Shown here one piece after another: positions 1 to 51,394 of a stretch of 51,394 bases of DNA. Location: positions 1 to 51,394 of the forward strand of contig JAISLM010000021.1 of NCBI GenBank assembly GCA_031290855.1. Direction: 5' to 3'. How positions within the stretch are numbered: position 1 is the stretch's first letter; every line of letters begins with the position of its first letter. The stretch is from Spirochaetaceae bacterium. Its GTDB lineage: Bacteria > Spirochaetota > Spirochaetia > Treponematales > Breznakiellaceae. Position numbers and translations under genes: made by a program. Below the pieces are notes generated by a model. The model did no database searches, was not told the origin of the DNA, and saw only the letters and a program-made list of their open reading frames with translations.

Positions 1-1336
1 CGTCCCCCAAACATCAACTCCGCCAGGCGTTGCAGAACCCCACCGTCGACATCAAAACCTACGGCGTCTACGGCCTGTTCTCCTTCCTCCTCACCGATGA
101 AATCCGCTCCCTTGAGCGCGCCCTAGGAAAACCACTGGCCGACACCCTTCTGTCCTTTGCCCTGACCAGATGGGCCTACCAGTCGCCAATAAAACGGGCT
201 CCCTTCTATCACGCCCACCATTGCAGGTCCGACGTATGGAATGCCGATACGGCGCTGACCGACAAAACCCTCAGCGCCGCGCTGAAATCAGTTGGGGAAA
301 ACCGGCAGGCGGTGGTGCAGTGGCTGAAAGGATTGCTGCCCCCATCGGCGGCCGGGGAATCGTTCCTCCTTATGGATTCAACCCACGTGATGAGCGCGTC
401 GGAACAGCTGGAAGTAAACACGAAGGGCTACAATAATTCCTTTGACTTTGGGAAACAAGTGCGGCTGATGTATCTGTTTTCCGCCAAGATGAAGCTGCCG
501 GTCTATTACCGGCTTTTGGGCGGAAACATCGTGGATGTGGCGGCCATGGCCCTGTGTGTGGAGGAAATGGGGCTTTCCGACGTGGTATATATCGCCGACA
601 AGGGCTTCTACAGCGCTGCCAACGTGGCGATGCTGGAAGCGCGACATCTGCGGTATATCATTCCGGTCAGGCGGGACAACCGGCAGATAGACTATAGCCC
701 GCTGGAGGACGGGGAGTTCAAGGCGAAGCACGGCCGGTTCGTCTGGCAAGGGAGAATCATCTGGTGCTATCGGCACGAGGCTGGGGGGCAGGCGTTTGTC
801 ACGTATCTTGACGACCGGCTTCGAGTGGAGGAGGAACAGGATTACCTGGTCCGTATCACGACCCATCCTGACGCGTACACGGAGGAGGGATACCGGGAAC
901 GGCTGCGGCGGTTCGGGACCTTGACGCTGACCTATCATCTGGAGGGGGAACGCGGTCCCGAAGAAGTCTACACGGCGTACAAGCGGCGGAACGAGATAGA
1001 GATGATGTTCGACAGTTACAAGAATTTCATGAAGGGGGACGTGACGTATATGCAAAACCGGTATGTGCTTGAGGGGTGGCTTTTCGCGAACTTTCTGGCG
1101 ATGATGGCCTGGTACAAATTGTATGACAAGTTGAGGGAAGCGAAGCTGCTGGGGAACTACTCGCCGAAGGACATGATAGAGATGAGCAAGACGGTGTACA
1201 AGCTGAGGATAGGGGGAACATGGCGTCTGGCTGAAGTTACCGCCAAGCTCAGAAAGCTGCTCGTCAAAGCCGGAATAGACTACCTAAATGAGCGGAGTTA
1301 GGGCTTAACATACGGAGAAAAAAGGGAAAGGAGCCG
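1..1336 (+). mobile_element. Right part of an insertion sequence (transposase plus ~31-nt terminal sequence)
   Basis: Nt 1306-1336 (TTAACATACGGAGAAAAAAGGGAAAGGAGCC) directly follow the transposase stop. They recur in the opposite orientation at 25950 and 31218, consistent with an IS terminal repeat. The left end lies outside the window. Confidence 0.5.
3..1301 (+). CDS. IS4-superfamily (IS1634-like) DDE transposase, N-terminus cut by the window edge
   Basis: ORF 30..1301 stays open back to nt 3. It has DDE-type blocks LLMDSTHV and VYIADKGFYS. It has an exact Y-2-R-3-E-6-K signature (YKRRNEIEMMFDSYK), typical of IS4-type transposases. Confidence 0.75.
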   Translation, partial: SPKHQLRQALQNPTVDIKTYGVYGLFSFLLTDEIRSLERALGKPLADTLLSFALTRWAYQSPIKRAPFYHAHHCRSDVWNADTALTDKTLSAALKSVGENRQAVVQWLKGLLPPSAAGESFLLMDSTHVMSASEQLEVNTKGYNNSFDFGKQVRLMYLFSAKMKLPVYYRLLGGNIVDVAAMALCVEEMGLSDVVYIADKGFYSAANVAMLEARHLRYIIPVRRDNRQIDYSPLEDGEFKAKHGRFVWQGRIIWCYRHEAGGQAFVTYLDDRLRVEEEQDYLVRITTHPDAYTEEGYRERLRRFGTLTLTYHLEGERGPEEVYTAYKRRNEIEMMFDSYKNFMKGDVTYMQNRYVLEGWLFANFLAMMAWYKLYDKLREAKLLGNYSPKDMIEMSKTVYKLRIGGTWRLAEVTAKLRKLLVKAGIDYLNERS

Positions 1337-1452
1337 AACCGGAAAGTACCTTCGACCTTCCGGCGGAGCGGCGGAGGGCTTTTCGTCAGGTAAAATTTTT
1401 ATGGGTAAAGTTTAGCGCGGAGCGGCGGGGGAGCAGACCCCACTGCGAATAA
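1334..1452 (+). repeat. Right part of a family-B repeat fused to a family-A core (copy B1/A1)
   Basis: CCGAACC...GTAAAGTTTAGCGCGGAGCGGCGGGGGAGCAGACCCCACTGCGAATAA aligns with 14255-14400 and 26665-26722. The A core GGCGGGGGAGCAGACCCCACTGCGAATAA is at 1424-1452. Confidence 0.7.
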
Positions 1453-2821
1453 AACCCGCTCTGGGAAGGTGAATGCCACTGGCAGCCGCCGAAGAGAGGC
1501 GGGTTAGGTGGGCGAATTTGGAACGGAGCGCGATTGACAGCGGTATCAGTGCGCCTATGAATGCGAGAGGTCCCGCGAAACAGAGGCCGGTATAGCCGAA
1601 AAACGATGTAAGTATCAGCGCGGCGAATGTCCGCATCAACAGTTCCATCACGCCGGCAAGCGTGGGTACAAGGCTGTCGCCCAGCCCCTGTAAGGTCTGC
1701 CGTGTGCAGAACAGCAGCGCGAGCAGCGAAAAAAATACGCCTGTTACCTTTAGGTACCTGTGAGAGAGGCGGATAGCTTCCTGCTCGCCATGCAAGAAAA
1801 CAGCCGCTATCCTGTCCCCGAAAAAAAAGAACAAAAGTCCCATCACGACACTGAAGCCAAGTGCAATTGTGAGACCCTGCGCCACGCCTTTCTTTATCCG
1901 GTCATACTTTTTCGCGCCGAAATTCTGCGCGGCAAACGTCGTCATAGCCTGACCGTAGGAGCTTAGCGGCATCGTCGCAAGCTGGTCTATCTTTTGCCCG
2001 GTAGTGAAGGCCGCCACAGCCGCGTAACCCAGCCCGTTCAGCGCAAAGGTGACGGCGACCGCCCCTATAGCGATGATGCTCCACTGAAAGCCCACCGGCA
2101 ACGCTATTTTCACATGACGTATGATTTCCGCCACGTCCAGCTGGAAGTCGCCCTTCCCCGGCGCAAGCAGCGGGAAACGTTTCTTTATTGCCGGTATGCA
2201 GGCGAGCGCGGCAAAAAACTGGGAGATCACGGTCGCGATCCCCGCTCCCGCCACGCCGCTTTTGAACACAAGGATGAAGAGATAGTCTAGGGCGATGTTG
2301 ACTATGCAGGCGATTACAAGGAAGTACAGCGGCGTCCTGCTGTCGCCGACGGCGCGCATCATATTTGACAGCAGGTTGAACAGGGTGATGGCCGGCATAC
2401 CCCACAGCATCACGACAAAGTAACTGTAGGCATATTCGTATATCCGCTCCGGCGTGTTCAGAAGGCTGAGGAGGGGACGTAAGGTCCCTATGCTGAAGGC
2501 CATCAGCACCACGGTAACCGCCGCCCCGATCACAAGGCTCGCCACAAAACTTCGTTTAACGCCGGCCACATCCCCTGCGCCGTAGCGCTGGGACGTGATT
2601 ATCGCGGCGCCGGACGTAACGCCGATGATAAAGCCGAGTATCAGGAAGGCCAGACTGCCCGTACAACCTATCGCGGCGAGAGCCTCCATCCCTATCGTCC
2701 TGGCCACGATAAACGAATCTGCCATGTTGTAAAGTTGTTGAAACAGGTTTCCGATTACAAGCGGCACCGCAAAGGCGAATATAAGCGCGCCGGGCGGTCC
2801 CACGGTTAGATTCTTTGTCAT
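1412..2821 (-). CDS. MATE family efflux transporter
   Basis: Polytopic membrane protein with a typical MATE N-terminus (PLVIGNLFQQLYNMADSFIVARTIG). The start was moved to the internal ATG at 2821 (MTKNLTV...). The last ~25 codons are encoded by the B/A repeat. Confidence 0.88.
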   Translation of the reverse strand: MTKNLTVGPPGALIFAFAVPLVIGNLFQQLYNMADSFIVARTIGMEALAAIGCTGSLAFLILGFIIGVTSGAAIITSQRYGAGDVAGVKRSFVASLVIGAAVTVVLMAFSIGTLRPLLSLLNTPERIYEYAYSYFVVMLWGMPAITLFNLLSNMMRAVGDSRTPLYFLVIACIVNIALDYLFILVFKSGVAGAGIATVISQFFAALACIPAIKKRFPLLAPGKGDFQLDVAEIIRHVKIALPVGFQWSIIAIGAVAVTFALNGLGYAAVAAFTTGQKIDQLATMPLSSYGQAMTTFAAQNFGAKKYDRIKKGVAQGLTIALGFSVVMGLLFFFFGDRIAAVFLHGEQEAIRLSHRYLKVTGVFFSLLALLFCTRQTLQGLGDSLVPTLAGVMELLMRTFAALILTSFFGYTGLCFAGPLAFIGALIPLSIALRSKFAHLTRLSSAAASGIHLPRAGFIRSGVCSPAAPR

Positions 2822-3161
2822 AGCATAATAATAGCACAGGTTTGTATCGACAGGCAGGGCAGCCAGTCCTTCCATCGCACCGCAAAGGTGTGTAACGGAA
2901 AACCCGTGCAAGCAAGGCTGTGCCGATGAGGAAGCGCTGACTACCGTTCAATCCGCTCCTGCCTGGCAAAGGAAAACCGCACCGTTGGAACGGCCTTACC
3001 ACCTCGCGAATTCACAGGCGTATATTAACCCGCCGGCGGGCGCTGGCGGATGATTGCCCGGCAGCCAAGCGCCCTGTCATCCTGAACGCTGGGGTAAGCT
3101 CGCCGGCGGACGCTTTCTCCAAAGAGTCCGATCTGTGGATGGCAGACAGTCCCCGCGTTTA

Positions 3162-3244
3162 TGCCGGCGGAGAGACTTGAACTCTCACGAAGTTGCCCTC
3201 AGCAGATTTTGAGTCTGCCGTGTCTGCCATTCCACCACGCCGGC
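3162..3244 (-). tRNA. tRNA-Leu (anticodon CAA)
   Basis: Manual cloverleaf: acceptor GCCGGCG/CGCCGGC, anticodon stem GCAGA/TCTGC with loop CTCAAAA, long variable arm, T-arm GAGAG-TTCAAGT-CTCTC. Confidence 0.9.
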
Positions 3245-3333
3245 TTATTGAAAGACTAGAGGGAAGACAAAAACATTTCAAGACTGCGGAGACCTTGACA
3301 ATACGCGGGGGCGTTGCTAGGGTTTTTAGAGAT

Positions 3334-3927
3334 ATGATGACCAGAGAGACAGACGGCGGGCGGGTCGGCGAAAACCGGAGAGCGCTCGTGCGAACCAGCC
3401 TGACGGCGCTTTTTGCCGCTCTCACGGCGGCGGGGACCTTCATCTCGATACCCCTGCTTTTTACGCCCGTACCTATAGTATTGCAGAATATGTTTGCCCT
3501 GCTGTCCGGCCTTCTGCTTGGGCCGGTGTCGGGCGGTGCGGCGGTGGGACTTTACCTGTTGGCCGGCGCGATAGGGCTGCCTGTCTTTGCCGGCGCGCGC
3601 GGCGGCTTCGTGCAGTTCCTGGGGCCGACGGGCGGTTTTCTGGCAGGCTACCTGTTGTCCGCGTTACTCGCCGGACTAATCGCGGGCGCGCCGCGAGCGG
3701 GCGTGGAGACCCCGTACTGGCGGCTTGTGCTGGCGGGACTTGCCGGTATGCTCGTAGTGTACGTTCCCGGCATAATCCAGTTGAAAGCGGTGTTGCGGGC
3801 CTCCTGGCCCGAAGCGGTAGGCGTAGGTTTTCTGCCCTTCATAGCGGGGGACGCGGTAAAGACGGCGATCGCCGTGGTTACGGCGGGCAGACTTAGAAAA
3901 AGCGTAGCCAAAGCGCTGAATGGATAG
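3334..3927 (+). CDS. bioY: BioY family biotin transporter S-component
   Basis: BioY-like blocks PVPIVLQNMFALLSGLLLGP and FLGPTGGFLAGYLL. The start was set at the ATG at 3334, because the longer ORF runs through the tRNA-Leu gene. Confidence 0.85.
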   Translation: MMTRETDGGRVGENRRALVRTSLTALFAALTAAGTFISIPLLFTPVPIVLQNMFALLSGLLLGPVSGGAAVGLYLLAGAIGLPVFAGARGGFVQFLGPTGGFLAGYLLSALLAGLIAGAPRAGVETPYWRLVLAGLAGMLVVYVPGIIQLKAVLRASWPEAVGVGFLPFIAGDAVKTAIAVVTAGRLRKSVAKALNG

Positions 3928-4678
3928 GAATCCCCTCTTTTCGATACGACGGATTTCAAAGATATTTCCTTCCGGCCACGCCGCGCTTTCCGGCGTCGAC
4001 ATGGAAATAGAGGCGGGGCTCTGCCTTGTGATCGCCGGGGCCAACGGTTCGGGCAAGACGGTACTGATGAAGATAATCACCGGCCTTGCGGACGCCTCGT
4101 CCGGCGAGGTGTTCTTCGAGGGGGTGCCGCTTGACCGGGCGGTGAAGAGCCTCCGGCAATCGGTGGGGCTTGTTTTTCAGGACGCGGACACGCAGATAAT
4201 CGGCGAAACAGTCGCGGAGGACACGGCCCTGGGCCCCAAAAACCTTAAGCTGCCCAAAAACACCGTGGACGAGCGGGTTTCCGGGGCGATAAAGGCCGCC
4301 GGGCTAGAAGGAAAGGCCGATTTCCCGGCCCGCAGCCTGTCCGGGGGTGAAAAAAGGCGTCTTGCCGTGGCGGGCATCCTCGCTATGGGCTGCCAAACGA
4401 TCATCATGGACGAGCCTTTCGCGAATTTGGACTGGCCCGGCGTCCGCAGTGTGCTGCAGATCGTCGCGGAACTGAAGCGGGACGGCAAAACCGTGATCAT
4501 CCTGACGCATGAACTTGAAAAGACGCTCGCCTTCGCGGACAGGCTCGTGATAATCTGCGGCGGACGGGTCGTCCGGGACGGGGAGCCGGAGGCGGTGCTG
4601 GACGGCCTTAAACCGGAGTACGGTGTCCGCGACCCCCGCTGCGTTTACCGCACTGTAAAGGACTGCTCATGGCTGTAA
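3920..4678 (+). CDS. ecfA: Energy-coupling-factor (ECF) transporter ATPase
   Basis: Walker A GANGSGKT, signature LSGGEKRR, Walker B IIMDEP. It overlaps bioY by 8 nt. Confidence 0.85.
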   Translation: MDRNPLFSIRRISKIFPSGHAALSGVDMEIEAGLCLVIAGANGSGKTVLMKIITGLADASSGEVFFEGVPLDRAVKSLRQSVGLVFQDADTQIIGETVAEDTALGPKNLKLPKNTVDERVSGAIKAAGLEGKADFPARSLSGGEKRRLAVAGILAMGCQTIIMDEPFANLDWPGVRSVLQIVAELKRDGKTVIILTHELEKTLAFADRLVIICGGRVVRDGEPEAVLDGLKPEYGVRDPRCVYRTVKDCSWL

Positions 4679-5373
4679 CGCCTTTCTCGTACAGACCCGC
4701 CGCCACGCCCCTCCACCGGATCAACGCGGGGGTGAAGCTGCTTTGCCTCCTCGTGTTTTCGGCGGCGGCCTTCGCCGAGAGCATGGTATGCTCGGCAGTC
4801 CTCGGCGCGGGCCTCGTCATGGCGTCTCTCCGTGCGGGCATTAACCCGCTGTCCCTGTTGCGCGGCAGCCGTCCCGTCGCGGTTCTGGGACTATTCGTCG
4901 CGTTAGGACGGGCGGCGGACTTCTCGCCGCCTTACTTTGACGCAGCGGGTTTCTTTAGCGGACTGCAGTTTGTCTGGAGTATGCTGCTGTCGTTCTGCGG
5001 AGGGGCCTTGCTCTTTGCCGTGACGACGATGACGGAACTGCGGGAAGCGGTCTCCGCCGCCGAAAGCGCCCTGCTCAGGCCGGTGGCGGCGCTGTTGAAA
5101 AACTCAAAGACTCCCCGGCTGGAGAGGCTGCGCGCCGCCGCGCTTTACCCCCGGACGGCCCTCGCTTTAAGCCTGATGATGGGCTTCATCCCGCGCTTTT
5201 TCGCGGAGTGGGAGGCGCTGCAAAACGCCTACCTGGCACGAGGAGGCAGCCGGGGAATCGCCTGCCTCTCGCGTCTTGTCCCGCTGGCCACCGCCCGCAT
5301 GATCGACAGGGCTGAGGAGACGGCCGCCGCGCTCGAGGCGCGGGGTCTGAAAACATTTAACGCTTCTTTTTGA
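4669..5373 (+). CDS. ecfT: ECF transporter transmembrane (T) component
   Basis: Hydrophobic CbiQ/EcfT-like protein. It overlaps ecfA by 10 nt, giving a bioY-ecfA-ecfT operon layout. Confidence 0.72.
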   Translation: MAVTPFSYRPAATPLHRINAGVKLLCLLVFSAAAFAESMVCSAVLGAGLVMASLRAGINPLSLLRGSRPVAVLGLFVALGRAADFSPPYFDAAGFFSGLQFVWSMLLSFCGGALLFAVTTMTELREAVSAAESALLRPVAALLKNSKTPRLERLRAAALYPRTALALSLMMGFIPRFFAEWEALQNAYLARGGSRGIACLSRLVPLATARMIDRAEETAAALEARGLKTFNASF

Positions 5374-7675
5374 ATGCCTCGGCAAAGGGATTGTACATCT
5401 TGCCGTCGTCACGGGCGGCGAAGCTTTCCCGTTTAACGACGACGACGCGCTTCTTGCCACCGGAAACGGAACCGATCCCGGTCGCCGTCTCTCCGCCGCC
5501 GCCTTTCACGCCGGCGTGAGTTCCCGCCCCGCTCTTCCTCGACAGGCTGATCCTACGCCTCTCCGTGTCCAGGCCGATGATCGTGAAGTCCAGCACGTCC
5601 CCCACCTTGATCACGTTCATAGGGTCTTTCACGAAGCTGTCGCTAAGCTCGGATATGTGGACAAGCGCAGTCTCCTTCAGCCCCAGGTCTACGAAAGCGC
5701 CGAAATCGACGACGTTCTTTATCTTGCCGGTAACGAGCATCCCCTCCTTCAGGTCTTCAAACGTGACGACGCCCTTCTGCATGACGGGCTTCGGGTAGGA
5801 CTCGCGGGGGTCCCGCCCCGGCTTTTTCAATTCCTCAAAGATGTCGTTTATCGTCTCGTCCCCGACCGTGTATTTTTCTTTCAATTCATTCCGCGCCTGT
5901 GGCGGGAGGCCGCCCGTAGCCGTCACCGTGTTCCGAATCACCCGCGCCACCTCGTAGTTTTCCGGGTGGACCCAGGTGTTGTCCAGCAGCTCGGCGCTTT
6001 CCGGTATCTTTAGGAAGCCGGCGCACTGTTCAAAGCTCTTCGGCCCCATGCCGGGCACTTCGAGCAACTCGGAGCGGGACGCTATCTTCCCCTTCTCGTC
6101 CCGGTACTTAACGATCTTCTTCGCAAGCTGTCTGTTGATCCCGGACACGTAGCGCAGCAGCGAGGGGCTTGCCGTGTTAAGGTTCACGCCGACATTGTTC
6201 ACGACGGACGAGACAACCTCGTCCAGCGTGTCGGACAGCTTCTTCTGGTTCACGTCGTGCTGGTAAAGGCCGACGCCTATCGACTTAGGGTCGATCTTCA
6301 CGAGCTCGGCCAGCGGGTCCTGAAGCCGCCGTCCTATAGAGATCGCGCCCCGTATCGTCAGGTCCAACTCCGGGAATTCCTCGCGGGCAATGTCGCTGGC
6401 CGAGTACACGGACGCGCCGTCCTCGTCAACAACGGTATAAAGCACATCGAGGCAGTTTTCGCTAATCACCTGCGAGACTAGCTCCCGCACCTCCTTGGAA
6501 CCCGTACCGTTACCGACGGCGATCAATTGCAAGCCGTAGTCCTTCACGTTCTTGAGTATCAGTTCCTTCGCCTCGTCCGCCTTGTCGTTCTTGAAAACGA
6601 AGTGATGGAGGAACTTCCCCGTATCGTCCAGGCAGGCGCATTTCGTGCCGGTGCGTATACCTGGGTCGATCCCCAGAACCCGCGTCCCCTTGATCGGCTG
6701 CTGCATTAAGAGGTTTTTCAGGTTCGCGCTGAACACGCCGATCCCGTGGCTGTCCGCCGTATCGCTCGCGTCGCTGCGGAGTTCGCGTATCACGGCCGGC
6801 GAGAGGAGCCGCACGAGGCCGTCCTCCACGGCCGTCTTGTGGTAGTCGTTGTGTAAGACGCAGCGCTCCTGCAGCCTGGCGACGGCGACATCTTCGTCAA
6901 CATCCACCGTGACCTCCAGCTTGCCCTCCCTCTCGCCGCGGTTGATCGCAAGGATACGGTGCGGCTTGATGTCGGACAGCTTCTCGGCATAGTCCCAGTA
7001 CATCTGGTACACGGAAGCCTTCCTCTCGGCCTCGTCCCCCGTTCCCTTGACGGTGATACGCCCGTCCGCGAGGTAGAAAGCCTTCACGAGGGCGCGGTTC
7101 TCGGAGTCCTGCGCGGCGCGCTCGGCAAGGATGTCCATCGCTCCCTGTAGCGCGTCTTCAACGGAGGCGACGGAAAGCGCGTCGTTCTCCGCGTCCTCCC
7201 GGACAAACTCGACAGCCCGAGCGCGCAGCGCGTCCCCGTCAAGCTCCGTCATCAACTCGGCGAGCAGGCCGAGTCCCCTCTCCAGAGCCATCATCCCGCG
7301 CGTCTTCTTCTTGCGCTTGTAGGGCGCGTAAATATCCTCAAGCTCGCTCAGCGAGGACGCTTTCATTATGTTTTCAAAGAGGCCCTCGTCCAGCTTGCCC
7401 TGTTCAAAAATACCCCGGATAATTTCCAGCCGCCGCGTCTCCATGTTGACGCCGCTCGAAAAGAGGTGCTCGACATCACGCACCTGCACCTCGTCCAGGC
7501 TGCCCGTCGCCTCTTTCCGGTAGCGGGCGATGAACGGCACGGTTCCGCCGTCGTTCAGAAGCGCGACGACCGCCGCCACCTGCTCCGCCCGCACGGACAG
7601 CGCCGCCGCTATCCGATTCCTGACGGCGGCCTCGTCAACGACAAGGCCGTCTATAAATTCTTTGGTGATTTCCAT
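5357..7675 (-). CDS. tex: Tex-like transcription accessory protein (YqgF/HHH/S1 domains)
   Basis: Tex-type N-terminus (VPFIARYRKEATG) and C-terminal S1 domain (GMLVTGKIKNVVDFGAFVDLG). The start was set at the internal ATG at 7675 (MEITKEF). The 3' end overlaps ecfT convergently by 17 nt. Confidence 0.9.
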   Translation of the reverse strand: MEITKEFIDGLVVDEAAVRNRIAAALSVRAEQVAAVVALLNDGGTVPFIARYRKEATGSLDEVQVRDVEHLFSSGVNMETRRLEIIRGIFEQGKLDEGLFENIMKASSLSELEDIYAPYKRKKKTRGMMALERGLGLLAELMTELDGDALRARAVEFVREDAENDALSVASVEDALQGAMDILAERAAQDSENRALVKAFYLADGRITVKGTGDEAERKASVYQMYWDYAEKLSDIKPHRILAINRGEREGKLEVTVDVDEDVAVARLQERCVLHNDYHKTAVEDGLVRLLSPAVIRELRSDASDTADSHGIGVFSANLKNLLMQQPIKGTRVLGIDPGIRTGTKCACLDDTGKFLHHFVFKNDKADEAKELILKNVKDYGLQLIAVGNGTGSKEVRELVSQVISENCLDVLYTVVDEDGASVYSASDIAREEFPELDLTIRGAISIGRRLQDPLAELVKIDPKSIGVGLYQHDVNQKKLSDTLDEVVSSVVNNVGVNLNTASPSLLRYVSGINRQLAKKIVKYRDEKGKIASRSELLEVPGMGPKSFEQCAGFLKIPESAELLDNTWVHPENYEVARVIRNTVTATGGLPPQARNELKEKYTVGDETINDIFEELKKPGRDPRESYPKPVMQKGVVTFEDLKEGMLVTGKIKNVVDFGAFVDLGLKETALVHISELSDSFVKDPMNVIKVGDVLDFTIIGLDTERRRISLSRKSGAGTHAGVKGGGGETATGIGSVSGGKKRVVVVKRESFAARDDGKMYNPFAEAFKKKR

Positions 7676-7768
7676 ACCGCGATTATAGTTCGCCGTCCCT
7701 CGCAAAGTCCAGCCAGAGTGCCAAGCGCGCCAGGCAATGGGCCGCCGCAGGCGGCTAATGAGCAATGG

Positions 7769-7861
7769 CAATGAGGGATGAGGGGCCGCCGACACGGAAC
7801 TTGCCGGGCGGTCGGGGTCTGACCCTATCCCGGCCTAAATCTTTACCCGGTAATGATTTAG
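7769..7861. repeat. Direct repeat copy 1 (~93 nt) upstream of tex
   Basis: CAATGAGGGATG...GGCCGCCGACACGGAACTTGCCGGGCGG.CGGGGTCTGACCCTATCCCGGCCTAA.TC.TTACCCGGTAATGATTTAG recurs at 7878-7988. Confidence 0.85.
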
Positions 7862-7877
7862 CGCGACAAGACGCGTA

Positions 7878-7988
7878 CAATGAGGGATGTGTGTGTAAGG
7901 GGCGGGTACCGGCCGCCGACACGGAACTTGCCGGGCGGGCGGGGTCTGACCCTATCCCGGCCTAAGTCGTTACCCGGTAATGATTTAG
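7878..7988. repeat. Direct repeat copy 2 (~111 nt, carries a ~21-nt insertion)
   Basis: Near-identical to 7769-7861 apart from inserted TGTGTGTAAGGGGCGGGTACC and 3 substitutions. It contains the REP-like core GGGGTCTGACCC. Confidence 0.85.
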
Positions 7989-8114
7989 GAGAGGGAAACG
8001 AAGGATCGGAGTACGTATCTGAAAACTTAAGAGATACCTCCAGAAAGTTTTTTCCGTCAAGGATGGCCGGAAAGCGGGGAAAAACCCCCGGTTTTAACAA
8101 AATTAAACTTTAAT

Positions 8115-8150
8115 GAGGCTTTCCCAAAACTGAAGTTTTGGGAAAGCCTC
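8115..8150. repeat. Perfect 16-bp-stem palindrome (GAGGCTTTCCCAAAAC-TGAA-GTTTTGGGAAAGCCTC)
   Basis: Read directly. The inner module CCCAAAAC-TGAA-GTTTTGG recurs at ~8309, ~11113, ~21050 and ~31286. Confidence 0.9.
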
Positions 8151-8178
8151 TACTGTCATATTATAATTTTACCAGTGG

Positions 8179-8336
8179 AGACTGTTCCAAAACTAATTGA
8201 CTGTGCGCTAAAGCGCGCGGTTTTGGACCAGGCTCTTGCAGTTTTTCAGGCTAAAGCCTTGCAAAACCGCGTTTTTTAAAGGTTGCTGGACAAGCGAAGC
8301 TTGTCTCCCCAAAACTGAAGTTTTGGAACAGCCTCA
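8179..8336 (+). repeat. Family-D dispersed repeat, copy D1
   Basis: Aligns along its length with 20908-21081 (CCAAAACTAATTGACTGTGCGCTAA...AAGCTTGTCTCCCCAAAACTGAA.TTTTGG.A.AGCCTCA). Confidence 0.85.
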
Positions 8337-8565
8337 GTGAGTCAGGTTATTTTTTGACAGTTCCCTAGGTTCGCGCTTGCCGCGCGGAGGCTCATTGCTG
8401 CCGCCGGTGTCGTATTCGCTTGGAGTAATGCGTATGCGCCTAAATTGGTAATATTATACTGCCAACCTCTAACGTTACGCTGTAAATCTTGATGCTAAAA
8501 GAGCCTGCCCGATTTTGGTAACGCTTTCCGGAATAGTTGCGCCGGCAAGCGCCTACGGCGGGCCG

Positions 8566-8650
8566 CGCAAGGGATAGAAGCGGTATGAAAACGGCGCCGC
8601 CGTTTTCATAATAGCGGATAGCCCGGTCGCCGCACGGCGGCGATGCGCCC
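8566..8650 (-). repeat. Family-C repeat, copy C1 (short form)
   Basis: The reverse complement matches 26751-26788 and 26911-26930 (GGGCGCATCGCCGC.G.GCGGCGA.CGGGCTATCCGCT ... CCGCTTCTATCC). It abuts the rluA-family stop codon. Confidence 0.75.
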
Positions 8651-8660
8651 GGATCAAGGG

Positions 8661-9368
8661 TCATTCTGAACCGGGCGGAATTCCCGGACGTCCACTGTTA
8701 AGCCTCTCTCCGGCGGGAACGGAAATGCCGAAGACGGCAAGAGCTTCCAGAAAATAGCCGGGAAGCGGGGCGCTCACTTCCAGAGCATGACCGCTTTGCA
8801 GCGGGATCGAAAGGCGCGACGCGTGTAACAGCATCTTTTTGACGCCCGCCTCGCCGCGAAGCCGCCTGTTAAGCGCGAAGTCGCCGTACCTGTCGTCGCC
8901 GATTACCGGAAGCCCTTCCTGTGAAAGGTGGCGGCGTATCTGATGCATACGGCCGGTTCCTGGCTCAAGCCGGAAAAGCGCGAAACCGCCCGCCGTTTCG
9001 AGCAGCCTGTAACGGGTAAGCGCGTCTTTCAACACGCCTTTCGCGGAAAGGCGTGTCCGTATCGTACCCTCCCGCTCATTTGGCGCGGATTTTCCCAGGG
9101 CGCACAGCGCCAGGTACTGTTTTTTGGCGGCCTTACTGGCAAACTCCCGCGTAAACCATGCCGCCGCCGCCGGTGTTTTGGCCGTAAGAATAACGCCCGA
9201 AGTGCCCTTGTCAAGTCTGTGCGTCAGAAGCGGGCGCGGTTCCCGCAAGCCCGCCAGGATCGCGTCCAGATTCACGGAGGCACCCTTGCCGCCCTGTACC
9301 GGCAGCCCGGCAGGTTTGTTTAGCACCAGACACTCGTCATCCTCGTACAGAACTTCGATGGTTTTCAT
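8661..9368 (-). CDS. RluA-family pseudouridine synthase
   Basis: MKTIEVLYEDDECLVLNKPAGLPVQGG, HRLDKGTSGVIL and the catalytic-region layout of the RluA family. The start was set at the ATG at 9368. The longer ORF overlaps the upstream gene. Confidence 0.85.
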   Translation of the reverse strand: MKTIEVLYEDDECLVLNKPAGLPVQGGKGASVNLDAILAGLREPRPLLTHRLDKGTSGVILTAKTPAAAAWFTREFASKAAKKQYLALCALGKSAPNEREGTIRTRLSAKGVLKDALTRYRLLETAGGFALFRLEPGTGRMHQIRRHLSQEGLPVIGDDRYGDFALNRRLRGEAGVKKMLLHASRLSIPLQSGHALEVSAPLPGYFLEALAVFGISVPAGERLNSGRPGIPPGSE

Positions 9369-10921
9369 CAGAACAGCGCCCCTATCGACAGCCCGCCGTA
9401 GCCGCCCCTGTCGTCGCCGTTGAAGAAGACCCCGGCCAGCAACCCGATGTTCAGGCTGGAACGCGGCGGCGTAAAACGAAACTCGGCGGAGAGCGCCGCC
9501 GGACAAAATTCCTCGACCCCGTCGGAAAAGGTACTCACCGTCTGGAAGGACAGCCCGGCGGAAACGAGCCGGAAGCGGGAGAGAAGCCCGCCTGAAAGCA
9601 CTACGCGGGGGGAGGGCTCCTCCGGGTAGCCGTCCCCGCCCGTCCAAAGCAGGGCGGGGGCCGCGTGCAACGAAAGACGCCGCCCGACGCGCCAACTGAG
9701 CGGTACACCCAGTTGCGCGCCCGACTTTATGCCGAAAGCCGATACGAAGCCGTCTTTCACCCAGCCGTAAGCGGCGAACGCCGCCGCGCCGGGCAGCAGC
9801 CCCGCCGGTTTACGGAGTTCCCTCTTTACCGAGCCGGATACGGAGGGATCGATCAGGCCGTCTTTACCGGGACGCATATTTATGGCGGCGGCAAGAAGCC
9901 ACCTGTCCGCCGGAGTGAATGAGAGTGCGGCGGAAAAGGGAAGTGCGTCAAAACCGTGCCCCTCGCCGGCAGGCCTCCCCAAAACAATACCGGCCTCGAC
10001 CTGAAAAGTCCCACCGGCGTGCGAGCCGGAGACAGGCACGAGAAATAGTCCCGGCAGACCCGAACCGAGCGACAGCGGCCCCTCGTCCAGAGCCGAATCG
10101 ATCCGTAGCGCTTGCGCTACGGATTTTAGCGCCCCGCCTTCCGCGCCTTCCGCCTCTATATGTATTCTGTAAGCGCCGTCTTCGAGAAGCTCGCCGTCAT
10201 CGCCCCTCCCGTCCCAAACATAACGCTGCTCGGCCCGCTCAAACTGACCGAGCGGGGCGGAAAACACCGCGCTGCCGTCATCATCAGACACGACAAAGCG
10301 GCCCGTACCCTGGGCGCTGACAGTAAAATCGACGGCCAGTATGATCTGCGCCCCGCTTCCGGCGGGGTTGAGGACGGAACGGCTCATCCGCAGACCGCCC
10401 AGCTCAAAGGCGGCGCGTTTAAGATCAAAATCAAGACTTGTCGTTTCGTTGCGGAGGACAAAAACCGATTTTTGCGCGTCCTGCCAGCCAAACGCGCTCA
10501 CTTTGACAGTCCACCAACCCTCAGGCACGCTGAATTCCCGCCCCTCAACCTCGACACCGTTCAAAAAAATACGAGCGCCGCCGGGAAAATCGCCGCCGTC
10601 CCCCATCACGTTCACGGCAATCGTCCCCTCCGCCGGACGCAGATCGATGAAAAGCTCCAGCCGCCCCCGCGCCGGGACGGTAATCCGGGCCGTCCAGTCG
10701 ACGTACCAGTCCTTTGTAACGCGCAAGGTATGTACGCCGGGACTCGCGCCGCCCAGCGTAAGCGGCGTAAGCCCCCGCTCTATCCCGTCCACGAACACCG
10801 TCGCCGCCGATGGCGTACTCTCAACAAGCACCCCGCTGCCGGCGGTCTCCACGATTCTTGTCTCCGCGCCAAGCGGCAACCCGGCAAGCAACGCGATACA
10901 AAGGAAAACAACACCCCTCAT
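9368..10921 (-). CDS. Secreted PEGA-domain protein with an Ig-like middle and a putative beta-barrel C-terminus
   Basis: Signal peptide MRGVVFLCIALLAGLPLGA. PEGA-like VFVDGIERGLTPLTL...GVHTLRV. FlgD-Ig-like YVWDGRGDDGELLEDGAYRIHIEAEG. Gly/aromatic-rich C-terminal half ending in F. Confidence 0.65.
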   Translation of the reverse strand: MRGVVFLCIALLAGLPLGAETRIVETAGSGVLVESTPSAATVFVDGIERGLTPLTLGGASPGVHTLRVTKDWYVDWTARITVPARGRLELFIDLRPAEGTIAVNVMGDGGDFPGGARIFLNGVEVEGREFSVPEGWWTVKVSAFGWQDAQKSVFVLRNETTSLDFDLKRAAFELGGLRMSRSVLNPAGSGAQIILAVDFTVSAQGTGRFVVSDDDGSAVFSAPLGQFERAEQRYVWDGRGDDGELLEDGAYRIHIEAEGAEGGALKSVAQALRIDSALDEGPLSLGSGLPGLFLVPVSGSHAGGTFQVEAGIVLGRPAGEGHGFDALPFSAALSFTPADRWLLAAAINMRPGKDGLIDPSVSGSVKRELRKPAGLLPGAAAFAAYGWVKDGFVSAFGIKSGAQLGVPLSWRVGRRLSLHAAPALLWTGGDGYPEEPSPRVVLSGGLLSRFRLVSAGLSFQTVSTFSDGVEEFCPAALSAEFRFTPPRSSLNIGLLAGVFFNGDDRGGYGGLSIGALF

Positions 10922-11103
10922 AGCCCGATTCTAGCACATATCCCTCCTACCCGCCATCCGCCAGGCCAGCAATTCAAAGTATCAAAATTTCGCGCTGAGA
11001 TGAACTCATGGGCTGGGAACTATTCAAGAACCTAATTGGCAAATTTCGGACGGATGAGCGGGCAGATGCCGGACAAGCGGCGGCACGGGCATAGTGAACG
11101 CTG

Positions 11104-11262
11104 CCAGGGGCTTTCCCAAAGCTTCAGTTTTTGGGAGACAAGCTTGCCTGGGAGACAAGCTTGCTTGGGAGACAAGCTTGCTTGGGAGACAAGCTTGCTT
11201 GTCCGGCTACCTTAGATTTATATGAAAAAGCGGGCCGGACTAAAGTCCGTTTAGACCGCTTT
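11104..11262 (+). repeat. Family-E dispersed repeat, copy E1
   Basis: CTTTCCCAAAGCTTCAGTTTTTGG...CTTGTCCGGCTACCTTAGATTTATATGAAAAAGCGGGCCGGACTAAAGTCC aligns with 31281-31392. Confidence 0.85.
11133..11200 (+). repeat. Tandem repeat, 4 x 17 bp (GGGAGACAAGCTTGCYT)
   Basis: Four head-to-tail units read directly. The homologous locus at 31307-31342 has only 2 units of 18 bp. Confidence 0.9.
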
Positions 11263-11655
11263 TCGGAAGCTTTTCTCAAAAGCAACCAGGTTTCCTGAAA
11301 AGCTCTAATTCTAGAACATTACCGGTTTTGGAGATTCACCCTTTAAGCCAGCCGGCAACGACGATAAGGGCGTCATAGCGGTCTACTTTGCCTGCCGGGA
11401 GACCAAAATCCGCCTTTTTGTGGAGGGAGTCCGTAAATTGGACGTAATGGGTGAAAGTGCCCTGGACACATTCTGTGGAAAAGGCAGTCCTGCCGCACCA
11501 ACAAATACTTCGAAGCAACAGGGCATAGTAATCGGATGCCCCGGTATCCGTACGGTATCCGTACCTTGCTTAAAGCCAGAAAAATTTTGTTGGACACCAG
11601 CTTTCTTGTACCCATAAAACCGGATAATTTCTTAAACCACAAGGAATTAGCCGGT

Positions 11656-11726
11656 TTCCCCAGGGAGGATTTGAACCCCCACAAGCAGATCCAGAGTCTG
11701 CCGTGCTACCATTACACAACCGGGGA
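11656..11726 (-). tRNA. tRNA-Gln (anticodon CTG)
   Basis: Manual cloverleaf: acceptor TCCCCGG/CTGGGGA, anticodon stem GCAGA/TCTGC with loop CTCTGGA, T-arm GGGGG-TTCAAAT-CCTCC. Confidence 0.85.
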
Positions 11727-11737
11727 ATGGACGGTTT

Positions 11738-11812
11738 CGGGAGCGACGGGACTCGAACCCGCGGTCTCCGGCGTGACAGGCCAGCGCGATAAACCAGCTT
11801 CGCTACGCCCCC
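11738..11812 (-). tRNA. tRNA-Asp (anticodon GTC)
   Basis: Manual cloverleaf: acceptor GGGGGCG/CGCTCCC, anticodon stem CTGGC/GCCGG with loop CTGTCAC, T-arm GCGGG-TTCGAGT-CCCGT. Confidence 0.88.
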
Positions 11813-11903
11813 ATTGACGTAAGCCTATACGGTTAAAAAAAAATTGTCAAGGGAGTTTCCGAAGACTCTGGAAGACGGGATGCCAAAAGCGCTATGCTGA
11901 TCC

Positions 11904-12716
11904 GTGTTTGGGCGGTATTTTGAAAGTATCATTCAGGAGAAATCATTTAAAGTGACTAAGGTGACAGGTATCAAAAAGCGGCAATCCGCAAGTTTTTTGG
12001 CGGGGCTCGTGTGTTTTTTTCTGATCTGGCAGATTGGCGCCGTTCTTACAGGCAGCGACATCATACTGCCGGGGCCCGTTCCCGTAGTAAAAAAGCTGAT
12101 TTCTCTGTTAAAAACGGAAAGATTCCTGCGGGCGCTTCTGTCCTCCACGCTCAGACTGTTGCTGGGCCTGGCGATTTCGGTACCGATCGGTATGCTGACC
12201 GGCCTCGTCTCCGCGCTCGACAAACGCGCCGCCGCCTTTCTGCGGCCTTTTTTTTCGGTGATAGCCGCTACGCCCGTCATGTCCGTCATTCTGATCGCTT
12301 TTCTGGCCTTTGGTTCGGAGAGGACGCCCGTCTTCACGGCGTTTCTGATGATTTTCCCGGTCATCGCGGCCAATACGATGGCCGGTGTAAAAGCGGTCGA
12401 CCCCAAACTGACGGAACTCTTCAAGGTATACTGCCTGCACGGTTTCGAGAAACTCCGATACCTGTACATTCCTTCCATTATGCCATATCTTGCTGCCGGC
12501 CTTCACAGCGGCCTGTCGCTTGGCTGGAAGGTTATCGTTGCCGCCGAAGTGCTGGTTCAGCCGCTAAGCGCCCTCGGTACGGGTATGCAGATAGCTAAAG
12601 CCCAGCTCGAAACGCCGGAACTTTTCGCGTGGACCGCCGCAACTGTAATCGCCGCCGCTCTGTCCGACATTCTGCTAAACCTTTCGAGCCTACTCTTGAT
12701 CCGCAGAAGAATCTAA
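11904..12716 (+). CDS. ABC transporter permease (NitT/TauT, SsuC/TauC-like)
   Basis: Six-TM BPD-type permease profile. The GTG start is uncertain. No cognate ATPase or binding protein is adjacent. Confidence 0.72.
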   Translation: MFGRYFESIIQEKSFKVTKVTGIKKRQSASFLAGLVCFFLIWQIGAVLTGSDIILPGPVPVVKKLISLLKTERFLRALLSSTLRLLLGLAISVPIGMLTGLVSALDKRAAAFLRPFFSVIAATPVMSVILIAFLAFGSERTPVFTAFLMIFPVIAANTMAGVKAVDPKLTELFKVYCLHGFEKLRYLYIPSIMPYLAAGLHSGLSLGWKVIVAAEVLVQPLSALGTGMQIAKAQLETPELFAWTAATVIAAALSDILLNLSSLLLIRRRI

Positions 12717-12824
12717 TCCCGCGCCAGGGTTGACCGGTGTTTTTGAAAGGGGCAGGGAAGCCATATACACGCGCATCCGTCGCGGGGCTATCGGCTTAAA
12801 TCCTGCCCAATGACGGAGGGCGGC

Positions 12825-13157
12825 TCATTCGTAATGGCTGCGAAAGTCTTCCACCGCCCTGATCAGCGAGTCGATGTGTTCAGGATAGGGCGTCAGGTCT
12901 TTTTTCAGCGCCGCCTCTTCCCTTATGAAAAAAGTATGCGGCGAAACATTCAAAGCAAGCGATAATTTTTCTATCGTGTCCAGCGATACGCCCCGTTTCG
13001 CGTGTTCTATGTCGTTTATAAAATTATGCGTTATCCCCGATTCCATAGCCAGTTCAATTTGAGAAAATTTTGCTCTTTCACGCAGCCGTTTTAAGTTTCT
13101 GCCGAAAATAATTCGCATCTGCCTTCCCGGCTGTTCGTTTTCGATATCACTTTTCAT
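12825..13157 (-). CDS. XRE-family helix-turn-helix transcriptional regulator
   Basis: HTH_3-like FSQIELAMESGITHNFINDIEHAKRGVSLDTIEKLSLAL. The gene is visibly A+T-rich. Confidence 0.8.
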   Translation of the reverse strand: MKSDIENEQPGRQMRIIFGRNLKRLRERAKFSQIELAMESGITHNFINDIEHAKRGVSLDTIEKLSLALNVSPHTFFIREEAALKKDLTPYPEHIDSLIRAVEDFRSHYE

Positions 13158-13232
13158 AGTAATGTTTTCAAGCTACGCAAGTTTTAAAATCTTCGCAAAT
13201 AGCTGCAAGCAATAAAAATTCGCTTTAAGCTA

Positions 13233-13285
13233 AAATGAATCTTCCCGCCCCGAAGGGTGGGGGAGCAGATCCCGCTGCGAATCAA
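13233..13285 (+). repeat. Family-A repeat, short hairpin form (A2)
   Basis: AAATGAATCTTCCCGCC-CCGAAG-GGTGGGGGAGCAGATCCCGCTGCGAATCAA. It has the same 5' and 3' blocks as A4/A5, with the ~110-nt interior replaced by a 6-nt loop. Confidence 0.8.
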
Positions 13286-13346
13286 CGACTGCCACAGGGC
13301 GGGGCTTTACAGTTTTTCCCGCTTGCGTCATGCTTAACGGAGCCGA

Positions 13347-13401
13347 GCGGCGTGTATCGCGTAAGTCCAGGCAGACTTACGTGGTATACGCCGCTTTTTT
13401 T
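13347..13401 (+). terminator. Strong intrinsic terminator (21-bp stem plus T7)
   Basis: GCGGCGTGTATCGCGTAAGTC-CAGGCA-GACTTACGTGGTATACGCCGC followed by TTTTTTT. The three non-Watson-Crick positions are all G-U on the plus-strand RNA. Confidence 0.75.
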
Positions 13402-13639
13402 CCGTAAGGCCGTCGGGATGGCGGAAAACCATCAAGTTTTTACCGGACCGGGCTTTCCCCGCGTAAACGGGACGAGGTGCGCCGGCTCTGTAACCTGCGC
13501 GAAAGTACGGTAACGAAAGGCGGGCTTTGGGAGGACGACAGGGTATCTTTTTTCCCAAAAAGATGCGCTGGTATGAAAACTTTCGGACGCCGCGTCAGTG
13601 TTTGTTGGCATGACGCGATCATTATTGGGAGGATTAACC

Positions 13640-13861
13640 ATGGAGTATGAACTGATACGGGAAATAATCAACCCCTGTGCCGGCGACAGGAGGCCGGAAG
13701 TGCTGGTCAGCGATGTTGAAAACGGGGATTTGGACACTTATGTCCGAAACCTGTTTGCAGGTCAGGAAATATCGTTTACGAAGATAGAGAAGCCTTCAGG
13801 TTCCGTTGTATACGAACTGGCGACGGGCGAACTTAAACACCGTTTGACGTTTACGCCGTGA
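13640..13861 (+). CDS. Small hypothetical protein (73 aa)
   Basis: ATG preceded by GGGAGG at -7 to -12. MEYELIREI...TFTP has non-repetitive, balanced composition. No function is recognisable. Confidence 0.45.
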   Translation: MEYELIREIINPCAGDRRPEVLVSDVENGDLDTYVRNLFAGQEISFTKIEKPSGSVVYELATGELKHRLTFTP

Positions 13862-14090
13862 CTGTGTCAACGTGCGGCGCCGAGCCGCTTGTGGCGTATC
13901 CTCTTTTGACAGGCGATTTACGTTGCTCCAATGTACGGAACAGGATGTTCGACAGAATGACTCTAACGCCGGTACTGATATAGTGCAAAACCGCCTTAGG
14001 CGCTATCGATGTAACCTTTTCGTGGGGCTTACGGCGGCGGCCTGTGTCGCCGGGATACGAAGCCGGTTTCGATAGAATATGGCGCTGAAC

Positions 14091-14213
14091 GGAGTTTTGA
14101 TTCTGCCTTTGGCGCTGCCGCCCACGCCTTTTTCCGATGACGCCGGTTTTTTAAGGGCGGGTTTGGCGGCTCAGACTATAACGGTACTGCCGGCGAAAGA
14201 AGCGGCGGCATAA
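14091..14213 (+). pseudogene. Fragment of an M28-like peptidase paralog
   Basis: Encodes ...[32 protein letters not shown], matching residues [31 protein letters not shown] of the 21718-22653 gene. Weaker DNA similarity extends back to ~13900. Homology stops exactly where repeat B2 starts. Confidence 0.75.
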
Positions 14214-14316
14214 TCCGCCCGGAGAACCGCAGCAGGCCGCCATTTCCTCCCCAAACCGAACCGTTCCAGGGGGACACGTCTGCCCTGAAAGCCGAATTTT
14301 GGACCAGGTTTAGAGC
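14209..14316 (+). repeat. Family-B repeat, copy B2
   Basis: CATAATCCGCCCGGAGAA...CATTTCCTCCCCAAACCGAACC...CCAGGGGGACACGTCTGCCCTGAAAGCCGAATTTTGGACCAGGTTTAG aligns with 26618-26722. Confidence 0.85.
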
Positions 14317-14347
14317 AGAGCGGCGGGGTATTACACCCGCGCTTTAC

Positions 14348-14400
14348 AATAAACCTCCCCGCCGCAGAGCGGCGGGGGCGCAGACCCCCACTGCGAATAA
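14348..14400 (+). repeat. Family-A repeat, short hairpin form (A3)
   Basis: AATAAACCTCCCCGCCGC-AGA-GCGGCGGGGGCGCAGACCCCCACTGCGAATAA. Confidence 0.8.
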
Positions 14401-14559
14401 TCGCTAAATCTTCAATAATGCCGCAATGCTATTGCCTATAGTCGCTTGAAAATTATTGGGAATTGTATGAAAATACAGGATACCAAAGTTTACGGGAAGG
14501 TTTCCGGAGCGTGGCGCGCCGGAGACGCCAAAATTTTAATGTAATCAAGAGGTAAAACT

Positions 14560-15320
14560 ATGAAAGGATTCTTCAAAATTCTTGTTGCCTCGACGGTCGC
14601 GGCATCCCTGCTAACGGTCACGGCTTGTTCGAAAAAGGAAGCGGCGGCGAGCGGCGTTTACGAGCCGCTTACCGGGGCCAATACCGGCGGCGGCGCTATA
14701 GAGCTGGAAGGCGTTGAAGCGGGAGGCAAGACGTACAAGTTTGAGCTTGTAATCGCGGACAACAATTCCGACAAGGTTGAGGCGTCAACGCGGTCCAGCG
14801 CCTTGTCACCAGCGACAAGGTGTCTTTAATTTTCGGCTCCTGGGGTTCTTCGCTTTCGATAGCGGGCGGCGAGGTTGCGAAAGACGCCGGTATCCAGGTA
14901 ATCGGGCTTTCCTGCACGAATCCGCTTGTTGCCGCGGGGAATGACTGGTACTTCCGCGTATGCTTCATAGACCCGTTCCAGGGGACTGTGATGGCGAATT
15001 ACGCGCACAGCGAGCTTGGCGCGAAAAACGCCGTTATCGTGCGGGAAATCTCCAACGATTATTCCGTGGGCCTTGCCAAGTTCTTTACCGACAAATTTAT
15101 CGAATTAACGGGAAATCCAAACGCGATTCTTACGACCATAGACTACAATACCGGCGGCCAGGATTTTTCCGCCCAGCTTACGCAGGTTAAGTCTCTGAAT
15201 CCCGATGTGGCGTTCGCGCCCGGCAACTTTACGGAGCCCGCGCCCGTGATTAAGCAGGCGCGGGCTCTCGGCGTAAGCGTGCCGTTCATAGGCGGCGATA
15301 CACGGGAAGCGCCCTGTTGA
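14560..15320 (+). pseudogene. LivJ-type ABC substrate-binding lipoprotein gene, frameshifted and 3'-truncated
   Basis: Lipoprotein signal (LLTVTAC). ORFs 14560-14829 and 14820-15320 join into one PBP-type sequence (...DKVEA / VQRLVTSDKVSLIFGSWGSS...) only with a 1-nt shift near 14787. The reading frame ends ~130 codons short of the usual family length. Confidence 0.75.
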
Positions 15321-15363
15321 ACTACGACCGTGTGCGTAAAGCGTGTATTGGCGAATAGGTAAT

Positions 15364-16632
15364 ATGAAGCGTAAATTCATATTTTTAATTTTGACAGGCC
15401 CGTTTTTTTTGCTGCCGTCCTGTACGGAATTTAACGACAGCGCGGCCGTTATTTTGACGGACAGGCCGGAGTTCGCTTTATACGCCGAACAATTCAATGT
15501 TAGCCAGGATAAATACAAAGTCGAGGTAATGTATAAAAACAATATTGCGGAAAACTTTTACAATACGAAGAAAGGCCCCGATATAATCGCCGGAAGCTGG
15601 TTAAAAAGCGCCTCGAACCTTAAATACTGGCAAAACCTGGATTTTCTTTTCAGACGGAATCCGGAACTGAAAAAAAGTTTTTACCCCTCCCTGCTTGCGC
15701 TGGGCAGCTTCGACGGCAAGCAGTACCTTGTACCGGTATCCTTCAACTTGCCAGTAATGGTTTTTTCTGAAAATAACGGCCGCTTGATATCGAATCCGTT
15801 TACTATCGAACTGCAAGAAATAAAAGCCCTTGGGAAAGGCTTTAACGAAGAAAAAAACTCCGTGTACGCGCGGATGGGCTTTTCCCCGTTGTGGAACAAT
15901 GATTTCCTTTTTGAAACGGCGGTAATTTTCAACGCCTCCTTCAGGGAGAACGACCCGCTGGATTGGAATGAGGACGCCCTTCTGGAAGCTATTCAATATA
16001 TACGCGGCTGGATCGACGAGTCCAACGGCGGTCTTAAAACGGAGGACGAATTCTTTTTTAAGTATTTTTTTGATCCTCCATCCAAACTTGTAATCGCAAA
16101 CCGGATTCTGTTTACCTATATGAACAGTTCCGTGTTTTTTACGATGTCAAACGAAACGCAGTCAAACCTGAATTTTCGTATGCTGTCCGGCGGCGGGCTC
16201 ATTCCGGTTTCAGAAAATGCCGTATACTACGGGCTCAACAAAACGGGAAAATCAAAGAAGTCGGCCCGCGAATTCACGGTTTGGTTTTTTAGGGAAGAAA
16301 CGCAGATGCTGTTGCTGAAGAAAAGCATGGAAAAGCATATTTCCGATACTATTTTTGGCATCGCGAACGGATTTTCGGCGATGCATACCGTGAACGAAAA
16401 TATTTTCCCTTTGTACTACCCGACACTTTTGGGACACATGCCCCCCGCCGACCTGCTTGGCGCCCCGAATATTCTGCCGACAAACTGGATCGACATCAAA
16501 GAGCGTGTCGTGATCCCGTATCTGCGAGACGCCTGCCGGGGCGTGAACGGCCTGCCGCTGAAACAACGCCTTGACGACTGGTTCCGTATCAACAAAAGTT
16601 CGTTTGACGGCGGCAGGCTGCCCGTGCCTTAG
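15364..16632 (+). CDS. Putative lipoprotein, ABC solute-binding-protein-like
   Basis: Lipobox FFLLPSC after MKRKFIFLILTG. The size and pattern suggest a family-1 extracellular solute-binding fold. The gene is A+T-rich. Confidence 0.5.
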   Translation: MKRKFIFLILTGPFFLLPSCTEFNDSAAVILTDRPEFALYAEQFNVSQDKYKVEVMYKNNIAENFYNTKKGPDIIAGSWLKSASNLKYWQNLDFLFRRNPELKKSFYPSLLALGSFDGKQYLVPVSFNLPVMVFSENNGRLISNPFTIELQEIKALGKGFNEEKNSVYARMGFSPLWNNDFLFETAVIFNASFRENDPLDWNEDALLEAIQYIRGWIDESNGGLKTEDEFFFKYFFDPPSKLVIANRILFTYMNSSVFFTMSNETQSNLNFRMLSGGGLIPVSENAVYYGLNKTGKSKKSAREFTVWFFREETQMLLLKKSMEKHISDTIFGIANGFSAMHTVNENIFPLYYPTLLGHMPPADLLGAPNILPTNWIDIKERVVIPYLRDACRGVNGLPLKQRLDDWFRINKSSFDGGRLPVP

Positions 16633-16702
16633 GCTAACGGTATTTGCCGTTCAGGTTTTTATCCGGAAACCCCGATAAATATATAGAATATGGGGATACC
16701 TG

Positions 16703-18937
16703 ATGAATATCAAAATAATTAAGACTCTTGCCGTCTTCGCGCTTGTTTTATTGCCTGCCTTGGAGAGTTTTGCGGGAGGCTCCAACGAACCCAAACTGGT
16801 AGTAACAGGGCCGTCAGACACATCCCGCCATGTATCCATTGATTGGAGCGGCTTATCGAAACCGGAAAAATACCGCTGGGGTCTTTACCGGTTTGATATG
16901 GAGGATAAGACATACACCCTTGTAAACGAGATTGAAGCGTTACAGACCAGTTATCTGGACGAAGAATTGGAACCGCCCGCCACAAAGTATTTTTACAAGA
17001 TAGAGCGCTCTTCCAGTAATCGGGATTTGGTCATGACAAAACCAATACGCATAAACAAACAGGAAGCGGCCAGGCAGATGGCCGCTTCAAGTGCCGTCGG
17101 TGACGGCGCCGGCAGCAGCGATTCGTTTCAGAGTAACGCCGGTACAGCTTACACGGGATACGGCGCTGCGGCAAAAAAAGAAGCTAAACCCAAGAATTCC
17201 ACCTTTAATGAAGGGATTTATATAGGCATCATCAGTTTTTCGGGCAAAGTGAACGACATCACCCAGAATCCTGACGGGTCTCCCGCGTTGATTCCGCTGG
17301 ACGCGCCGGGAAGGCAGGTTCTGCTTGAGTACCTTGCCCGCAGTTATGTGCCGTCAAAGACTACCGGCACCGCGCTATACTATGCCGACCATAAGGCGCT
17401 TGCCAACTTGAGCGCTATGGAACAGGACGGTACACTGCCGGGAAATCTTGATTCGGTTACTGTCATAACATTTACCGACGGCACGGATACAAGTTCTACG
17501 GATGTGGACTTTGCGCCGCTGGAAGATCGTGATTTCAGACGCAGAAGTTCCGCCTCCGCTTACAGAACTTATATCAGCCAGCAGTTGTCAACAAGAAAAA
17601 TAGCGGGAGTCAGAGTCAACGCCTGGTCAATAGGGATTCCAGGCAGGGACATTCAGAATGCCGCCGAATTTACGCAGACCTTGCAGTCCCTTGCCTCCGT
17701 GCCCGGCAATGTTTCGGAATTCAGCGAGGTCTCGCAGATGGACGAGAGGCTTACCGCGATAGCGGATGACTTAAACATCTATACGCCCCGGATGAACTTG
17801 ACGCTGTCTACTCCGGCTTATCCTGTAAACACATTGCTTCGGATAACTTTTGACGGCGATATTGGTACGCCGGACGCTTCTGAGTATTATGTTGAAGCAC
17901 GGGTAAGCTGGGACGAAGCCGGCAAAGGCTACGCGCTTGGCAACATAAGCGCGCACGGTATAAAGTATGTGGAGGGCCGCCGCCTGCCTGGAAAACGGAA
18001 CGAAACAGGCATAGACTACAATATTCTGCTTAATAACGACTTCCAGGTACCCAATGTTAGGCAATGGTATATGCAGCCCGGCGAGGATTCCTTTGGCTGG
18101 CTGCCGAACAGTGAATTCTTTGCCCGCAAAACGGCGGATTTTACGCATGAACGTAAATCCGCGATAGTCTACCTGGTGCTTGACTGTAGCTCGTCTCTTA
18201 CCGAGAAGGTCATTGGCGATATACGCGCCGCGATAGGGACGTTTATCAACAAACTGTACAGTATATCTTCGCGCGAGGTTATACTGGCCTCCGTCAACGG
18301 GGACTACCCGGAGCGTCCGCAGCCTCAAACCGCGGCCACTGTGAAGAATGAGATGTCCCGGTATGTGCCGAAAAACACCCAGGCTCAAAACGATCAGACT
18401 TATCCCGCGCGGGCTCAAACCGCGTCTCCACGGTCACAGCCGCCACAGAGTTACCAGCAGAAGCCCGCCGGCACGTCGCAGCCCGTTTCACAGCCGCCGG
18501 TACAAACATGGCAGCGGAGCGGCAGTGAATTCCAGTTTCCGCCAAAGGAACTTTACCAGATGCCGGCGGTGCAGCCAGTGCCGAGGCAGACAAACCGGCA
18601 GACGGCACAGTTTCCGGCGGCCTCCGGCGCGCCCGGCAAGAATACTTCTATAGAGGTTTTATCGCCTGGAAGCGTCCCCGGATCGTACAGGCTTCAGGAC
18701 GCTTACTGGGTTCAGATCGGCTCGTACACCGAAGCTGCGCACGCGCAGCGCACATGGCGGAATTTTTCGAACACGGGCATAGGAAGCGCCGAAATATTCA
18801 CGTCCTCCGTAAACGGTGTGACATACTACCGAGTAAAGGCGGGCCCTTACGTCAACAAAATTGAGGCTGAATACGCGCTTGAACAGTTGAGAAGGCATTC
18901 GGCGGACTATAAAGACAGCTTCATCACGAATGAATAG
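16703..18937 (+). CDS. Secreted multidomain protein: FN3-like, vWA-like, P/Q-rich linker, C-terminal SPOR
   Basis: Signal peptide. MIDAS-like VYLVLDCSSSLT. Pro/Gln-rich linker. SPOR-type end YWVQIGSYTEAAHAQ...VTYYRVKAGPY. Confidence 0.65.
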   Translation: MNIKIIKTLAVFALVLLPALESFAGGSNEPKLVVTGPSDTSRHVSIDWSGLSKPEKYRWGLYRFDMEDKTYTLVNEIEALQTSYLDEELEPPATKYFYKIERSSSNRDLVMTKPIRINKQEAARQMAASSAVGDGAGSSDSFQSNAGTAYTGYGAAAKKEAKPKNSTFNEGIYIGIISFSGKVNDITQNPDGSPALIPLDAPGRQVLLEYLARSYVPSKTTGTALYYADHKALANLSAMEQDGTLPGNLDSVTVITFTDGTDTSSTDVDFAPLEDRDFRRRSSASAYRTYISQQLSTRKIAGVRVNAWSIGIPGRDIQNAAEFTQTLQSLASVPGNVSEFSEVSQMDERLTAIADDLNIYTPRMNLTLSTPAYPVNTLLRITFDGDIGTPDASEYYVEARVSWDEAGKGYALGNISAHGIKYVEGRRLPGKRNETGIDYNILLNNDFQVPNVRQWYMQPGEDSFGWLPNSEFFARKTADFTHERKSAIVYLVLDCSSSLTEKVIGDIRAAIGTFINKLYSISSREVILASVNGDYPERPQPQTAATVKNEMSRYVPKNTQAQNDQTYPARAQTASPRSQPPQSYQQKPAGTSQPVSQPPVQTWQRSGSEFQFPPKELYQMPAVQPVPRQTNRQTAQFPAASGAPGKNTSIEVLSPGSVPGSYRLQDAYWVQIGSYTEAAHAQRTWRNFSNTGIGSAEIFTSSVNGVTYYRVKAGPYVNKIEAEYALEQLRRHSADYKDSFITNE

Positions 18938-19544
18938 GGACAGGCTGCTGTTGGGACTCACGGGGCTCTACTGCGCGGGGAAAAATTTTGTCGGCGGAAT
19001 TCTTGAAAAAAAGGGGTTTGCCGTTCTTGATGTTGACAAACTTGGACACACCGCGCTTGTAAACCAAAAAAATGCCATAGTGGAACGTTTCACAAGCGCC
19101 GTTTTGGGGCCGGACGGGGCTGTGGACAGACGCGCCCTGGGAAAATCCGTTTTCGGGAAGCCGGAGGAGCTTGCCCTGCTGGAAAGCATCGTTCATCCCG
19201 AAGTAAACGACCTGACGCTGAAATGGCTTGCTGCCAATTCCGCCCTTCCCCGCGTTATCAACGCGGCGTTGTTGCATAGATCGGTCGTGTTCGACAGGCT
19301 TGACGCGCTTGTCATTGTGAAGGCGCCCCGCCCGCTAAGGATGTTCAGAGCCAGGAAACGGGACGGGCTTTCTTGGAAAGAGTTACGGAGGCGCTTTGAA
19401 AGTCAGCATTTTGATATTTATTATTCCGCAAAAAAGGCCGATACATATTATATATACAATTGGGGGTTTGGTATTTTTTCGCGATTAAACCGCCACGGTT
19501 TGGAAAAACAGGTGGACATGATTTTGAATATTCTGCGCGGTTGA
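18930..19544 (+). CDS. coaE: Dephospho-CoA kinase
   Basis: CoaE-like N-terminus LLGLTGLYCAGKN...LDVDKLGH and length. The P-loop ends GKN rather than GK[ST]. It overlaps the upstream gene by 8 nt. Confidence 0.7.
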   Translation: MNRDRLLLGLTGLYCAGKNFVGGILEKKGFAVLDVDKLGHTALVNQKNAIVERFTSAVLGPDGAVDRRALGKSVFGKPEELALLESIVHPEVNDLTLKWLAANSALPRVINAALLHRSVVFDRLDALVIVKAPRPLRMFRARKRDGLSWKELRRRFESQHFDIYYSAKKADTYYIYNWGFGIFSRLNRHGLEKQVDMILNILRG

Positions 19545-19558
19545 TCAGAGGGGACTTT

Positions 19559-20308
19559 ATGGAAAAGAAAAAGCTATTGCTTGTATCAGTGTCTGTAGGT
19601 TTGTTCCTGGTGATAGTGATCGGCGCGTCTATACTTGTGTTTTCGCCTCGTGATTATTCTTCTCTGACAAAGTCCGAGCAGGTGCCCGTGTCTCCCGGCT
19701 CACCGCGCGCGACCGTAGAGGAGACTCCGGGCGTTCTCGTTACGGAAACACCGCGGGTCTTGCCGGAACCGGCAGCGCCGCCTGTCACCGTGGCCGCCGA
19801 AACACAGCCGAAACTTGAAAATGTTATCTACATAAACGGAGATAACGCAGAGAATGCCGTGCGTGTTGAGCGGCTCAATGACGGTAATACCAGAACAATT
19901 ATCACGATCCCAAGTCCGCACGAAAATATTATCACGCTGGCGGCCCCTCCGGCGGCGGCAGCCGCATCGAGCCCTGTCTCTCCGCCGCCTGCCGAGCCTG
20001 TTGCCCACGCCGTGCCGGCCGCGCCACCGTCCGGCGGCGCAAAGGCGGCAAAGCCCGCTCCAAAACCAGCCTGGTGGGTTCAGACCAACTCCTATTCAAA
20101 GAAAGCCTACGCCGATAAGGCGAAAGAATTTTTGGCAAGTAAAGGCATAACGTCCGTCGTTACCAACGGTAATGTCGGTGGAAAAACATATTACCGAGTG
20201 CGCGTTGGCCCGTACACGTCCCAGTCCGAGGCGGATTACTGGCTTTCCCTGATCAAAACGATAGAAGGCATGGAAAACAGCCTTGTCTGGAAAAGCTCAA
20301 GCCTCTAG
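19559..20308 (+). CDS. SPOR domain-containing membrane protein
   Basis: N-terminal TM segment (LLLVSVSVGLFLVIVIGASILVF), Pro/Ala-rich linker, SPOR end WWVQTNSYSKKAYAD...KTYYRVRVGPY. The start was set at the ATG at 19559. Confidence 0.7.
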   Translation: MEKKKLLLVSVSVGLFLVIVIGASILVFSPRDYSSLTKSEQVPVSPGSPRATVEETPGVLVTETPRVLPEPAAPPVTVAAETQPKLENVIYINGDNAENAVRVERLNDGNTRTIITIPSPHENIITLAAPPAAAAASSPVSPPPAEPVAHAVPAAPPSGGAKAAKPAPKPAWWVQTNSYSKKAYADKAKEFLASKGITSVVTNGNVGGKTYYRVRVGPYTSQSEADYWLSLIKTIEGMENSLVWKSSSL

Positions 20309-20907
20309 CCCGCTGGTCCCGTCCGCCGCTTTACATACGCGCCTTGATCCGCAAGAGTCCTTGAAATAAACGAATGAGCCTCCGCACGGTATCTTAAGCG
20401 TTGTGTTGGTTGGAGCGGAGGCTCGATCGGATGCGGAAGTTTATAATATCGTCTGGTTTAATACAAAATCTTTGTAGTCGTTGCCTTACTTGAGCCGCGG
20501 CAAGCGCGAACCTAAGGTTCGGCGGGGTATTAAACCAGACTTTGCGAATAAAATATAATGGAGTACGGGCAAACTGCACATAACTCGGCAGCTTTGCTGC
20601 CGCAGACTGTTTACGCTTTTTTGTCCTGCCGGACAAACCGGGCGGTAGACGGCTCGGCCTCCGCAACGGCCCCGGTCTCGCTACGCGCCCCAGCGCAGCA
20701 GGGGAACATTCCCGCGCCTCCCTCCTTTTATGGCAAAGCAGGCGGGTCAAACATCGGGTAAAACCGCTTGACGCGGTTTTGTGGCACAGTTTGTCGGCCC
20801 TGGAAATGCTACGCATTTTTCTATTCGGGCCGCCAAACCGTCATCGAACCGCAGGTTCGCAACAGCCGGAACGTTACGCGAAATTCCTGCTAAAATGATT
20901 AACAAGT

Positions 20908-21081
20908 GAGCCTGTCCCAAAACTAATTGACTGTGCGCTAACGCTCACGGTTTTTGCTCAGGCTTTTGCAGTTTTTGAGGCCTTCGGCCTTCAGATTTTC
21001 ATACTTGCAAAACTGCGAACTTCAAGGTTGCCGGGCAAACAAAGCTTGTCTCCCCAAAACTGAATTTTTGGGAAAGCCTCA
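20908..21081 (+). repeat. Family-D dispersed repeat, copy D2
   Basis: Aligns with 8179-8336. The internal hairpin loop differs (TAAA in D1, CTTCG plus an extra ~15 nt in D2). Confidence 0.85.
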
Positions 21082-21232
21082 AAGTTTTGGGAAAAGGATG
21101 CTATGCAAATTACGAAATCGATATAATTCTGGATTCACTTGAAGGATTACCGGAGTATTGAGAAAGTGAAGGCATGGTTGAAAAAGTGTTTTGCGTTTTA
21201 TACCGGGGTGCGGTGTCATGCGCCGATTGAAT

Positions 21233-21247
21233 ACCCCCCCCCCCCCC
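21233..21247. repeat. Homopolymer C15 (G15 on the minus strand)
   Basis: Counted directly: 8 C at 21233-21240 plus 7 C at 21241-21247. Confidence 0.95.
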
Positions 21248-21353
21248 GATGAAGTGTACTCTTCAGCCTTCTCAGTACGGGCAGGCATGGGCCCGGCCTC
21301 TGCCTGCATAGCCAATTATGATTGCCGGAATCCACCTTAACTATGCTCGTCTT

Positions 21354-21381
21354 TTGTATTTACAAAAGGGCCCGGTATAAT
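21354..21381 (+). promoter_or_regulatory. Candidate sigma-70 promoter upstream of infA (TTGTAT-16 nt-TATAAT)
   Basis: Hexamers read at 21354-21359 and 21376-21381, ~115 nt upstream of the infA ATG. Confidence 0.4.
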
Positions 21382-21496
21382 CACCCCCCGCTGTTCATAA
21401 CCCATTCCTAATTCTTTTTCATTATTCAGTGCTCATTATAAGTGGAGGCAGCGCGGGCCGATTGACAGCGCTTTTTAAAAAGTATTAGATTGAAGC

Positions 21497-21721
21497 ATGG
21501 CAAAAGAAGAAGCTATAGAAGTTGAAGGCACCGTAAAAGAAGCCTTACCAAACACGATGTTCCGGGTGGAACTCGACAACCAGAACGGCCACCTGATACT
21601 TGCCCACCTTTCGGGCAAGATGCGTAAGCATTACATCAGGATTGTGCCCGGCGATCATGTAAAAATCGCGCTTTCCCCCTACGATTTAAGCCGCGGACGC
21701 ATCATTTACCGCGAGCGGTGA
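21497..21721 (+). CDS. infA: Translation initiation factor IF-1
   Basis: [28 protein letters not shown]...GRIIYRER is canonical IF-1. Confidence 0.95.
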
Positions 21722-22653
21722 CGCAGGTGTCCGTTCCAAGAGAGGGAACGGTCAATTCAGCCAAACCCTCCCCGCCGTACCATCGTTTTAACGACTTCGT
21801 TGATACCAAAAACGATAGGTTTGAGGTGCTTATATCCCTGCTTGACGAACTGAAACTGCATGTTTCCGTTGTTAACATTTCGGGGAAACGGCATATCTTT
21901 GTCGCGCCCTCGTCGTACACGTTCCAGCCGGCGGAAAAGAAACTGCTGACCGTGCTGGCCGCGCATTACGACAGGATACCGGAAAGTCCGGGTGCGAACG
22001 ATAACGGGGCGGCGGTCTTTATGCTGATAGACGCGGCGATCCGACTGCGCGGTCGCGCCGCCGGAGAATGGCTCATCATCTTTACCGACAAGGAAGAACT
22101 GATGCGCGGCGAAGGGATCCGGTCCCAGGGTTCGTACCTGCTTGCGCAGGGTTTGAGCAAGGCGGGTCTTGAAGCCGGCAGATTTTTTATTTTTGACGCC
22201 TGCGGGCGGGGCGATACACTGATAATTTCCAAAACGGCAGGCCATCTGTTAAAGAATTACCATAGCGGGGAGGTCGCGCCGCTCAAAAACCGCCTCCGCC
22301 TGTTGCAGCTTAGGGCAATGGACGCGGCAAAAAACAGCCTTGACGGGCGCTTTCTGTTGCTGCCGACGCCTTTTTCTGACGACGCCGGTTTTTTGCTGGC
22401 CGGCATGGCGGCGCAGACGATAACGGTGCTGCCCGCAAAAGAAGCGGCGGACTTTTCCGCCGTCGTCCGCAGAAACGATTTGTACGTCAATGCCCTTATC
22501 TGCGGCGAGCAGCAGCGGCGGCGCGGCATGGACCATATCCCGCAGACGTGGCGGCTGTTGAACGGCCCTGAAGATACGGCCGCAATGCTTGACGGCAATA
22601 ATTTTGAGAACGTAGTACAGTTTGCCCTTGAACTGTGCCGCATGGATACTTAA
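21718..22653 (+). CDS. M28-family (Zn exopeptidase-like) protein
   Basis: [26 protein letters not shown] and FTDKEEL resemble M28 metal-ligand blocks. The usual SDH motif reads SDD. The GTG start overlaps the infA stop (GTGA). Confidence 0.6.
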
Positions 22654-22800
22654 GAAGCCGACTATAAGCCGGCCCGCCTCCCGCCCCCCTTTGCGAATGA
22701 AGTTGTTTAAGGCGTATTTAGACCGTACCGTAAAAGATGCCTGATACCAATAGATGGAAGGGAACCGGCTTACGCTCATAAAAAGTTAACTGTTCACTTA

Positions 22801-22966
22801 AAATGAACCTCCCCGCCACAAAACAGCGTCAAGCTTCCGCGTGTGTATTGTGCCACCGGCACAATACACAACGGCAAACCGCGATGCGGTTTGTGCCTGA
22901 CGTTTTATTTCCTGCCTAACCTTATAAGGAGGGACAAGGCGGGGGAGCAGACCCCACTGCGAATAA
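22801..22966 (+). repeat. Family-A repeat, long structured form (A4, 166 nt)
   Basis: Aligns end to end with 25692-25859. The closing stem is CCCCGCC/GGCGGGG. Internal hairpins are GTGTATTGTGCC-ACCG-GGCACAATACAC and GGCAAACCGC-GAT-GCGGTTTG(T)GCC. The 3' block is GGGGGAGCAGACCCCACTGCGAATAA. Confidence 0.9.
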
Positions 22967-23151
22967 ACGCGTCATATTGATACATATATCACTTTGAAAC
23001 AGTACGTTGTGTCAATCTTACACTATTGCTGATTAAACAGAAAATATAACGGATGGTTCCGCCGAGAATAAAACAGGGGTCAAGTCATGTAAATCTATGT
23101 GCAATAACAATTTAACATGAAATATATCCAACTGCCCGATATTTGTATGGT

Positions 23152-23167
23152 TGGCACGCTTGTTGCT
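23152..23167 (+). promoter_or_regulatory. Sigma-54 (RpoN) -24/-12 promoter element
   Basis: TGGCACGCTTGTTGCT matches TGGCACG-N4-TTGCW at every specified position. It lies ~29 nt upstream of the sigma-factor ATG. It overlaps a sigma-70-like TTGTAT(23143)-18 nt-TATAAT(23167). Confidence 0.7.
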
Positions 23168-23194
23168 ATAATATTAGCATTATAGGAGGTTTCC

Positions 23195-24070
23195 ATGAAT
23201 AGGAAACGAAATACAGTGAATAATAAACGTTCCGCGACGCCGGATGAAAATGTGTTGACTCTTTATTTAAAAGATATTAGCCGGATCCCCTTGCTAACCA
23301 GGGAAGAAGAAGATACCGTAGCACGTAAAGCTGCCGCGGGTGATCAAGCCGCGTTGAATACACTGGTCAGAGCGAATCTACGCTTTGTCGTCAATGTCGC
23401 AAAGCGGTACCAGGGGCAGGGTCTGCCTCTCACCGACCTGATAAGCGAAGGCAACATAGGCTTGATTAGCGCCGTAAGTCGTTTTGATGTTGATAAAGGT
23501 TATCATTTCATTTCATATGCGGTTTGGTGGATACGTCAGGCTATTCTGAAGGCCATATCCGAAAAATCGCGGATGATACGCTTGCCGATGAATCGTGCCG
23601 ATGAATTACTGCGCATACAGCGTACCAAAAACGAACTACAGAATGTTGAATCCTGCGAATCTGAAATAAACGAGATCGCCCGTACCCTTGATATGAGCGC
23701 CTCCCACGTCAACAGACTGCTGAACGTAAGCCGTGAAATGGTATCTCTCGATACACCGGTTTATTCCGAAAAAGATTCCTGTATCATAGCGGATCATATC
23801 GAGGATGACACCTACCAGTCGCCATACGAATTTGCCGAGCAAAGCCTTATGCGTGATGATATTGAAGCGGTTTTGGGAACACTGGACAAGAAAGAAGCCG
23901 CCGTAATCCGATGCCGCTTTGGAATCGGCGATTCGATTCAGATGTCCCTGCGGGAAATCGGCGACCGCTTCAATCTGACAAAGGAACGGATCAGGCAGAT
24001 CGAAAAAAAGGCGATCAAACGCCTGCAACATCCGGCTCGCCAGCAGATACTACAGGTTTATGTAGCGTAG
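23195..24070 (+). CDS. Sigma-70 family sigma factor, group-2 / RpoS-like
   Basis: AGGAGG RBS. Region 1.2 YLKDISRIPLLTREEE. Region 2 NLRFVVNVAKRYQGQGLPLTDLISEGNIGLISAVSRFD...YAVWWIRQAI. Region 4 LTKERIRQIEKKAIKRL. Confidence 0.9.
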   Translation: MNRKRNTVNNKRSATPDENVLTLYLKDISRIPLLTREEEDTVARKAAAGDQAALNTLVRANLRFVVNVAKRYQGQGLPLTDLISEGNIGLISAVSRFDVDKGYHFISYAVWWIRQAILKAISEKSRMIRLPMNRADELLRIQRTKNELQNVESCESEINEIARTLDMSASHVNRLLNVSREMVSLDTPVYSEKDSCIIADHIEDDTYQSPYEFAEQSLMRDDIEAVLGTLDKKEAAVIRCRFGIGDSIQMSLREIGDRFNLTKERIRQIEKKAIKRLQHPARQQILQVYVA

Positions 24071-24330
24071 CCAGGATAGACGCAGCTCGTCCAAATTGCA
24101 GCCGCAGCCGGTAGAAAATCCCCGCCGCGGCCATTTTTTTTCAAACAGGTGATACGGCAGTCCGTCCAAAACGAAATGCGCGAATGGCCGGGTATAACAA
24201 ATGTTAGACAGATGAAATTGCGATCCGTGGCGTAAACGGACGCGGATTTTTACGGGTTATTCGCCGGACTTTGCGTATCTCTGTCCGGGCCTTGCTTCAT
24301 AAAACATCCGCAAGGATTGTTTTTTAAGTT

Positions 24331-24403
24331 TGCCGCCAAAGAGAATCGAACTCTTGCCACAAGGATTTTCAGTCCTTTGCTCTACCAACTGAGCTACAGC
24401 GGC
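24331..24403 (-). tRNA. tRNA-Phe (anticodon GAA)
   Basis: Manual cloverleaf: GCCGCTG-TA-GCTCAGTTGGTAGAGC-A-AAGGA-CTGAAAA-TCCTT-GTGGC-AAGAG-TTCGATT-CTCTT-TGGCGGC-A. Confidence 0.9.
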
Positions 24404-24427
24404 CTGTCAAAACTTTATGATGTACCC

Positions 24428-24457
24428 ATCATAACAAACATTCAAAAAAGATGTCAA
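24428..24457 (-). promoter_or_regulatory. Candidate sigma-70 promoter for tRNA-Phe (TTGACA-18 nt-TATGAT)
   Basis: Minus-strand hexamers are at 24457-24452 and 24433-24428. The -10 element ends ~25 nt upstream of the mature tRNA 5' end. Confidence 0.5.
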
Positions 24458-24611
24458 CGGGCGGCTGCCCCGCCGTAAATTTGGGCCTTCCCGGGCCTGA
24501 ACCAGGGAGCTACGGGTTATAAGGCCATGCATCCTTTAGTATACATTATCCTGTTTGATATAAAATAAACTATAATAATGGAGGAATGTCAATAGAACGC
24601 ATTGGCTAATA

Positions 24612-24655
24612 ATTATTCCAGCCGAAATCAGGCTGCGGGGGTCTGATCCCCTCCT
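24612..24655 (-). repeat. Family-A-like 3' block in reverse orientation (A6, partial)
   Basis: The reverse complement GGAGGGGATCAGACCCCCGCAGCC...GGAATAA resembles GGGGGAGCAGACCCCACTGCGAATAA. It supplies the last codons and the stop of the transposase relic. Confidence 0.4.
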
Positions 24656-25160
24656 CACTGACAGGGAGGATTTCCAGTGCAGCCCTTTTCACGAATGAGC
24701 TTCAACAGGTTCTCTATCGCCCCGTTCAGCTTCCGGTTCAATTCAACCGGGTTATACAAGGCCCGCCTCCGCCTCAGTTCCGCCTTGCACTCCTCTGAAG
24801 TATCAGGCGACTTCGCCAGCCGGCGGAAGGGCGTCCGCGCTCCCTTCCCGTAAACTTTTTTGTACCACCCGCCCGCCTGTTTTTCTTTCGACACCGGCTT
24901 GAAGGACTGATACCGGTAATTGTACAGCGGACACAGGTAGCGGTACAGCTCCGCCAGACGGCGTACTCGGCGGACGTGTCGAACCGGAAGCAGCCGTCCG
25001 TTTTCCGCACGACATCGAAGTTCTTTTGCCCGGCGTAACAGTTATCATTTTTGTGACAGGGCCCGGTTCGCGTCGGCCCGGTATGCCGTCCAGGACACCA
25101 CCTGGGCAGGGGCTCGTTGATGAATTCCATGCCCTTACCGTAATGAGCGCCCTTAAGGGG
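24655..25160 (-). pseudogene. Relic of an rve/ISNCY-like DDE transposase (C-terminal part, frameshifted)
   Basis: Two frames give GMEFINEPL...HKNDNCYAGQKNFDVVRKTDGCFRFDT and then ...WYKKVYGKGARTPFRRLAKSPDTSEECKAELRRRRALYNPVELNRKL. I recognise these blocks from integrase-core transposases (family assignment from memory). The upstream 25161-25690 is too degenerate to read. Confidence 0.55.
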
Positions 25161-25691
25161 GGAAGGGAAGCTCCTCCTTTATGTCCAAAAAAGCGTCAAA
25201 ACCCGGCGCTTGGCCGCGTTTTTTGGCAGCGCCCGCTCTTCTGCCCGCCCCGAAAATACATCGCTCCCCGTCAAGGTTTCGCGGAATTGGCCGCCCGCCG
25301 GCCCTCTGCGGCGCGCCGCCGGATCAAAAGCGAGGAAACCGTCCTTCATCACGCCCCGGTCAAACCCGGTTCACACCGGGATTTGGCTCCGCAGGGGCGT
25401 GTACGCCGCCCGTATCGTGCCCACTACACGGATTTCCGGCTTCTTCCGCGCACCGGCAAACGGCGGATCCGCCCCGCCGGACTCGCTTCCCCAGGCAGTT
25501 TCTCCATCGCGGACCTTATGCCGTACCCGCCGTCCGCATCCGGAAACCCTGTCATCCCCCGTATCATCGGCACCGGCGGATTACAACCCGGCTCCTCCGC
25601 TGGATGTGTTTTGCAACTTCATTATACCGGACCTGGCGATGTCTTTCCTGCGTCCCGCTATTTTCGCTTTTCAGATTTGATTTGGCCGGGT

Positions 25692-25859
25692 AAATGAACC
25701 TCCCCGCCACAAAACAGCGTCAAGCGTACGCGTGTGGATTGTGCCGCCGGCGCAACCCACAACGGCAAACCGCTATGCGGTTTGTGCCTGACGTTTTACC
25801 TCCTGCCTAACCTGATAAGGAGGGACACAAGGCGGTGGAGCAGACTCCGCTGCGAATGA
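25692..25859 (+). repeat. Family-A repeat, long structured form (A5, 168 nt)
   Basis: By eye it differs from A4 by ~15 substitutions and one 2-nt indel. Confidence 0.9.
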
Positions 25860-25949
25860 GCCTCCACGCGGCAAGCCCTAAACTTGACCCGCAAAATATT
25901 TCCTGACGAAAAGCTCCCCGCCGAGCCGCCGGAACGGTGTTTCCGGTCC

Positions 25950-26013
25950 GGCTTCTTTCCGTTTTTTCTCCGTATATTAAAGCAAACCGCGGGTTAATCG
26001 CCAATATATTTAC
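25950..26013 (+). repeat. Family-F module (IS-end-like), copy F2
   Basis: GGCTTCTTTCCGTTTTTTCTCCGTATATTAAAGCAAACCGC...TATATTTAC aligns with 31218-31280. Its first ~31 nt are the inverse of 1306-1336. Confidence 0.75.
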
Positions 26014-26613
26014 ATGAGACATTTAAGAATGCTGAAACAGGGCGTGTGGTACGAAATCAGTACCCGCGTCAACAACCGGGAACCCCTGTTTCGCGGGGGC
26101 CGGGCCCCGGCTCTGTTCGACCGGGTGTTCCGTGAGACCGCGAACAGGTTTGTCTTCGCGGTCCGGGGCTTAAGTCTTGCCGGCGACCGGCTGGCCTTTT
26201 ACATCAGGCCCGCGGACGGGTTCGAGCTGCCCGCGATAATGAAATGGCTGAAGCAGACCTTCGCCATTAGGTACAACAGGGACAATGGACGGACGGGACA
26301 CCTGTGGGGCGACCGGTACTGGTCGCGGATCCTGGAAGGGGAGCCGCCGGACGGCGTGGAGGCGGCGGGGGACTCCCCGGCCCTCTGCGGGGTCAGACCC
26401 GTAATCGGGCAACGCCTCGCAGGACGCATGGCGGCGGGAGTCCCGCCGGACGGCGGCAGGGTCAGACCCCACAGCGGGGAACGCCTCGCCGGACGCATGG
26501 CGGCGGGGGACTCCCCGGCCCTCTGCGGGGTCAGACCCCGCAGAGGGGAACGGACTGCCGGGGCCGCGTTTTCCCGTCTATACCCACTTACCATCGCCCC
26601 GGCGCCCGGATAA
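26014..26613 (+). CDS. IS200/RAYT-like Y1-transposase homolog, probably inactive
   Basis: GVWYEISTRVNNREPLF and GHLWGDRYWSRIL match conserved blocks of REP-associated tyrosine transposases. The HUH position reads LAFYIRP. The C-terminal third is a 69-bp tandem repeat instead of the catalytic-Tyr region. There is no RBS. Confidence 0.55.
   Translation: MRHLRMLKQGVWYEISTRVNNREPLFRGGRAPALFDRVFRETANRFVFAVRGLSLAGDRLAFYIRPADGFELPAIMKWLKQTFAIRYNRDNGRTGHLWGDRYWSRILEGEPPDGVEAAGDSPALCGVRPVIGQRLAGRMAAGVPPDGGRVRPHSGERLAGRMAAGDSPALCGVRPRRGERTAGAAFSRLYPLTIAPAPG
26361..26560 (+). repeat. Tandem ~69-bp repeat (~3 units) built from palindromes
   Basis: GGTCAGACCCC...GGAACGCCTCGC.GGACGCATGGCGGCGGG recurs at 26391 and 26460. 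GCGGCGGGGGACTCCCCGGCCCTCTGCGGGGTCAGACCC recurs at 26362 and 26500. It includes the perfect palindrome CTCTGCGGGGTC-A-GACCCCGCAGAG (26521-26545). Confidence 0.85.
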
Positions 26614-26617
26614 ACGG

Positions 26618-26722
26618 CATAATCCGCCCGTAGAATCTTAGCGGCCTCCATTTCCTCACCACACCGAACCCGCCCAGGGGGATACGTCTGCCCTGAAATC
26701 TGAATTGTGGGTCAAGTTTAGC
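26618..26722 (+). repeat. Family-B repeat, copy B3
   Basis: Starts 5 nt after the RAYT-like stop with CATAATCCGCCCG. It aligns with 14209-14316. Confidence 0.85.
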
Positions 26723-26750
26723 TTTGTATAGGGTGGGGGTGTTCCATTTT

Positions 26751-26930
26751 GGGCGCATCGCCGCTGCGCGGCGAGCGGGCTATCCGCTCCAATTCCGCAC
26801 AAACCGCGAAGCGGTTAAACCTCCCGCCCATGAAACGATTAAATCCCTTCCCTGTATCCCAGGTGGAGTTTTGCAAAGCAAAACTCCGAAAATAACCGCG
26901 CAACGGTTATTCCGCTTCTATCCATTGCGA
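26751..26930 (+). repeat. Family-C repeat, copy C2 (long form)
   Basis: The flanking blocks match the reverse complement of 8566-8650. The interior carries extra hairpins (GGAGTTTTGC-AA-GCAAAACTCC and AATAACCG-CGCAA-CGGTTATT). Confidence 0.75.
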
Positions 26931-27055
26931 GTCCTGGCCGACACAGGCATCAACGCAGCGGCACAGGGGTAAGCGGAACAACAAACGCTAGAAACCAATC
27001 CCCAAGAACCGGGCGTACCTGATGTCCCAGGAAAAGACGCAGAGTCCGCCCTCTA

Positions 27056-29914
27056 TTAGTGGAAGTCTCCCCAGCGTTTGCCGATTTCTACGCTTACCCG
27101 TAGCGGGACGGAGAGTTTGGCCGCATTTTCCATCACGCCGCGAACCAGGCGGGCCGTCGCCTCGCCTTCCTCTTCCGGGCCTTCCAGGATAAGTTCGTCA
27201 TGAACCTGAAGCAGCATACGCCAGCGCTTGTCTTCGGGATGGTCCTCGTTCACTTCCGTAAGAGCCTTGTCCAGGTCTATCATAGCGCGTTTCACGATGT
27301 CGGCGGCCGTTCCCTGAATCGGCGTATTGACGGCGATGCGCTGTGCGGCGGCCTTTTCGGTCTTGTTGGACGAATTGATCGTCGGTATGGCCCGGCGGCG
27401 GCCAAAAAGCGTCGAGACGTAGCCGTTTTTTTCCGCACCTTCAATAATATTGCTTAACAGGGCGCGGACCCCGCTGTAAGTTTTGAAGTAGGCGTCGATG
27501 AAAGAAACGGCTTCGGTACGGCTTATACCAAGCTCATCGCCAAGACGGAACGCGCTCATGCCGTACATCACGCCGAAGTTGATCACCTTGGCGATACGGC
27601 GCTGGGCCGCGTCAACCGCGCTTTCGTCAATGCCGAAGATACGCGCCGCCGTTTCCGCGTGTATGTCCTTGCCCGCGTTAAAGGCTGCGCTGAGCGCCTC
27701 GTCTTTGGAAAGGTGGGCCAGTACAACCAGCTCTATCTGGCTATAGTCGGCGGATACCAGAGTCATTCCCGGCGATGCGACAAAGGCCTCGCGGATACGC
27801 CTGCCTTCTTCGTCCCGGACCGGTATATTCTGTAGATTGGGGTCACGGCTGGAAAGGCGTCCGGTCGCGGTGCCGTTTTGGATAAAGCTGGTGTGGACAC
27901 GGCCCTTACTGTCGGCAATGGCCGGCAGAACGTCAACATAGGTGGACTTCAGCTTGCTGAGCGCCCGGTGCCGCAGGATAAGACCCGGAACGGGGTCGCT
28001 GCGGGCAAGCTCGGCGAGGACGGCCACGTCGGTGGAGTATCCGGTCTTTGTTTTTTTGCCCGGTTTGAGTCCGCGCTCCGTAAAAAGTATGTCCTGCAGC
28101 TGCTTTGGGGAAGACAGGTTGAACTTATGACCGACAATTTTCCATGTTTCAGCCTGGGTCCGTTCAATATCGACGCCAAGCTCCGCTCCGTAGGCGCGCA
28201 GGGCGGAGCTTTCTATCATTATCCCGGTGCCTTCCATCTTGGCCAGGATGGGCACGAGCGGCATTTCGAGCGTGTCGAACAGGGAACGCGAGCCGGTTTC
28301 GTTCATCTTTTCGTCCAGGACGGCCTTTATCCGCAGACAGAGGTCGGCGGCCTCCGCCGAATACCGGCAGGCGGTTTCAAGCGGCGTTTCGTGGAACAGG
28401 CCTCCCTTGGGGACTATCGAAAAGTAGCTTACCGCGTCGTAGCCCAGGTGATCGCGGGCAAGGGCCGAAAGAGCGTAGCTGGAACGTTCCGGCACACAGA
28501 GCCAGGCCGCAATCATCGTGTCATAGATCGAACAGCTCCAGCGGGGAAGCCCCCATACGCAGGAAACTTCGCAGTTGAACTTTACGTTATGCGCTATCAC
28601 ATTGACGGAACTGTCAGCCAGCAGAGGCGCGATCAGGGCGCGGACAGCCTTTTCCGGCAGACAGCGCTCGTCACGTGTCGAAGATGCCGGCCCGTGCGGG
28701 CACAGCGGGACATAGACCGCTTCGCGCACCTTCACGGCCAGGGACAGACCGACCAGTTTGTCGCGCCAGGCTTCGGGGGTGTCGGTCGCGAAATTCAGCG
28801 CGAAGTAACCCTGTCTGCGCGCCTCCTCAAGGAGGGCCTCCAATTCCTTTAGATCGAGAATAACCCTGTAAGAGCCAACCGGTTCACATGGCAAAACGTC
28901 ATCTTTTTCGGCGTTATCCATGCCGCTTTCACCGGCGGCGGCGTTACCGTAGCGCGGTTTTGCGCCGCCGTTGGCGTCTTCCAGCCCGTCCAAAGGCCCG
29001 TTCAGAAGTTCCTTGGCAAGAGACGGGATACTTTCCCGTACAAGAAAGGCCGCCCCCGCCCTGCGGTCAAGGTTTTCGATGCTGAGGCCGGACATGCCGC
29101 TTACCGGAAGCGGCACGTCTCCGCGCAGCGTGATCAGATCCCTGGAAAGGTAGGCGTTGTCCTTGCCCTCCGCCAGTTTTTTTGCCAGGCCGCTGTCGAT
29201 AGAGCCTATATTTTGATAGATTTGGTCCAGGGAGCCGTAGCGTGTCAGCAGCTTGACGGCGGTCTTATCGCCGATCCCTTTAACGCCCGGCACATTGTCC
29301 GAACTGTCGCCGGTCAGCGACAGCAAATCAAGGATTTTTTCGGGGGGAATCCCCCACTCCGCGCATACCTCGTCCCGTCCCATAGTCTGGTAGGGCAGCT
29401 TTGTAAGTTTGTTGTACTGCGAGACGGTTCCCGCCGACGTTTTTGAGGGGCGAAGCTGGATTATGCCGTCACCGACAAGCTGCAACAGGTCTTTATCGGA
29501 AGAAACGATGTAGCAGGGATACTTTTCGGCGCGGCACCTTTCGGCCAGTGTGGCTATCACGTCGTCCGCCTCGAAACCGTCAACCTTGAGGACGGGTATC
29601 TTCAGCGCATGAAGAAATTCCTCGACGAGCGGCACCTGGGCGTGCAGGTCTTCCGGCGCTTTCTGCCTCTGCGCCTTATACTGGGGGTACTGCTTGTGGC
29701 GGAAAGTGGGGGTACGCGAATCGAAAACGGCTGCAAGGAAGCGTACCCCGCTCCCGTTCCCGTCCAGAAGCGTGATCAAGGTACGGGCAAAGCCGAACAG
29801 GGCGGACATATTCTTGCCGTCCTTGTTCCGCAGCGGGCGCGAGATGAACGCGAAGTACGAGCGGTAAATCAGAGCGTAAGAGTCAACAAGGTAGAGGGCG
29901 TCAGGTTTGTTCAT
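27056..29914 (-). CDS. polA: DNA polymerase I
   Basis: 952 aa with an N-terminal 5'-3' exonuclease region, motif B RRIAKVINFGVMYGMSAF and motif C LLQVHDELILE. Confidence 0.96.
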   Translation of the reverse strand: MNKPDALYLVDSYALIYRSYFAFISRPLRNKDGKNMSALFGFARTLITLLDGNGSGVRFLAAVFDSRTPTFRHKQYPQYKAQRQKAPEDLHAQVPLVEEFLHALKIPVLKVDGFEADDVIATLAERCRAEKYPCYIVSSDKDLLQLVGDGIIQLRPSKTSAGTVSQYNKLTKLPYQTMGRDEVCAEWGIPPEKILDLLSLTGDSSDNVPGVKGIGDKTAVKLLTRYGSLDQIYQNIGSIDSGLAKKLAEGKDNAYLSRDLITLRGDVPLPVSGMSGLSIENLDRRAGAAFLVRESIPSLAKELLNGPLDGLEDANGGAKPRYGNAAAGESGMDNAEKDDVLPCEPVGSYRVILDLKELEALLEEARRQGYFALNFATDTPEAWRDKLVGLSLAVKVREAVYVPLCPHGPASSTRDERCLPEKAVRALIAPLLADSSVNVIAHNVKFNCEVSCVWGLPRWSCSIYDTMIAAWLCVPERSSYALSALARDHLGYDAVSYFSIVPKGGLFHETPLETACRYSAEAADLCLRIKAVLDEKMNETGSRSLFDTLEMPLVPILAKMEGTGIMIESSALRAYGAELGVDIERTQAETWKIVGHKFNLSSPKQLQDILFTERGLKPGKKTKTGYSTDVAVLAELARSDPVPGLILRHRALSKLKSTYVDVLPAIADSKGRVHTSFIQNGTATGRLSSRDPNLQNIPVRDEEGRRIREAFVASPGMTLVSADYSQIELVVLAHLSKDEALSAAFNAGKDIHAETAARIFGIDESAVDAAQRRIAKVINFGVMYGMSAFRLGDELGISRTEAVSFIDAYFKTYSGVRALLSNIIEGAEKNGYVSTLFGRRRAIPTINSSNKTEKAAAQRIAVNTPIQGTAADIVKRAMIDLDKALTEVNEDHPEDKRWRMLLQVHDELILEGPEEEGEATARLVRGVMENAAKLSVPLRVSVEIGKRWGDFH

Positions 29915-31120
29915 TCAGCTCACCAACTCGTCGCCCAGCATAAGGATTTGCCCGCTTTCCCGTTCATTGCGGAACCAGTCCATGAAGCTTTTGATCGCCG
30001 CGTCCGAGTCCTTTTTGGATATAAGCCCCATGAAGCGCAGTTCGTCTTCCACTTCAGCGCGGCGGCGGGTGGAAATGTTGGAAAGGATCTTTTCGGTAAA
30101 GGCTCCCTCGCGCCCCTTGACGAGCACGGCAATGTCCCGGATGTCCATTTCGCGCAGTTTTTGCTGTATCGGCTTGTTCTCCGCCTTGACCACGTCGTCC
30201 AGGGTGTAAAGGCGTTCCTTCAGCTTGCTGCTCAGGTCAGGGTCCTCGTCCGACAGCTCGTTCAGTATCCTGTCGCCAAAAGAGACGGCGGAATGTTTAA
30301 GGATCGCGGCCAGCGCCCCCATGCCGTCAACATCGCTGGTAACCAGCCCGCTTATGCTGCGGGCCTTCTCGCGCAGCACGGAGGCCGTCTTTTCGAGCGC
30401 TTCCGGCGAAATTTTGCCGAGCCGCCCGATACGGCGCACCGTTTCGAGCCGCCACGCCGGTTCCGCGCAGGCAAGCGCCTTTGCGGCCAGGGACGCGGAT
30501 ATCCGTGAAAGTATAACCGCGCCCGTCGCCGGAAGCTCGTCCCTCAGCAGCATGGCCACCTGCTCCCCCGAAAAATCCTCAAGGAAGCTGAACGAAGTTT
30601 CCTTTACGTCCGGAACGGAACGGCGCAGGAAGGCCTCGCCCTTTTCCGGGCCGAAGGCGGCGTACAAGAGGCGGCGGGCCTCCTCCAGACCGCCCGCCGC
30701 GCCGCCGGAGGAAAGGGACGACGAGAGCAGCCCCTGAAATTCGGCGAAAATCTCGGACGCCTCCTCCTTCGTTATGCCGCGAATATCGGCGATCTCGCGC
30801 GAAATGCTTTCGACCTGATCCTCGTCAAGGTTTGCAAGCACCTTGGCGGCCTGGTCGGGCCCTATCAGGATAAGGAACTTCGCGACTTTCCTCGCCTTGG
30901 ATTCCCTGCTGCCGCCGTCCCCGTCCGGCCCGCCGGGCGCCTGGCGGGCCGGTATCTTCGCAAAGGCCCCCGCCTTTTCGCGCCAGCCCTCCGGCCTGCC
31001 TTCCTCGTCTTTCACCGCTTCCGCTCCGGAAACTTCGGCTTTCACCGCCTGAGTTTGCTCCGGGGTCGCCCCTGCGCCGCGTTTGTACGCGGCCAGTTTT
31101 CGTTTTGTCTCAAGGTCCAT
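29915..31120 (-). CDS. fliG: FliG-family flagellar motor switch protein paralog with an N-terminal extension
   Basis: FliG-like AKFLILIGPDQAAKVLANLDEDQVESISREI and a C-terminal torque-domain-like region. There is a charged extension of ~75-85 aa. The stop codon directly abuts the polA start. Confidence 0.8.
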   Translation of the reverse strand: MDLETKRKLAAYKRGAGATPEQTQAVKAEVSGAEAVKDEEGRPEGWREKAGAFAKIPARQAPGGPDGDGGSRESKARKVAKFLILIGPDQAAKVLANLDEDQVESISREIADIRGITKEEASEIFAEFQGLLSSSLSSGGAAGGLEEARRLLYAAFGPEKGEAFLRRSVPDVKETSFSFLEDFSGEQVAMLLRDELPATGAVILSRISASLAAKALACAEPAWRLETVRRIGRLGKISPEALEKTASVLREKARSISGLVTSDVDGMGALAAILKHSAVSFGDRILNELSDEDPDLSSKLKERLYTLDDVVKAENKPIQQKLREMDIRDIAVLVKGREGAFTEKILSNISTRRRAEVEDELRFMGLISKKDSDAAIKSFMDWFRNERESGQILMLGDELVS

Positions 31121-31217
31121 CGCTCATAATAGCTGATAAATCCGTTTGTTGGTAAGTGGGGCGGCGTATGAATGAAGCTCCACGCCGCGCTTCGGGCCGG
31201 AAGGGCCTTTCCGCTTA

Positions 31218-31280
31218 GGCTCCTTTCCCTTTTTTCTCCGTCCGTTAAAGCAAATCGCAGGCAGGCGCCCGTATATTTAC
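31218..31280 (+). repeat. Family-F module, copy F3
   Basis: GGCTCCTTTCCCTTTTTTCTCCGTCCGTTAAAGCAAATCGC...GTATATTTAC aligns with 25950-26013. Confidence 0.75.
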
Positions 31281-31392
31281 GGGACTTTCCCAAAACTTCA
31301 GTTTTTGGCGGACAAGCTTCGCTTGGGAGACAAGCTTCGCTTGTCCGGCTGCCTTGGATTTATATGAAAAAACGGGACGGACTTTAGTCCAT
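31281..31392 (+). repeat. Family-E dispersed repeat, copy E2 (2 x 18-bp tandem at 31307-31342)
   Basis: Aligns with 11104-11262. Confidence 0.85.
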
Positions 31393-31513
31393 GCGCGTTT
31401 ACTTGGGGATAGGGTACAGCGGACGGAACACGTACCTTTGGTCCGGCGACTCCTCTGTTTTTCGTAACGTGCACAGCCGTACCGGCTTGTATACTTCTTT
31501 GGGAAAGCCTCTG

Positions 31514-32431
31514 TCATCCGGAATTTGACGGCTTTGTGGTAGTTGTTTTGATGATGCGGTTGTTGAGCCGCAGGCGTGAACGGTGTGCGAATACATAGAG
31601 AAGCAGGGCCAGAGCCGAAGGGATGCCCAGGAACGCGACGGAGGAGTCCTGAAAGAGGCCCTGAACGCTGAAGGAGAGGTTTTCCGCAAACGCGAAGACA
31701 AGGCTCGCGGCCAGGATGCCCCAGATGTTGCGGAAGCCCATGTAGACGGCGGCCAGTGCTATCCATGCACGGCTGCCCGCACCGCCCGGGGCGTAGACGC
31801 CGACCCTCAGGCTTAGGGCGCAGCCGGAAAGCGCGGCCAGGAAGGCCGCCGCCGTCCAGGAGGCTTCCCTGTAACGCCATCCGTTAAGGCCGCGTTCCAG
31901 GGCGGCGGGGCCGGAAAGTCCGACGGCTTTTAGGCGCAGTCCCCAAACGGTGCTTTTCAGGAAAAGCGCTTCGGCGGCAAGGCAGGCAAAAGCCGCGTAG
32001 ACAAACGGCGGCTGCGACGAAAGCAGGGCTCCCAACACGGGCAGTCCTTCGAGCGGCGCTATGCGCAGCGGGGCTTGCGCGGAGAAGGCCGCGTTCCGTA
32101 AAACGCCCGCCGTGCCGAAAAACCGCAGTGAAAGCGCCCCGCACAGGCCGTGGGCGGCAAGGTTCGTCGCTATTCCGGCCACGAAAGGGTCGGCGCCGCT
32201 CTTTCGCACGAAGCGGGCGAGCAAGAAGCCGCCGGCGGCGCACAGGAACGCGCTTATCAGGGTTCCCGCCGCCGTCGAACCGGTCCAGACTGTCAACGCG
32301 AAACATCCGAAGGAGCCCATGACAATGAAGCCTTCTATTCCGATCAGCAGGAAGCCGGCATACTCCGTAAGCAAGGCGCCCAGCGCGGCGGTCAGTACCG
32401 GCGCGGCGGCGTATAAGATGTTAAATCCCAT
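31514..32431 (-). CDS. ABC transporter permease (BMP/CUT2-type, second permease)
   Basis: Polytopic hydrophobic protein. It overlaps the upstream permease by 11 nt. Confidence 0.85.
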   Translation of the reverse strand: MGFNILYAAAPVLTAALGALLTEYAGFLLIGIEGFIVMGSFGCFALTVWTGSTAAGTLISAFLCAAGGFLLARFVRKSGADPFVAGIATNLAAHGLCGALSLRFFGTAGVLRNAAFSAQAPLRIAPLEGLPVLGALLSSQPPFVYAAFACLAAEALFLKSTVWGLRLKAVGLSGPAALERGLNGWRYREASWTAAAFLAALSGCALSLRVGVYAPGGAGSRAWIALAAVYMGFRNIWGILAASLVFAFAENLSFSVQGLFQDSSVAFLGIPSALALLLYVFAHRSRLRLNNRIIKTTTTKPSNSG

Positions 32432-33350
32432 GCGCTATCCCTTTTAAAAGCCGCGCCCTGGAGAATTTCACTGTGGCGAGCATCAGTATCAGCGCTTCCA
32501 GCAGTTGCGAGGCGTTGATGCTGATCACGGAGGAAAGCAGCGTCTGATCGACGCCCGACTTCAGCGTCGCGTAGAACAGGGCGGCCGGGAGCAGGGCGGG
32601 GAAACGGTTCCTGGCAATCAGCGCCACCGCCATGCCCGCCCAGCCCAGGCCGCCGCTGAAGCCCTGGTAGCAGAGGCCGTAGGTTCCGGCAACGGCAAAG
32701 AAGCCGCAGAGTCCGCCGAAAGCGCCTGACAAGCCCAGCGCCGGTACGGAAACCGAGTCCGCGTCTATTCCGCCGTAGCGGGCGAACGCGGGGCTGCCGC
32801 CGGCGATACGGAAGCGGTAACCGGCCCCCGTCCGGCTTATGAAAATGTGGGCCGTGACGCACAGGCCGACGGAAAAGACGAATGAAAGCGACAGGTTTGA
32901 CGGCGGCAGTATACGGGGCAGGCCCGCGCTGAAACGCGCCGTCGCCAGCATACTTCCGGCGCTGTCGCGGAGGGGCCCGGCGATAATGAAGTCCGCCACA
33001 GGCATCAGGGCGGAGGACAACAGGAATGTCGTGATCAGCGTGTTGGCCCCGGTGGTTTTCTTCAGAAAGGCGCAAAAGAGGCCCATCAACGCGCCGGTAA
33101 GCGCGGCGGCGGCGGCGGCAAGGCCGAGCGAAAGGCCGGGCGCTAAGCCGCCCGGCACGAAGAGCAGCGCGCAGGCGGCGGCAAGGCCGCCAAGGTATAT
33201 CTGCCCCTCCAGCCCCAGATTGAAAAGTCCGCCCCTGAACGCGAAGGCCGCCCCGATCGAGGCGCAGACGAGCAGCGCCGTGTAATCGAGAGTGTTTCCG
33301 GCAAACCATACAGAAGCCCAGGGGTTCGTCAGGAAGTGTACAAGGTTCAC
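32421..33350 (-). CDS. ABC transporter permease (BMP/CUT2-type, first permease)
   Basis: Polytopic hydrophobic protein. It overlaps the ATPase gene by 4 nt. Confidence 0.85.
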   Translation of the reverse strand: MNLVHFLTNPWASVWFAGNTLDYTALLVCASIGAAFAFRGGLFNLGLEGQIYLGGLAAACALLFVPGGLAPGLSLGLAAAAAALTGALMGLFCAFLKKTTGANTLITTFLLSSALMPVADFIIAGPLRDSAGSMLATARFSAGLPRILPPSNLSLSFVFSVGLCVTAHIFISRTGAGYRFRIAGGSPAFARYGGIDADSVSVPALGLSGAFGGLCGFFAVAGTYGLCYQGFSGGLGWAGMAVALIARNRFPALLPAALFYATLKSGVDQTLLSSVISINASQLLEALILMLATVKFSRARLLKGIAHGI

Positions 33351-34906
33351 GGGATCGCCGCCCCGCTCATTGCCGCGTTTATCCGGTTCTTTGCCGCGGA
33401 ACTATCCTTGCCCCTGAGCGCGTCTCTTTTCAGGTACAGAACGATTTTGCCCCGGCACATCGCAAAGATTTCGTCCGAAAGCTCCAACAGGTCGTTCAGG
33501 TCCGACAGGAACAGCAGAACCGCCTTTCCCGCGTCCGCCGCGTCCCGTAAAAGGGCGAACAGGGCTTTCCGGCGGCGTCCGTCCAGCCCCCAGCCCGGTT
33601 CCGACATTATGATTACCCGTGCGTTTTCGGCCAGTTCACGCGCTACAAGCAGACGTTGCAGCATACCGCCCGACAGGGAGGCGGCCTTCACGCCGGGCGG
33701 CCCGGCTATGTCTGCCTGCCGCATGAGACGGCGCGTCCATTCGCGCAAGCGCCTGCCGTCTAGCAGTCCGATCCCCGCAAGCGGGCGGGACGGTTGGGGG
33801 AAGCGCCGGTGCGCGTGTATCACCAGGTTGTCGCGGATCGAAAGTTCATTGTCCCAGGCGGCTATCGACCGTCCGCCGTCCATACCCAGATATGCGCCGC
33901 CGTTCCTGCGGAAGCCGAGCGTCCCTGCTTCCATAACGGCGTTTCCAGTCAGAATCCGTCCGGCGGCGGGCCGCAGGAACCCGGCAAGCGCCAGCATCAG
34001 CGTTTCCGTGCCGCTTTCGCGCACACCGGCAAGACCGTACACAAGGCCGCCGCGAAGTTCTATGTTTATCGGGCCTATGGCCGGGTATCCGGCCTGTTCC
34101 GCAGACAGACTTTCAGTCCGTAAAAGAGTTTGCGGGGCGGCCGGGACGGCGGGCTTCCGTTTGGGCGGCAGGACGGCGGGCTTTCCGTACTCCTCGCCAA
34201 ACATCAGCGGGATTATTTTCTCCGCACCGAATTCTTGCCTGTTCAGCACAGCGGCGGTGCGTCCCTTGCGGAGGACGGTGGCCCGCCGGGCGATTGCGAG
34301 CGTCTCGTCCAGCTTGTGGGAGATGATCACGATGGTCAGTCCCGAAGCGGCCAGCCGACCGAGCAGCGCGAATATATTTTCGCTTTCCTGCTGATTCAGG
34401 ATCGCGGTGGCCTCGTCAAAGATGATCACGCGCACCTTCCGCAGCAGCGCCGCCAGCACCGCCGCCTTCTGCCGCCCCGCCGCGTCGAGGGACTCGGAGG
34501 GGGCTTCGACCGGCAGGTCGAAACCCCATTCCCGCGAGAGCCGGCTTACCGTGTCGCGGGAAGCGCGCCGCTGAAAGAAAGGGCCGCGCCGCGTTTCCGC
34601 GCCCAGTACGCAGGCCTCCCAGACGCGCAGTCCCGGGCAGATCGCCGGCCTCTGCCTTACCATGCTTATACCGCACGAAAGGGCGTCCGCCGGCGAAAAA
34701 AAGCGCCGGGTTTTACCGTCTACCGTGATCTTGCCGCTGTCCGCCTGCTGAAAACCGGCCAATATCTGCATCAAAGTTGATTTTCCGGCCCCGTTCTCGC
34801 CGAAGACCGCGTGAATCTCGCCCTGCCTGAGTTCAAAATCCGCCCCCTCCAATGCCCGCGCCCCGTTGGACGGGAAGGTTTTGTAAATATTCTGTAATTG
34901 AAGCAA
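33347..34906 (-). CDS. ABC transporter ATP-binding protein with duplicated ATPase domains
   Basis: Walker A GENGAGKST, Walker B IIFDEATA, a second degenerate domain with LSGGMLQR and IIMSEPGWGLD. Confidence 0.9.
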   Translation of the reverse strand: MLQLQNIYKTFPSNGARALEGADFELRQGEIHAVFGENGAGKSTLMQILAGFQQADSGKITVDGKTRRFFSPADALSCGISMVRQRPAICPGLRVWEACVLGAETRRGPFFQRRASRDTVSRLSREWGFDLPVEAPSESLDAAGRQKAAVLAALLRKVRVIIFDEATAILNQQESENIFALLGRLAASGLTIVIISHKLDETLAIARRATVLRKGRTAAVLNRQEFGAEKIIPLMFGEEYGKPAVLPPKRKPAVPAAPQTLLRTESLSAEQAGYPAIGPINIELRGGLVYGLAGVRESGTETLMLALAGFLRPAAGRILTGNAVMEAGTLGFRRNGGAYLGMDGGRSIAAWDNELSIRDNLVIHAHRRFPQPSRPLAGIGLLDGRRLREWTRRLMRQADIAGPPGVKAASLSGGMLQRLLVARELAENARVIIMSEPGWGLDGRRRKALFALLRDAADAGKAVLLFLSDLNDLLELSDEIFAMCRGKIVLYLKRDALRGKDSSAAKNRINAAMSGAAIP

Positions 34907-34913
34907 TTTTTCG

Positions 34914-35984
34914 CTAGTTTTCCAGGATCAGTTCGCCGGAACGCAGACGGGATAACATCTCATGTTGTTTCTTTCGGACGGAATCGCTTACGGCGGCGGC
35001 GTACAGCGGGTCATCCTCGATAAAATCGACATAAGCGTCCCGTATGCCCACAACTTCCGCCTCTCCGAAAGACAGTTTCCCTTCCAAAAAGAGCTTCGTC
35101 CTGCTGTAGGCCGCCCTGTCCTGAAGCAGGACGCAACTGCCGACGATGTAGGGAGGCCGCACCGCATAGCCGTTTGTGTCGAACCAGACGATCCGGGCCC
35201 TGTCCGTCCCGGCCTCCACCGCCGCCTGCACCGCGCCTTCGTTTGCGCCGCCCGCGACGCACAGAAGCACGCGGGCGCCCGCCTTGATCATGCCGGCGGC
35301 AAGCTCGGCGCATTTGGCCGCGTCGTACCAGTTACCGACAACCCTGAAGTCAACCGCTATGCCGGGATCCACGGCAAGCGCGCCTTCGCGGTAGCCGGGC
35401 AGTATAGTTTGCAGCATGGCCGGGTACTCCTGGGCGGCGATAAGCCCCACCCTGCCGCCGCCCGCCTCGGCGGCGACCAGCGCGGCGAGATAGCCGGCCA
35501 TGTAGGCCTGCTCCCGCTGGTTGTACCTGAGCGTGTATATGCCGGGATCGCCTGAAAGCTCGCCGTCAAGCAGCAGGAAGCGCTGCGCCGGAAATTTGGC
35601 CCGCACGGCCCGCGCAAGTTCCGGCAGGGACGGGTTGGACGACACGATCAGATCGTAAGCGCCGCTTGCCGCAAGCGCGGTAAGTTTCGCTTCCCATTCG
35701 GCCTGGTTGTAGCCGCCTTCGATCACCTGCACCGTTACAGGCTGACCATCGTCCGCAGCGTTGCGCTCGTCGGCGGCCCACTTCACGCCCTCGGCAAGCA
35801 TCTCGTAGATAGGACTACCCGAAGCCGCGCCCGGTATGAACACGGCAATCGATACGGACTTTGTCCCCGTTTGCGCGGCAGGCCGGGCCGTTGAAGGCTG
35901 CCTGGGTTTGCAGGCGGCAAACACTAAAGTCGCGGCGATCAGCATGACCGCCATTCTTTTTTTCCTGTTAATATTTTCTTTCAT
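34914..35984 (-). CDS. BMP-family ABC substrate-binding lipoprotein (RfuA-like, riboflavin inferred)
   Basis: Lipobox LVFAAC and a BMP/PnrA/TmpC-like sequence. An FMN riboswitch lies immediately upstream. Confidence 0.85.
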   Translation of the reverse strand: MKENINRKKRMAVMLIAATLVFAACKPRQPSTARPAAQTGTKSVSIAVFIPGAASGSPIYEMLAEGVKWAADERNAADDGQPVTVQVIEGGYNQAEWEAKLTALAASGAYDLIVSSNPSLPELARAVRAKFPAQRFLLLDGELSGDPGIYTLRYNQREQAYMAGYLAALVAAEAGGGRVGLIAAQEYPAMLQTILPGYREGALAVDPGIAVDFRVVGNWYDAAKCAELAAGMIKAGARVLLCVAGGANEGAVQAAVEAGTDRARIVWFDTNGYAVRPPYIVGSCVLLQDRAAYSRTKLFLEGKLSFGEAEVVGIRDAYVDFIEDDPLYAAAVSDSVRKKQHEMLSRLRSGELILEN

Positions 35985-35986
35985 GT

Positions 35987-36136
35987 CTCTTTTCTCCCAT
36001 CCGGACTGTACCGTCGGCGCCGGAATTTCACCGGTTCAGTCCAAAAACCCTTTTGAGGCCCCTGGAGTCGCGGGCTTTAACCGCCGGTCGGGATTCACGA
36101 AGCCTGACGGCTTTGCGCTAACCCTACCCCGAAAAT
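35987..36136 (-). promoter_or_regulatory. FMN riboswitch (RFN element)
   Basis: The minus strand reads UUUUCGGGGUAGGGU...GUGAAUCCCGACCGGCGGUUAAAGCCCGCGAC...GGACUGAACCGGUGAAAUUCCGGCGCCGACGGUACAGUCCGGAUGGGAGAAAAG. This matches the conserved RFN blocks. The 3' P1 strand contains the GGGAG Shine-Dalgarno, 9 nt before the ATG. Confidence 0.85.
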
Positions 36137-36257
36137 TAATTTGTATTATCACCCGGAAACCGAAATTCCCGAATGAATCCAGCATAATTTATCCGTGCCG
36201 GGATGACAAGCGGTTCCGCCGGCGCCGTAGAAAAAGAGGCAGGCCCGCCATTTAAAT

Positions 36258-36295
36258 CCCCGCCGCGCCCGTTCCCGACTGAAGGGGCGCGGCGG
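36258..36295 (-). terminator. GC-rich hairpin downstream of the EEP gene (possible terminator)
   Basis: CCGCCGCGCCCC-loop-GGGCGCGGCGG stem on the minus strand, followed by ATTTAAAT. It is nested inside a 14-bp inverted repeat AAGCGGTTCCGCCG / CGGCGGAACCGCTT. Confidence 0.4.
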
Positions 36296-36301
36296 AACCG
36301 C

Positions 36302-37492
36302 TTAGCGTTTTTTGTTTTCCAGCGTCAGCAGAAGCGGCAGGTGGTCGCTTAGCCCGGAACCAGTACGCGTGTTGTACGTGTCAGGCTCGCCTTTGGAATT
36401 GACAAAAGGTTCAGCGTCAAGCACCGCCGCATCTTTGAATTCCCAGCCGGCCGAGTCGAAAAACGCTTCGGATAATAAAAAATGGTCTATACTTTCCCAG
36501 CCACCGCCGTAATAGTAAGAGCCTTTTTCCAGTTCCGTCTCCCATGGCGTATAGAAAACACCGTCCATACCGGGAAAAAATGACGAGTATGGCGGTTTTT
36601 CCGTACTCAACACCAAAAAATCCTGCAAAATCTGTGTATCCGCCCCTTCCTCCTCATCATCCGAAACACGATCGGACCCTACAATGCTTGCCGCTTCGGG
36701 GGAATCAGGCATTAGCGCACATCGTAATTCGCCGTCCTGACGGATAAATTCGTCATAATTTTCGTTCAAATCACCCAAAATCAGGATTGGTATGTCAGGC
36801 TCCTCCGCTTTTATAACCTTTATGCGCCGCAGAATCACGCGGGCAGCCTCGCGCCGCAGCGTTTCGGTTTCTTCATCGCCGCCAAGTTTGGACTTCCAGT
36901 GACATATAAATATTACGACGGGCTGCCCCTCCGGCTCCAGCCGCACCTCGGCCACGGGCCGGGGAAGGATTTCGCCCAGTATGTTTGATGAATGGGACCG
37001 CGCTGCCAAGAACGGGTAACGGCTTAACAGCCCCAGCCCCAGCGAATAGCCTGGAAGACCCGCAAAAAAACTGTAGCGGTAAGCGCTGTCCGAGAGGTAT
37101 TCCTCAGCAAAATTTTCCAGTACACCCGCATTTTCCACCTCGATAAGGGCGATAACATCAGGGCCTTTCTTTTCTATGGAATATATCGCTTTTGAAAAGT
37201 TGTTCAGCCTTGCCCTGTACTTTTCGCTGTTCCAGCCGTTGCTGTCACGGTACTCGTCGTACTCGATGCCGTCATCCTGCCCGTCAAACAGCGCCTGCAA
37301 ATTCCATGTCACTATCGAAAGTCCGGGGGAAGCGCCCCCTTCCAAAAGCCCCGTGTATACGTCGCAGGAGCCTACGCAGGACATGGCCAACGGTAATGTG
37401 ATCAGCAGAAACATGATCAGCGGCCTGAACTGTACCCGTAATGCTTCCCCGCAACCGTGATTTTTACCTGTAAAATTTATTTCTTTTAGCAT
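36302..37492 (-). CDS. Endonuclease/exonuclease/phosphatase (EEP) family lipoprotein
   Basis: EEP blocks IVTWNLQ, ALIEVEN and SDHLPL. Lipobox-like LAMSC. The start was set at the ATG at 37492, behind GGTGGAGG. Confidence 0.75.
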   Translation of the reverse strand: MLKEINFTGKNHGCGEALRVQFRPLIMFLLITLPLAMSCVGSCDVYTGLLEGGASPGLSIVTWNLQALFDGQDDGIEYDEYRDSNGWNSEKYRARLNNFSKAIYSIEKKGPDVIALIEVENAGVLENFAEEYLSDSAYRYSFFAGLPGYSLGLGLLSRYPFLAARSHSSNILGEILPRPVAEVRLEPEGQPVVIFICHWKSKLGGDEETETLRREAARVILRRIKVIKAEEPDIPILILGDLNENYDEFIRQDGELRCALMPDSPEAASIVGSDRVSDDEEEGADTQILQDFLVLSTEKPPYSSFFPGMDGVFYTPWETELEKGSYYYGGGWESIDHFLLSEAFFDSAGWEFKDAAVLDAEPFVNSKGEPDTYNTRTGSGLSDHLPLLLTLENKKR

Positions 37493-37649
37493 TGCAACCT
37501 CCACCTAAATAAATATGTGCGCTACAATGCGTTTTGATTCAAATTTTTAATTTTTTACGAATACGGAATTTAATTTGCCGCGGTCCCGGCCCACTTCCAA
37601 GGCGGATCGGCACAACGCCGCGTCAAGGCTGTCCTGCGGCGTTTACTTT

Positions 37650-38774
37650 TCAGCTTTCCAGCCTGACCTGGATAAGTTTGTAGCGTCCGTCTTCGTCACG
37701 GCTCCAGTAGATGTCCTGCACGGTGACTTCTCCCGCGCCGCCTGTCTCAAGCGGTATGTTGTGACCGCCGCCTATTGCCCAAAGTTTGACGGCGGATGAA
37801 TTGGATATCCAGATTCGGACGCCGTTTTGGGCCTGGACGGTTTGTTCCTCGCCCTTGATGTAGTAGCGCTCGGTGCGCTTCTGCTGTACCGTCTCGCGCA
37901 TGATTTCCCAGCGGAACATACAGTAGCTGCTGAATACGGCCTGAATCGTGAAGGGGTACGGGTTCGCCGCGTTGAATATGACCTGGGGGGCGTATAGCGC
38001 CGTGTTGAGCGGGGGGATGTCGCCCACCGCTTCGTTAAGCGCCGCCGCTTCGGGCACGACGCTTGGGGACAGTATCTCAAACCGCAACTGCGCGCCTACT
38101 TCGGGGCGGTTCTGCGCATAATCGATCGCGTTTATCTTCAGTTCCGGGACGCCGTCGCTGTTTATATCGGCGACCGCTTCGTTGTTCAGTCCGAGCCGTA
38201 TGTCTTTGCCCGGCGCGGCTATAGTTACAAGATCCGCTATGCTGTTCAGCGCCACCTTATAGATGTTTCCGGACAGCGGGATTACCAGCGTGTCGCCTTC
38301 ATAAAAACGCCGTTCCAGCGTGCCTTCCGCAAACGAATACTCCGCCGGTTTCCGCTCGACGGCGGTTTCGGCCTCTTTGTTCTTTGGCAGCAAAAAAAAG
38401 CGGTAGGCGCCGCCGGCGGCCAGCGCGAGGCCCGCCACAACCAGGAGGCTTTTAAGCAGTATGCGGGGAAGATCGGGCGGCGCTTTGTTAAGAAGCTGTT
38501 CCACCGGGACGGGTTGTTCCTGAATCTTGATTATGCGGTACTGAGATATAAGGTTTTCGATGTTAAGGCCAAGGTATTCGCCGTAATTCCTTAGAAAGCC
38601 CAGAATGTACGTCTCTGCGGGAAACTGGGAAAAATCTTCTTCCTCCAGGGCGGCAATATACTTGCGGGCAATATTCGTTTCACGGGCGGCGTCTTCAATC
38701 GACAGGCCCTTGGTCTCGCGTTCCGCCCTCAGGCGCTCGCCTATGCCTCTTGTATCTCCGTCTGAAATCTTCAT
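37650..38774 (-). CDS. RodZ-like HTH membrane protein
   Basis: N-terminal HTH (IGERLRAERETKGLSIEDAARETNIARKYIAALEE), a single TM segment, and a C-terminal beta-rich domain. Confidence 0.62.
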   Translation of the reverse strand: MKISDGDTRGIGERLRAERETKGLSIEDAARETNIARKYIAALEEEDFSQFPAETYILGFLRNYGEYLGLNIENLISQYRIIKIQEQPVPVEQLLNKAPPDLPRILLKSLLVVAGLALAAGGAYRFFLLPKNKEAETAVERKPAEYSFAEGTLERRFYEGDTLVIPLSGNIYKVALNSIADLVTIAAPGKDIRLGLNNEAVADINSDGVPELKINAIDYAQNRPEVGAQLRFEILSPSVVPEAAALNEAVGDIPPLNTALYAPQVIFNAANPYPFTIQAVFSSYCMFRWEIMRETVQQKRTERYYIKGEEQTVQAQNGVRIWISNSSAVKLWAIGGGHNIPLETGGAGEVTVQDIYWSRDEDGRYKLIQVRLES

Positions 38775-38791
38775 TCTTTACCTCTATCCCG

Positions 38792-39472
38792 CTATTCAGT
38801 GTCTCTGAACAGAAAATCGTTGTAAAGGTTTGCCGAGGCGGGAGAATCGTATATAAAACGCCGCTCCGATATTCCCTGATTAGTCTTGATATCGGAAAAA
38901 TCAAACTGAACCTGGCCGTCCGCGATGGTCGTGCCCTGCATACGCCGTATTAAAAGACTAACGGGATCGATGCTCAGGATTATTTCACGAAAACCTTCGG
39001 AGCCGTAACGCCGCGTGAGACGCAGTTTTACGACCTTTTCGCGGGAGCCTTCATCGAGCGGTACGGGGGCGGGTCCCGTGATAAAGGCCGCCGCAAAATT
39101 CCGCCGCAACAGCGAGAGTCCCCTCGCCGTCGCGAGGTTCGCCCCCGAAGAACGGTTGGAACTTACGCTCTGATTCAGGATTGCGCGGTATTCCGGCAGG
39201 TAAACCGTCAATATGTCGCCGTTAAAAACTATAACCTGTTCGGAGGGCTGCGAAAAATCTATGCGCAAAAAATTAGGCGTTTTATGAACAACGGTTCCAT
39301 ACATATCCGCGCTGCCGGAACGGATCGTTATACGCGCCTCGTAATCGTTAAACCCGGTGTATTTATCCGAAACGCTTTCAAGAAACCTTTCCGCGGTAAC
39401 AATCTGCTGTCCGTTCAGGCTAATCAAAATGGATATGAACTGAAAGAAAACAAAAAAAATCTGTTTTTTCAC
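38792..39472 (-). CDS. LolA-like outer-membrane lipoprotein carrier/sorting protein
   Basis: Signal peptide, and size and pattern of the LolA/LolB fold family. GTG start behind AGGAGAG. Confidence 0.55.
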   Translation of the reverse strand: MKKQIFFVFFQFISILISLNGQQIVTAERFLESVSDKYTGFNDYEARITIRSGSADMYGTVVHKTPNFLRIDFSQPSEQVIVFNGDILTVYLPEYRAILNQSVSSNRSSGANLATARGLSLLRRNFAAAFITGPAPVPLDEGSREKVVKLRLTRRYGSEGFREIILSIDPVSLLIRRMQGTTIADGQVQFDFSDIKTNQGISERRFIYDSPASANLYNDFLFRDTE

Positions 39473-39525
39473 AAACTCTCCTGGCGGCAGGCCGCCGGTA
39501 AAGAACGTGCTGATTCGACTTTACA

Positions 39526-39608
39526 TGCCGAGGATGAGATTCGAACTCACACGGCCTTGCGACCAGGGGATTTTAAGTCCCCGGTGTCTACCATTCCACC
39601 ACCTCGGC
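39526..39608 (-). tRNA. tRNA-Leu (anticodon TAA)
   Basis: Manual cloverleaf: GCCGAGG...GGGGA-CTTAAAA-TCCCC, long variable arm, GTGAG-TTCGAAT-CTCAT-CCTCGGC-A. Confidence 0.9.
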
Positions 39609-39751
39609 CCGCAACCATGGTATTCCGTTTCGGGGGCAAGGTCAACGTACCGCTCTGCCGGGACGGCGGGCTTATGCCCGTGACCGCGCCGTAAAAGTCC
39701 AGGCGTTTAGGCGCCGGATCGGGCGTGAACCCGACCGGCAACCTGACGGCA

Positions 39752-42700
39752 CTATTCGGCTTCCTCCTTTACCATAGCGTCTGGAACCAGCGGCGGGTCT
39801 TCTTCCGACTGGGCTTCCAGTTCGCGACGCCGCAGGATTTCTTCCATGTAGGCGTCCAGGTCCTGTTCCTCTTCATCGAAGAGTTTGGGGTCGCGGTAGT
39901 TCTTCATGCCGGTGCCGGCGGGGATCGGGTGGCCTATGATGATGTTCTCTTTCAGGCCCCGCAGATAGTCCGAGGAACAGGCTATCGCGGCATTGGTGAG
40001 TACGCGCGTCGTTTCCTGGAACGAGGCGGCGGACAGGAACGAATCGATGTTCAGGCTGGCCTTTGTTATCCCCAGAAATACCGGACGGGCTATGGCGGGC
40101 TGCCCGCCTTCCGAAGCCACGCGGGCGTTTTCTTCGTGGAACTTGTACTTGTCGACCATCTGACCAAATATGAAACAGGTGTCGCCCACCGCCACGATCT
40201 CTACCTTTCGCATCATCTGTCTGATGATAACGCCTATATGTTTGTCGTTTATAGAAACGCCCTGTAACCGGTAAACCTGCTGTATCTCGTCCATCAGGTA
40301 GCGCTGCAAGCTGCTTTCGCCAAGAATGTGCAGGACTTCGTGCGGGTTGTAAGCGCCAACGCACAAAGGCTCGCCCGCTTCCACCGTATCGCCGTCGCGT
40401 ACCAGCAAGCGCTTCGTCATCGGGACAAGGTGCTTGTACTCCCTGCCGAATTCGTCCTGCACTATCACGATACGCTTGCTCTTGATGATACCCTTGAACA
40501 GCACCTTGCCCGCCGCCTGCGCCAGCACTGCGGGGCTTTTCGGCTTGCGCGCCTCGAACAACTCGCTTACGCGGGGCAGGCCGGACGTGATGTCCATCGC
40601 TTTTGCCGACTCCTTTAAGGTTTTGGCAATCGTTTTGCCGGCGGAAATCTTGTCGCCGTCGTCGACAAGCAGATAGGCCCCGCCGGGCAGGAAGTAGGAA
40701 GCCTGTTCGTTACCTCCGTCATCGACTATAAGGATTCGCGGTTGTTTGCTTTCAAGCTGGAATTCGGTGACGCGCTTCTCGATGTTGCCCGTTTCCTCGT
40801 CAACTTCTTCCTTTAATGTAGAGCCTAGTATGATGTCCAAAAGTTTGATCGTGCCTGAAGCCTCCGCGATGATTGGGTCGGAGAACGGGTCAAAAACGGC
40901 CATCGTCTTTTCAGCCTCTATCACGTCGCCCTGTTTGACCGCAAGATCGGAGCCGTTGCGGATCTCGATACGCTGTTCCGTACCGATAAGGTAAAGCTTG
41001 CTGTCGCGCACCATAGCGTACGCTATTTCCGGTGATTTTATATTTTTTGCGCCGCGTTTAATGATAAACTCGTCGCGTATAACCCTCTTGCCGTCCTTGA
41101 CAAGAAGCTCATCATCCTTATCCAGCTTGTATTCCTTGATGATTCTGTTCACCGTGATGCTTCCCTTGCGGGTAAACAGCCAGTGACCGTTTTCAAGTTC
41201 TACGTGGGCGCCGCTGATATCGCGTATGTAAACGGGGTATTTTAGGAAGGTGCGGTTGTCCTCGCTAACCTTGGTGGCCGCGCCGCCTATGTGGAAGGTA
41301 CGCATCGTAAGCTGGGTACCCGGCTGACCTATGGACTGGGCGGCGATGGTGCCGACGGCCTCGCCTATCTCGACCGTGCGGTTTGTCGCAAGGTTGCGCC
41401 CGTAACATTTGCGGCAGACGCCGTGCCGCGCCTCGCAGGTAAGCACAGTGCGTATACAGACCGATTCGATGCCGGCGTTTTCTATCTTTTCGGCGATTTT
41501 TTCGGTTATTTCCTCGTTTACGTCTATGATGATTTCGCCCGTAATCGGGTGCCTGACGCGCTCCAGCGTGTAGCGTCCCACGATACGCTCGCTTAAGTGC
41601 TCGACGATCTCCTCGCCGTCCTTGATCGCGGAGTACGAGACGCCGTTTATCGTACCGCAGTCGTCCTCGTTCACGACCATGTCCTGCGCGATGTCAACGA
41701 GACGGCGTGTAAGGTAACCGGCTTCCGCCGTCTTGAGCGCCGTATCCGCCAAACCTTTGCGGGCGCCGTTTGTCGAAATGAAGAATTCGATGACGGAAAG
41801 CCCCTCTTTGAAGTTTGAACGTATAGGCAGCTCTATTATGTCGCCGGAAGGCTTTGCCATAAGGCCGCGCATACCGGCAAGCTGGCGAATCTGGTTGCGG
41901 CTGCCGCGCGCGCCTGAGTTTGCCATCATGTAAACCGAGTTAAACCCGTCCCTGTCCGCTTCAAGCGTCTTCATCATGATGTTGGTAAGGTCTTCGTTCG
42001 TCTTTGACCATACTTCGACAACTCGGTTGTAGCGTTCTTCAGCCGTGATATGACCCTGCCGCCACTGTTTTTGGATCGAATCGACCTCTTTGTTGGCCTT
42101 GTCTATCATATCGGCTTTTTCTTTAGGTACGACGACATCATCCACGCCTATCGTAGCGCCGAACAGCGTGGCGTACTTGTAACCGGTATTTTTTATCGTA
42201 TCCAGCATATTTACCGTCGTCCACGGGCCCTTTTCGGCAAAGATATGTTCGATTAAGGCTCTAAGTTCCTTGTCTTTGAGTTCGTAGTTTATGAACGGAA
42301 TATCTCCGGGCAGTTCCTCGTTCAGCACGAGCCTCCCTGCGCTCGTTTCGATAAAGCCGTTTTCCCCAAGCTTTGCCTCGACACCGGGCTGTTCCCAGAC
42401 AGGCGTTTTGTTGGGACGCACATGTATCATCGCCTCCCATTCAAGGGATTTTGCGTCAATCGCCATCAGGATTTCTTCAAAGGACGAATAGTACTTGCCC
42501 GTACCGGCGGCGCCGGTTTTTATCCGCGTAAGGAAGTTGATGCCCAGCACCATATCCTGTGACGGGAACACGATCGTTTTACCGTTTGCCGGATTCAACA
42601 GGTTACGGGCGGAAAGCATCAGCGTCCAGCACTCCATCTGGGCCGCCTGGGTGAGCGGCACATGAACCGCCATCTGGTCCCCGTCAAAGTCCGCGTTAAA

Positions 42701-44035
42701 GGCGTGGCATACAAGCGGGTTAAGTTTTATCGCCTTGCCTTCTACCAGAACCGGCTCGAAAGCCTGTATGCCCAGCCTGTGCAGGGTAGGGGCGCGGTTA
42801 AGCATAATGGGATGCTCACGCACAACCTCGTCCAAAATCGCGAAAACTTCCGGCTTTTCCTGCTCAACGTGCATCTTTGCCTTCTTGATGTTGCCCGCCA
42901 TCTCCTTGTCAACCAGTTTTTTCATGATGAAAGGCTTAAAAAGCTCCAATGCCATCTTTGTCGGCAGTCCGCACTGCCACATTTTAAGGTCGGGGCCTAC
43001 CGTTATCACGGAACGCCCGGAATAATCCACGCGCTTGCCGAGCAAATTCTGCCTAAAGCGTCCCTGTTTGCCCTTAAGCATATCTGAAATTGACTTTAAC
43101 GGGCGGTTCGAAGCGCCCTTTATAACCCGTTTCTTCTTGGAATTGTCAAACAGAGCGTCAACCGCTTCCTGAAGCATACGTTTTTCGTTCCTGATGATGA
43201 TGTCGGGCGCGTTGAGCGAGATCAGCCGTTTAAGCCTGTTGTTACGGCTTATAACACGGCGGTACAGGTCGTTCAAATCGCTTGTGGCAAAACGTCCGCC
43301 GTCAAGCTGTACCATGGGGCGGAGTTCCGGCGGGATCACCGGTATAACCTCCAGAATCATCCATGCGGGCTTGTTGTCCGAGGCGCGGAAACTTTCAACG
43401 ATATCGATCCGCTTCAAAAGACGTTTATCGCTTTTTGAACCTTTTTCTATCATCCGCGCACGTAGTTCCGCCGCAAGCGTGTCAAGATCGACATCTTCAA
43501 GCAGAACCTTTATCGCCTCAGCGCCCATTGCGGCGTTAAAGCCGTTCGGGTAGAGGTCCTGCTTCTCGTAATACTCGTCCTCTGTCAGAATATCCATCTT
43601 TTTCAGATCTGTATCACCCGGATCGAGGACTATGTACTTTTCGTAGTATAGTACGGAACGCAGTTGGTTCATCGGAATATTTAGTAAAAGACCGATGCGG
43701 CTCGGCACGGAACGGTAGTACCAGATGTGGGAAACCGGCGCGGCAAGCTCTATATGGCCCATCCGCTCGCGCCGTACCTTAAAATGGGTTACCTCGACGC
43801 CGCAGCGATCACAGATAACCCCTTTGTAGCGGATAGACTTAAACTTTCCGCAATAACATTCCCACTCTTTAGTAGTGCCAAAAATACGTTCACAGAAAAG
43901 ACCGTCCTTTTCCGGACGCAGCGTCCGGTAGTTTATCGTTTCCGGTTTTTTGACTTCGCCGTAAGACCAGCTTCGTATCATGTCCGGCGACGCCAGCCGT
44001 ATCTTTATTGAATTAAAATCCTGAATATCACGCAT
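39752..44035 (-). CDS. rpoC: DNA-directed RNA polymerase subunit beta'
   Basis: 1427 aa with the Zn-finger region [23 protein letters not shown] and the catalytic NADFDGDQM. Confidence 0.98.
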
Positions 44036-44055
44036 ACTATCTCCTCCCCCTCCCG

Positions 44056-44092
44056 GTCGATGCCGGTTGACACGATGTAAACCGGCATCGAC
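44056..44092 (-). other. Perfect 13-bp hairpin in the rpoB-rpoC spacer
   Basis: GTCGATGCCGGTT-11 nt-AACCGGCATCGAC, ~20 nt upstream of the rpoC ATG. Confidence 0.8.
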
Positions 44093-44138
44093 TTATTCAT
44101 TTGCCTGGCTTTCACGCAAATCCTGCCATAAAGTAATA

Positions 44139-47100
44139 CTAAAAATTCGATCCCGCCCGTGAAATCAACTCCTCGTCACGTTCCGTAAGCGGTATCTGCT
44201 TCTCTTTTTCATCGTATATCGTCATGTCAAGCGCAAGTCCGCGAAGTTCCTGCACAAGCACGTTAAAGGATTCCGGGATACCGGCGGTTGTGGAAGGCTC
44301 CCCCTTCACTATCGCTTCGTAGATTTTAGACCGTCCCGTCATATCGTCCGACTTTATCGTTAAAAGTTCCTGCAAAGTGTTTGCCGCGCCGTAGGCTTCC
44401 AGCGCCCACACCTCCATCTCGCCCAGACGCTGGCCGCCGAACTGCGCCTTACCGCCGAGAGGCTGCTGGGTTACCAAGGAGTAGGGCCCTGTCGAGCGGG
44501 CGTGCATCTTGTCGTCAACCAGATGGTGCAGCTTGAGAAAGTAGATAACCCCGCAGAATATCGGGTTTATGAACGGCTCGCCCGTGCGCCCGTCCCGCAG
44601 AATCGTCTTTGAATTGGAAGGCAGACCGGCCTCTTTCAGCTTTTCTTCAATCTCCTCGGCAGACGGAGACTGGAATACCGGCGCGGAGTACCATTCGTTC
44701 AACTTCACGCCTGCCCAGCCAAGCTCGGTTTCCAGCAACTGGCCTATATTCATGCGGCTCGGTACACCGAGCGGTGTCAGGCAGAGGTCGAGCGGTGTGC
44801 CGTCTTCCATGTACGGCATATCCTCTTCCGGCAAAATTCGGGCAACGACGCCCTTGTTGCCGTGCCTGCCGGCCATCTTGTCGCCCTCTCGCAGCTTCCG
44901 CTTTGCGGCAATCAACACCTTCACCACCTCCTCAACACCCGGGTTCAGGTCATCCTTCTCACTTCGGCGGAGACGCTGAATATCTATCACCGTCCCGTCA
45001 ACGCCGTGCGGGGCGCGCAGCGACGAATCGCGCACCTCCTTGGCCTTCTCGCCGAAAATCGAGTTTAGAAGCTTAAATTCCGGCGTCGTCTCGGTTTCGC
45101 GTTTCGGCGTAACTTTACCTACCAGAATATCGCCGTCCCGTACTTTGGACCCGACGCAGATTATGCCCTCCGCGTCCAGGTTATCAAGGCTCTTTTCGCT
45201 TGCGTTAGGGATATCACGCGTTATCTTTTCCGGCCCCAGCTTGGTTTCCCTCACCTCGGTTATGAATTCCTTTATGTGTATCGACGTGAACATATCATCC
45301 TTTACCACGCGCCGGGAAATCAAAATCGAATCCTCGTAGTTGTACCCGTTCCACGGCATAAAGCCGACAAGCACATTCCGGCCCAAAGCCAGTTCGCCGT
45401 CCTCGGTCGCCGGGCCGTCCGCTATCACCTGCCCTTCTGTAACCTTGTCGCCGGGAAGCACTATCGGACGCTGATTGTAACAGGTATCCTGATTCGTGCG
45501 TTGAAACTTTATCAGCGGATACTTGTCAACAGCATTCTTGTCCTGATCCGGCGTTACATCTATAAGCGTCGCGGTAACCCTCTTGACTACGCCTGAACGT
45601 TTCGCCTTTACCAGTACGCCGGAATCGTAGGCGCACTTCTCCTCCATGCCGGTTCCCACCCGCGGGGCTTCGGGGAACACCAGCGGCACCGCCTGCCTTT
45701 GCATGTTGGAACCCATCAAAGCGCGGTTTGCGTCATCGTGTTCAAGGAACGGGATAAGGCTTGCCGAAACGGAGATAATTTGCTTGGGCGACACGTCCAT
45801 GTAATGAAGGTCTTCCGGCGTGCGCGTAGTATAGTCTCCCTGCCTCCGGCACGAAACCTGCTCGTCCACAAACGAACCGTCCTTGTTCAGCCTGGCGGAA
45901 GCCTGCGCTATGTAATACTTGTCCTCTTCAATCGCGGAGAGGTACTCAATCTGGGCCGTCGCTTTGCCGCCGGCAACCTTGCGGTACGGCGTTTCCAGGA
46001 AGCCGTAATCGTTCACCTTTGTATAGTTTGCCAGCGACACGATTAGGCCTATGTTCGGACCTTCCGGCGTCTCTATAGGGCACATCCTGCCGTAATGCGT
46101 GTAGTGTACGTCACGTACCTCGAAACCCGCCCTTTCGCGGGAAAGCCCTCCCGGTCCAAGCGCGTTAAGACGGCGCTTGTGGGTAAGCTCCGCCAGCGGG
46201 TTTACCTGATCCATGAACTGGGAAAGCTGGCTTGAACCGAAGAATTCTTTTATCGCTGCCACAAGCGGCTTTATCGAAATAATATCCTGGGGCTTTATCG
46301 TATCCGTTTCTTTAAGGCTCATACGCTCGCGGGCAATACGTTCCATGCGGCTGAACGCCGTTTTGATGATGTTTGACAGCAGCTCGCCGACGGAACGGAC
46401 GCGGCGGTTGCCCAGATGGTCTATATCGTCGGCGTTTTCAAAACCGGCGTACACTTTGATAAGGAATTTCATCGTAGCGATGATGTCCGGCCTTGTCAGA
46501 ACAGTCTCTTTAAGAGGCGGTTCGTGATCAAACTTCTTGTTCAGCTTGTAACGCCCAACACGTCCCAGATCGTAGCGCCGCGAAGTAAAGAACATTCCGG
46601 TAAGATCCTTCTTTGCCTGTTCGTACGTTACCGATTCGCCGGGAGACAGCACGCTGTACACATGGGCAAGGGCTTCCTCCTCGGTAGGTTCGTCATGGTC
46701 CTTGTTTTCACAGGGAAATTTGATCGCCTCACGCTCAAAACAGTTGATCAGTATCGGGGAATCCAGTGAATCCGGCGCTTCAAAGTTGATAAGTTTAACC
46801 TGCGTAACGCCGTTTTCCAAAAGCTCATCAACATTGTGCGGGTGGAGTTTCTCGCCCGCCGGGTACAGCTTCTTCCGCGCGTCCGCGCCTTCCTCTTCCG
46901 GGCCGGAAACCATGACGGGAACAGCGAGCACACGCCCGGTAAACCGTTCTCTCGTCTCGTCATCATCCTTTACGTCGCACGTTTCCACCGTGTAAAACGC
47001 CTTGATTATGTCCTCGCGGGTCGAAAACCCTAAGGCCCGGAGGAAAATGGTGCCAAGAATACGTTTTTTACGGTCAACCTTGGCGTAAATAAGCTCACGC

Positions 47101-47684
47101 TTAAGGTCAATCTCGAATTCAAGCCATGAGCCGCGGTACGGAATGATTCTGGACGAAAAAACACCCTTTTCGTGACAAAAGATAACACCGGGCGAGCGGT
47201 GAATCTGCGAAACAACCACCCGCTCCGCTCCGTTGATTATGAAAGTCCCCCTGTCCGTCATCAGCGGAATATCGCCCATGTATATATCTTTTTGCCGGAT
47301 TTCACCTGTTGACTTGAAAATCAGGTTTACCCGCGCCTTCAGCGACACGCAATAGGTAAGCCCTTTCTGTTTACATTGCTGTTCTGAAAATTTGATGCTG
47401 CCGTCATCGAGGGTGTAGTGATCAAAAGTGAGCGTCATCTCGTCGTCCGGACTAGAAATCGGAAAAATCGATTTAAACGCTTCCTCAATTCCCTGCAATT
47501 TCAGCGGCTCACCTGCAAGCAGCGCACGCCTCTGCAAAAATCCTTCATAGGACGCGCTCTGGATATCAATAAGGTTAGGAAGTTCCATCACATCCTGAAT
47601 ATCCTTACCCACATACTTTCGTTCTTTTTTCTGTTTTTTTTCGTCTTTTTCCAATTTGCCGATCTTTCCCTTGACTGCCGTCAT
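44139..47684 (-). CDS. rpoB: DNA-directed RNA polymerase subunit beta
   Basis: Canonical RpoB blocks ([34 protein letters not shown]). The start was set at the ATG at 47684, behind GAGGGG. Confidence 0.97.
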
Positions 47685-48008
47685 ACTACCCCTCTGCAAC
47701 GTGAATTTGGGCAGGCCTGTCAAAACCGCCGGTTTTACAAACGGCCTGCTCTTAAATTTATGACGATAAAGCGCTTACGTTTTTTGGCGCGGGGCTATCG
47801 GCTATAACACAACACCCAACACCCCTGCCGCTTTACGCCGCATACAAACTTGCGGTATTTCTTTTTCCCGTGTGTCAGGTATCGTATTACAACCCTCTCC
47901 CTTACGCTGCCGCGTAAACGCGGCCTTCGCTGTTGTATGATTACACTTTATTGTCAAAGGAGGCTGTTCCATGCTTCCCGCCTGGAACTCCCCCCGGTTG
48001 GCTTTTCA

Positions 48009-48044
48009 AATTTGAACCGGAAGCGCGGGCGCCCGGTTCAAATT
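48009..48044 (-). other. 12-bp hairpin in the rplL-rpoB spacer (attenuator-like)
   Basis: AATTTGAACCGG-12 nt-CCGGTTCAAATT, 30 nt downstream of the rplL stop. There is no clear U-tract. Confidence 0.6.
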
Positions 48045-48073
48045 CCCGAAAGACCATGTAAAAAATGGAAATT

Positions 48074-48463
48074 CTACTGAATTTCCACCGTGCCGCCCGC
48101 CTCGGTAACGGACTTCTTGATCTTCTCGGCTTCTTCTTTGGGGATGTTTTCTTTGATCGGTTTGGGCGCGCCCTCGACAAGGTCTTTCGCTTCTTTAAGC
48201 CCCAAGCCGGTAACCGCGCGGACTTCCTTAATCACCGCGATTTTCTTTGAGTCGTCATACGCCTTCAGGGAAACGGTAAACTCCGTCTTTTCCTCCACAG
48301 GCGCCACCGCTCCTCCCGAAGCCGCCCCCACCGCCGCAACCGCCACAGGGGCGGCCGCGGAAACGCCGAATTTCTCCTCCATCGCCTTGACCAATTCCGA
48401 AACTTCAAGGACGGTCATGGAAGCTATAGCCTCCAAAATCTGTTCTGTTGTTAACGCTGCCAT
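48074..48463 (-). CDS. rplL: 50S ribosomal protein L7/L12
   Basis: The Ala-rich hinge and C-terminal [28 protein letters not shown] are canonical. Confidence 0.95.
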
Positions 48464-48717
48464 TATTACCTTCTCCTACTAAAAAATTAACGGAAGAATA
48501 CTCCCCCGCCGCCGCCCGGTCAAAACAAATTCAACCGTCGCGGCATATACCGCCTGACAGGACGCAGCCACGAAGCCTGACAGGACAGACCCGCCCGTAC
48601 AAAAGCACAGGACAGTCTTTCAATAAAACAGACCGGCTCCTGCAAGCCGGGTCCGCCAAAATTCCAAACCGGAGTTTGAGCGGATCGCAAACCCCGATAC
48701 AAGCGCACGAATCGCGT

Positions 48718-49272
48718 TTATACGGCCTCCGCTTTTTTGTCAGCCGCGGCTTTGATCGTACGCACCAGTCTTGACGGGATGTCGTTCAGCGCCGCCGCAA
48801 GATTCCGTGCCGGGCCGTTCATTACGGACATTAGCATAGAAAGCAGTTCCAGCCTGCCGGGCAGCTTTGAGAAAGCCTCTATCTGTTTGGCGTCGTAGAC
48901 ACTGCCGGCGACAAGACCGCCTTTTATAGTGAGCGCGGGGGCCTCTTTCGAAAAATCAAACAATACCTTGGCGATCTCGTTTGAATCTTTGGGCGCGACC
49001 GCTATCGCGGTAGGCCCGACAAGGTACGACGAAACGTCAGGCGTGGAAAGCTCCTCAAACGCGATTCGGGCAAAGTTATTTTTTACCACTTTGTAGACCG
49101 CGTTCTTGGCCCTCATCTGCTTTCGCAATTCCGTTATCTGCGCCACAGAGATACCCCTGTACTCCGTAAAAATAAAATCCTGGGGCGCGGCTTCCCTGCC
49201 CCTCAAGATTTCTTTTATCTCCGCTATAGCCTTGGTTTTATAACCCTGTATCTTTTTTGCCGCTATTGCCAT
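48718..49272 (-). CDS. rplJ: 50S ribosomal protein L10
   Basis: Position between rplA and rplL. L10-like sequence (FTEYRGISVAQITELRKQMR). Confidence 0.92.
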   Translation of the reverse strand: MAIAAKKIQGYKTKAIAEIKEILRGREAAPQDFIFTEYRGISVAQITELRKQMRAKNAVYKVVKNNFARIAFEELSTPDVSSYLVGPTAIAVAPKDSNEIAKVLFDFSKEAPALTIKGGLVAGSVYDAKQIEAFSKLPGRLELLSMLMSVMNGPARNLAAALNDIPSRLVRTIKAAADKKAEAV

Positions 49273-49287
49273 AAACCGCTCCTGTAT

Positions 49288-49965
49288 TTAATCGTTGCCG
49301 GCAGACGTCCAAACGCCCGGTCCCATCGTCGAGGCCAGCGACACGCTCTGCATAAAATCACCTTTCGCCTCCGCCGGTTTCTTGCGTTTAATCTCACTTA
49401 TCAGGGCTTTTACGTTCTCGGCAATCTTGTCCGTGTCCATAGACACCTTGCCGATGGCAAGGTGTACCACGCCCGTCTTGTCCGCCCGGAATTCCACCCG
49501 CCCCTTCTTCAACTCGGAAAGGGCGCCCTTTATGTCAAAGGTTACAGTACCGGCCTTGGGATTCGGCATCAAACCTCGCCTGCCAAGCACCACCCCCAGC
49601 TTACCCACATCTTTCATCATGTCCGGCGTAGCAACCGCTATATCAAAATCGAGCCAACCGCCTTTTATTTTTTCTATAAGGTCGTCTCCGCCTATAAAGG
49701 TGGCTCCGGCTTCCTTGGCCTCGGTCTCTTTTTCGGCCTTGCAGAAGACCAAAACACGTTTTTCGCCACGAAACTGGTTGGGAAGCGTCATGGTATCGCG
49801 TACAGTCTGGCTTTTTTTCAGGTTCAGCTTTACCGAAACGTCAACCGTTTCGTCAAATTTAGCAAAACTAAGCGATTTTACCGTCTCTACGGCCTGTTTT
49901 ATATCAAGAACGGCAGACGGATCGTATTTTTTCAGGGCTTCGCGGTATTTTTTTCCGTGCTTCAT
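49288..49965 (-). CDS. rplA: 50S ribosomal protein L1
   Basis: [15 protein letters not shown]...[14 protein letters not shown] is canonical L1. Confidence 0.95.
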
Positions 49966-50393
49966 TTTTCCACCTCTACGCCCATAGAACGCGCCGTACC
50001 GGCGATTATATTAAGCGCTCCCGGCAGATCAACCGCGGAAAGGTCCGGCATCTTGAGTTTTGCAATCTCTTCAAGCTTCGGTTTGGATATTTTGCCTACT
50101 TTGACCTTGTGCGGCTCGGCGGAGCCTTTTTCAATACCCGCCGCCTTTTTTATCAGCACGGCGGCCGGCGGCGTTTTCAGGATGAACGTAAACGACTTAT
50201 CCTGATAAACCGTTATCACGGCCGGTATCACAAGACCCGGCTCCATGTTTTTCGTCCTGTCGTTGAACTGTTGGACGAACTGCGGGGCGCTTACCCCGTG
50301 CGGGCCAAGCGCCGGGCCCACAGGCGGGGCCGGCGTAGCCTTACCCGCCGGGCACTGTAACTTGATCAGCGCCGTAATTTTTTTCTTTGCCAT
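49962..50393 (-). CDS. rplK: 50S ribosomal protein L11
   Basis: [24 protein letters not shown] is canonical L11. Confidence 0.95.
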
Positions 50394-50460
50394 TGCATCT
50401 CCCTGTAGTTTTAACGAGGTTTCCCTCTCCTACACTAAAAACCCCCGCTATACGCGGCGG

Positions 50461-51018
50461 CTATATTTTTTCAACCTGCATAAGGTCCACATCTACCGGC
50501 GTGTTGCGTCCAAAGATGCCCACCATGACCTTAAGCCTGTTCTTTTCCGCGTTCACTTCTTCGATGGTGCCGGTAAAAGACTCAAACGGCCCGTCCGTTA
50601 TTTTTACCTGCTCGCCCGGGTTAAACGTCTGGCGCGTACGTACCGGCCTTTCGCCCTTGATTTCGCCGGCCTTCTGCAATATTGCCCGCGCCTCGTCCGG
50701 GCTTAGCGGCTGTGGTTTCCGGTTTGCCGGCGTACAGACAAAACCCGTAACCCCCTGAATCCCCCTGATCTTGGAATTTGTCTCCTTCCAATCGTTGTCC
50801 GGCAGGTCCAGTTCCACCAGCATATAGCCCGGATAAAACTTTTTTGTTATTACCCGTTTTTTGCCGTCCTTAACCTCGGTAACATCCTCCGTAGGAATCT
50901 TGACGTCCCGAACAATTTCTTTGTTCAGTTCGCCCGATTCAAGCATCAAACGAATAGTCTTTTCGATTCGTTGTTCATACCCTGAATAGACATGGAGTAC
51001 ATACCAGCCTGCCGCCAT
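50461..51018 (-). CDS. nusG: Transcription termination/antitermination factor NusG
   Basis: NGN start [11 protein letters not shown] and KOW segment [21 protein letters not shown]. Confidence 0.95.
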
Positions 51019-51027
51019 AAAACTTCC

Positions 51028-51207
51028 TTAAAATATCGCCTGAATGCCCAGCAGCAACAACACGTCCACCAGACCCAGCACAACGGCAATGACAATGGTC
51101 GAAAAAATCACCACCTTTACCGAACTTATCACATCATCCCGGCTGGGCCATATAACTTTTTTCAGCTCGGCATACGACTCATTTATAAATTTAACAATTT
51201 TGCGCAT
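51028..51207 (-). CDS. secE: Preprotein translocase subunit SecE (59 aa, below the ORF-track cutoff)
   Basis: Manual translation MRKIVKFINESYAELKKVIWPSRDDVISSVKVVIFSTIVIAVVLGLVDVLLLLGIQAIF. It shows the SecE pattern (ELKKV.WPS plus one TM segment) and sits upstream of nusG. Confidence 0.82.
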   Translation of the reverse strand: MRKIVKFINESYAELKKVIWPSRDDVISSVKVVIFSTIVIAVVLGLVDVLLLLGIQAIF

Positions 51208-51394
51208 TAAAACCTCGCAGAATTTCGACTATACAATAAGACCCGCCCCGTGTTCAAGTAGCGGTCTGCCGTGCACCCGCCCGTTAACGGGTTATCACTT
51301 ACAGGCGCAGTAGGCTTCCCTTCCATTCGGCGTCATCCATGACGCCTCATTACAGGCCGCGGTTCAGCCCTTACGCTACATCCATGTAGCTTTT

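Follow-up and report, generated by a model that had tools for sequence, protein, structure and literature searches.

Constant hairpin ends and exchanged interiors in an intergenic repeat family of termite-gut Spirochaetaceae

Repeats among the genes of an ordinary chromosomal stretch

The window analysed here, a stretch of 51,394 nucleotides from a Spirochaetaceae bacterium (assembly GCA_031290855.1, contig JAISLM010000021.1), is an ordinary chromosomal stretch carrying rpoBC, polA, fliG, tRNAs, transporters, and a sigma factor, the last showing 89–97% identity to Spirochaetaceae metagenome-assembled genomes (MAGs) and about 65% to Treponema primitia and Breznakiella. Placed between the genes, and in intergenic positions in every case, are five complete members (starting at 13234, 14348, 20373, 22802, and 25693) and fragments of a family of hairpin-ended repeats (Table 1). 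The preliminary description of this DNA had comprised two long and two short copies, to which the partial copy at 1415-1453, the member at 20373-20552, and the fragments are now added. All five complete copies and the 3' half lie on the plus strand, an isolated left-end fragment being the sole family piece on the minus strand. This bias concerns six copies in one window, and a related locus (L086) holds both orientations, a point that counts against the mobile-DNA reading set out below.

The long form, termed Family A, is represented in the window by copies A1 and A2, which align end to end with 90.4% identity over 166 columns and one 2-nt indel (92% identity within the first 136 nt), much as had been described before. 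The common fold proposed for the two was likewise recovered, the same architecture being predicted in both: the closing stem CCCCGCC/GGCGGGG, an inner stem (GCGTCA/TGACGT), a 13-bp hairpin, a 9-bp hairpin, and a third stem, together with a small tail hairpin of 4 bp (GCAG/CTGC). When folded as RNA, A1 reaches −70.6 kcal/mol (z = −6.0) and A2 −68.3 kcal/mol (z = −4.2); A1 folded as DNA gives z = −6.2, and its minus strand (−75.8 kcal/mol, z = −5.6) folds on par with the plus strand. The tail of A2, ending in CTGCGAAT, directly adjoins GAGCCTCC, the left arm of a further family member.

Table 1. Repeat-family members, their parts, and neighbouring insertion elements in the window (the caret marks an element boundary)
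Feature	Positions	Strand	Remarks
Long copy A1	22802-22966	+	Covariance-model match 85.8 bits; 22801-22966 in the preliminary description
A1 left end, AAT^GAACCTCCCCGCC	22802-22817	+	
A1 closing stem	22810-22817 / 22938-22945	+	
A1 inner stem	22825-22831 / 22898-22904	+	
A1 13-bp hairpin	22840-22872	+	
A1 9-bp hairpin	22874-22894	+	
A1 third stem	about 22908-22934	+	
A1 tail, GCAGACCCCACTGCGAAT, then AA	22947-22964	+	
Long copy A2	25693-25859	+	Covariance-model match 74.5 bits; 25692-25859 in the preliminary description
Short copy S1	13234-13285	+	Both ends, single hairpin, 4-5-nt loop; 13233-13285 in the preliminary description
Short copy S2	14348-14400	+	Both ends, single 9-bp hairpin
C-type member, about 180 nt	20373-20552	+	AAT^GAGCCTCCGC at the left; separate left and right hairpins; diverged tail ending GGCGGGGTATTAAACCAGACTTTGCGAAT^AAAA
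3' half of a short copy	1415-1453	+	Loop remnant, GGCGGGGG, tail
Left arm of an IS-interrupted member, AATGAGCCTCCACGCGGCAAGCC	25855-25877	+	Loop holds the 845-bp IS-like unit
Right arm matching 25855-25877, GGTGGGGGTGTTCCATT	about 26732-26748		
Isolated left-end fragment, AATGAGCCTCCGCGCGGCAAGCGCGAACCT	8368-8396	-	Sole minus-strand family piece in the window
IS-like unit, 845 bp	25878-26721	+	17-nt terminal inverted repeats CTAAACTTGACCCGCAA / TTGTGGGTCAAGTTTAG; lies beside A2 and is separate from the A element
RayT-like gene in the IS-like unit	26014-26613		About 155 nt 3' of A2
3 x 69-nt tandem repeat inside the RayT-like gene	26361-26567		
DDE_Tnp_1 transposase gene	30-1301	+	Element 30-1415
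RayT-like unit, inverted copy of its left 110 nt	1305-1415		After the DDE_Tnp_1 gene

Motif maps and alignments across the window and related loci bear out the proposal of a modular family with long and short versions and conserved ends, both short copies possessing the two terminal blocks and the closing stem. The terminal motifs give four to six matches in the window against 0–0.25 expected from shuffles, far more than chance would yield. The contention that the copies are not the outcome of random duplication is likewise supported. Among members, the ends alone are constant. The left end follows the consensus AAT^GA(A/G)CCTCC(C/A)CGCC, for example AAT^GAACCTCCCCGCC, and the right end is made up of the GC hairpin arm GGCGGGG and a 19-nt tail, GAGCAGACCCCACTGCGAAT^AA(A), the consensus form of which is GGCGGGG, then (G)AGCAGACCCCACTGCGAAT^AA(A). 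Terminal inverted repeats (TIRs) are absent from the family when the left end, GAACCTCCCCGCC, is set against the reverse complement of the right end, ATTCGCAGTGGGGTCTGC, the hairpin arms alone being complementary.

Enclosed by these ends is a dispensable interior, which exists in at least four unrelated versions ranging from 3 to about 170 nt. The short form has a loop of 3–7 nt, one copy (L086 9579-9654) has 22 nt, Family A has a 110-nt multi-hairpin insert, and the C-type members (L050, L066, L068, L086 20201-20365, L121 2486-2655, several Nm470_bin15 contigs, and the window copy at 20373-20552) have an unrelated insert of 120–170 nt. C-type copies carry a separate hairpin at each end, the two being near-identical in sequence and of the same polarity; in L068, the left hairpin reads CCTCGCCC-TAAA-GGGCGAGG and the right one CCGCCC-TAAA-GGGCGG. 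The closing stem seen in the short and A forms corresponds to a pairing between the first hairpin's left arm and the second hairpin's right arm. A covariance model built from the ends only finds all types, its sole miss being the C-type copy of the window, the tail of which has diverged. One long copy (L086 15071-15211) is without exactly the 13-bp hairpin, which is therefore dispensable.

Distribution and junctions of the family

Further long copies occur at L072 2661-2834, L086 15071-15211, and L086 20362-20510 (the last being cut by the locus end), and the five A-type copies lie in five different contexts and at least three assemblies at 88–98% identity. When 596 Gb of genomes were scanned for the tail, the matches accompanied by the hairpin all came from termite-gut Spirochaetaceae/Treponema MAGs, with 13 spirochaete loci being real, and most matches of the scan were due to chance because the pattern is short. 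In the metagenome collection, the tail had a single chance match, located inside a coding region, and two scans of viral contigs gave chance matches only.

Every copy is preceded by AAT, the base ahead of which varies (NAAT^GA(A/G)CC). At the free right junctions, GCGAAT is followed by A in 17 of 18 cases, then by A in 15 of 18, and then by A in 12 of 18. The flanks of the copies are unrelated, and the site is always AAT^A(A)(A). Members arranged in head-to-tail arrays share the AAT, the junction reading CTGCGAAT^GAACC or ^GAGCC where the next member adjoins; at L086 20365/20366, L072, L081, and A2, the next element begins exactly past the preceding AAT.

A comparison with orthologous loci was possible at the sigma-factor gene, for which four loci (L118-L121) show 79–88% nucleotide identity in the gene and share a promoter-proximal block. 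This conserved block starts at 22969-22971 in the window, that is, 5–7 nt past the right end of A1, and A1 is absent from all four loci. Just before the block, L118 reads AAAAAT^AAGG and L121 GAAAAT^ATGC, sequences that are compatible with an unoccupied AAT^A site, and the comparison as a whole supports the right boundary of A1. Upstream of this region, the sequences of the window and of the four loci are unrelated to one another, and none of L118-L121 presents a clean empty site for A1. Since the left flanks are not syntenic, an absence of duplication is here indistinguishable from a 3-bp duplication of AAT, which counts against the mobile reading; uninterrupted copies of the joined flanks were not found within the data set.

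The RayT-like gene and its IS-like unit

The open reading frame within the IS-like unit beside A2 gives weak matches to Pfam Y1_Tnp (26 bits) and to the NCBIfam REP-associated tyrosine transposase (27 bits, the cutoff being 80). The encoded protein has 857 homologues, of which nearly all belong to MAGs of termite Spirochaetaceae; single contigs encode several of them, and many are annotated as 'RayT'. Searches of PDB sequences with the protein and its profile returned no match. In an AlphaFold model, the first ~105 residues (pLDDT 80–90) form a beta-alpha-beta-beta-alpha-beta core, and a fold search of the PDB places the ISDra2, IS608, and IS200 transposases highest, together with the E. coli RAYT (probability 1.0). 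In an alignment with the RayT-like family, distant relatives retain YHV, NH[FVI]H, and Y[IV]xxNP, whereas in the family itself YEI replaces YHV, R-L-A (or W-L-T) replaces both HUH histidines, and the tyrosine helix is missing, a variable series of GVRP repeats encoded by the 69-nt tandem repeat being found there. By the family's own motif criteria, the protein is probably catalytically inactive, and the RayT-like gene by itself does not offer a credible means of mobilising Family A. The expansion of a Y1-fold protein devoid of catalytic residues alongside the repeats is a more surprising by-product of this analysis than the repeats themselves.

The 845-bp unit is conserved in five loci. RayT-like units were encountered within the hairpin loops of the family in at least three loci and at 1414/1415 (the arrangement being GAASCTCCCCGCC, 6–9 nt, then CTAAAC), and the hairpins are therefore insertion targets of that IS. 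The partial short copy near the start of the window begins exactly where an IS end (GTTTAG, 1414) terminates and was therefore split by an IS inserted in its loop. IS1397 and ISKpn1 insert into enterobacterial REPs. The targeting of REPs by some enterobacterial IS is a likeness to the present case (PMC1525189). The terminal sequence of both the DDE element and the RayT-like unit is CTAAACTTGACCCGCAA, which differs from the ends of the repeat family.

Probable mobile DNA and the competing explanations

The repeats probably constitute a lineage-restricted family of small, non-autonomous, hairpin-ended mobile DNA elements with Family A as the long form, the ends being functional and the interior cargo. 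The elements would spread as DNA by insertion between AAT and A(A)(A), each insertion recreating AAT^AAA at the new right junction of the element, which would explain the head-to-tail arrays. The absence of TIRs, the like-oriented subterminal hairpins, the asymmetric single-stranded extensions, and the lack of a demonstrable duplication make an enzyme that recognises folded single-stranded ends the most likely agent, and it would act in trans, as might a Y1/HUH enzyme of the IS200/IS605 or REP-RAYT kind. That the mobiliser is of the Y1/HUH type specifically is a tentative proposal, to which roughly half as much credence is given as to the mobile reading itself. The internal hairpins of the A form would then be cargo, and may persist as palindromes by way of ordinary hairpin-templated correction and not by RNA coding.

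The family and its modularity, the constant junctions, the restricted distribution, and the lack of support from RNA families, promoters, and covariation are direct observations, and mobility, the single-strand mechanism, and the class of enzyme are what we infer. The preliminary description had likened the copies to a substrate of single-stranded DNA recombination, and a recombination or transposition substrate of this kind fits better than an ordinary TIR-bearing MITE in view of the asymmetric ends, the subterminal hairpins, the absence of TIRs, the fixed motif, and the arrays. About 200 kb of related DNA yielded no transposase gene bounded by the family ends, and an autonomous relative with the same ends that encodes TnpA (Y1), TnpB, or both was found neither in the window nor in about 150 kb of related loci. 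The sole nearby Y1-type gene is without catalytic motifs, and inspection by eye gave no convincing pairing of a guide tetranucleotide with a cleavage site in the style of IS608 on either strand. These points count against the mobile reading.

In anatomy, the family is closest to the ends of the IS200/IS605 type, to their gene-less derivatives, and to REP/BIME elements. In common with the ends of IS200/IS605 elements and the gene-less palindrome-associated transposable elements (PATEs), the family lacks TIRs and demonstrable duplications, possesses asymmetric single-stranded extensions, shows a one-strand bias in the window, and, in its C-type copies, has two subterminal hairpins that nearly match in sequence and agree in polarity; its fixed short target motif is moreover echoed in the element, with AATGA inside the left end and AATAA at the right junction. 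It departs from them in that no tnpA or tnpB copy with family ends was found, the guide/cleavage-site pairing is not demonstrable, many members have a single hairpin, and the interiors are swapped and not simply deleted.

The rival that survives best, while unlikely, holds that the repeats are REP-like elements retained by the host and no longer moving, with GC hairpins preserved for their binding of a host protein or for a role in stabilising or terminating mRNAs, and with the variety of interiors having arisen from recombination and nested insertions. It would accommodate the intergenic position of all copies, their GC-rich hairpins, the insertion of IS-like units in the loops as in enterobacterial REPs (PMC1525189), and the abundant protein of putatively hairpin-binding type, dead by its motifs, that is encoded beside several copies. 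The likeness to REP, BIME, and REPIN elements and their RAYTs extends to short, GC-rich, intergenic, multicopy hairpins (PMC2817692, PMC3337134, PMC3733652), to mosaic clusters with other repeats, to IS insertion in the loop, and to a RAYT-like gene beside some copies. The present family, however, is without a GTAG or CGTC tag (its foot reading GAAC/CCTC or GAGC), is not arranged in inverted doublets, and possesses a conserved 3' tail of 19 nt. The adjacent RAYT-like protein, unlike those of the REP systems, is without the HUH histidines and the Y..NP helix and is multicopy in a TIR-bounded unit of its own; the layout of this unit is nearer to that of the 'TIRtron/TIRYT', the proteins of which nevertheless retain their catalytic motifs (PMC3733652). 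Further against a retained REP-like role, no T-run lies 3' of the hairpin, so it is not an intrinsic terminator, the orientation of the copies with respect to genes is inconsistent, the head-to-tail arrays and the fixed AAT^AAA junction indicate insertion events, and copies of 96–98% identity sit in different contexts.

It is decidedly improbable that Family A is a multicopy structured non-coding RNA, whether a guide or scaffold of a transposon-encoded nuclease or recombinase, resembling omega-RNA or bridge RNA, or a small regulatory RNA, with the conserved 5' block and 3' tail as functional single-stranded regions. A strong fold common to the copies is what such an RNA would be expected to show, and the 3' tail stops exactly at the element boundary, like the scaffold of a guide RNA encoded at a right end; a similar motif, GGGGTCAGACCCC, also occurs within the 3' portion of the adjacent Y1-like gene. 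In the five-copy alignment of long copies, 94.5% of cells are paired. Covariation, which the preliminary description had proposed as a check, amounts to two compensatory pairs among these five copies, both in the 13-bp hairpin, but 29 of 500 column shuffles do as well. The pairs reflect some pressure to keep the hairpin, for which selection on an RNA would also account, and to that extent they count against the mobile reading. Ten of the 52 pairs are broken in some long copy, departing from pairing by broken cells alone.

The strand argument of the preliminary description turned on a site in the third stem at which TT in one copy is replaced by CC in the other, opposite GG, this being taken as U-G versus C-G pairing on the plus strand. 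The site is correctly described and speaks in favour of an RNA, but across the five long copies the one-sided changes comprise about five A.C events against two to four G.U events, the TT/CC site included. As A.C mismatches, which only the minus strand tolerates, are at least as frequent as G.U pairs, the inference of a folded plus strand fails, and the minus-strand fold is as good as the plus. An Rfam search of the whole window at the gathering threshold gave no match on the element, which the preliminary description had likewise been unable to assign to a known RNA family, and at E ≤ 10 no family emerged for the two elements beyond sub-threshold chance matches. Neither a sigma-70-like promoter nor an intrinsic terminator was found inside 22801-22966, and the upstream flanks are unrelated. 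The structured interior is missing or replaced in most members, one long copy has lost an entire hairpin, orientation is independent of neighbouring genes in the window and in L086, and the TnpB, IscB, and IS110 genes are absent from the window. The claim of a functional RNA was accordingly not sustained, there being no Rfam match, no internal promoter or terminator, weak covariation, no plus-strand bias of wobble over A.C mismatches, and wholesale replacement of the interior.

Three other candidates were considered and rejected. A1, A2, and L072 keep open a 38-aa reading frame that begins with the ATG in the 5' block; as a small protein it was discarded, being frameshifted in the hairpin-less L086 copy, absent from the short forms, and without a ribosome-binding site. 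A template/variable repeat pair of a DGR is contradicted by differences that are not confined to adenines and by the non-coding nature of the elements, and an intrinsic terminator by the lack of a T-run 3' of the stems.

A more speculative proposal, to which a low probability is attached, unites the hairpin repeats and the abundant dead-Y1 RayT-like protein in one system, in which the protein, carried on a TIR-bounded unit of its own that lands in the hairpin loops, would still bind the folded ends and either guide or license another enzyme to move the repeats or control them. The A form would then be no inert cargo but a folded ligand of single-stranded DNA or RNA, such as a stand-alone guide or scaffold. 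If true, a degenerate HUH domain and a non-autonomous repeat family would be partners in a system of a new kind.

Very unlikely is an ordinary MITE whose 3-bp target-site duplication would be AAT and whose DDE transposase might come, for example, from the DDE_Tnp_1 element (30-1415). AAT does stand on both sides of every copy, and the window does hold a DDE transposase and many fragments of IS ends. The ends of the family are nevertheless not mutual inverted repeats (GAACCTCCCCGCC as opposed to ATTCGCAGTGGGGTCTGC, the right end in reverse complement), other ends (CTAAACTTGACCCGCAA) delimit the DDE element and the RayT-like unit, and the AAT is invariant with conservation that extends into the right flank (AAA), unlike a duplication. 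The preliminary description had itself named ordinary MITEs with target-site duplications and a known parent IS as the outcome that would speak against it; neither TIRs nor a parent IS came to light. The pneumococcal BOX (boxA-boxB-boxC), ERIC, and the neisserial NIME and Correia elements are modular intergenic repeats, and resemble the present family in their long and short versions, conserved terminal modules, variable or insertable middles, predicted strong folding, and lineage restriction. Where their mechanism is known, such elements carry inverted terminal repeats and are flanked by duplications of TA or the like, whereas the present family shows neither. Lastly, an integron attC-like or other site-specific recombination site, of which the imperfect and strand-asymmetric hairpin, the conserved ends, the variable centre of 50–170 nt, and a function residing in a folded single strand would be reminiscent, can be virtually dismissed, given that the RYYYAAC/GTTRRRY core sites are absent, that the window has neither an integrase nor a cassette array or context, and that the copies are scattered among housekeeping genes.

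By the features that define each class, the family is not one of REPs, TIR-bearing MITEs, or attC sites, and it displays part of those that define IS200/IS605 elements. No description of a hairpin-ended family of this kind was found in the searchable literature or in Rfam. As it corresponds by definition neither to REPs, nor to TIR-bearing MITEs, nor to the known IS200/IS605 derivatives, the family may point to an unrecognised mobilising enzyme. If the mobile-DNA reading is right, uncultured termite-gut spirochaetes carry undescribed, lineage-restricted mobile repeats with a fixed insertion motif and exchangeable interiors. The family elements also break MAG assemblies, many related contigs ending in them. 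Such repeats can be mistaken for RNA genes, and would flag the intergenic regions that contain them as hot spots of rearrangement.

The RayT-like protein and the unit that carries it

The RayT-like protein encoded beside the long copy A2 of the hairpin-ended repeat belongs to a family of 857 termite-spirochaete homologues, for which a Y1-transposase fold is predicted with confidence. Both HUH histidines are substituted in these proteins and the Y..NP tyrosine helix is absent; judged by its motifs, the protein is catalytically dead. At the C-terminus, GVRP repeats form a run that varies between family members; here its coding sequence is a tandem repeat of 3 x 69 nt (26361-26567) in which GGGGTCAGACCCC palindromes are abundant. 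The layout of the gene-bearing unit resembles that of a TIRtron, although its cargo protein is, by the same motifs, inactive.

An inverted copy of the left end of this unit (1305-1415; 80% identity over 111 nt) directly follows the DDE_Tnp_1 transposase gene. Solo ends stand at 14206-14313 and 31175-31280 as well. The two elements appear to have one end in common, and the RayT-like unit may therefore be a non-autonomous, passenger-carrying relative of the DDE_Tnp_1 IS.

Features of the window and junctions in related loci
Feature	Position	Strand	Remarks
DDE_Tnp_1 gene and adjoining inverted RayT-unit end	30-1415	+	
Two 78-nt direct repeats	7784-7988		96% identical, 127 nt apart
CCCAAAACTGAAGTTTTGGGAAAGCCTC family members	8123-8336, 11107-11248, 20899-21081, 31281-31390		
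Fragment matching part of M28-peptidase-like gene	14116-14219 vs 22358-22461		82% identical; fragment within 13286-14347
Solo IS right end	14206-14313		within 13286-14347
Half of further hairpin element	14314-14347		within 13286-14347
RayT-like unit	25878-26721	+	845-bp, 17-nt inverted terminal repeats
RayT-like gene	26014-26613	+	inside the unit
Solo end of DDE_Tnp_1/RayT-like elements	31175-31280		
FMN riboswitch	35985-36140	-	88 bits
Unit/loop junctions, window	1414/1415, 25877/25878, 26721/26722		
Unit/loop junctions, L086	9849/9850, 10619/10620		
Unit/loop junction, L089	590/591		

Other repeats, apparent debris and a riboswitch

About 100 nt upstream of the long copy A1, the plus strand (22660-22698) carries ...CCCGCCTCCCGCCCCCCTTTGCGAAT|GAAG, which may be what is left of the tail of an earlier member of the family; on that reading, the intergenic region of A1 would be a site of repeated insertion. 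The 1.1 kb separating the two short copies (13286-14347) looks like debris.

A second intergenic repeat family, unrelated to the hairpin-ended one, is centred on CCCAAAACTGAAGTTTTGGGAAAGCCTC and includes a 17-nt tandem array of about four copies of TTGGGAGACAAGCTTGC (11131-11215). The 78-nt direct repeats, both containing GGGGTCTGACCC, lie immediately downstream of a Tex-like gene. The FMN riboswitch directly precedes genes for a Bmp/PnrA-type binding protein and an ABC transporter (34914-35984 and onwards), an arrangement that would fit a spirochaete Rfu-type operon for riboflavin uptake.

IS-like units in hairpin loops

IS-like units were found within the loops of family hairpins in the window and in two related termite-gut spirochaete loci (L086 and L089), the order at these insertions being GAASCTCCCCGCC, 6-9 nt and CTAAAC.... 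This placement suggests that insertion of the units is targeted to hairpin loops, similar to the insertion of some IS into REPs, the short GC-rich intergenic hairpin repeats.

Follow-up and report, generated by a model that had tools for sequence, protein, structure and literature searches.

In spirochetes a circuit in which one sigma factor controls another has been described for Borrelia burgdorferi, where Rrp2 activates transcription of rpoS at a sigma-54 promoter close to consensus (PMC3037356, PMC1976401). In a large comparative survey of sigma-54, Borrelia (sigma-S) is the only case given of control via a further sigma factor, apart from an unconfirmed prediction for enterobacteria (sigma-32) (PMC3162934). 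Our own full-text literature search for a circuit leading from sigma-54 to an alternative sigma factor outside Borrelia returned only Borrelia papers, and the accessible part of Additional file 7 of Francke et al., which covers genes behind predicted sigma-54 promoters, contains no spirochete sigma-factor entry.

To this picture we add a locus found in a stretch of 51,394 bp from a Spirochaetaceae bacterium, which is referred to as the window. The sequence TGGCACG-N4-TTGCW occurs exactly once on both strands of the window, as TGGCACGCTTGTTGCT at positions 23152-23167 of the forward strand, with the GG at 23153-23154 and the GC at 23165-23166. It agrees with the -24/-12 consensus at 12 of 12 positions, and the two dinucleotides are exactly 10 bp apart inside TGGCAC-N5-TTGCW. 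The chance expectation for an exact match was zero, as none was obtained across 100 dinucleotide-preserving shuffles. The sole other match in the window with at least 10 of 12 positions (10/12, at 45847) was rejected as a second sigma-54 candidate; it lies inside a gene for 1194 amino acids, on the opposite strand.

The A of the start codon (23195) follows the C at 23166, in the GC element, at a distance of 29 nt, and a Shine-Dalgarno sequence AGGAGG (23184-23189, forward strand), read directly from the sequence, lies in between, 5 nt 5' of the ATG. The original prediction had proposed this arrangement of an exact sigma-54 element, ribosome binding site and start codon, and all of its coordinates agree with the sequence. 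By standard sigma-54 geometry transcription is predicted to start at 23177-23179 on the forward strand, 12 nt past the C of the GC, which would leave a leader of about 17 nt. As in Borrelia, a near-consensus -24/-12 element in a spirochete stands directly 5' of a short RpoD-related alternative sigma gene, and a short leader and a single sigma gene as output are further points of agreement (PMC3037356, PMC1976401).

For the comparison across the Spirochaetia 80 orthologous loci were taken from genome contigs, and seven further lineages were compared separately. The element, in the form TGGCAY-N5-TTGCW, is found in the same place and orientation at 78 of the 80 loci. A 79th locus (L053) carries it with a GC to GT variant and with a dyad 105 bp upstream, while at L054 the gene is cut N-terminally and the promoter was not found. 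Six of the seven further lineages carry the -24/-12 element. No sigma-54 promoter is present in the related lineage L088 (42% identity). The loci span Treponema, Breznakiella, Leadbettera, Marispirochaeta, Sediminispirochaeta and Spirochaeta, and the element is kept over a range of 26-67% G+C and at protein identities as low as 41%. Breznakiella homolactica, Leadbettera azotonutricia, Treponema primitia ZAS-10, Treponema sp. TIM-1 and Spirochaeta cellobiosiphila are cultured carriers. The distance from the GC to the start codon has a median of 33 nt and falls between 20 and 45 nt in 65 of 79 sequences.

The logo across the 79 sequences reads TTGGCAYR-N4-TTGCW. Positions that had not been used for selection show hardly any variation (A at -22 and T at -14 in 79/79, C at -23 in 71/79, T at -15 in 73/79), and the columns flanking the motif carry approximately 0-0.3 bit, so that the flanks are unconserved. 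The element is also specific to this gene: among 1.22 million scanned positions (~610 kb of loci), 64 of the 66 matches with at least 11 of 12 positions, and all 22 perfect 12/12 matches, are the promoter site of the sigma gene. Judged by this conservation, TGGCACGCTTGTTGCT can be taken not to be a chance match. Since the element is fixed in place over the loci while its flanks vary, and since a pair of dyads is conserved upstream of it, we regard it as a real sigma-54 promoter. The footprinting strongly supports the proposal that a sigma-54 promoter drives a group-2-like sigma gene in the manner of the Borrelia cascade.

The -12 element is overlapped by TGCTATAAT (23164-23172, forward strand), which reads directly as a perfect extended -10 element, and the hexamers TTGTAT (23143-23148) and TATAAT (23167-23172) are both present in the window, separated by 18 nt. 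They were not listed by the promoter scan because the -35 hexamer TTGTAT shares only 3 of 6 positions with TTGACA. It is conceivable that the gene is mainly transcribed by the housekeeping sigma-70 holoenzyme from TGCTATAAT, with the sigma-54 element being secondary or occluding. The perfect extended -10 speaks for this, as do the A+T-richness of the segment -11 to -3 in all loci and the occurrence of a -10-like hexamer within -12 to -5 in 29 of 79 sequences compared to 4 of 79 for a control segment. Lybecker and Samuels are also said to have described, in 2007, a sigma-70-dependent transcript of Borrelia rpoS.

The comparison between genomes, however, points the other way. An exact TATAAT in this register is restricted to the window (1/79), a match of at least 5 of 6 positions is found in 8/79, and a suitably spaced -35-like hexamer in 12/79 sequences. 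The five closest relatives read TTGAAT, TATACT, TATATA, TATATT and TTTGTT at this position, and the -24/-12 element is intact in all of them. Besides the poor -35 hexamer the spacer of 18 nt is suboptimal, and it is the sigma-54 element and the dyads on which selection is visible. We consider a mainly sigma-70-driven gene very unlikely. The overlapping sigma-70-like promoter that had been predicted does exist in this genome but is not conserved; TGCTATAAT with the weak TTGTAT may represent a sigma-70 promoter peculiar to this genome. Since its TATAAT predicts a start at the same place as the sigma-54 element (about 23178-23179), a mapped start would not discriminate between the two promoters.

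Upstream of the sigma-54 promoter lies a previously unnoticed 17-bp dyad, TGKGTCA-N3-TGACMCA, which is new here. It is present twice in the window, with 40 bp from centre to centre, and was scored with a position weight matrix at a threshold of one background match per 40 kb. The distal putative enhancer (UAS) dyad CGCGTCATATTGATACA (22968-22984) fits the consensus with a score of 17.2 and lies within a block conserved in the five closest relatives. The proximal putative enhancer dyad TGTGTCAATCTTACACT (23008-23024) scores 14.1, is conserved in L001-L005 and has its centre approximately 162 bp 5' of the predicted start. The conserved upstream block was also considered as a sigma-70 promoter and discarded, as it contains no properly spaced hexamer pair on either strand.

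The form TGTGTCA-N3-TGACACA is enriched about 230-fold at -350 to -30, with 74 occurrences in 25 kb compared to 8 in 625 kb. With the refined matrix at least one dyad is found at 78 of the 80 loci and at least two at 58 of the 80. The centres cluster between -120 and -240, and 59 of 66 adjacent dyad pairs across the loci show the 40-bp spacing. The dyad pair has the layout of an enhancer to which an activator would bind. It resembles NtrC-type promoters such as the enteric glnAp2 with regard to the GG-N10-GC element, the tandem 17-bp dyads, placed 100-200 bp upstream on about the same face of the helix, and the A+T-rich DNA in between. The differences concern the dyad itself (TGKGTCA-N3-TGACMCA, compared to TGCACCA-N3-TGGTGCA for NtrC), the spacing of 40 bp, and the target, which is a sigma factor instead of a metabolic operon. 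Between the enhancer and the promoter a further A+T-rich block, ATAACAATTTAAC (23104-23116), is nearly invariant in the six closest sequences, and no recognisable motif was found for it over the 79-sequence set. One may speculate that it is a DNA-bending site.

The dyads may also be sites for a regulator distinct from the activator. In Borrelia, Rrp2 needs no enhancer for rpoS and shows no binding within 238 bp upstream (PMC1976401), in contrast to the conserved dyad pair 40 bp apart observed here, and a second protein, BosR, binds beside the promoter (PMC3037356). By analogy the dyads could be operators of a CRP/FNR-like or other dimeric helix-turn-helix regulator, with the sigma-54 activator acting from solution like Rrp2, and TGTGT-N7-ACACA is indeed loosely similar to CRP-type palindromes. 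Against such an arrangement stand the position of the centres, the tandem 40-bp spacing and the co-occurrence with the promoter at 78 of 80 loci, which together form the classic NtrC-type enhancer layout (PMC1976401), as well as the Fis-type two-component sigma-54 activators encoded by Treponema denticola (PMC3162934, Additional file 2). A separate regulator is in our opinion rather unlikely. The BosR repeat of Borrelia is of the TAAATTAAAT type, and the host here is a free-living or gut-symbiotic spirochete whereas Borrelia is a vector-borne pathogen. Enhancer-free activation aided by BosR is a peculiarity of Borrelia and not the definition of the circuit logic.

The gene behind the promoter (23195-24070, forward strand) encodes a sigma-70-family factor of 291 amino acids, as assigned by Pfam, NCBIfam and comparison to the PDB. 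Pfam places Sigma70_r1_2, r2, r3 and r4 (PF00140, PF04542, PF04539, PF04545) above their gathering thresholds, and Sigma70_r1_1 (region 1.1) was not found in the protein. With regions 1.2, 2, 3 and 4, no region 1.1 and a similar length, the architecture is group-2-like and agrees with that of proteobacterial RpoS (sigma-38). The protein nevertheless failed the RpoS equivalog cut-offs (TIGR02394 and NF004207, 255.7 vs 378.7 bits and 242.3 vs 394), and a comparison to solved structures places it slightly nearer to primary sigma factors, with 240 and 194 bits for SigA/RpoD compared to 183 for RpoS. The predicted "complete group-2/RpoS-like sigma" can be kept in terms of regions and architecture, but not as an RpoS proper. 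Regions 2.4 and 4.2 (WWIRQ, KERIRQIE) are, as we take it, largely conserved with respect to E. coli sigma-70, which would suggest promoters of the -10/-35 type.

One could go further and regard the 291-residue protein as the housekeeping sigma factor RpoD, which would make the sigma-54 motif irrelevant. Its homologues are labelled "RpoD/SigA" or "primary sigma factor" in public sources, and the top NCBIfam and PDB matches are RpoD/SigA. Spirochetes, however, are known to have a separate RpoD of about 600 amino acids. The present protein lacks region 1.1, fails the RpoD equivalog cut-offs as well (NF004208 and NF006666, 283.8 vs 555 bits and 277.1 vs 572) and aligns to the RpoD model over its C-terminal 240 of 631 positions only. 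Sigma-54 promoters have no basal activity, and the conservation of one in 79 of 80 lineages would also be hard to square with an essential housekeeping gene. An identity as RpoD is scarcely credible to us. The missing region 1.1 and the failed RpoD cut-offs fit an alternative sigma factor under an all-or-none sigma-54 switch, and in hundreds of database entries the name "RpoD/SigA primary sigma factor" probably stands for an alternative sigma factor.

Downstream of the gene a putative intrinsic terminator (24101-24141, forward strand) is formed by a stem GCCGC..GCGGC followed by UUUUUUUU (T8); the overall fold z-score of the region is not significant, and the assignment is tentative. The next gene is a tRNA-Phe (24331-24403, reverse strand), which is convergent to the sigma gene. 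The unit appears to be monocistronic; with differing neighbours, conserved synteny was dismissed as evidence for an operon. At most orthologous loci a GGAGG-type site follows the promoter. As regards known RNA elements in the leader or the intergenic DNA, Rfam yielded only tRNAs and an unrelated FMN riboswitch.

The gene and its flanks are A+T-richer than their surroundings, as had been noticed before: G+C amounts to 47.7% in the gene and to 35% from the enhancer sites to the ATG, compared to 55.7% for the window. A structured repeat of 165 nt (22801-22964, fold z = -5.8) lies directly upstream, and a second copy of 90% identity (25692-25857) adjoins an IS200-like Y1_Tnp open reading frame (26014-26613), so that the repeat, the tRNA-Phe and the insertion sequence relics are located around the gene as the original prediction had it. 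These features had been read as a hint at an acquired module. A recent horizontal transfer of gene and flanks would indeed be compatible with the G+C deficit of 8 points, with the mobile-looking repeat upstream and the tRNA downstream, and with a gene order that is common to none of the 80 loci.

The comparison with orthologues does not support the hint. At 71 of 78 loci the orthologue is lower in G+C than its flanks, with a mean difference of 3.7 points, and for this reason low G+C is regarded as a trait of the gene family. The protein shares 60-97% identity with homologues in termite-gut Treponema, in Breznakiella and in other Spirochaetia; the closest ones (91-97%) belong to the same group of termite-gut spirochetes, and identity declines with taxonomy. 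The same regulatory module is found throughout, and the repeat, which relatives lack, stops just 5' of the distal dyad. What is unusual is the local gene order only. Position and absence of the repeat fit a local insertion or rearrangement and not the import of a gene, and we hold a recent transfer of the module to be highly improbable.

The reading we prefer, with a probability of roughly 85%, is that of a self-contained enhancer-dependent sigma-54 transcription unit whose sole product is a second sigma factor. RNA polymerase with sigma-54 (RpoN) would bind at 23152-23167 as a closed complex. A DNA-binding activator of the AAA+ class, most probably a response regulator of the NtrC/Rrp2 type that carries a Fis-type helix-turn-helix, would bind both dyads as dimers and oligomerise. 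It would then loop the A+T-rich DNA in between (approximately 140 bp) and, at the expense of ATP, open the promoter near 23178. The short leader and the AGGAGG would then allow for efficient translation of the 291-residue group-2-like sigma factor, which could redirect core polymerase to a regulon of its own, presumably with -35/-10-type promoters. The cis-acting elements and their geometry are very strongly conserved over the Spirochaetia. We infer the rpoN gene and the activator for this genome, since neither was found in the regions searched: six-frame motif searches (including Walker A) for rpoN, the RpoN box and a GAFTGA-type activator yielded none in the 51-kb window or within ±4 kb at the 80 loci, and Pfam listings covering ±10 kb in the complete genomes of Breznakiella and Leadbettera yielded none either.

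The circuit in which one sigma factor activates another seems, from these conserved promoters, to be widespread in spirochetes and not a speciality of Borrelia. For TP1012, which we take to be a sigma gene of Treponema pallidum, the literature search gave no paper that treats it as a sigma factor. A profile search of 1.84 billion representatives did not retrieve Borrelia RpoS among 150 representatives at 50% identity. It is likewise absent from three homologue lists, and homologue searches with P0132 and with an alignment of five A+T-rich representatives gave only other Spirochaetota. We would give even odds to the broader proposal that the cascade from sigma-54 to an alternative sigma factor is ancestral and near-universal in the Spirochaetia, that its ancestral form depends on an enhancer and on a dedicated activator recognising TGKGTCA-N3-TGACMCA dyads 40 bp apart, and that Borrelia RpoS is a divergent descendant, with Borrelia having lost the enhancer in the course of genome reduction and having recruited BosR.

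The dyad provides a concrete DNA motif for identifying the cognate activator and its regulon, and Treponema primitia, Breznakiella homolactica, Leadbettera azotonutricia and Spirochaeta cellobiosiphila represent cultivable hosts suited to a test of activation through the enhancer. In the Lyme disease spirochete the RpoN-RpoS cascade acts as the central switch for virulence. The same wiring, together with a conserved enhancer, in dozens of free-living or gut-symbiotic spirochetes would recast this cascade as an old spirochete circuit for stress or adaptation, which was inherited by Borrelia and became simpler there.

The -24/-12 element of the window, TGGCACGCTTGTTGCT (23152-23167, plus strand), can be read directly from the sequence, as can the Shine-Dalgarno sequence AGGAGG (23184-23189, plus strand) and the ATG of the sigma gene (23195, plus strand), which lies 29 nt from the GC of the element. 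The positions named for all three in the original prediction agree with the sequence. The exact motif TGGCACG-N4-TTGCW occurs once on both strands of the window and in none of 100 dinucleotide-preserving shuffles. If up to two mismatches are allowed, four matches are found compared to approximately eight expected by chance, so the information is carried by the exact match only. A second site at 45847 (at least 10/12 specified positions, GG and GC intact) was rejected, as it is located inside a gene for 1194 amino acids on the opposite strand.

A single scan of the GTDB species genomes yielded 80 orthologous loci with 60-95% protein identity, from Treponema, Breznakiella, Marispirochaeta, Sediminispirochaeta, Spirochaeta and many other Spirochaetia. 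A site was counted if it matched TGGCAY-N5-TTGCW at 9 or more of the 12 positions with GG and GC intact. Of the 80 loci, 78 have such a site directly 5' of the sigma gene and in its orientation. With the window included (79 sequences), the GC lies a median of 33 nt from the start codon, and the distance is 20-45 nt in 65 sequences. The motif-anchored logo has the textbook form TTGGCAYR-N4-TTGCW; all sequences have A at -22 and T at -14, neither of which was used for site selection, and the flanking columns carry only about 0-0.3 bit. The element is kept in loci from 26% to 67% G+C. Within 1.22 million scanned positions, 64 of the 66 matches with at least 11/12 positions are the promoter site of the sigma gene, as are all 22 perfect matches. 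To our knowledge sigma-54 is the sole factor that selects TGGCAC-N5-TTGC. Conservation, logo and specificity bear out the claim of a sigma-54 promoter ahead of the sigma gene, and this evidence exceeds what the window sequence alone could tell when the prediction was made.

Individual loci deviate from this pattern. The GC is changed to GT in L053, and L037 and L040 offer nothing better than TGGAACG...TTGCC, a poorer match located approximately 170 nt from the start codon. The sigma homologue of the single-cell genome L054 (3880-4010) begins at residue 21 without start codon or promoter, directly 3' of the terminator hairpin of another gene; a truncation or an assembly join is likely. Eight loci (L024, L028, L039, L049, L065 and L081-L083) have a promoter-to-start distance of 80-200 nt compared to about 30 nt, and these long leaders might serve post-transcriptional control.

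A second conserved block is found about 130-185 bp 5' of the promoter in the alignment of the window with its five closest relatives, and k-mer enrichment over all loci led to a palindrome. The 17-bp dyad TGTGTCA-N3-TGACACA (at least 11/14 positions) gave 74 matches in the 25 kb of the -350 to -30 regions and 8 in the remaining 625 kb, an approximately 230-fold enrichment. With a refined PWM (consensus TGKGTCA-WWW-TGACMCA, threshold of one background match per 40 kb) at least one site is present in 78 of 80 loci and at least two in 58; in the window these are a distal (22968-22984) and a proximal dyad (23008-23024). Adjacent dyads are spaced by exactly 40 bp in 59 out of 66 pairs and by 41 bp in three, and their centres, counted from the predicted start, cluster at about -130, -170 and -210 to -230. 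Tandem dyads 100-250 bp 5' of a -24/-12 element, at a constant spacing that roughly follows the helical repeat, are the classic layout of NtrC-type enhancers. Because of this match we read the dyads as candidate enhancer sites, which would be bound by a cognate AAA+ activator.

Separately fetched loci extend the arrangement. The complete genomes of Breznakiella (L086) and Leadbettera (L087), at 63-68% identity, have promoters of 12/12 and 11/12 and two dyads 40 bp apart. L081-L083 (60% identity) combine a perfect promoter and a leader of about 190 nt with dyads, and L084 (44%) has a 10/12 promoter and one perfect dyad. L089 (41% identity, 26% G+C) has a perfect promoter and two dyads 41 bp apart, and Spirochaeta cellobiosiphila (L090) a 10/12 promoter and two dyads 40 bp apart. 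In L084, L086, L087, L089 and L090 groES (Cpn10) is the divergent upstream neighbour, and the intergenic region with the dyads is common to both genes. Neither element nor dyads were found upstream of the homologue in L088 (3001-3888, 42% identity), which may mark the boundary of the module, be a paralogue or come from a lineage in which control by sigma-54 was lost; its genome has 31% G+C, and 3' of the gene lies an ABC glycine-betaine-type transporter (OpuAC). Taken together, we consider it highly probable (roughly 0.85) that 23152-23167 is a functional, enhancer-dependent sigma-54 promoter.

The sigma-70-like promoter said to overlap the element (TTGTAT, 18 nt, TATAAT) can be read in the window, and its -10 region TGCTATAAT is a perfect extended -10. 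Its -35 hexamer agrees with TTGACA at 3/6 positions and is absent from the promoter-scan list. The 79 sequences are generally A+T-rich from -11 to -3; TATAAT in the register of the window occurs in one of them and a match of at least 5/6 in eight, and 12 have a -35-like hexamer at a fitting distance. In the five closest relatives the TATAAT positions differ and the -24/-12 element is intact. The overlapping promoter is present but neither conserved nor under selection, and it may therefore provide some sigma-70-dependent basal expression in the genome of the window. The predicted starts for sigma-54 (12 nt past the C of GC) and sigma-70 (7 nt past TATAAT) both lie at about 23178-23179, so the proposed mapping of the transcription start could not tell the two promoters apart.

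The sigma gene (23195-24070, plus strand) encodes 291 amino acids with Pfam regions 1.2, 2, 3 and 4; region 1.1 was not found by Pfam. Every matching NCBIfam equivalog model scores under its curated cut-off. A housekeeping sigma is not plausible (RpoD model 284 bits compared to a cut-off of 555, aligned over the C-terminal part only), and proteobacterial RpoS identity was rejected at 256 versus 379 bits. Among solved structures Firmicute SigA is closest (230-240 bits), followed by E. coli RpoD (194) and RpoS (183). Region content, equivalog scores and structure ranking indicate a truncated RpoD-related, group-2-like sigma factor; of the description as RpoS-like the predicted regions stand, whereas the name itself does not fit. 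The closest proteins (91-97% identity) come from MAGs labelled Spirochaetaceae or Treponema, followed at 63-68% by Breznakiella homolactica, Treponema primitia, Treponema sp. TIM-1 and Leadbettera azotonutricia, which places the lineage among termite-gut-type treponemes.

The suggestion of an acquired module is not supported. In 71 of 78 loci the sigma gene has a lower G+C content than the flanking DNA (mean difference 3.7 points), and its relatives track taxonomy. In many lineages nusB, a TPR gene and groES (minus) are found divergent from the plus-strand sigma gene, and this block is conserved in both complete genomes; other lineages have a DinG-like helicase 5' and pyruvate phosphate dikinase 3'. 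The window neighbours infA, M28 peptidase, tRNA-Phe and polA are near the orthologue in none of the 80 loci. A highly structured repeat of about 165 nt (22801-22964; -73 kcal/mol, z = -5.8) abuts the distal dyad, and a second copy (25692-25857), 90% identical over 166 nt, is located about 150 nt 5' of an IS200-like Y1_Tnp ORF (26014-26613), which gives the repeat the appearance of a REP/MITE-type mobile element. The unshared neighbours, the abutting repeat and the IS200-like ORF argue for local rearrangement and repeat insertion, and not for import of the gene itself. The last 30 or so nucleotides of the repeat (22938-22967) recur at 1424-1453, 13259-13287 and 14371-14400.

The sigma unit looks monocistronic, with a tentative terminator (hairpin and T8, 24101-24141) 3' of the gene, after which tRNA-Phe is convergent. 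A near-consensus sigma-70 promoter on the minus strand (24428-24457; TTGACA, 18 nt, TG-TATGAT, 11/12) is placed such that it could drive tRNA-Phe (24403-24331), and a terminator-like hairpin (24475-24455, minus) overlaps its -35 end. The G+C-rich DNA (24600-25700, 58-66%) that separates tRNA-Phe from the second repeat copy contains only overlapping ORFs, two of which were tested and gave no Pfam match; it may be degraded mobile DNA. An FMN riboswitch (RF00050, 88 bits, over the gathering score) is found at 35985-36140 (minus).

A search for rpoN or an activator gene was negative for the window, the flanks of all 80 loci and 10 kb to either side in the two complete genomes. Indirect support comes from the conserved motif and from Treponema denticola, whose proteins include two-component activators of sigma-54 of the Fis type (PMC3162934, Additional file 2). 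The rpoS gene of Borrelia burgdorferi has a near-consensus -24/-12 site on its 5' side that is bound by RpoN and activated by Rrp2 (PMC3037356, PMC1976401). Activation there is enhancer-independent, with purified Rrp2 not binding within 238 bp upstream (PMC1976401), and BosR binds direct repeats adjoining the promoter (PMC3037356). Leptospira interrogans is without RpoS (Leptospira sigma-factor review), and a large comparative sigma-54 survey names control via another sigma factor in two cases only, through sigma-S in Borrelia and through sigma-32 in enterobacteria, the latter as a prediction without confirmation (PMC3162934). For spirochetes the accessible literature gave a sigma-54-to-sigma cascade in Borrelia only, with some older papers possibly on Treponema lying outside it; novelty here means absence from that literature, which is not proof of absence.

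Judged by sequence comparison, the window locus is one instance of a predicted pan-Spirochaetia module that combines a pair of dyads with a sigma-54 promoter and the gene for an alternative sigma factor. It shares the circuit logic of the Borrelia cascade, a sigma-54 promoter leading to a sigma gene, but differs from it by conserved enhancer-like dyads. The module would thus belong with the Borrelia-type sigma-54-to-sigma cascades, with the conserved putative enhancer as a notable variant feature.

Follow-up and report, generated by a model that had tools for sequence, protein, structure and literature searches.

The window analysed here is the whole of contig JAISLM010000021.1 (GCA_031290855.1), 51,394 nt of DNA from a Spirochaetaceae bacterium. 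Within it lies a cassette that carries an open reading frame (ORF) between terminal inverted repeats (TIRs). Its parts are as follows.

25878-26721, plus strand: complete 844-bp cassette, consisting of left TIR, 5' terminator-like hairpin, ORF, conserved 3' region and right TIR
25878-25892, plus strand: left TIR, CTAAACTTGACCCGC, present here in every paralog whose 5' end is intact
25929-25971, plus strand: hairpin CCGGAACGGTGTTTCCGG with a T-run after it, ahead of the ORF and kept in all close paralogs
26014-26613, plus strand: ORF of 199 aa, MRHLRMLKQGVWYEI...APAPG*
26014-26349, plus strand: N-terminal domain of Y1/HUH fold that lacks HUH and the catalytic-Tyr helix
26361-26567, plus strand: three in-frame 69-bp (23-codon) units (26361-26429, 26430-26498 and 26499-26567), encoding a basic disordered tail, AAGxxPAxxGVRPxxGxRLAGRx
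26390-26401, plus strand: motif copy 1, GGGTCAGACCCG
26459-26470, plus strand: motif copy 2, GGGTCAGACCCC
26519-26547, plus strand: perfect 14+1+14-nt palindrome centred on motif copy 3 (26528-26539)
26660-26674, plus strand: internal 15-mer CACACCGAACCCGCC, TIR-like, forming a subterminal stem with the right TIR
26673-26695, plus strand: 3'-UTR element CCCAGGGGGATACGTCTGCCCTG, an interrupted inverted motif copy able to pair with the tail motif
26707-26721, plus strand: right TIR, GTGGGTCAAGTTTAG (reverse complement CTAAACTTGACCCAC), conserved in paralogs

The ends of the cassette were placed where the DNA similarity of five close paralogs (81-89%) begins, at CTAAACYTGACCCGC, and stops, at GCGGGTCARGTTTAG; beyond these points the flanks are unrelated and lie between differing housekeeping genes. 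Cassette copies are 770-845 bp in length, each between ~15-bp inverted repeats. Searches returned 857 homologs of the ORF protein. The 16 paralogs that were checked belong to one MAG (one accession block, locus-tag series LBO04), and about 40 more NCBI-named matches carry the same organism label. A scan of genome contigs for homologs gave seven loci, in other Treponema MAGs, a scan of metagenome contigs gave distant relatives only (22-42% identity), and the viral contigs searched held no relatives. These comparisons establish the anatomy and the copy number of the cassette at the sequence level. The ORF is one of many family members, each in a discrete TIR-bounded cassette of its own, and not a single-copy RAYT. 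Because the paralogs are 11-19% apart in DNA, there is no sign of recent transposition. The 5' hairpin is terminator-like and may shield against read-in transcription; further copies of its module are located at 1305-1418 (minus strand) and 31175-31280. The stretch 8367-8650 was considered as an empty-site paralog of the cassette locus and rejected, its module order being wrong. Other types of system were dropped as well: a diversity-generating retroelement for want of a reverse transcriptase, an integron cassette for want of an attC-like site, and CRISPR because a spacer-repeat structure is absent. PADLOC gave no defence-system match.

The first ATG was taken as the start of the ORF because MRxLRxLKQG is conserved in distant members of the family and in intact relatives. 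Homology of the ORF to REP-associated/IS200-type Y1 transposases, as first proposed, is borne out by Pfam, by a partial NCBIfam match and by Foldseek. The Pfam model Y1_Tnp scored 26 bits (cut-off 23), covering profile positions 5-110 of 121 only. The best NCBIfam model, REP_Tyr_transpos, gave 25.6 bits against a cut-off of 80 over positions 8-116 of 146, while an intact relative reached 76.6 bits over positions 2-146 of the same model. AlphaFold2 predicted the N-terminal domain at a pLDDT of about 84-92 with the topology beta-alpha-beta-beta-alpha-beta, and Foldseek matched it to ISDra2, IS608 and IS200 TnpA and to the E. coli RAYT (2XM3, 2VJV, 2F4F and 4ER8), with E values of 1.2e-4 for 4ER8 and about 4e-6 for IS608 and ISDra2 TnpA. 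Sequence searches of the PDB, with the single protein or with a family profile, gave no matches, so that only fold comparison yielded relatives there.

Both catalytic features of the fold are missing in every family member examined. At the HUH position the alignment shows G-D-R/W/L-L-A/T/S-F-Y-I in place of the N-N-H-x-H-x-I-I of intact relatives, i.e. NH[VFY]H has become D[RWL]L[ATS] throughout the family, and the ORF itself reads G-D-R-L-A-F-Y-I. Of the top 150 cluster representatives, 48 could be aligned, and H-x-H is absent from all of these. The Y-x-x-x-N-P helix that would bear the catalytic Tyr was found in no member of the family, the domain ending in ...WGDRYWSRILEGEPP. The ORF therefore does not qualify as the mover of the repeats, since without HUH and the catalytic-Tyr helix the protein cannot move repeats by known chemistry. 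Nonetheless, the N-terminal domain has a dN/dS of 0.09-0.26, same-MAG paralog pairs included, which indicates purifying selection. On the alignments, this is a real and selected gene that has lost its catalytic motifs.

A dead protein in a TIR-bounded unit could also mean a MITE-like, non-autonomous cassette moved by an unrelated (e.g. DDE) transposase, in which case the internal motif would be irrelevant to mobility and kept for the protein. The ~15-bp TIRs are clear and the ends discrete, termini of the form CTA...TAG would allow a TA target duplication, the window holds a DDE_Tnp_1 IS, and the dead Y1 protein would be unable to mobilise itself. We still regard such an origin as unlikely. 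A transposase with matching (CTAAACYTGACCC) ends was not found: the IS at 1-1304 has GCGGAGTTAGGG at its ends instead of the cassette TIR and was rejected as the mobiliser, having itself inserted into a cassette at TTAA and cut the left-end fragment at 1305-1418. A TA duplication is inseparable from the CTA...TAG termini, neither an empty site nor a clear target duplication was seen among the cassette loci examined, the copies are old (81-89% identity), and a selected ORF is atypical for a MITE. The TIRs also contain half-sites of the tail motif (GGGTCA / TGACCC), of which the outermost TIR keeps only TGACCC; these half-sites tie the TIRs to the motif, which counts against this reading.

The C-terminal part of the ORF is encoded by the tandem array described in the earlier note, and both its existence and its translation were confirmed; Tandem Repeats Finder placed it at 26361-26552 with a period of 69, 2.8 copies and 78% matches. 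The perfect palindrome reported there is present, though longer than the 12 bp first given. The tail is predicted with a pLDDT below 50, and the lengths of the family proteins step by ~23 aa (147-150, 168-174 and 192-195 aa). Fifteen of the 16 tail units have GGTCAGACCC unchanged at every codon position, even though synonymous sites are saturated. Across six diverged loci (dS >1.3), V-R-P is written GTC AGA CCC in nine of nine units, whereas a single codon was kept in none of eight other invariant Arg columns and none of eight Pro columns. Within the coding tail the motif is thus, by codon comparison, under nucleotide-level constraint. The dN/dS of the tail is 0.18-0.9 over pairs that include same-MAG paralogs, and GVRP as well as the C-terminal ...PLPxAPAPG is conserved among members with 50% identity, so that G-V-R-P could also be a selected peptide. 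Other subfamilies have G-V-S-P or G-A-R-P.

The tail motif and the 3'-UTR element downstream of the ORF are able to pair over 14 positions. RNAalifold together with pair counts over 11 loci gave 96-98% of cells paired, compared with about 50% in slid controls; in the fold predicted for the window copy, this long-range pairing loses to the local 29-nt palindrome. On a more speculative view, the conserved 3' stem, made of the tail motif and its inverted copy, could be a single-stranded DNA or RNA ligand. Rfam scans, of the whole window at the gathering threshold and of 22600-27100 with permissive settings, matched neither the array nor the hairpin box nor the cassette to an RNA family.

Beyond the cassette, the surrounding region (25690-27050) is a mosaic of dispersed repeats, and related modules and motif copies are found elsewhere in the window.

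25692-25860, plus strand: long-form 'D2' module adjoining the cassette, a multi-hairpin closed by CCTCCCCGCC/GGCGGTGGAG and then GCAGACTCCGCTGCGAATGA
22801-22967, plus strand: second long-form D2 module with GGAGCAGACCCC, no cassette alongside
14344-14400, plus strand: short-form D2 hairpin box (AACCTCCCCGCC-GCAGA-GCGGCGGGGG and CGCAGACCCCCACTGCGAATAA)
13237-13285, plus strand: short-form D2 hairpin box with GGAGCAGATCCC
1415-1453, plus strand: D2 box with GGAGCAGACCCC, adjoining the inverted cassette left-end fragment and overlapping the last codons of a MatE ORF
7784-7988, minus strand: two ~127-bp tandem units with an exact GGGTCAGACCCC in each, of the same family as four units at L080:3050-3470
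24630-24670, minus strand: hairpin CCTCC...GGAGG and then GGATCAGACCCCCGCAG, intergenic, beside a tRNA gene
1305-1418, minus strand: cassette left-end fragment (TIR CTAAACTTTACCCAT and 5' hairpin module), 78% identical to 25875-25980, inverted
14206-14313, plus strand: solo cassette right-end fragment (3' conserved region and a diverged TIR), 83% identical to 26615-26721

The D2 module at 25692-25860 is 90% identical to 22801-22964 and has a fold z-score of -3.9. In L080 both TIRs have the hairpin-box arm GAACCTCCCCGCC 6-10 nt beyond them, in L083 the left TIR does, and a diverged version of the arm occurs in the window.

The motif is over-represented, as the earlier note had held: GGRKCAGAYCCC has eight exact matches on both strands of the window against 0.03 expected, and none of 100 shuffles reached eight. 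CAGACCCC has nine matches against 1.55 expected, eight at sites already listed in that note and a ninth (5342) that is unrelated. The 11 sites proposed for the core were right within a few bases, yet three of them are one base off its consensus (14377, GGCGCAGACCCC; 25838, GGAGCAGACTCC; 26390, the first copy in the array). Rather than forming one REP family, the 11 sites fall into three or more repeat families unrelated to one another, and two classes of motif can be told apart. The first is a true palindrome, GGGTC-A-GACCC, found in ORF tails and in extragenic ~114-127-bp units; the second is a non-palindromic box, GGAGCAGACCCC, that stands 3' of a GC-rich hairpin. The claim that the core is usually a hairpin apex holds for the first class only (7814, 7941 and the three ORF copies). 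The cores at 1430, 13262, 14377, 22944 and 25838 read GGAGC-A-GACCCC, have no symmetry (arm length 1), and sit 3' of a separate hairpin, CCTCCCCGCC...GGCGGGGGAG. The likeness of the hairpin-box motif GGAGCAGACCCC to the palindrome may be coincidence, as a 10/12 match between short repeats is not improbable. Neither class has a GTAG or CGTC tag.

Intergenic and genic copies were counted in a wider sample of 145 kb, comprising the window and seven contigs from a single metagenome sample. The sample has 33 sites against 1.4 expected: 16 in cassette ORF tails (a count biased upward, because the seven added contigs were chosen for carrying the cassette), 15 in non-ORF DNA, and two nominally in other ORFs, one in the last codons of MatE and the other in a spurious ORF that covers the decayed remains of a cassette. 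No copy lies in a bona fide unrelated gene in the 145 kb, and the gene-dense half of the window (27-51 kb) is free of copies. The extragenic carriers include the tandem units, a decayed gene fragment (L080:2760-2940) and tail-like units (L084:786-925).

Inverted GGGGACAGACCC repeats stand on either side of the closest relatives that retain HUH and Tyr. The intact genes L012, L013 and L014 have GGTCTGTCCCC upstream and GGGGACAGACCC downstream, with two copies per side in L012, and L010 is flanked by GAGTGTCCC / GGGACACTC. A search with the L012 protein gave six matches. The cassette's GGGGTCAG fits GGGGWSAS and has its homolog in the GGGGACAG of these relatives' TIRs; in the cassette it lies inside the coding tail. 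The motif is accordingly, by sequence comparison, homologous to the flanking repeats of intact relatives. By position, the outer TIRs of the cassette are no homologs of the TIRs around these relatives, since relative to the gene they point the opposite way.

With these data it can be asked whether the motif is conserved at the protein level only, G-V-R-P being an AT-hook-like basic peptide and the extragenic copies being decayed cassette tails. The tail dN/dS below 1 and the conservation of GVRP and ...PLPxAPAPG at 50% identity are in keeping with this, as are the motif copies in the decayed L080 fragment and the tail-like L084 units. We find the proposal improbable, however, since three successive codons of 4- to 6-fold degeneracy do not vary in 15 of 16 units in spite of saturated synonymous sites, and L004 and L005 have motif copies outside the coding sequence, one 75 nt before the ATG and an inverted one 25 nt before it. 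A near-identical motif also forms the non-coding inverted repeats around intact relatives, and the ~114-127-bp extragenic units have no similarity to tails apart from the motif.

A host signal unrelated to the gene, be it an uptake sequence, a terminator, an mRNA-stabilising hairpin or a host-regulator site, would account for the over-representation and strong intergenic bias of the motif and for its palindromic symmetry. Some copies have 10-14-nt arms made from differing flanking sequences, and as a single strand the array region has a favourable fold (z-score -3.7). Against this, the motif is found only in repeat modules and cassette tails, never isolated in ordinary genes, and a transposase-type site is suggested by its homology to the TIRs around intact relatives. 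Most copies have 5-6-nt arms around a 1-nt centre, too weak for a terminator, and most have no T-run after them. A DNA uptake sequence was rejected on the absence of the motif from unrelated genes in the 145 kb. A host signal is thus highly improbable.

REPtrons, in which a RAYT (TnpA_REP) is associated with REP/BIME/REPIN elements, were reportedly described by Nunvar in 2010 and by Bertels and Rainey in 2011. They are also treated by Ton-Hoang 2012 (PMC3333891). The earlier note likened the locus to a REPtron; in a working REPtron, the ORF would be a RAYT that cleaves the palindromes and spreads them as REP/REPIN elements. Several components of that idea stand: homology to RAYT/IS200 enzymes (the Y1-fold protein is nearer to RAYT than to IS200 in NCBIfam), a motif enriched outside genes, association of motif and gene, dispersed repeats flanking the gene, which sits amid short, extragenically abundant repeats clustered and in tandem arrays, and flanked intact relatives. 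However, RAYTs are typically single-copy (PMC5581495, PMC3333891). They are also catalytically intact, and REPtrons are immobile as a unit, whereas the spirochaete protein is dead, multicopy and housed in a discrete cassette. REPs are 20-40-nt imperfect palindromes tagged with GTAG or CGTC; the cassette repeats are untagged and of mixed families. With the catalytic residues missing, cleavage or strand transfer of the motif by the ORF protein is not likely, and a working REPtron is barely credible.

The arrangement fits the TIRtron/TIRYT scheme better (Di Nocera et al. 2013, PMC3733652). TIRYT genes have TIRs that share GGGGWSAS, and HUH and the catalytic Tyr are conserved in all TIRYTs (PMC3733652). 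As in that scheme, a RAYT-like Y1 gene stands between TIRs and GGGGTCAG has the matching motif; flanking repeats may overlap the 3' end of the gene and are also dispersed, as dimers or clusters; and the nearest intact relatives, L012-L014, have exactly this layout with GGGGACAGACCC. The differences are that published TIRYTs keep HUH and Tyr and the spirochaete cassette family neither, that this family has dozens of copies per genome, and that its motif, now a perfect palindrome, lies in the coding tail and 5' region and not in the outermost TIR. The earlier note knew of no description of such an arrangement for spirochaetes; REP-type repeats have already been reported in Spirochaetes (PMC3733652). 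Likeness to IS200 (IS200/IS605) extends to the length of about 0.7-0.85 kb, the single small Y1-fold ORF, the many copies, the terminator-like 5' hairpin and the structured subterminal 3' DNA. IS200 nevertheless has HUH and Tyr, no TIRs and near-identical copies, unlike the cassette with its lack of any catalytic motif, its ~15-bp TIRs and its 81-89% identical copies under purifying selection. Truncated-transposase inhibitors such as Tn5 Inh and the P-element KP repressor keep end-recognition but have lost catalysis, and could occupy the sites of their element. An active element gives rise to those inhibitors, whereas in the cassette family nothing but the dead form was seen, itself amplified and under selection.

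The explanation that we favour, with about even confidence, is a nuclease-dead, proliferated TIRtron derivative that reads through its ancestral terminal motif, the motif most likely being a binding site. The ancestor of the cassette would have been a TIRtron, i.e. a TIRYT Y1-transposase gene between inverted repeats with a GGGGWSAS-type motif. The spirochaete lineage would have lost the HUH metal-binding motif and, in addition, everything after the last core beta-strand, the catalytic-tyrosine helix included. The reading frame would now continue through the former downstream terminal motif, so that GGGGTCAGACCCC would be both coding (G-V-R-P) and a conserved DNA element. It would represent an inherited recognition-type motif of the RAYT/TIRYT-like lineage, carried in the coding tails of the spirochaete copies. 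Ancestry and co-location are the two grounds on which protein and motif are provisionally linked. The protein would combine a retained beta-sheet core for binding hairpins or ssDNA with a basic disordered tail, and would be a nuclease-dead, sequence-specific binder of the motif. Its candidate sites are its own gene, the TIR half-sites (GGGTCA / TGACCC) and the extragenic motif-bearing repeats, and its role would be that of a regulator or competitor, not a transposase. In-frame 69-bp duplications would multiply the DNA site and the basic peptide repeat together. The cassette would have spread to many loci as a unit and, as its own protein would perform no HUH cutting, would have needed a trans-acting enzyme, either an intact motif-recognising Y1 or another transposase recognising the TIRs. 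Binding, regulation and the route of mobilisation are all conjectured from sequence. The roughly 195 kb of spirochaete DNA that were sampled contained no intact Y1 transposase gene, which counts against the trans-mobilisation step.

RAYTs and TIRYTs are the textbook domesticated bacterial transposases, single-copy and catalytically intact, and are thought to drive the spread of REP-type repeats. The spirochaete lineage appears to have taken another route, with the catalytic residues gone, dozens of selected discrete copies, and the ancestral terminal motif within coding sequence. If the protein binds the motif, it would be a natural separation-of-function variant, with recognition but without cleavage, usable to study how Y1 proteins read DNA, and it would constitute a transposase-derived DNA-binding family expanding inside a genome. 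More speculatively, and to our minds rather doubtfully, nuclease-dead Y1 proteins without HUH and Tyr may form a new functional class of hairpin or palindrome binders, with the cognate site in their own coding tail and amplified, within a genome, to dozens of copies under selection. With the extragenic arrays they could make up a self-recognising network with a part in genome structuring or regulation, or else a binding-only selfish cassette dependent on a trans-acting enzyme. For this whole clade of spirochaete proteins, the annotation 'REP element-mobilizing transposase RayT' is misleading.

In the window (51,394 bp, G+C 55.7%), 8 exact occurrences of GGRKCAGAYCCC were counted over both strands where 0.03 would be expected; for CAGACCCC the count is 9, with 1.55 expected. 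All 11 sites of a dispersed REP-like core listed in an earlier note were found again with 1-2 mismatches permitted, and the ~69-bp array described there was recovered by Tandem Repeats Finder at 26361-26552 as 2.8 copies of a 69-bp unit. The array palindrome is indeed perfect, but it measures 14+1+14 at 26519-26547 in the last unit rather than the 12 bp claimed. Given the motif counts, recovered sites, array and palindrome, the observation is real. However, the 11 sites are not of one kind:

1430, 13262, 14377, 22944 and 25838, plus strand: D2 box, core in hairpin box (n=5)
7814 and 7941: ~127-bp tandem units (n=2)
24638: site 3' of a different hairpin (n=1)
26390, 26459 and 26528: within the ORF at 26014-26613 (n=3)

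The D2 box consists of a CCTCCCCGCC hairpin followed by CAGACCCCACTGCGAATAAAC; at these five sites the core is non-palindromic and 3' of the hairpin, not at its apex as had been proposed.

The ORF product (199 aa) matches Pfam Y1_Tnp barely over threshold, at profile positions 5-110 of 121, and NCBIfam REP_Tyr_transpos far under threshold, at positions 8-116 of 146. An AlphaFold2 model built from 46 family members has a beta-alpha-beta-beta-alpha-beta core, residues 1 to ~107 (pLDDT ~84-92), and a disordered tail. Foldseek hits for this core included three transposases (ISDra2, IS608, IS200) and the RAYT-REP complex of E. coli, 4ER8. Distant relatives from metagenomes (30-42% identity) keep HUH (NHVHFII, NHFHLII, NHYHII) and the tyrosine helix (YLNQNPV, YIYRNPxRA). 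At the HUH-aligned positions the spirochaete family reads G-D-(R/W/L)-L-(A/T/S)-F-Y-I, and its Y1 domain ends in ...WGDRYWSRILEGEPP. H-x-H was absent in 48 of 48 anchorable sequences among the best 150 cluster representatives (50% identity clusters), so loss of HUH is general in the family. HUH chemistry requires two histidines for the metal and a tyrosine nucleophile; judged from its sequence, the ORF product would thus be unable to cut DNA by the known HUH route.

A protein search with this product returned 857 homologs, the best ~120 of which are all of the HUH-less type and labelled Spirochaetaceae bacterium or Treponema sp. Sixteen homologs that were looked up (62-82% identical to the window protein in amino-acid sequence) fall in one NCBI accession block and one locus-tag series, LBO04, and are therefore paralogs of one MAG. 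With same-MAG paralogs included, dN/dS is 0.09-0.26 in the N-terminal domain and 0.18-0.9 in the tail, so the copies are not pseudogenes. Family lengths fall at 147-150, 168-174 and 192-195 aa, equivalent to one, two and three 23-residue tail units, and since more distant members carry a single unit, the 69-bp array arose later, by expansion in frame.

Paralogs were compared across seven contigs of one JGI sample (3300042652; L080-L086), each with a close paralog. DNA identity between cassettes is 81-89%; similarity begins at CTAAACYTGACCCGC, ~135-150 bp 5' of the start codon, and ends at GCGGGTCARGTTTAG, 108 bp past the stop codon, with unrelated flanks outside. The Y1-fold protein, lacking catalytic motifs and under selection, is thus carried in many discrete TIR-bounded copies. 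These are single and lie between housekeeping genes, e.g. flagellar operons, rRNA methylase and glutamate synthase; among the loci compared, neither an unambiguous target duplication nor an empty site was found. The TIRs hold the motif half-sites TGACCC and GGGTCA. Cassette sequences in the window are as follows:

25878-26721: window cassette, 844 bp, 15-bp inverted termini
25929-25971: terminator-like hairpin and T-run within that cassette
26673-26695: CCCAGGGGGATACGTCTGCCCTG, interrupted inverted motif copy ~140 nt 3' of the last tail motif
1305-1418: broken cassette left end, inverted
14206-14313: broken cassette right end
31175-31280: copy of the cassette 5' module

The 3' region is conserved even in members at 55% identity. 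Around the ATG (26014 in the window, and close paralogs) CCATATATTTACATGAGACATTTAAGAATGCTGAAACAGGGCGTGTGG is invariant and without a Shine-Dalgarno; together with a TATATT box 7-12 nt 5' of the ATG, this points to a leaderless mRNA. In the JGI and NCBI annotations the gene begins at MLKQ, five codons 3' of the ATG at 26014. A DDE_Tnp_1 insertion sequence at 1-1304 (plus strand; ORF 30-1301, terminus ...GCGGAGTTAGGG) adjoins a TTAA inside a cassette 5' region (GTATGTTAA, then AGCAAA). The identical IS end lies at the identical TTAA of a different cassette at L084:1-110, suggesting that this site, in the presumed promoter region, is a target of the IS. Each of the two contigs breaks off inside the IS.

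Conservation of the peptide alone was weighed as an explanation for the tail. Across six loci with saturated synonymous sites (dS >1.3), V-R-P in the tail is always GTC AGA CCC, while none of the other invariant columns keeps one codon (Arg 0/8, Pro 0/8). GGTCAGACCC is intact in 15 of 16 tail units (ten loci). No other stretch of the tail is as well conserved across the three codon positions, and in its flanks even first and second positions vary. The tail palindrome is constrained as nucleotide sequence. A host signal was also weighed. At L004 and L005 the motif is present 5' of the ATG as well, direct at -75 and inverted at -25. RNAalifold pairs the CCCAGGGGGATACGTCTGCCCTG element with the tail motif in 11 of 11 loci as a 14-pair helix, with 96-98% of cells paired against ~50% in slid controls, although the helix was derived from the very alignment used to score it. 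Compensatory changes are few, and in the minimum-energy fold of the window the local 29-nt palindrome beats this pairing.

The closest intact relatives have inverted repeats with a near-identical motif on both sides of the gene. In metagenome loci L013 and L014 these are GGTCTGTCCCCTTAG at -128 and CTAAGGGGACAGACCC ~290-310 bp downstream (+290 and +313), in L010 they are GAGTGTCCC and GGGACACTC, and in L012 a motif-type repeat occurs twice per side. Exactly such a layout, with RAYT-like 'TIRYT' genes between TIRs, was named TIRtron by Di Nocera et al. (2013; PMC3733652). GGGGWSAS is common to many TIRtron TIRs, some of which overlap gene ends, and in some cases the TIRs are dispersed repeat families (PMC3733652). 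GGGGTCAG matches this consensus, and a single base change from GGGGACAGACCC to GGGGTCAGACCC yields a perfect palindrome. The tail palindrome and the terminal repeats around intact relatives are homologous. In what would be the simplest history, a deletion took out the Tyr helix, C-terminal region and spacer, after which the reading frame would have entered the downstream terminal motif.

In how it works, the locus comes closest to a TIRtron and in part resembles a REPtron, yet it falls outside both, lacking the catalytic motifs that define them and differing in copy number. The D2 arm GAACCTCCCCGCC lies inverted 6-10 nt outside the TIRs (both sides in L080, left in L083; a diverged version in the window), so that the cassette is often inside a D2-type hairpin. 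To that extent the REPtron likeness drawn earlier stands; catalytic motifs and copy number count against it, and a working REPtron was among the alternatives weighed. Unlike IS200, the window cassette has TIRs, old diverged copies and no catalytic motifs. A limited literature search found no description of amplified RAYT-like cassettes lacking HUH and Tyr, nor of a HUH-less RAYT-like family in spirochaetes; a large Y1 phylogenomic survey kept only sequences with both motifs (PMC6006769). REP-type (CGTC) repeats were reported earlier in Spirochaetes (PMC3733652), so novelty at the level of the phylum had been claimed too broadly.

The ORF product may bind the tail motif without cutting it. In Y1 enzymes DNA is bound by the beta-sheet face and catalytic residues are dispensable for this, as established for IS608 TnpA and for the RAYT of E. 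coli (PMC3333891, PMC3479197). Non-specific affinity would be added by the basic tail, and 69-bp duplications would raise the number of sites and of peptide repeats at once. Because the loss of catalysis is common to all copies, amplification came after it and so needed a trans-acting enzyme. The ~195 kb of spirochaete DNA sampled, only a small part of a genome's length, yielded none; mobilisation as a MITE by a DDE enzyme was weighed as an alternative.

The motif was surveyed in 145 kb, comprising the window and same-sample contigs picked for carrying a cassette, a choice that leaves the extragenic count as the only unbiased one. The total is 33 sites, with 1.4 expected: 16 in cassette tails, 15 in non-ORF DNA (22% of the sequence) and two nominally within other ORFs, neither convincing as genic. 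Extragenic palindromes, which include arrays, are of three kinds:

window 7784-7988 and L080:3050-3470 (four units): ~114-127-bp tandem units
L080:2760-2940: decayed cassette gene fragment
L084:786-925: two 69-bp tail-like units (GGGGTCAGACCCCTTGGCGGGAAACGCC...), non-coding, immediately past the cassette right TIR

The last of these makes the tail unit an extragenic repeat as well. The decayed fragment (…AIMKWLKQTFA…, with an internal deletion) lies directly 5' of the four-unit ~114-bp motif-repeat array, and its motif, GGGGTCTGACCCC, has the central base flipped inside an 11+1+11 palindrome. Five of 25 palindromic copies have perfect 10-14-nt arms made of differing flanks. The long-armed palindromes, with flanks CTCTGC..., GCAGC..., GGCC... 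and CTGC..., include:

window 26519-26547
L080:2873-2895
L080:3083-3103
L085:5970-5990

It looks as if palindromes were repeatedly extended or symmetrised around the core, which hints that selection, or some mechanism, favours symmetry.

D2 boxes form an abundant family of their own, with a short form of ~50 nt and a long form of ~165 nt; the D2 core GGAGCAGACCCC may or may not share ancestry with the palindrome. Long-form copies are:

window 22801-22967
window 25692-25860
L080 ~15050-15250, minus strand
L080 ~20340-20510, minus strand

In the long form, CCTCCCCGCC/GGCGGGGGAG close a multi-hairpin module that has three hairpins inside, and copies can be chained via a shared AATRAAC. The two window copies are 90% identical (fold z-score -3.9). 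The long form, which has no match in Rfam, might be a MITE or a small RNA. The intergenic DNA of the source genome is a patchwork of several short repeat families, and one dispersed family (CCCAAAACTGAAGTTTTGGG... AAGCTTGTCTCCC) lacks the motif:

window 8114-8336
window 11106-11248, including a 17-bp x 4.2 tandem array, TTGGGAGACAAGCTTGC, at 11131-11201
window 20899-21081
window 31281-31390

The window also has five tRNA genes and one riboswitch:

35985-36140, minus strand: FMN riboswitch (Rfam RF00050, 88 bits), 5' of the minus-strand gene 34914-35984

For a 166-aa ORF at 14820-15320 (plus strand), the match to Peripla_BP_6 is confined to the middle of the profile (positions 72-224 of 343). 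On its 5' side lie 1.6 kb of repeat-rich, ORF-poor DNA (13158-14819), and the ORF may be what repeat insertion left of a longer gene.
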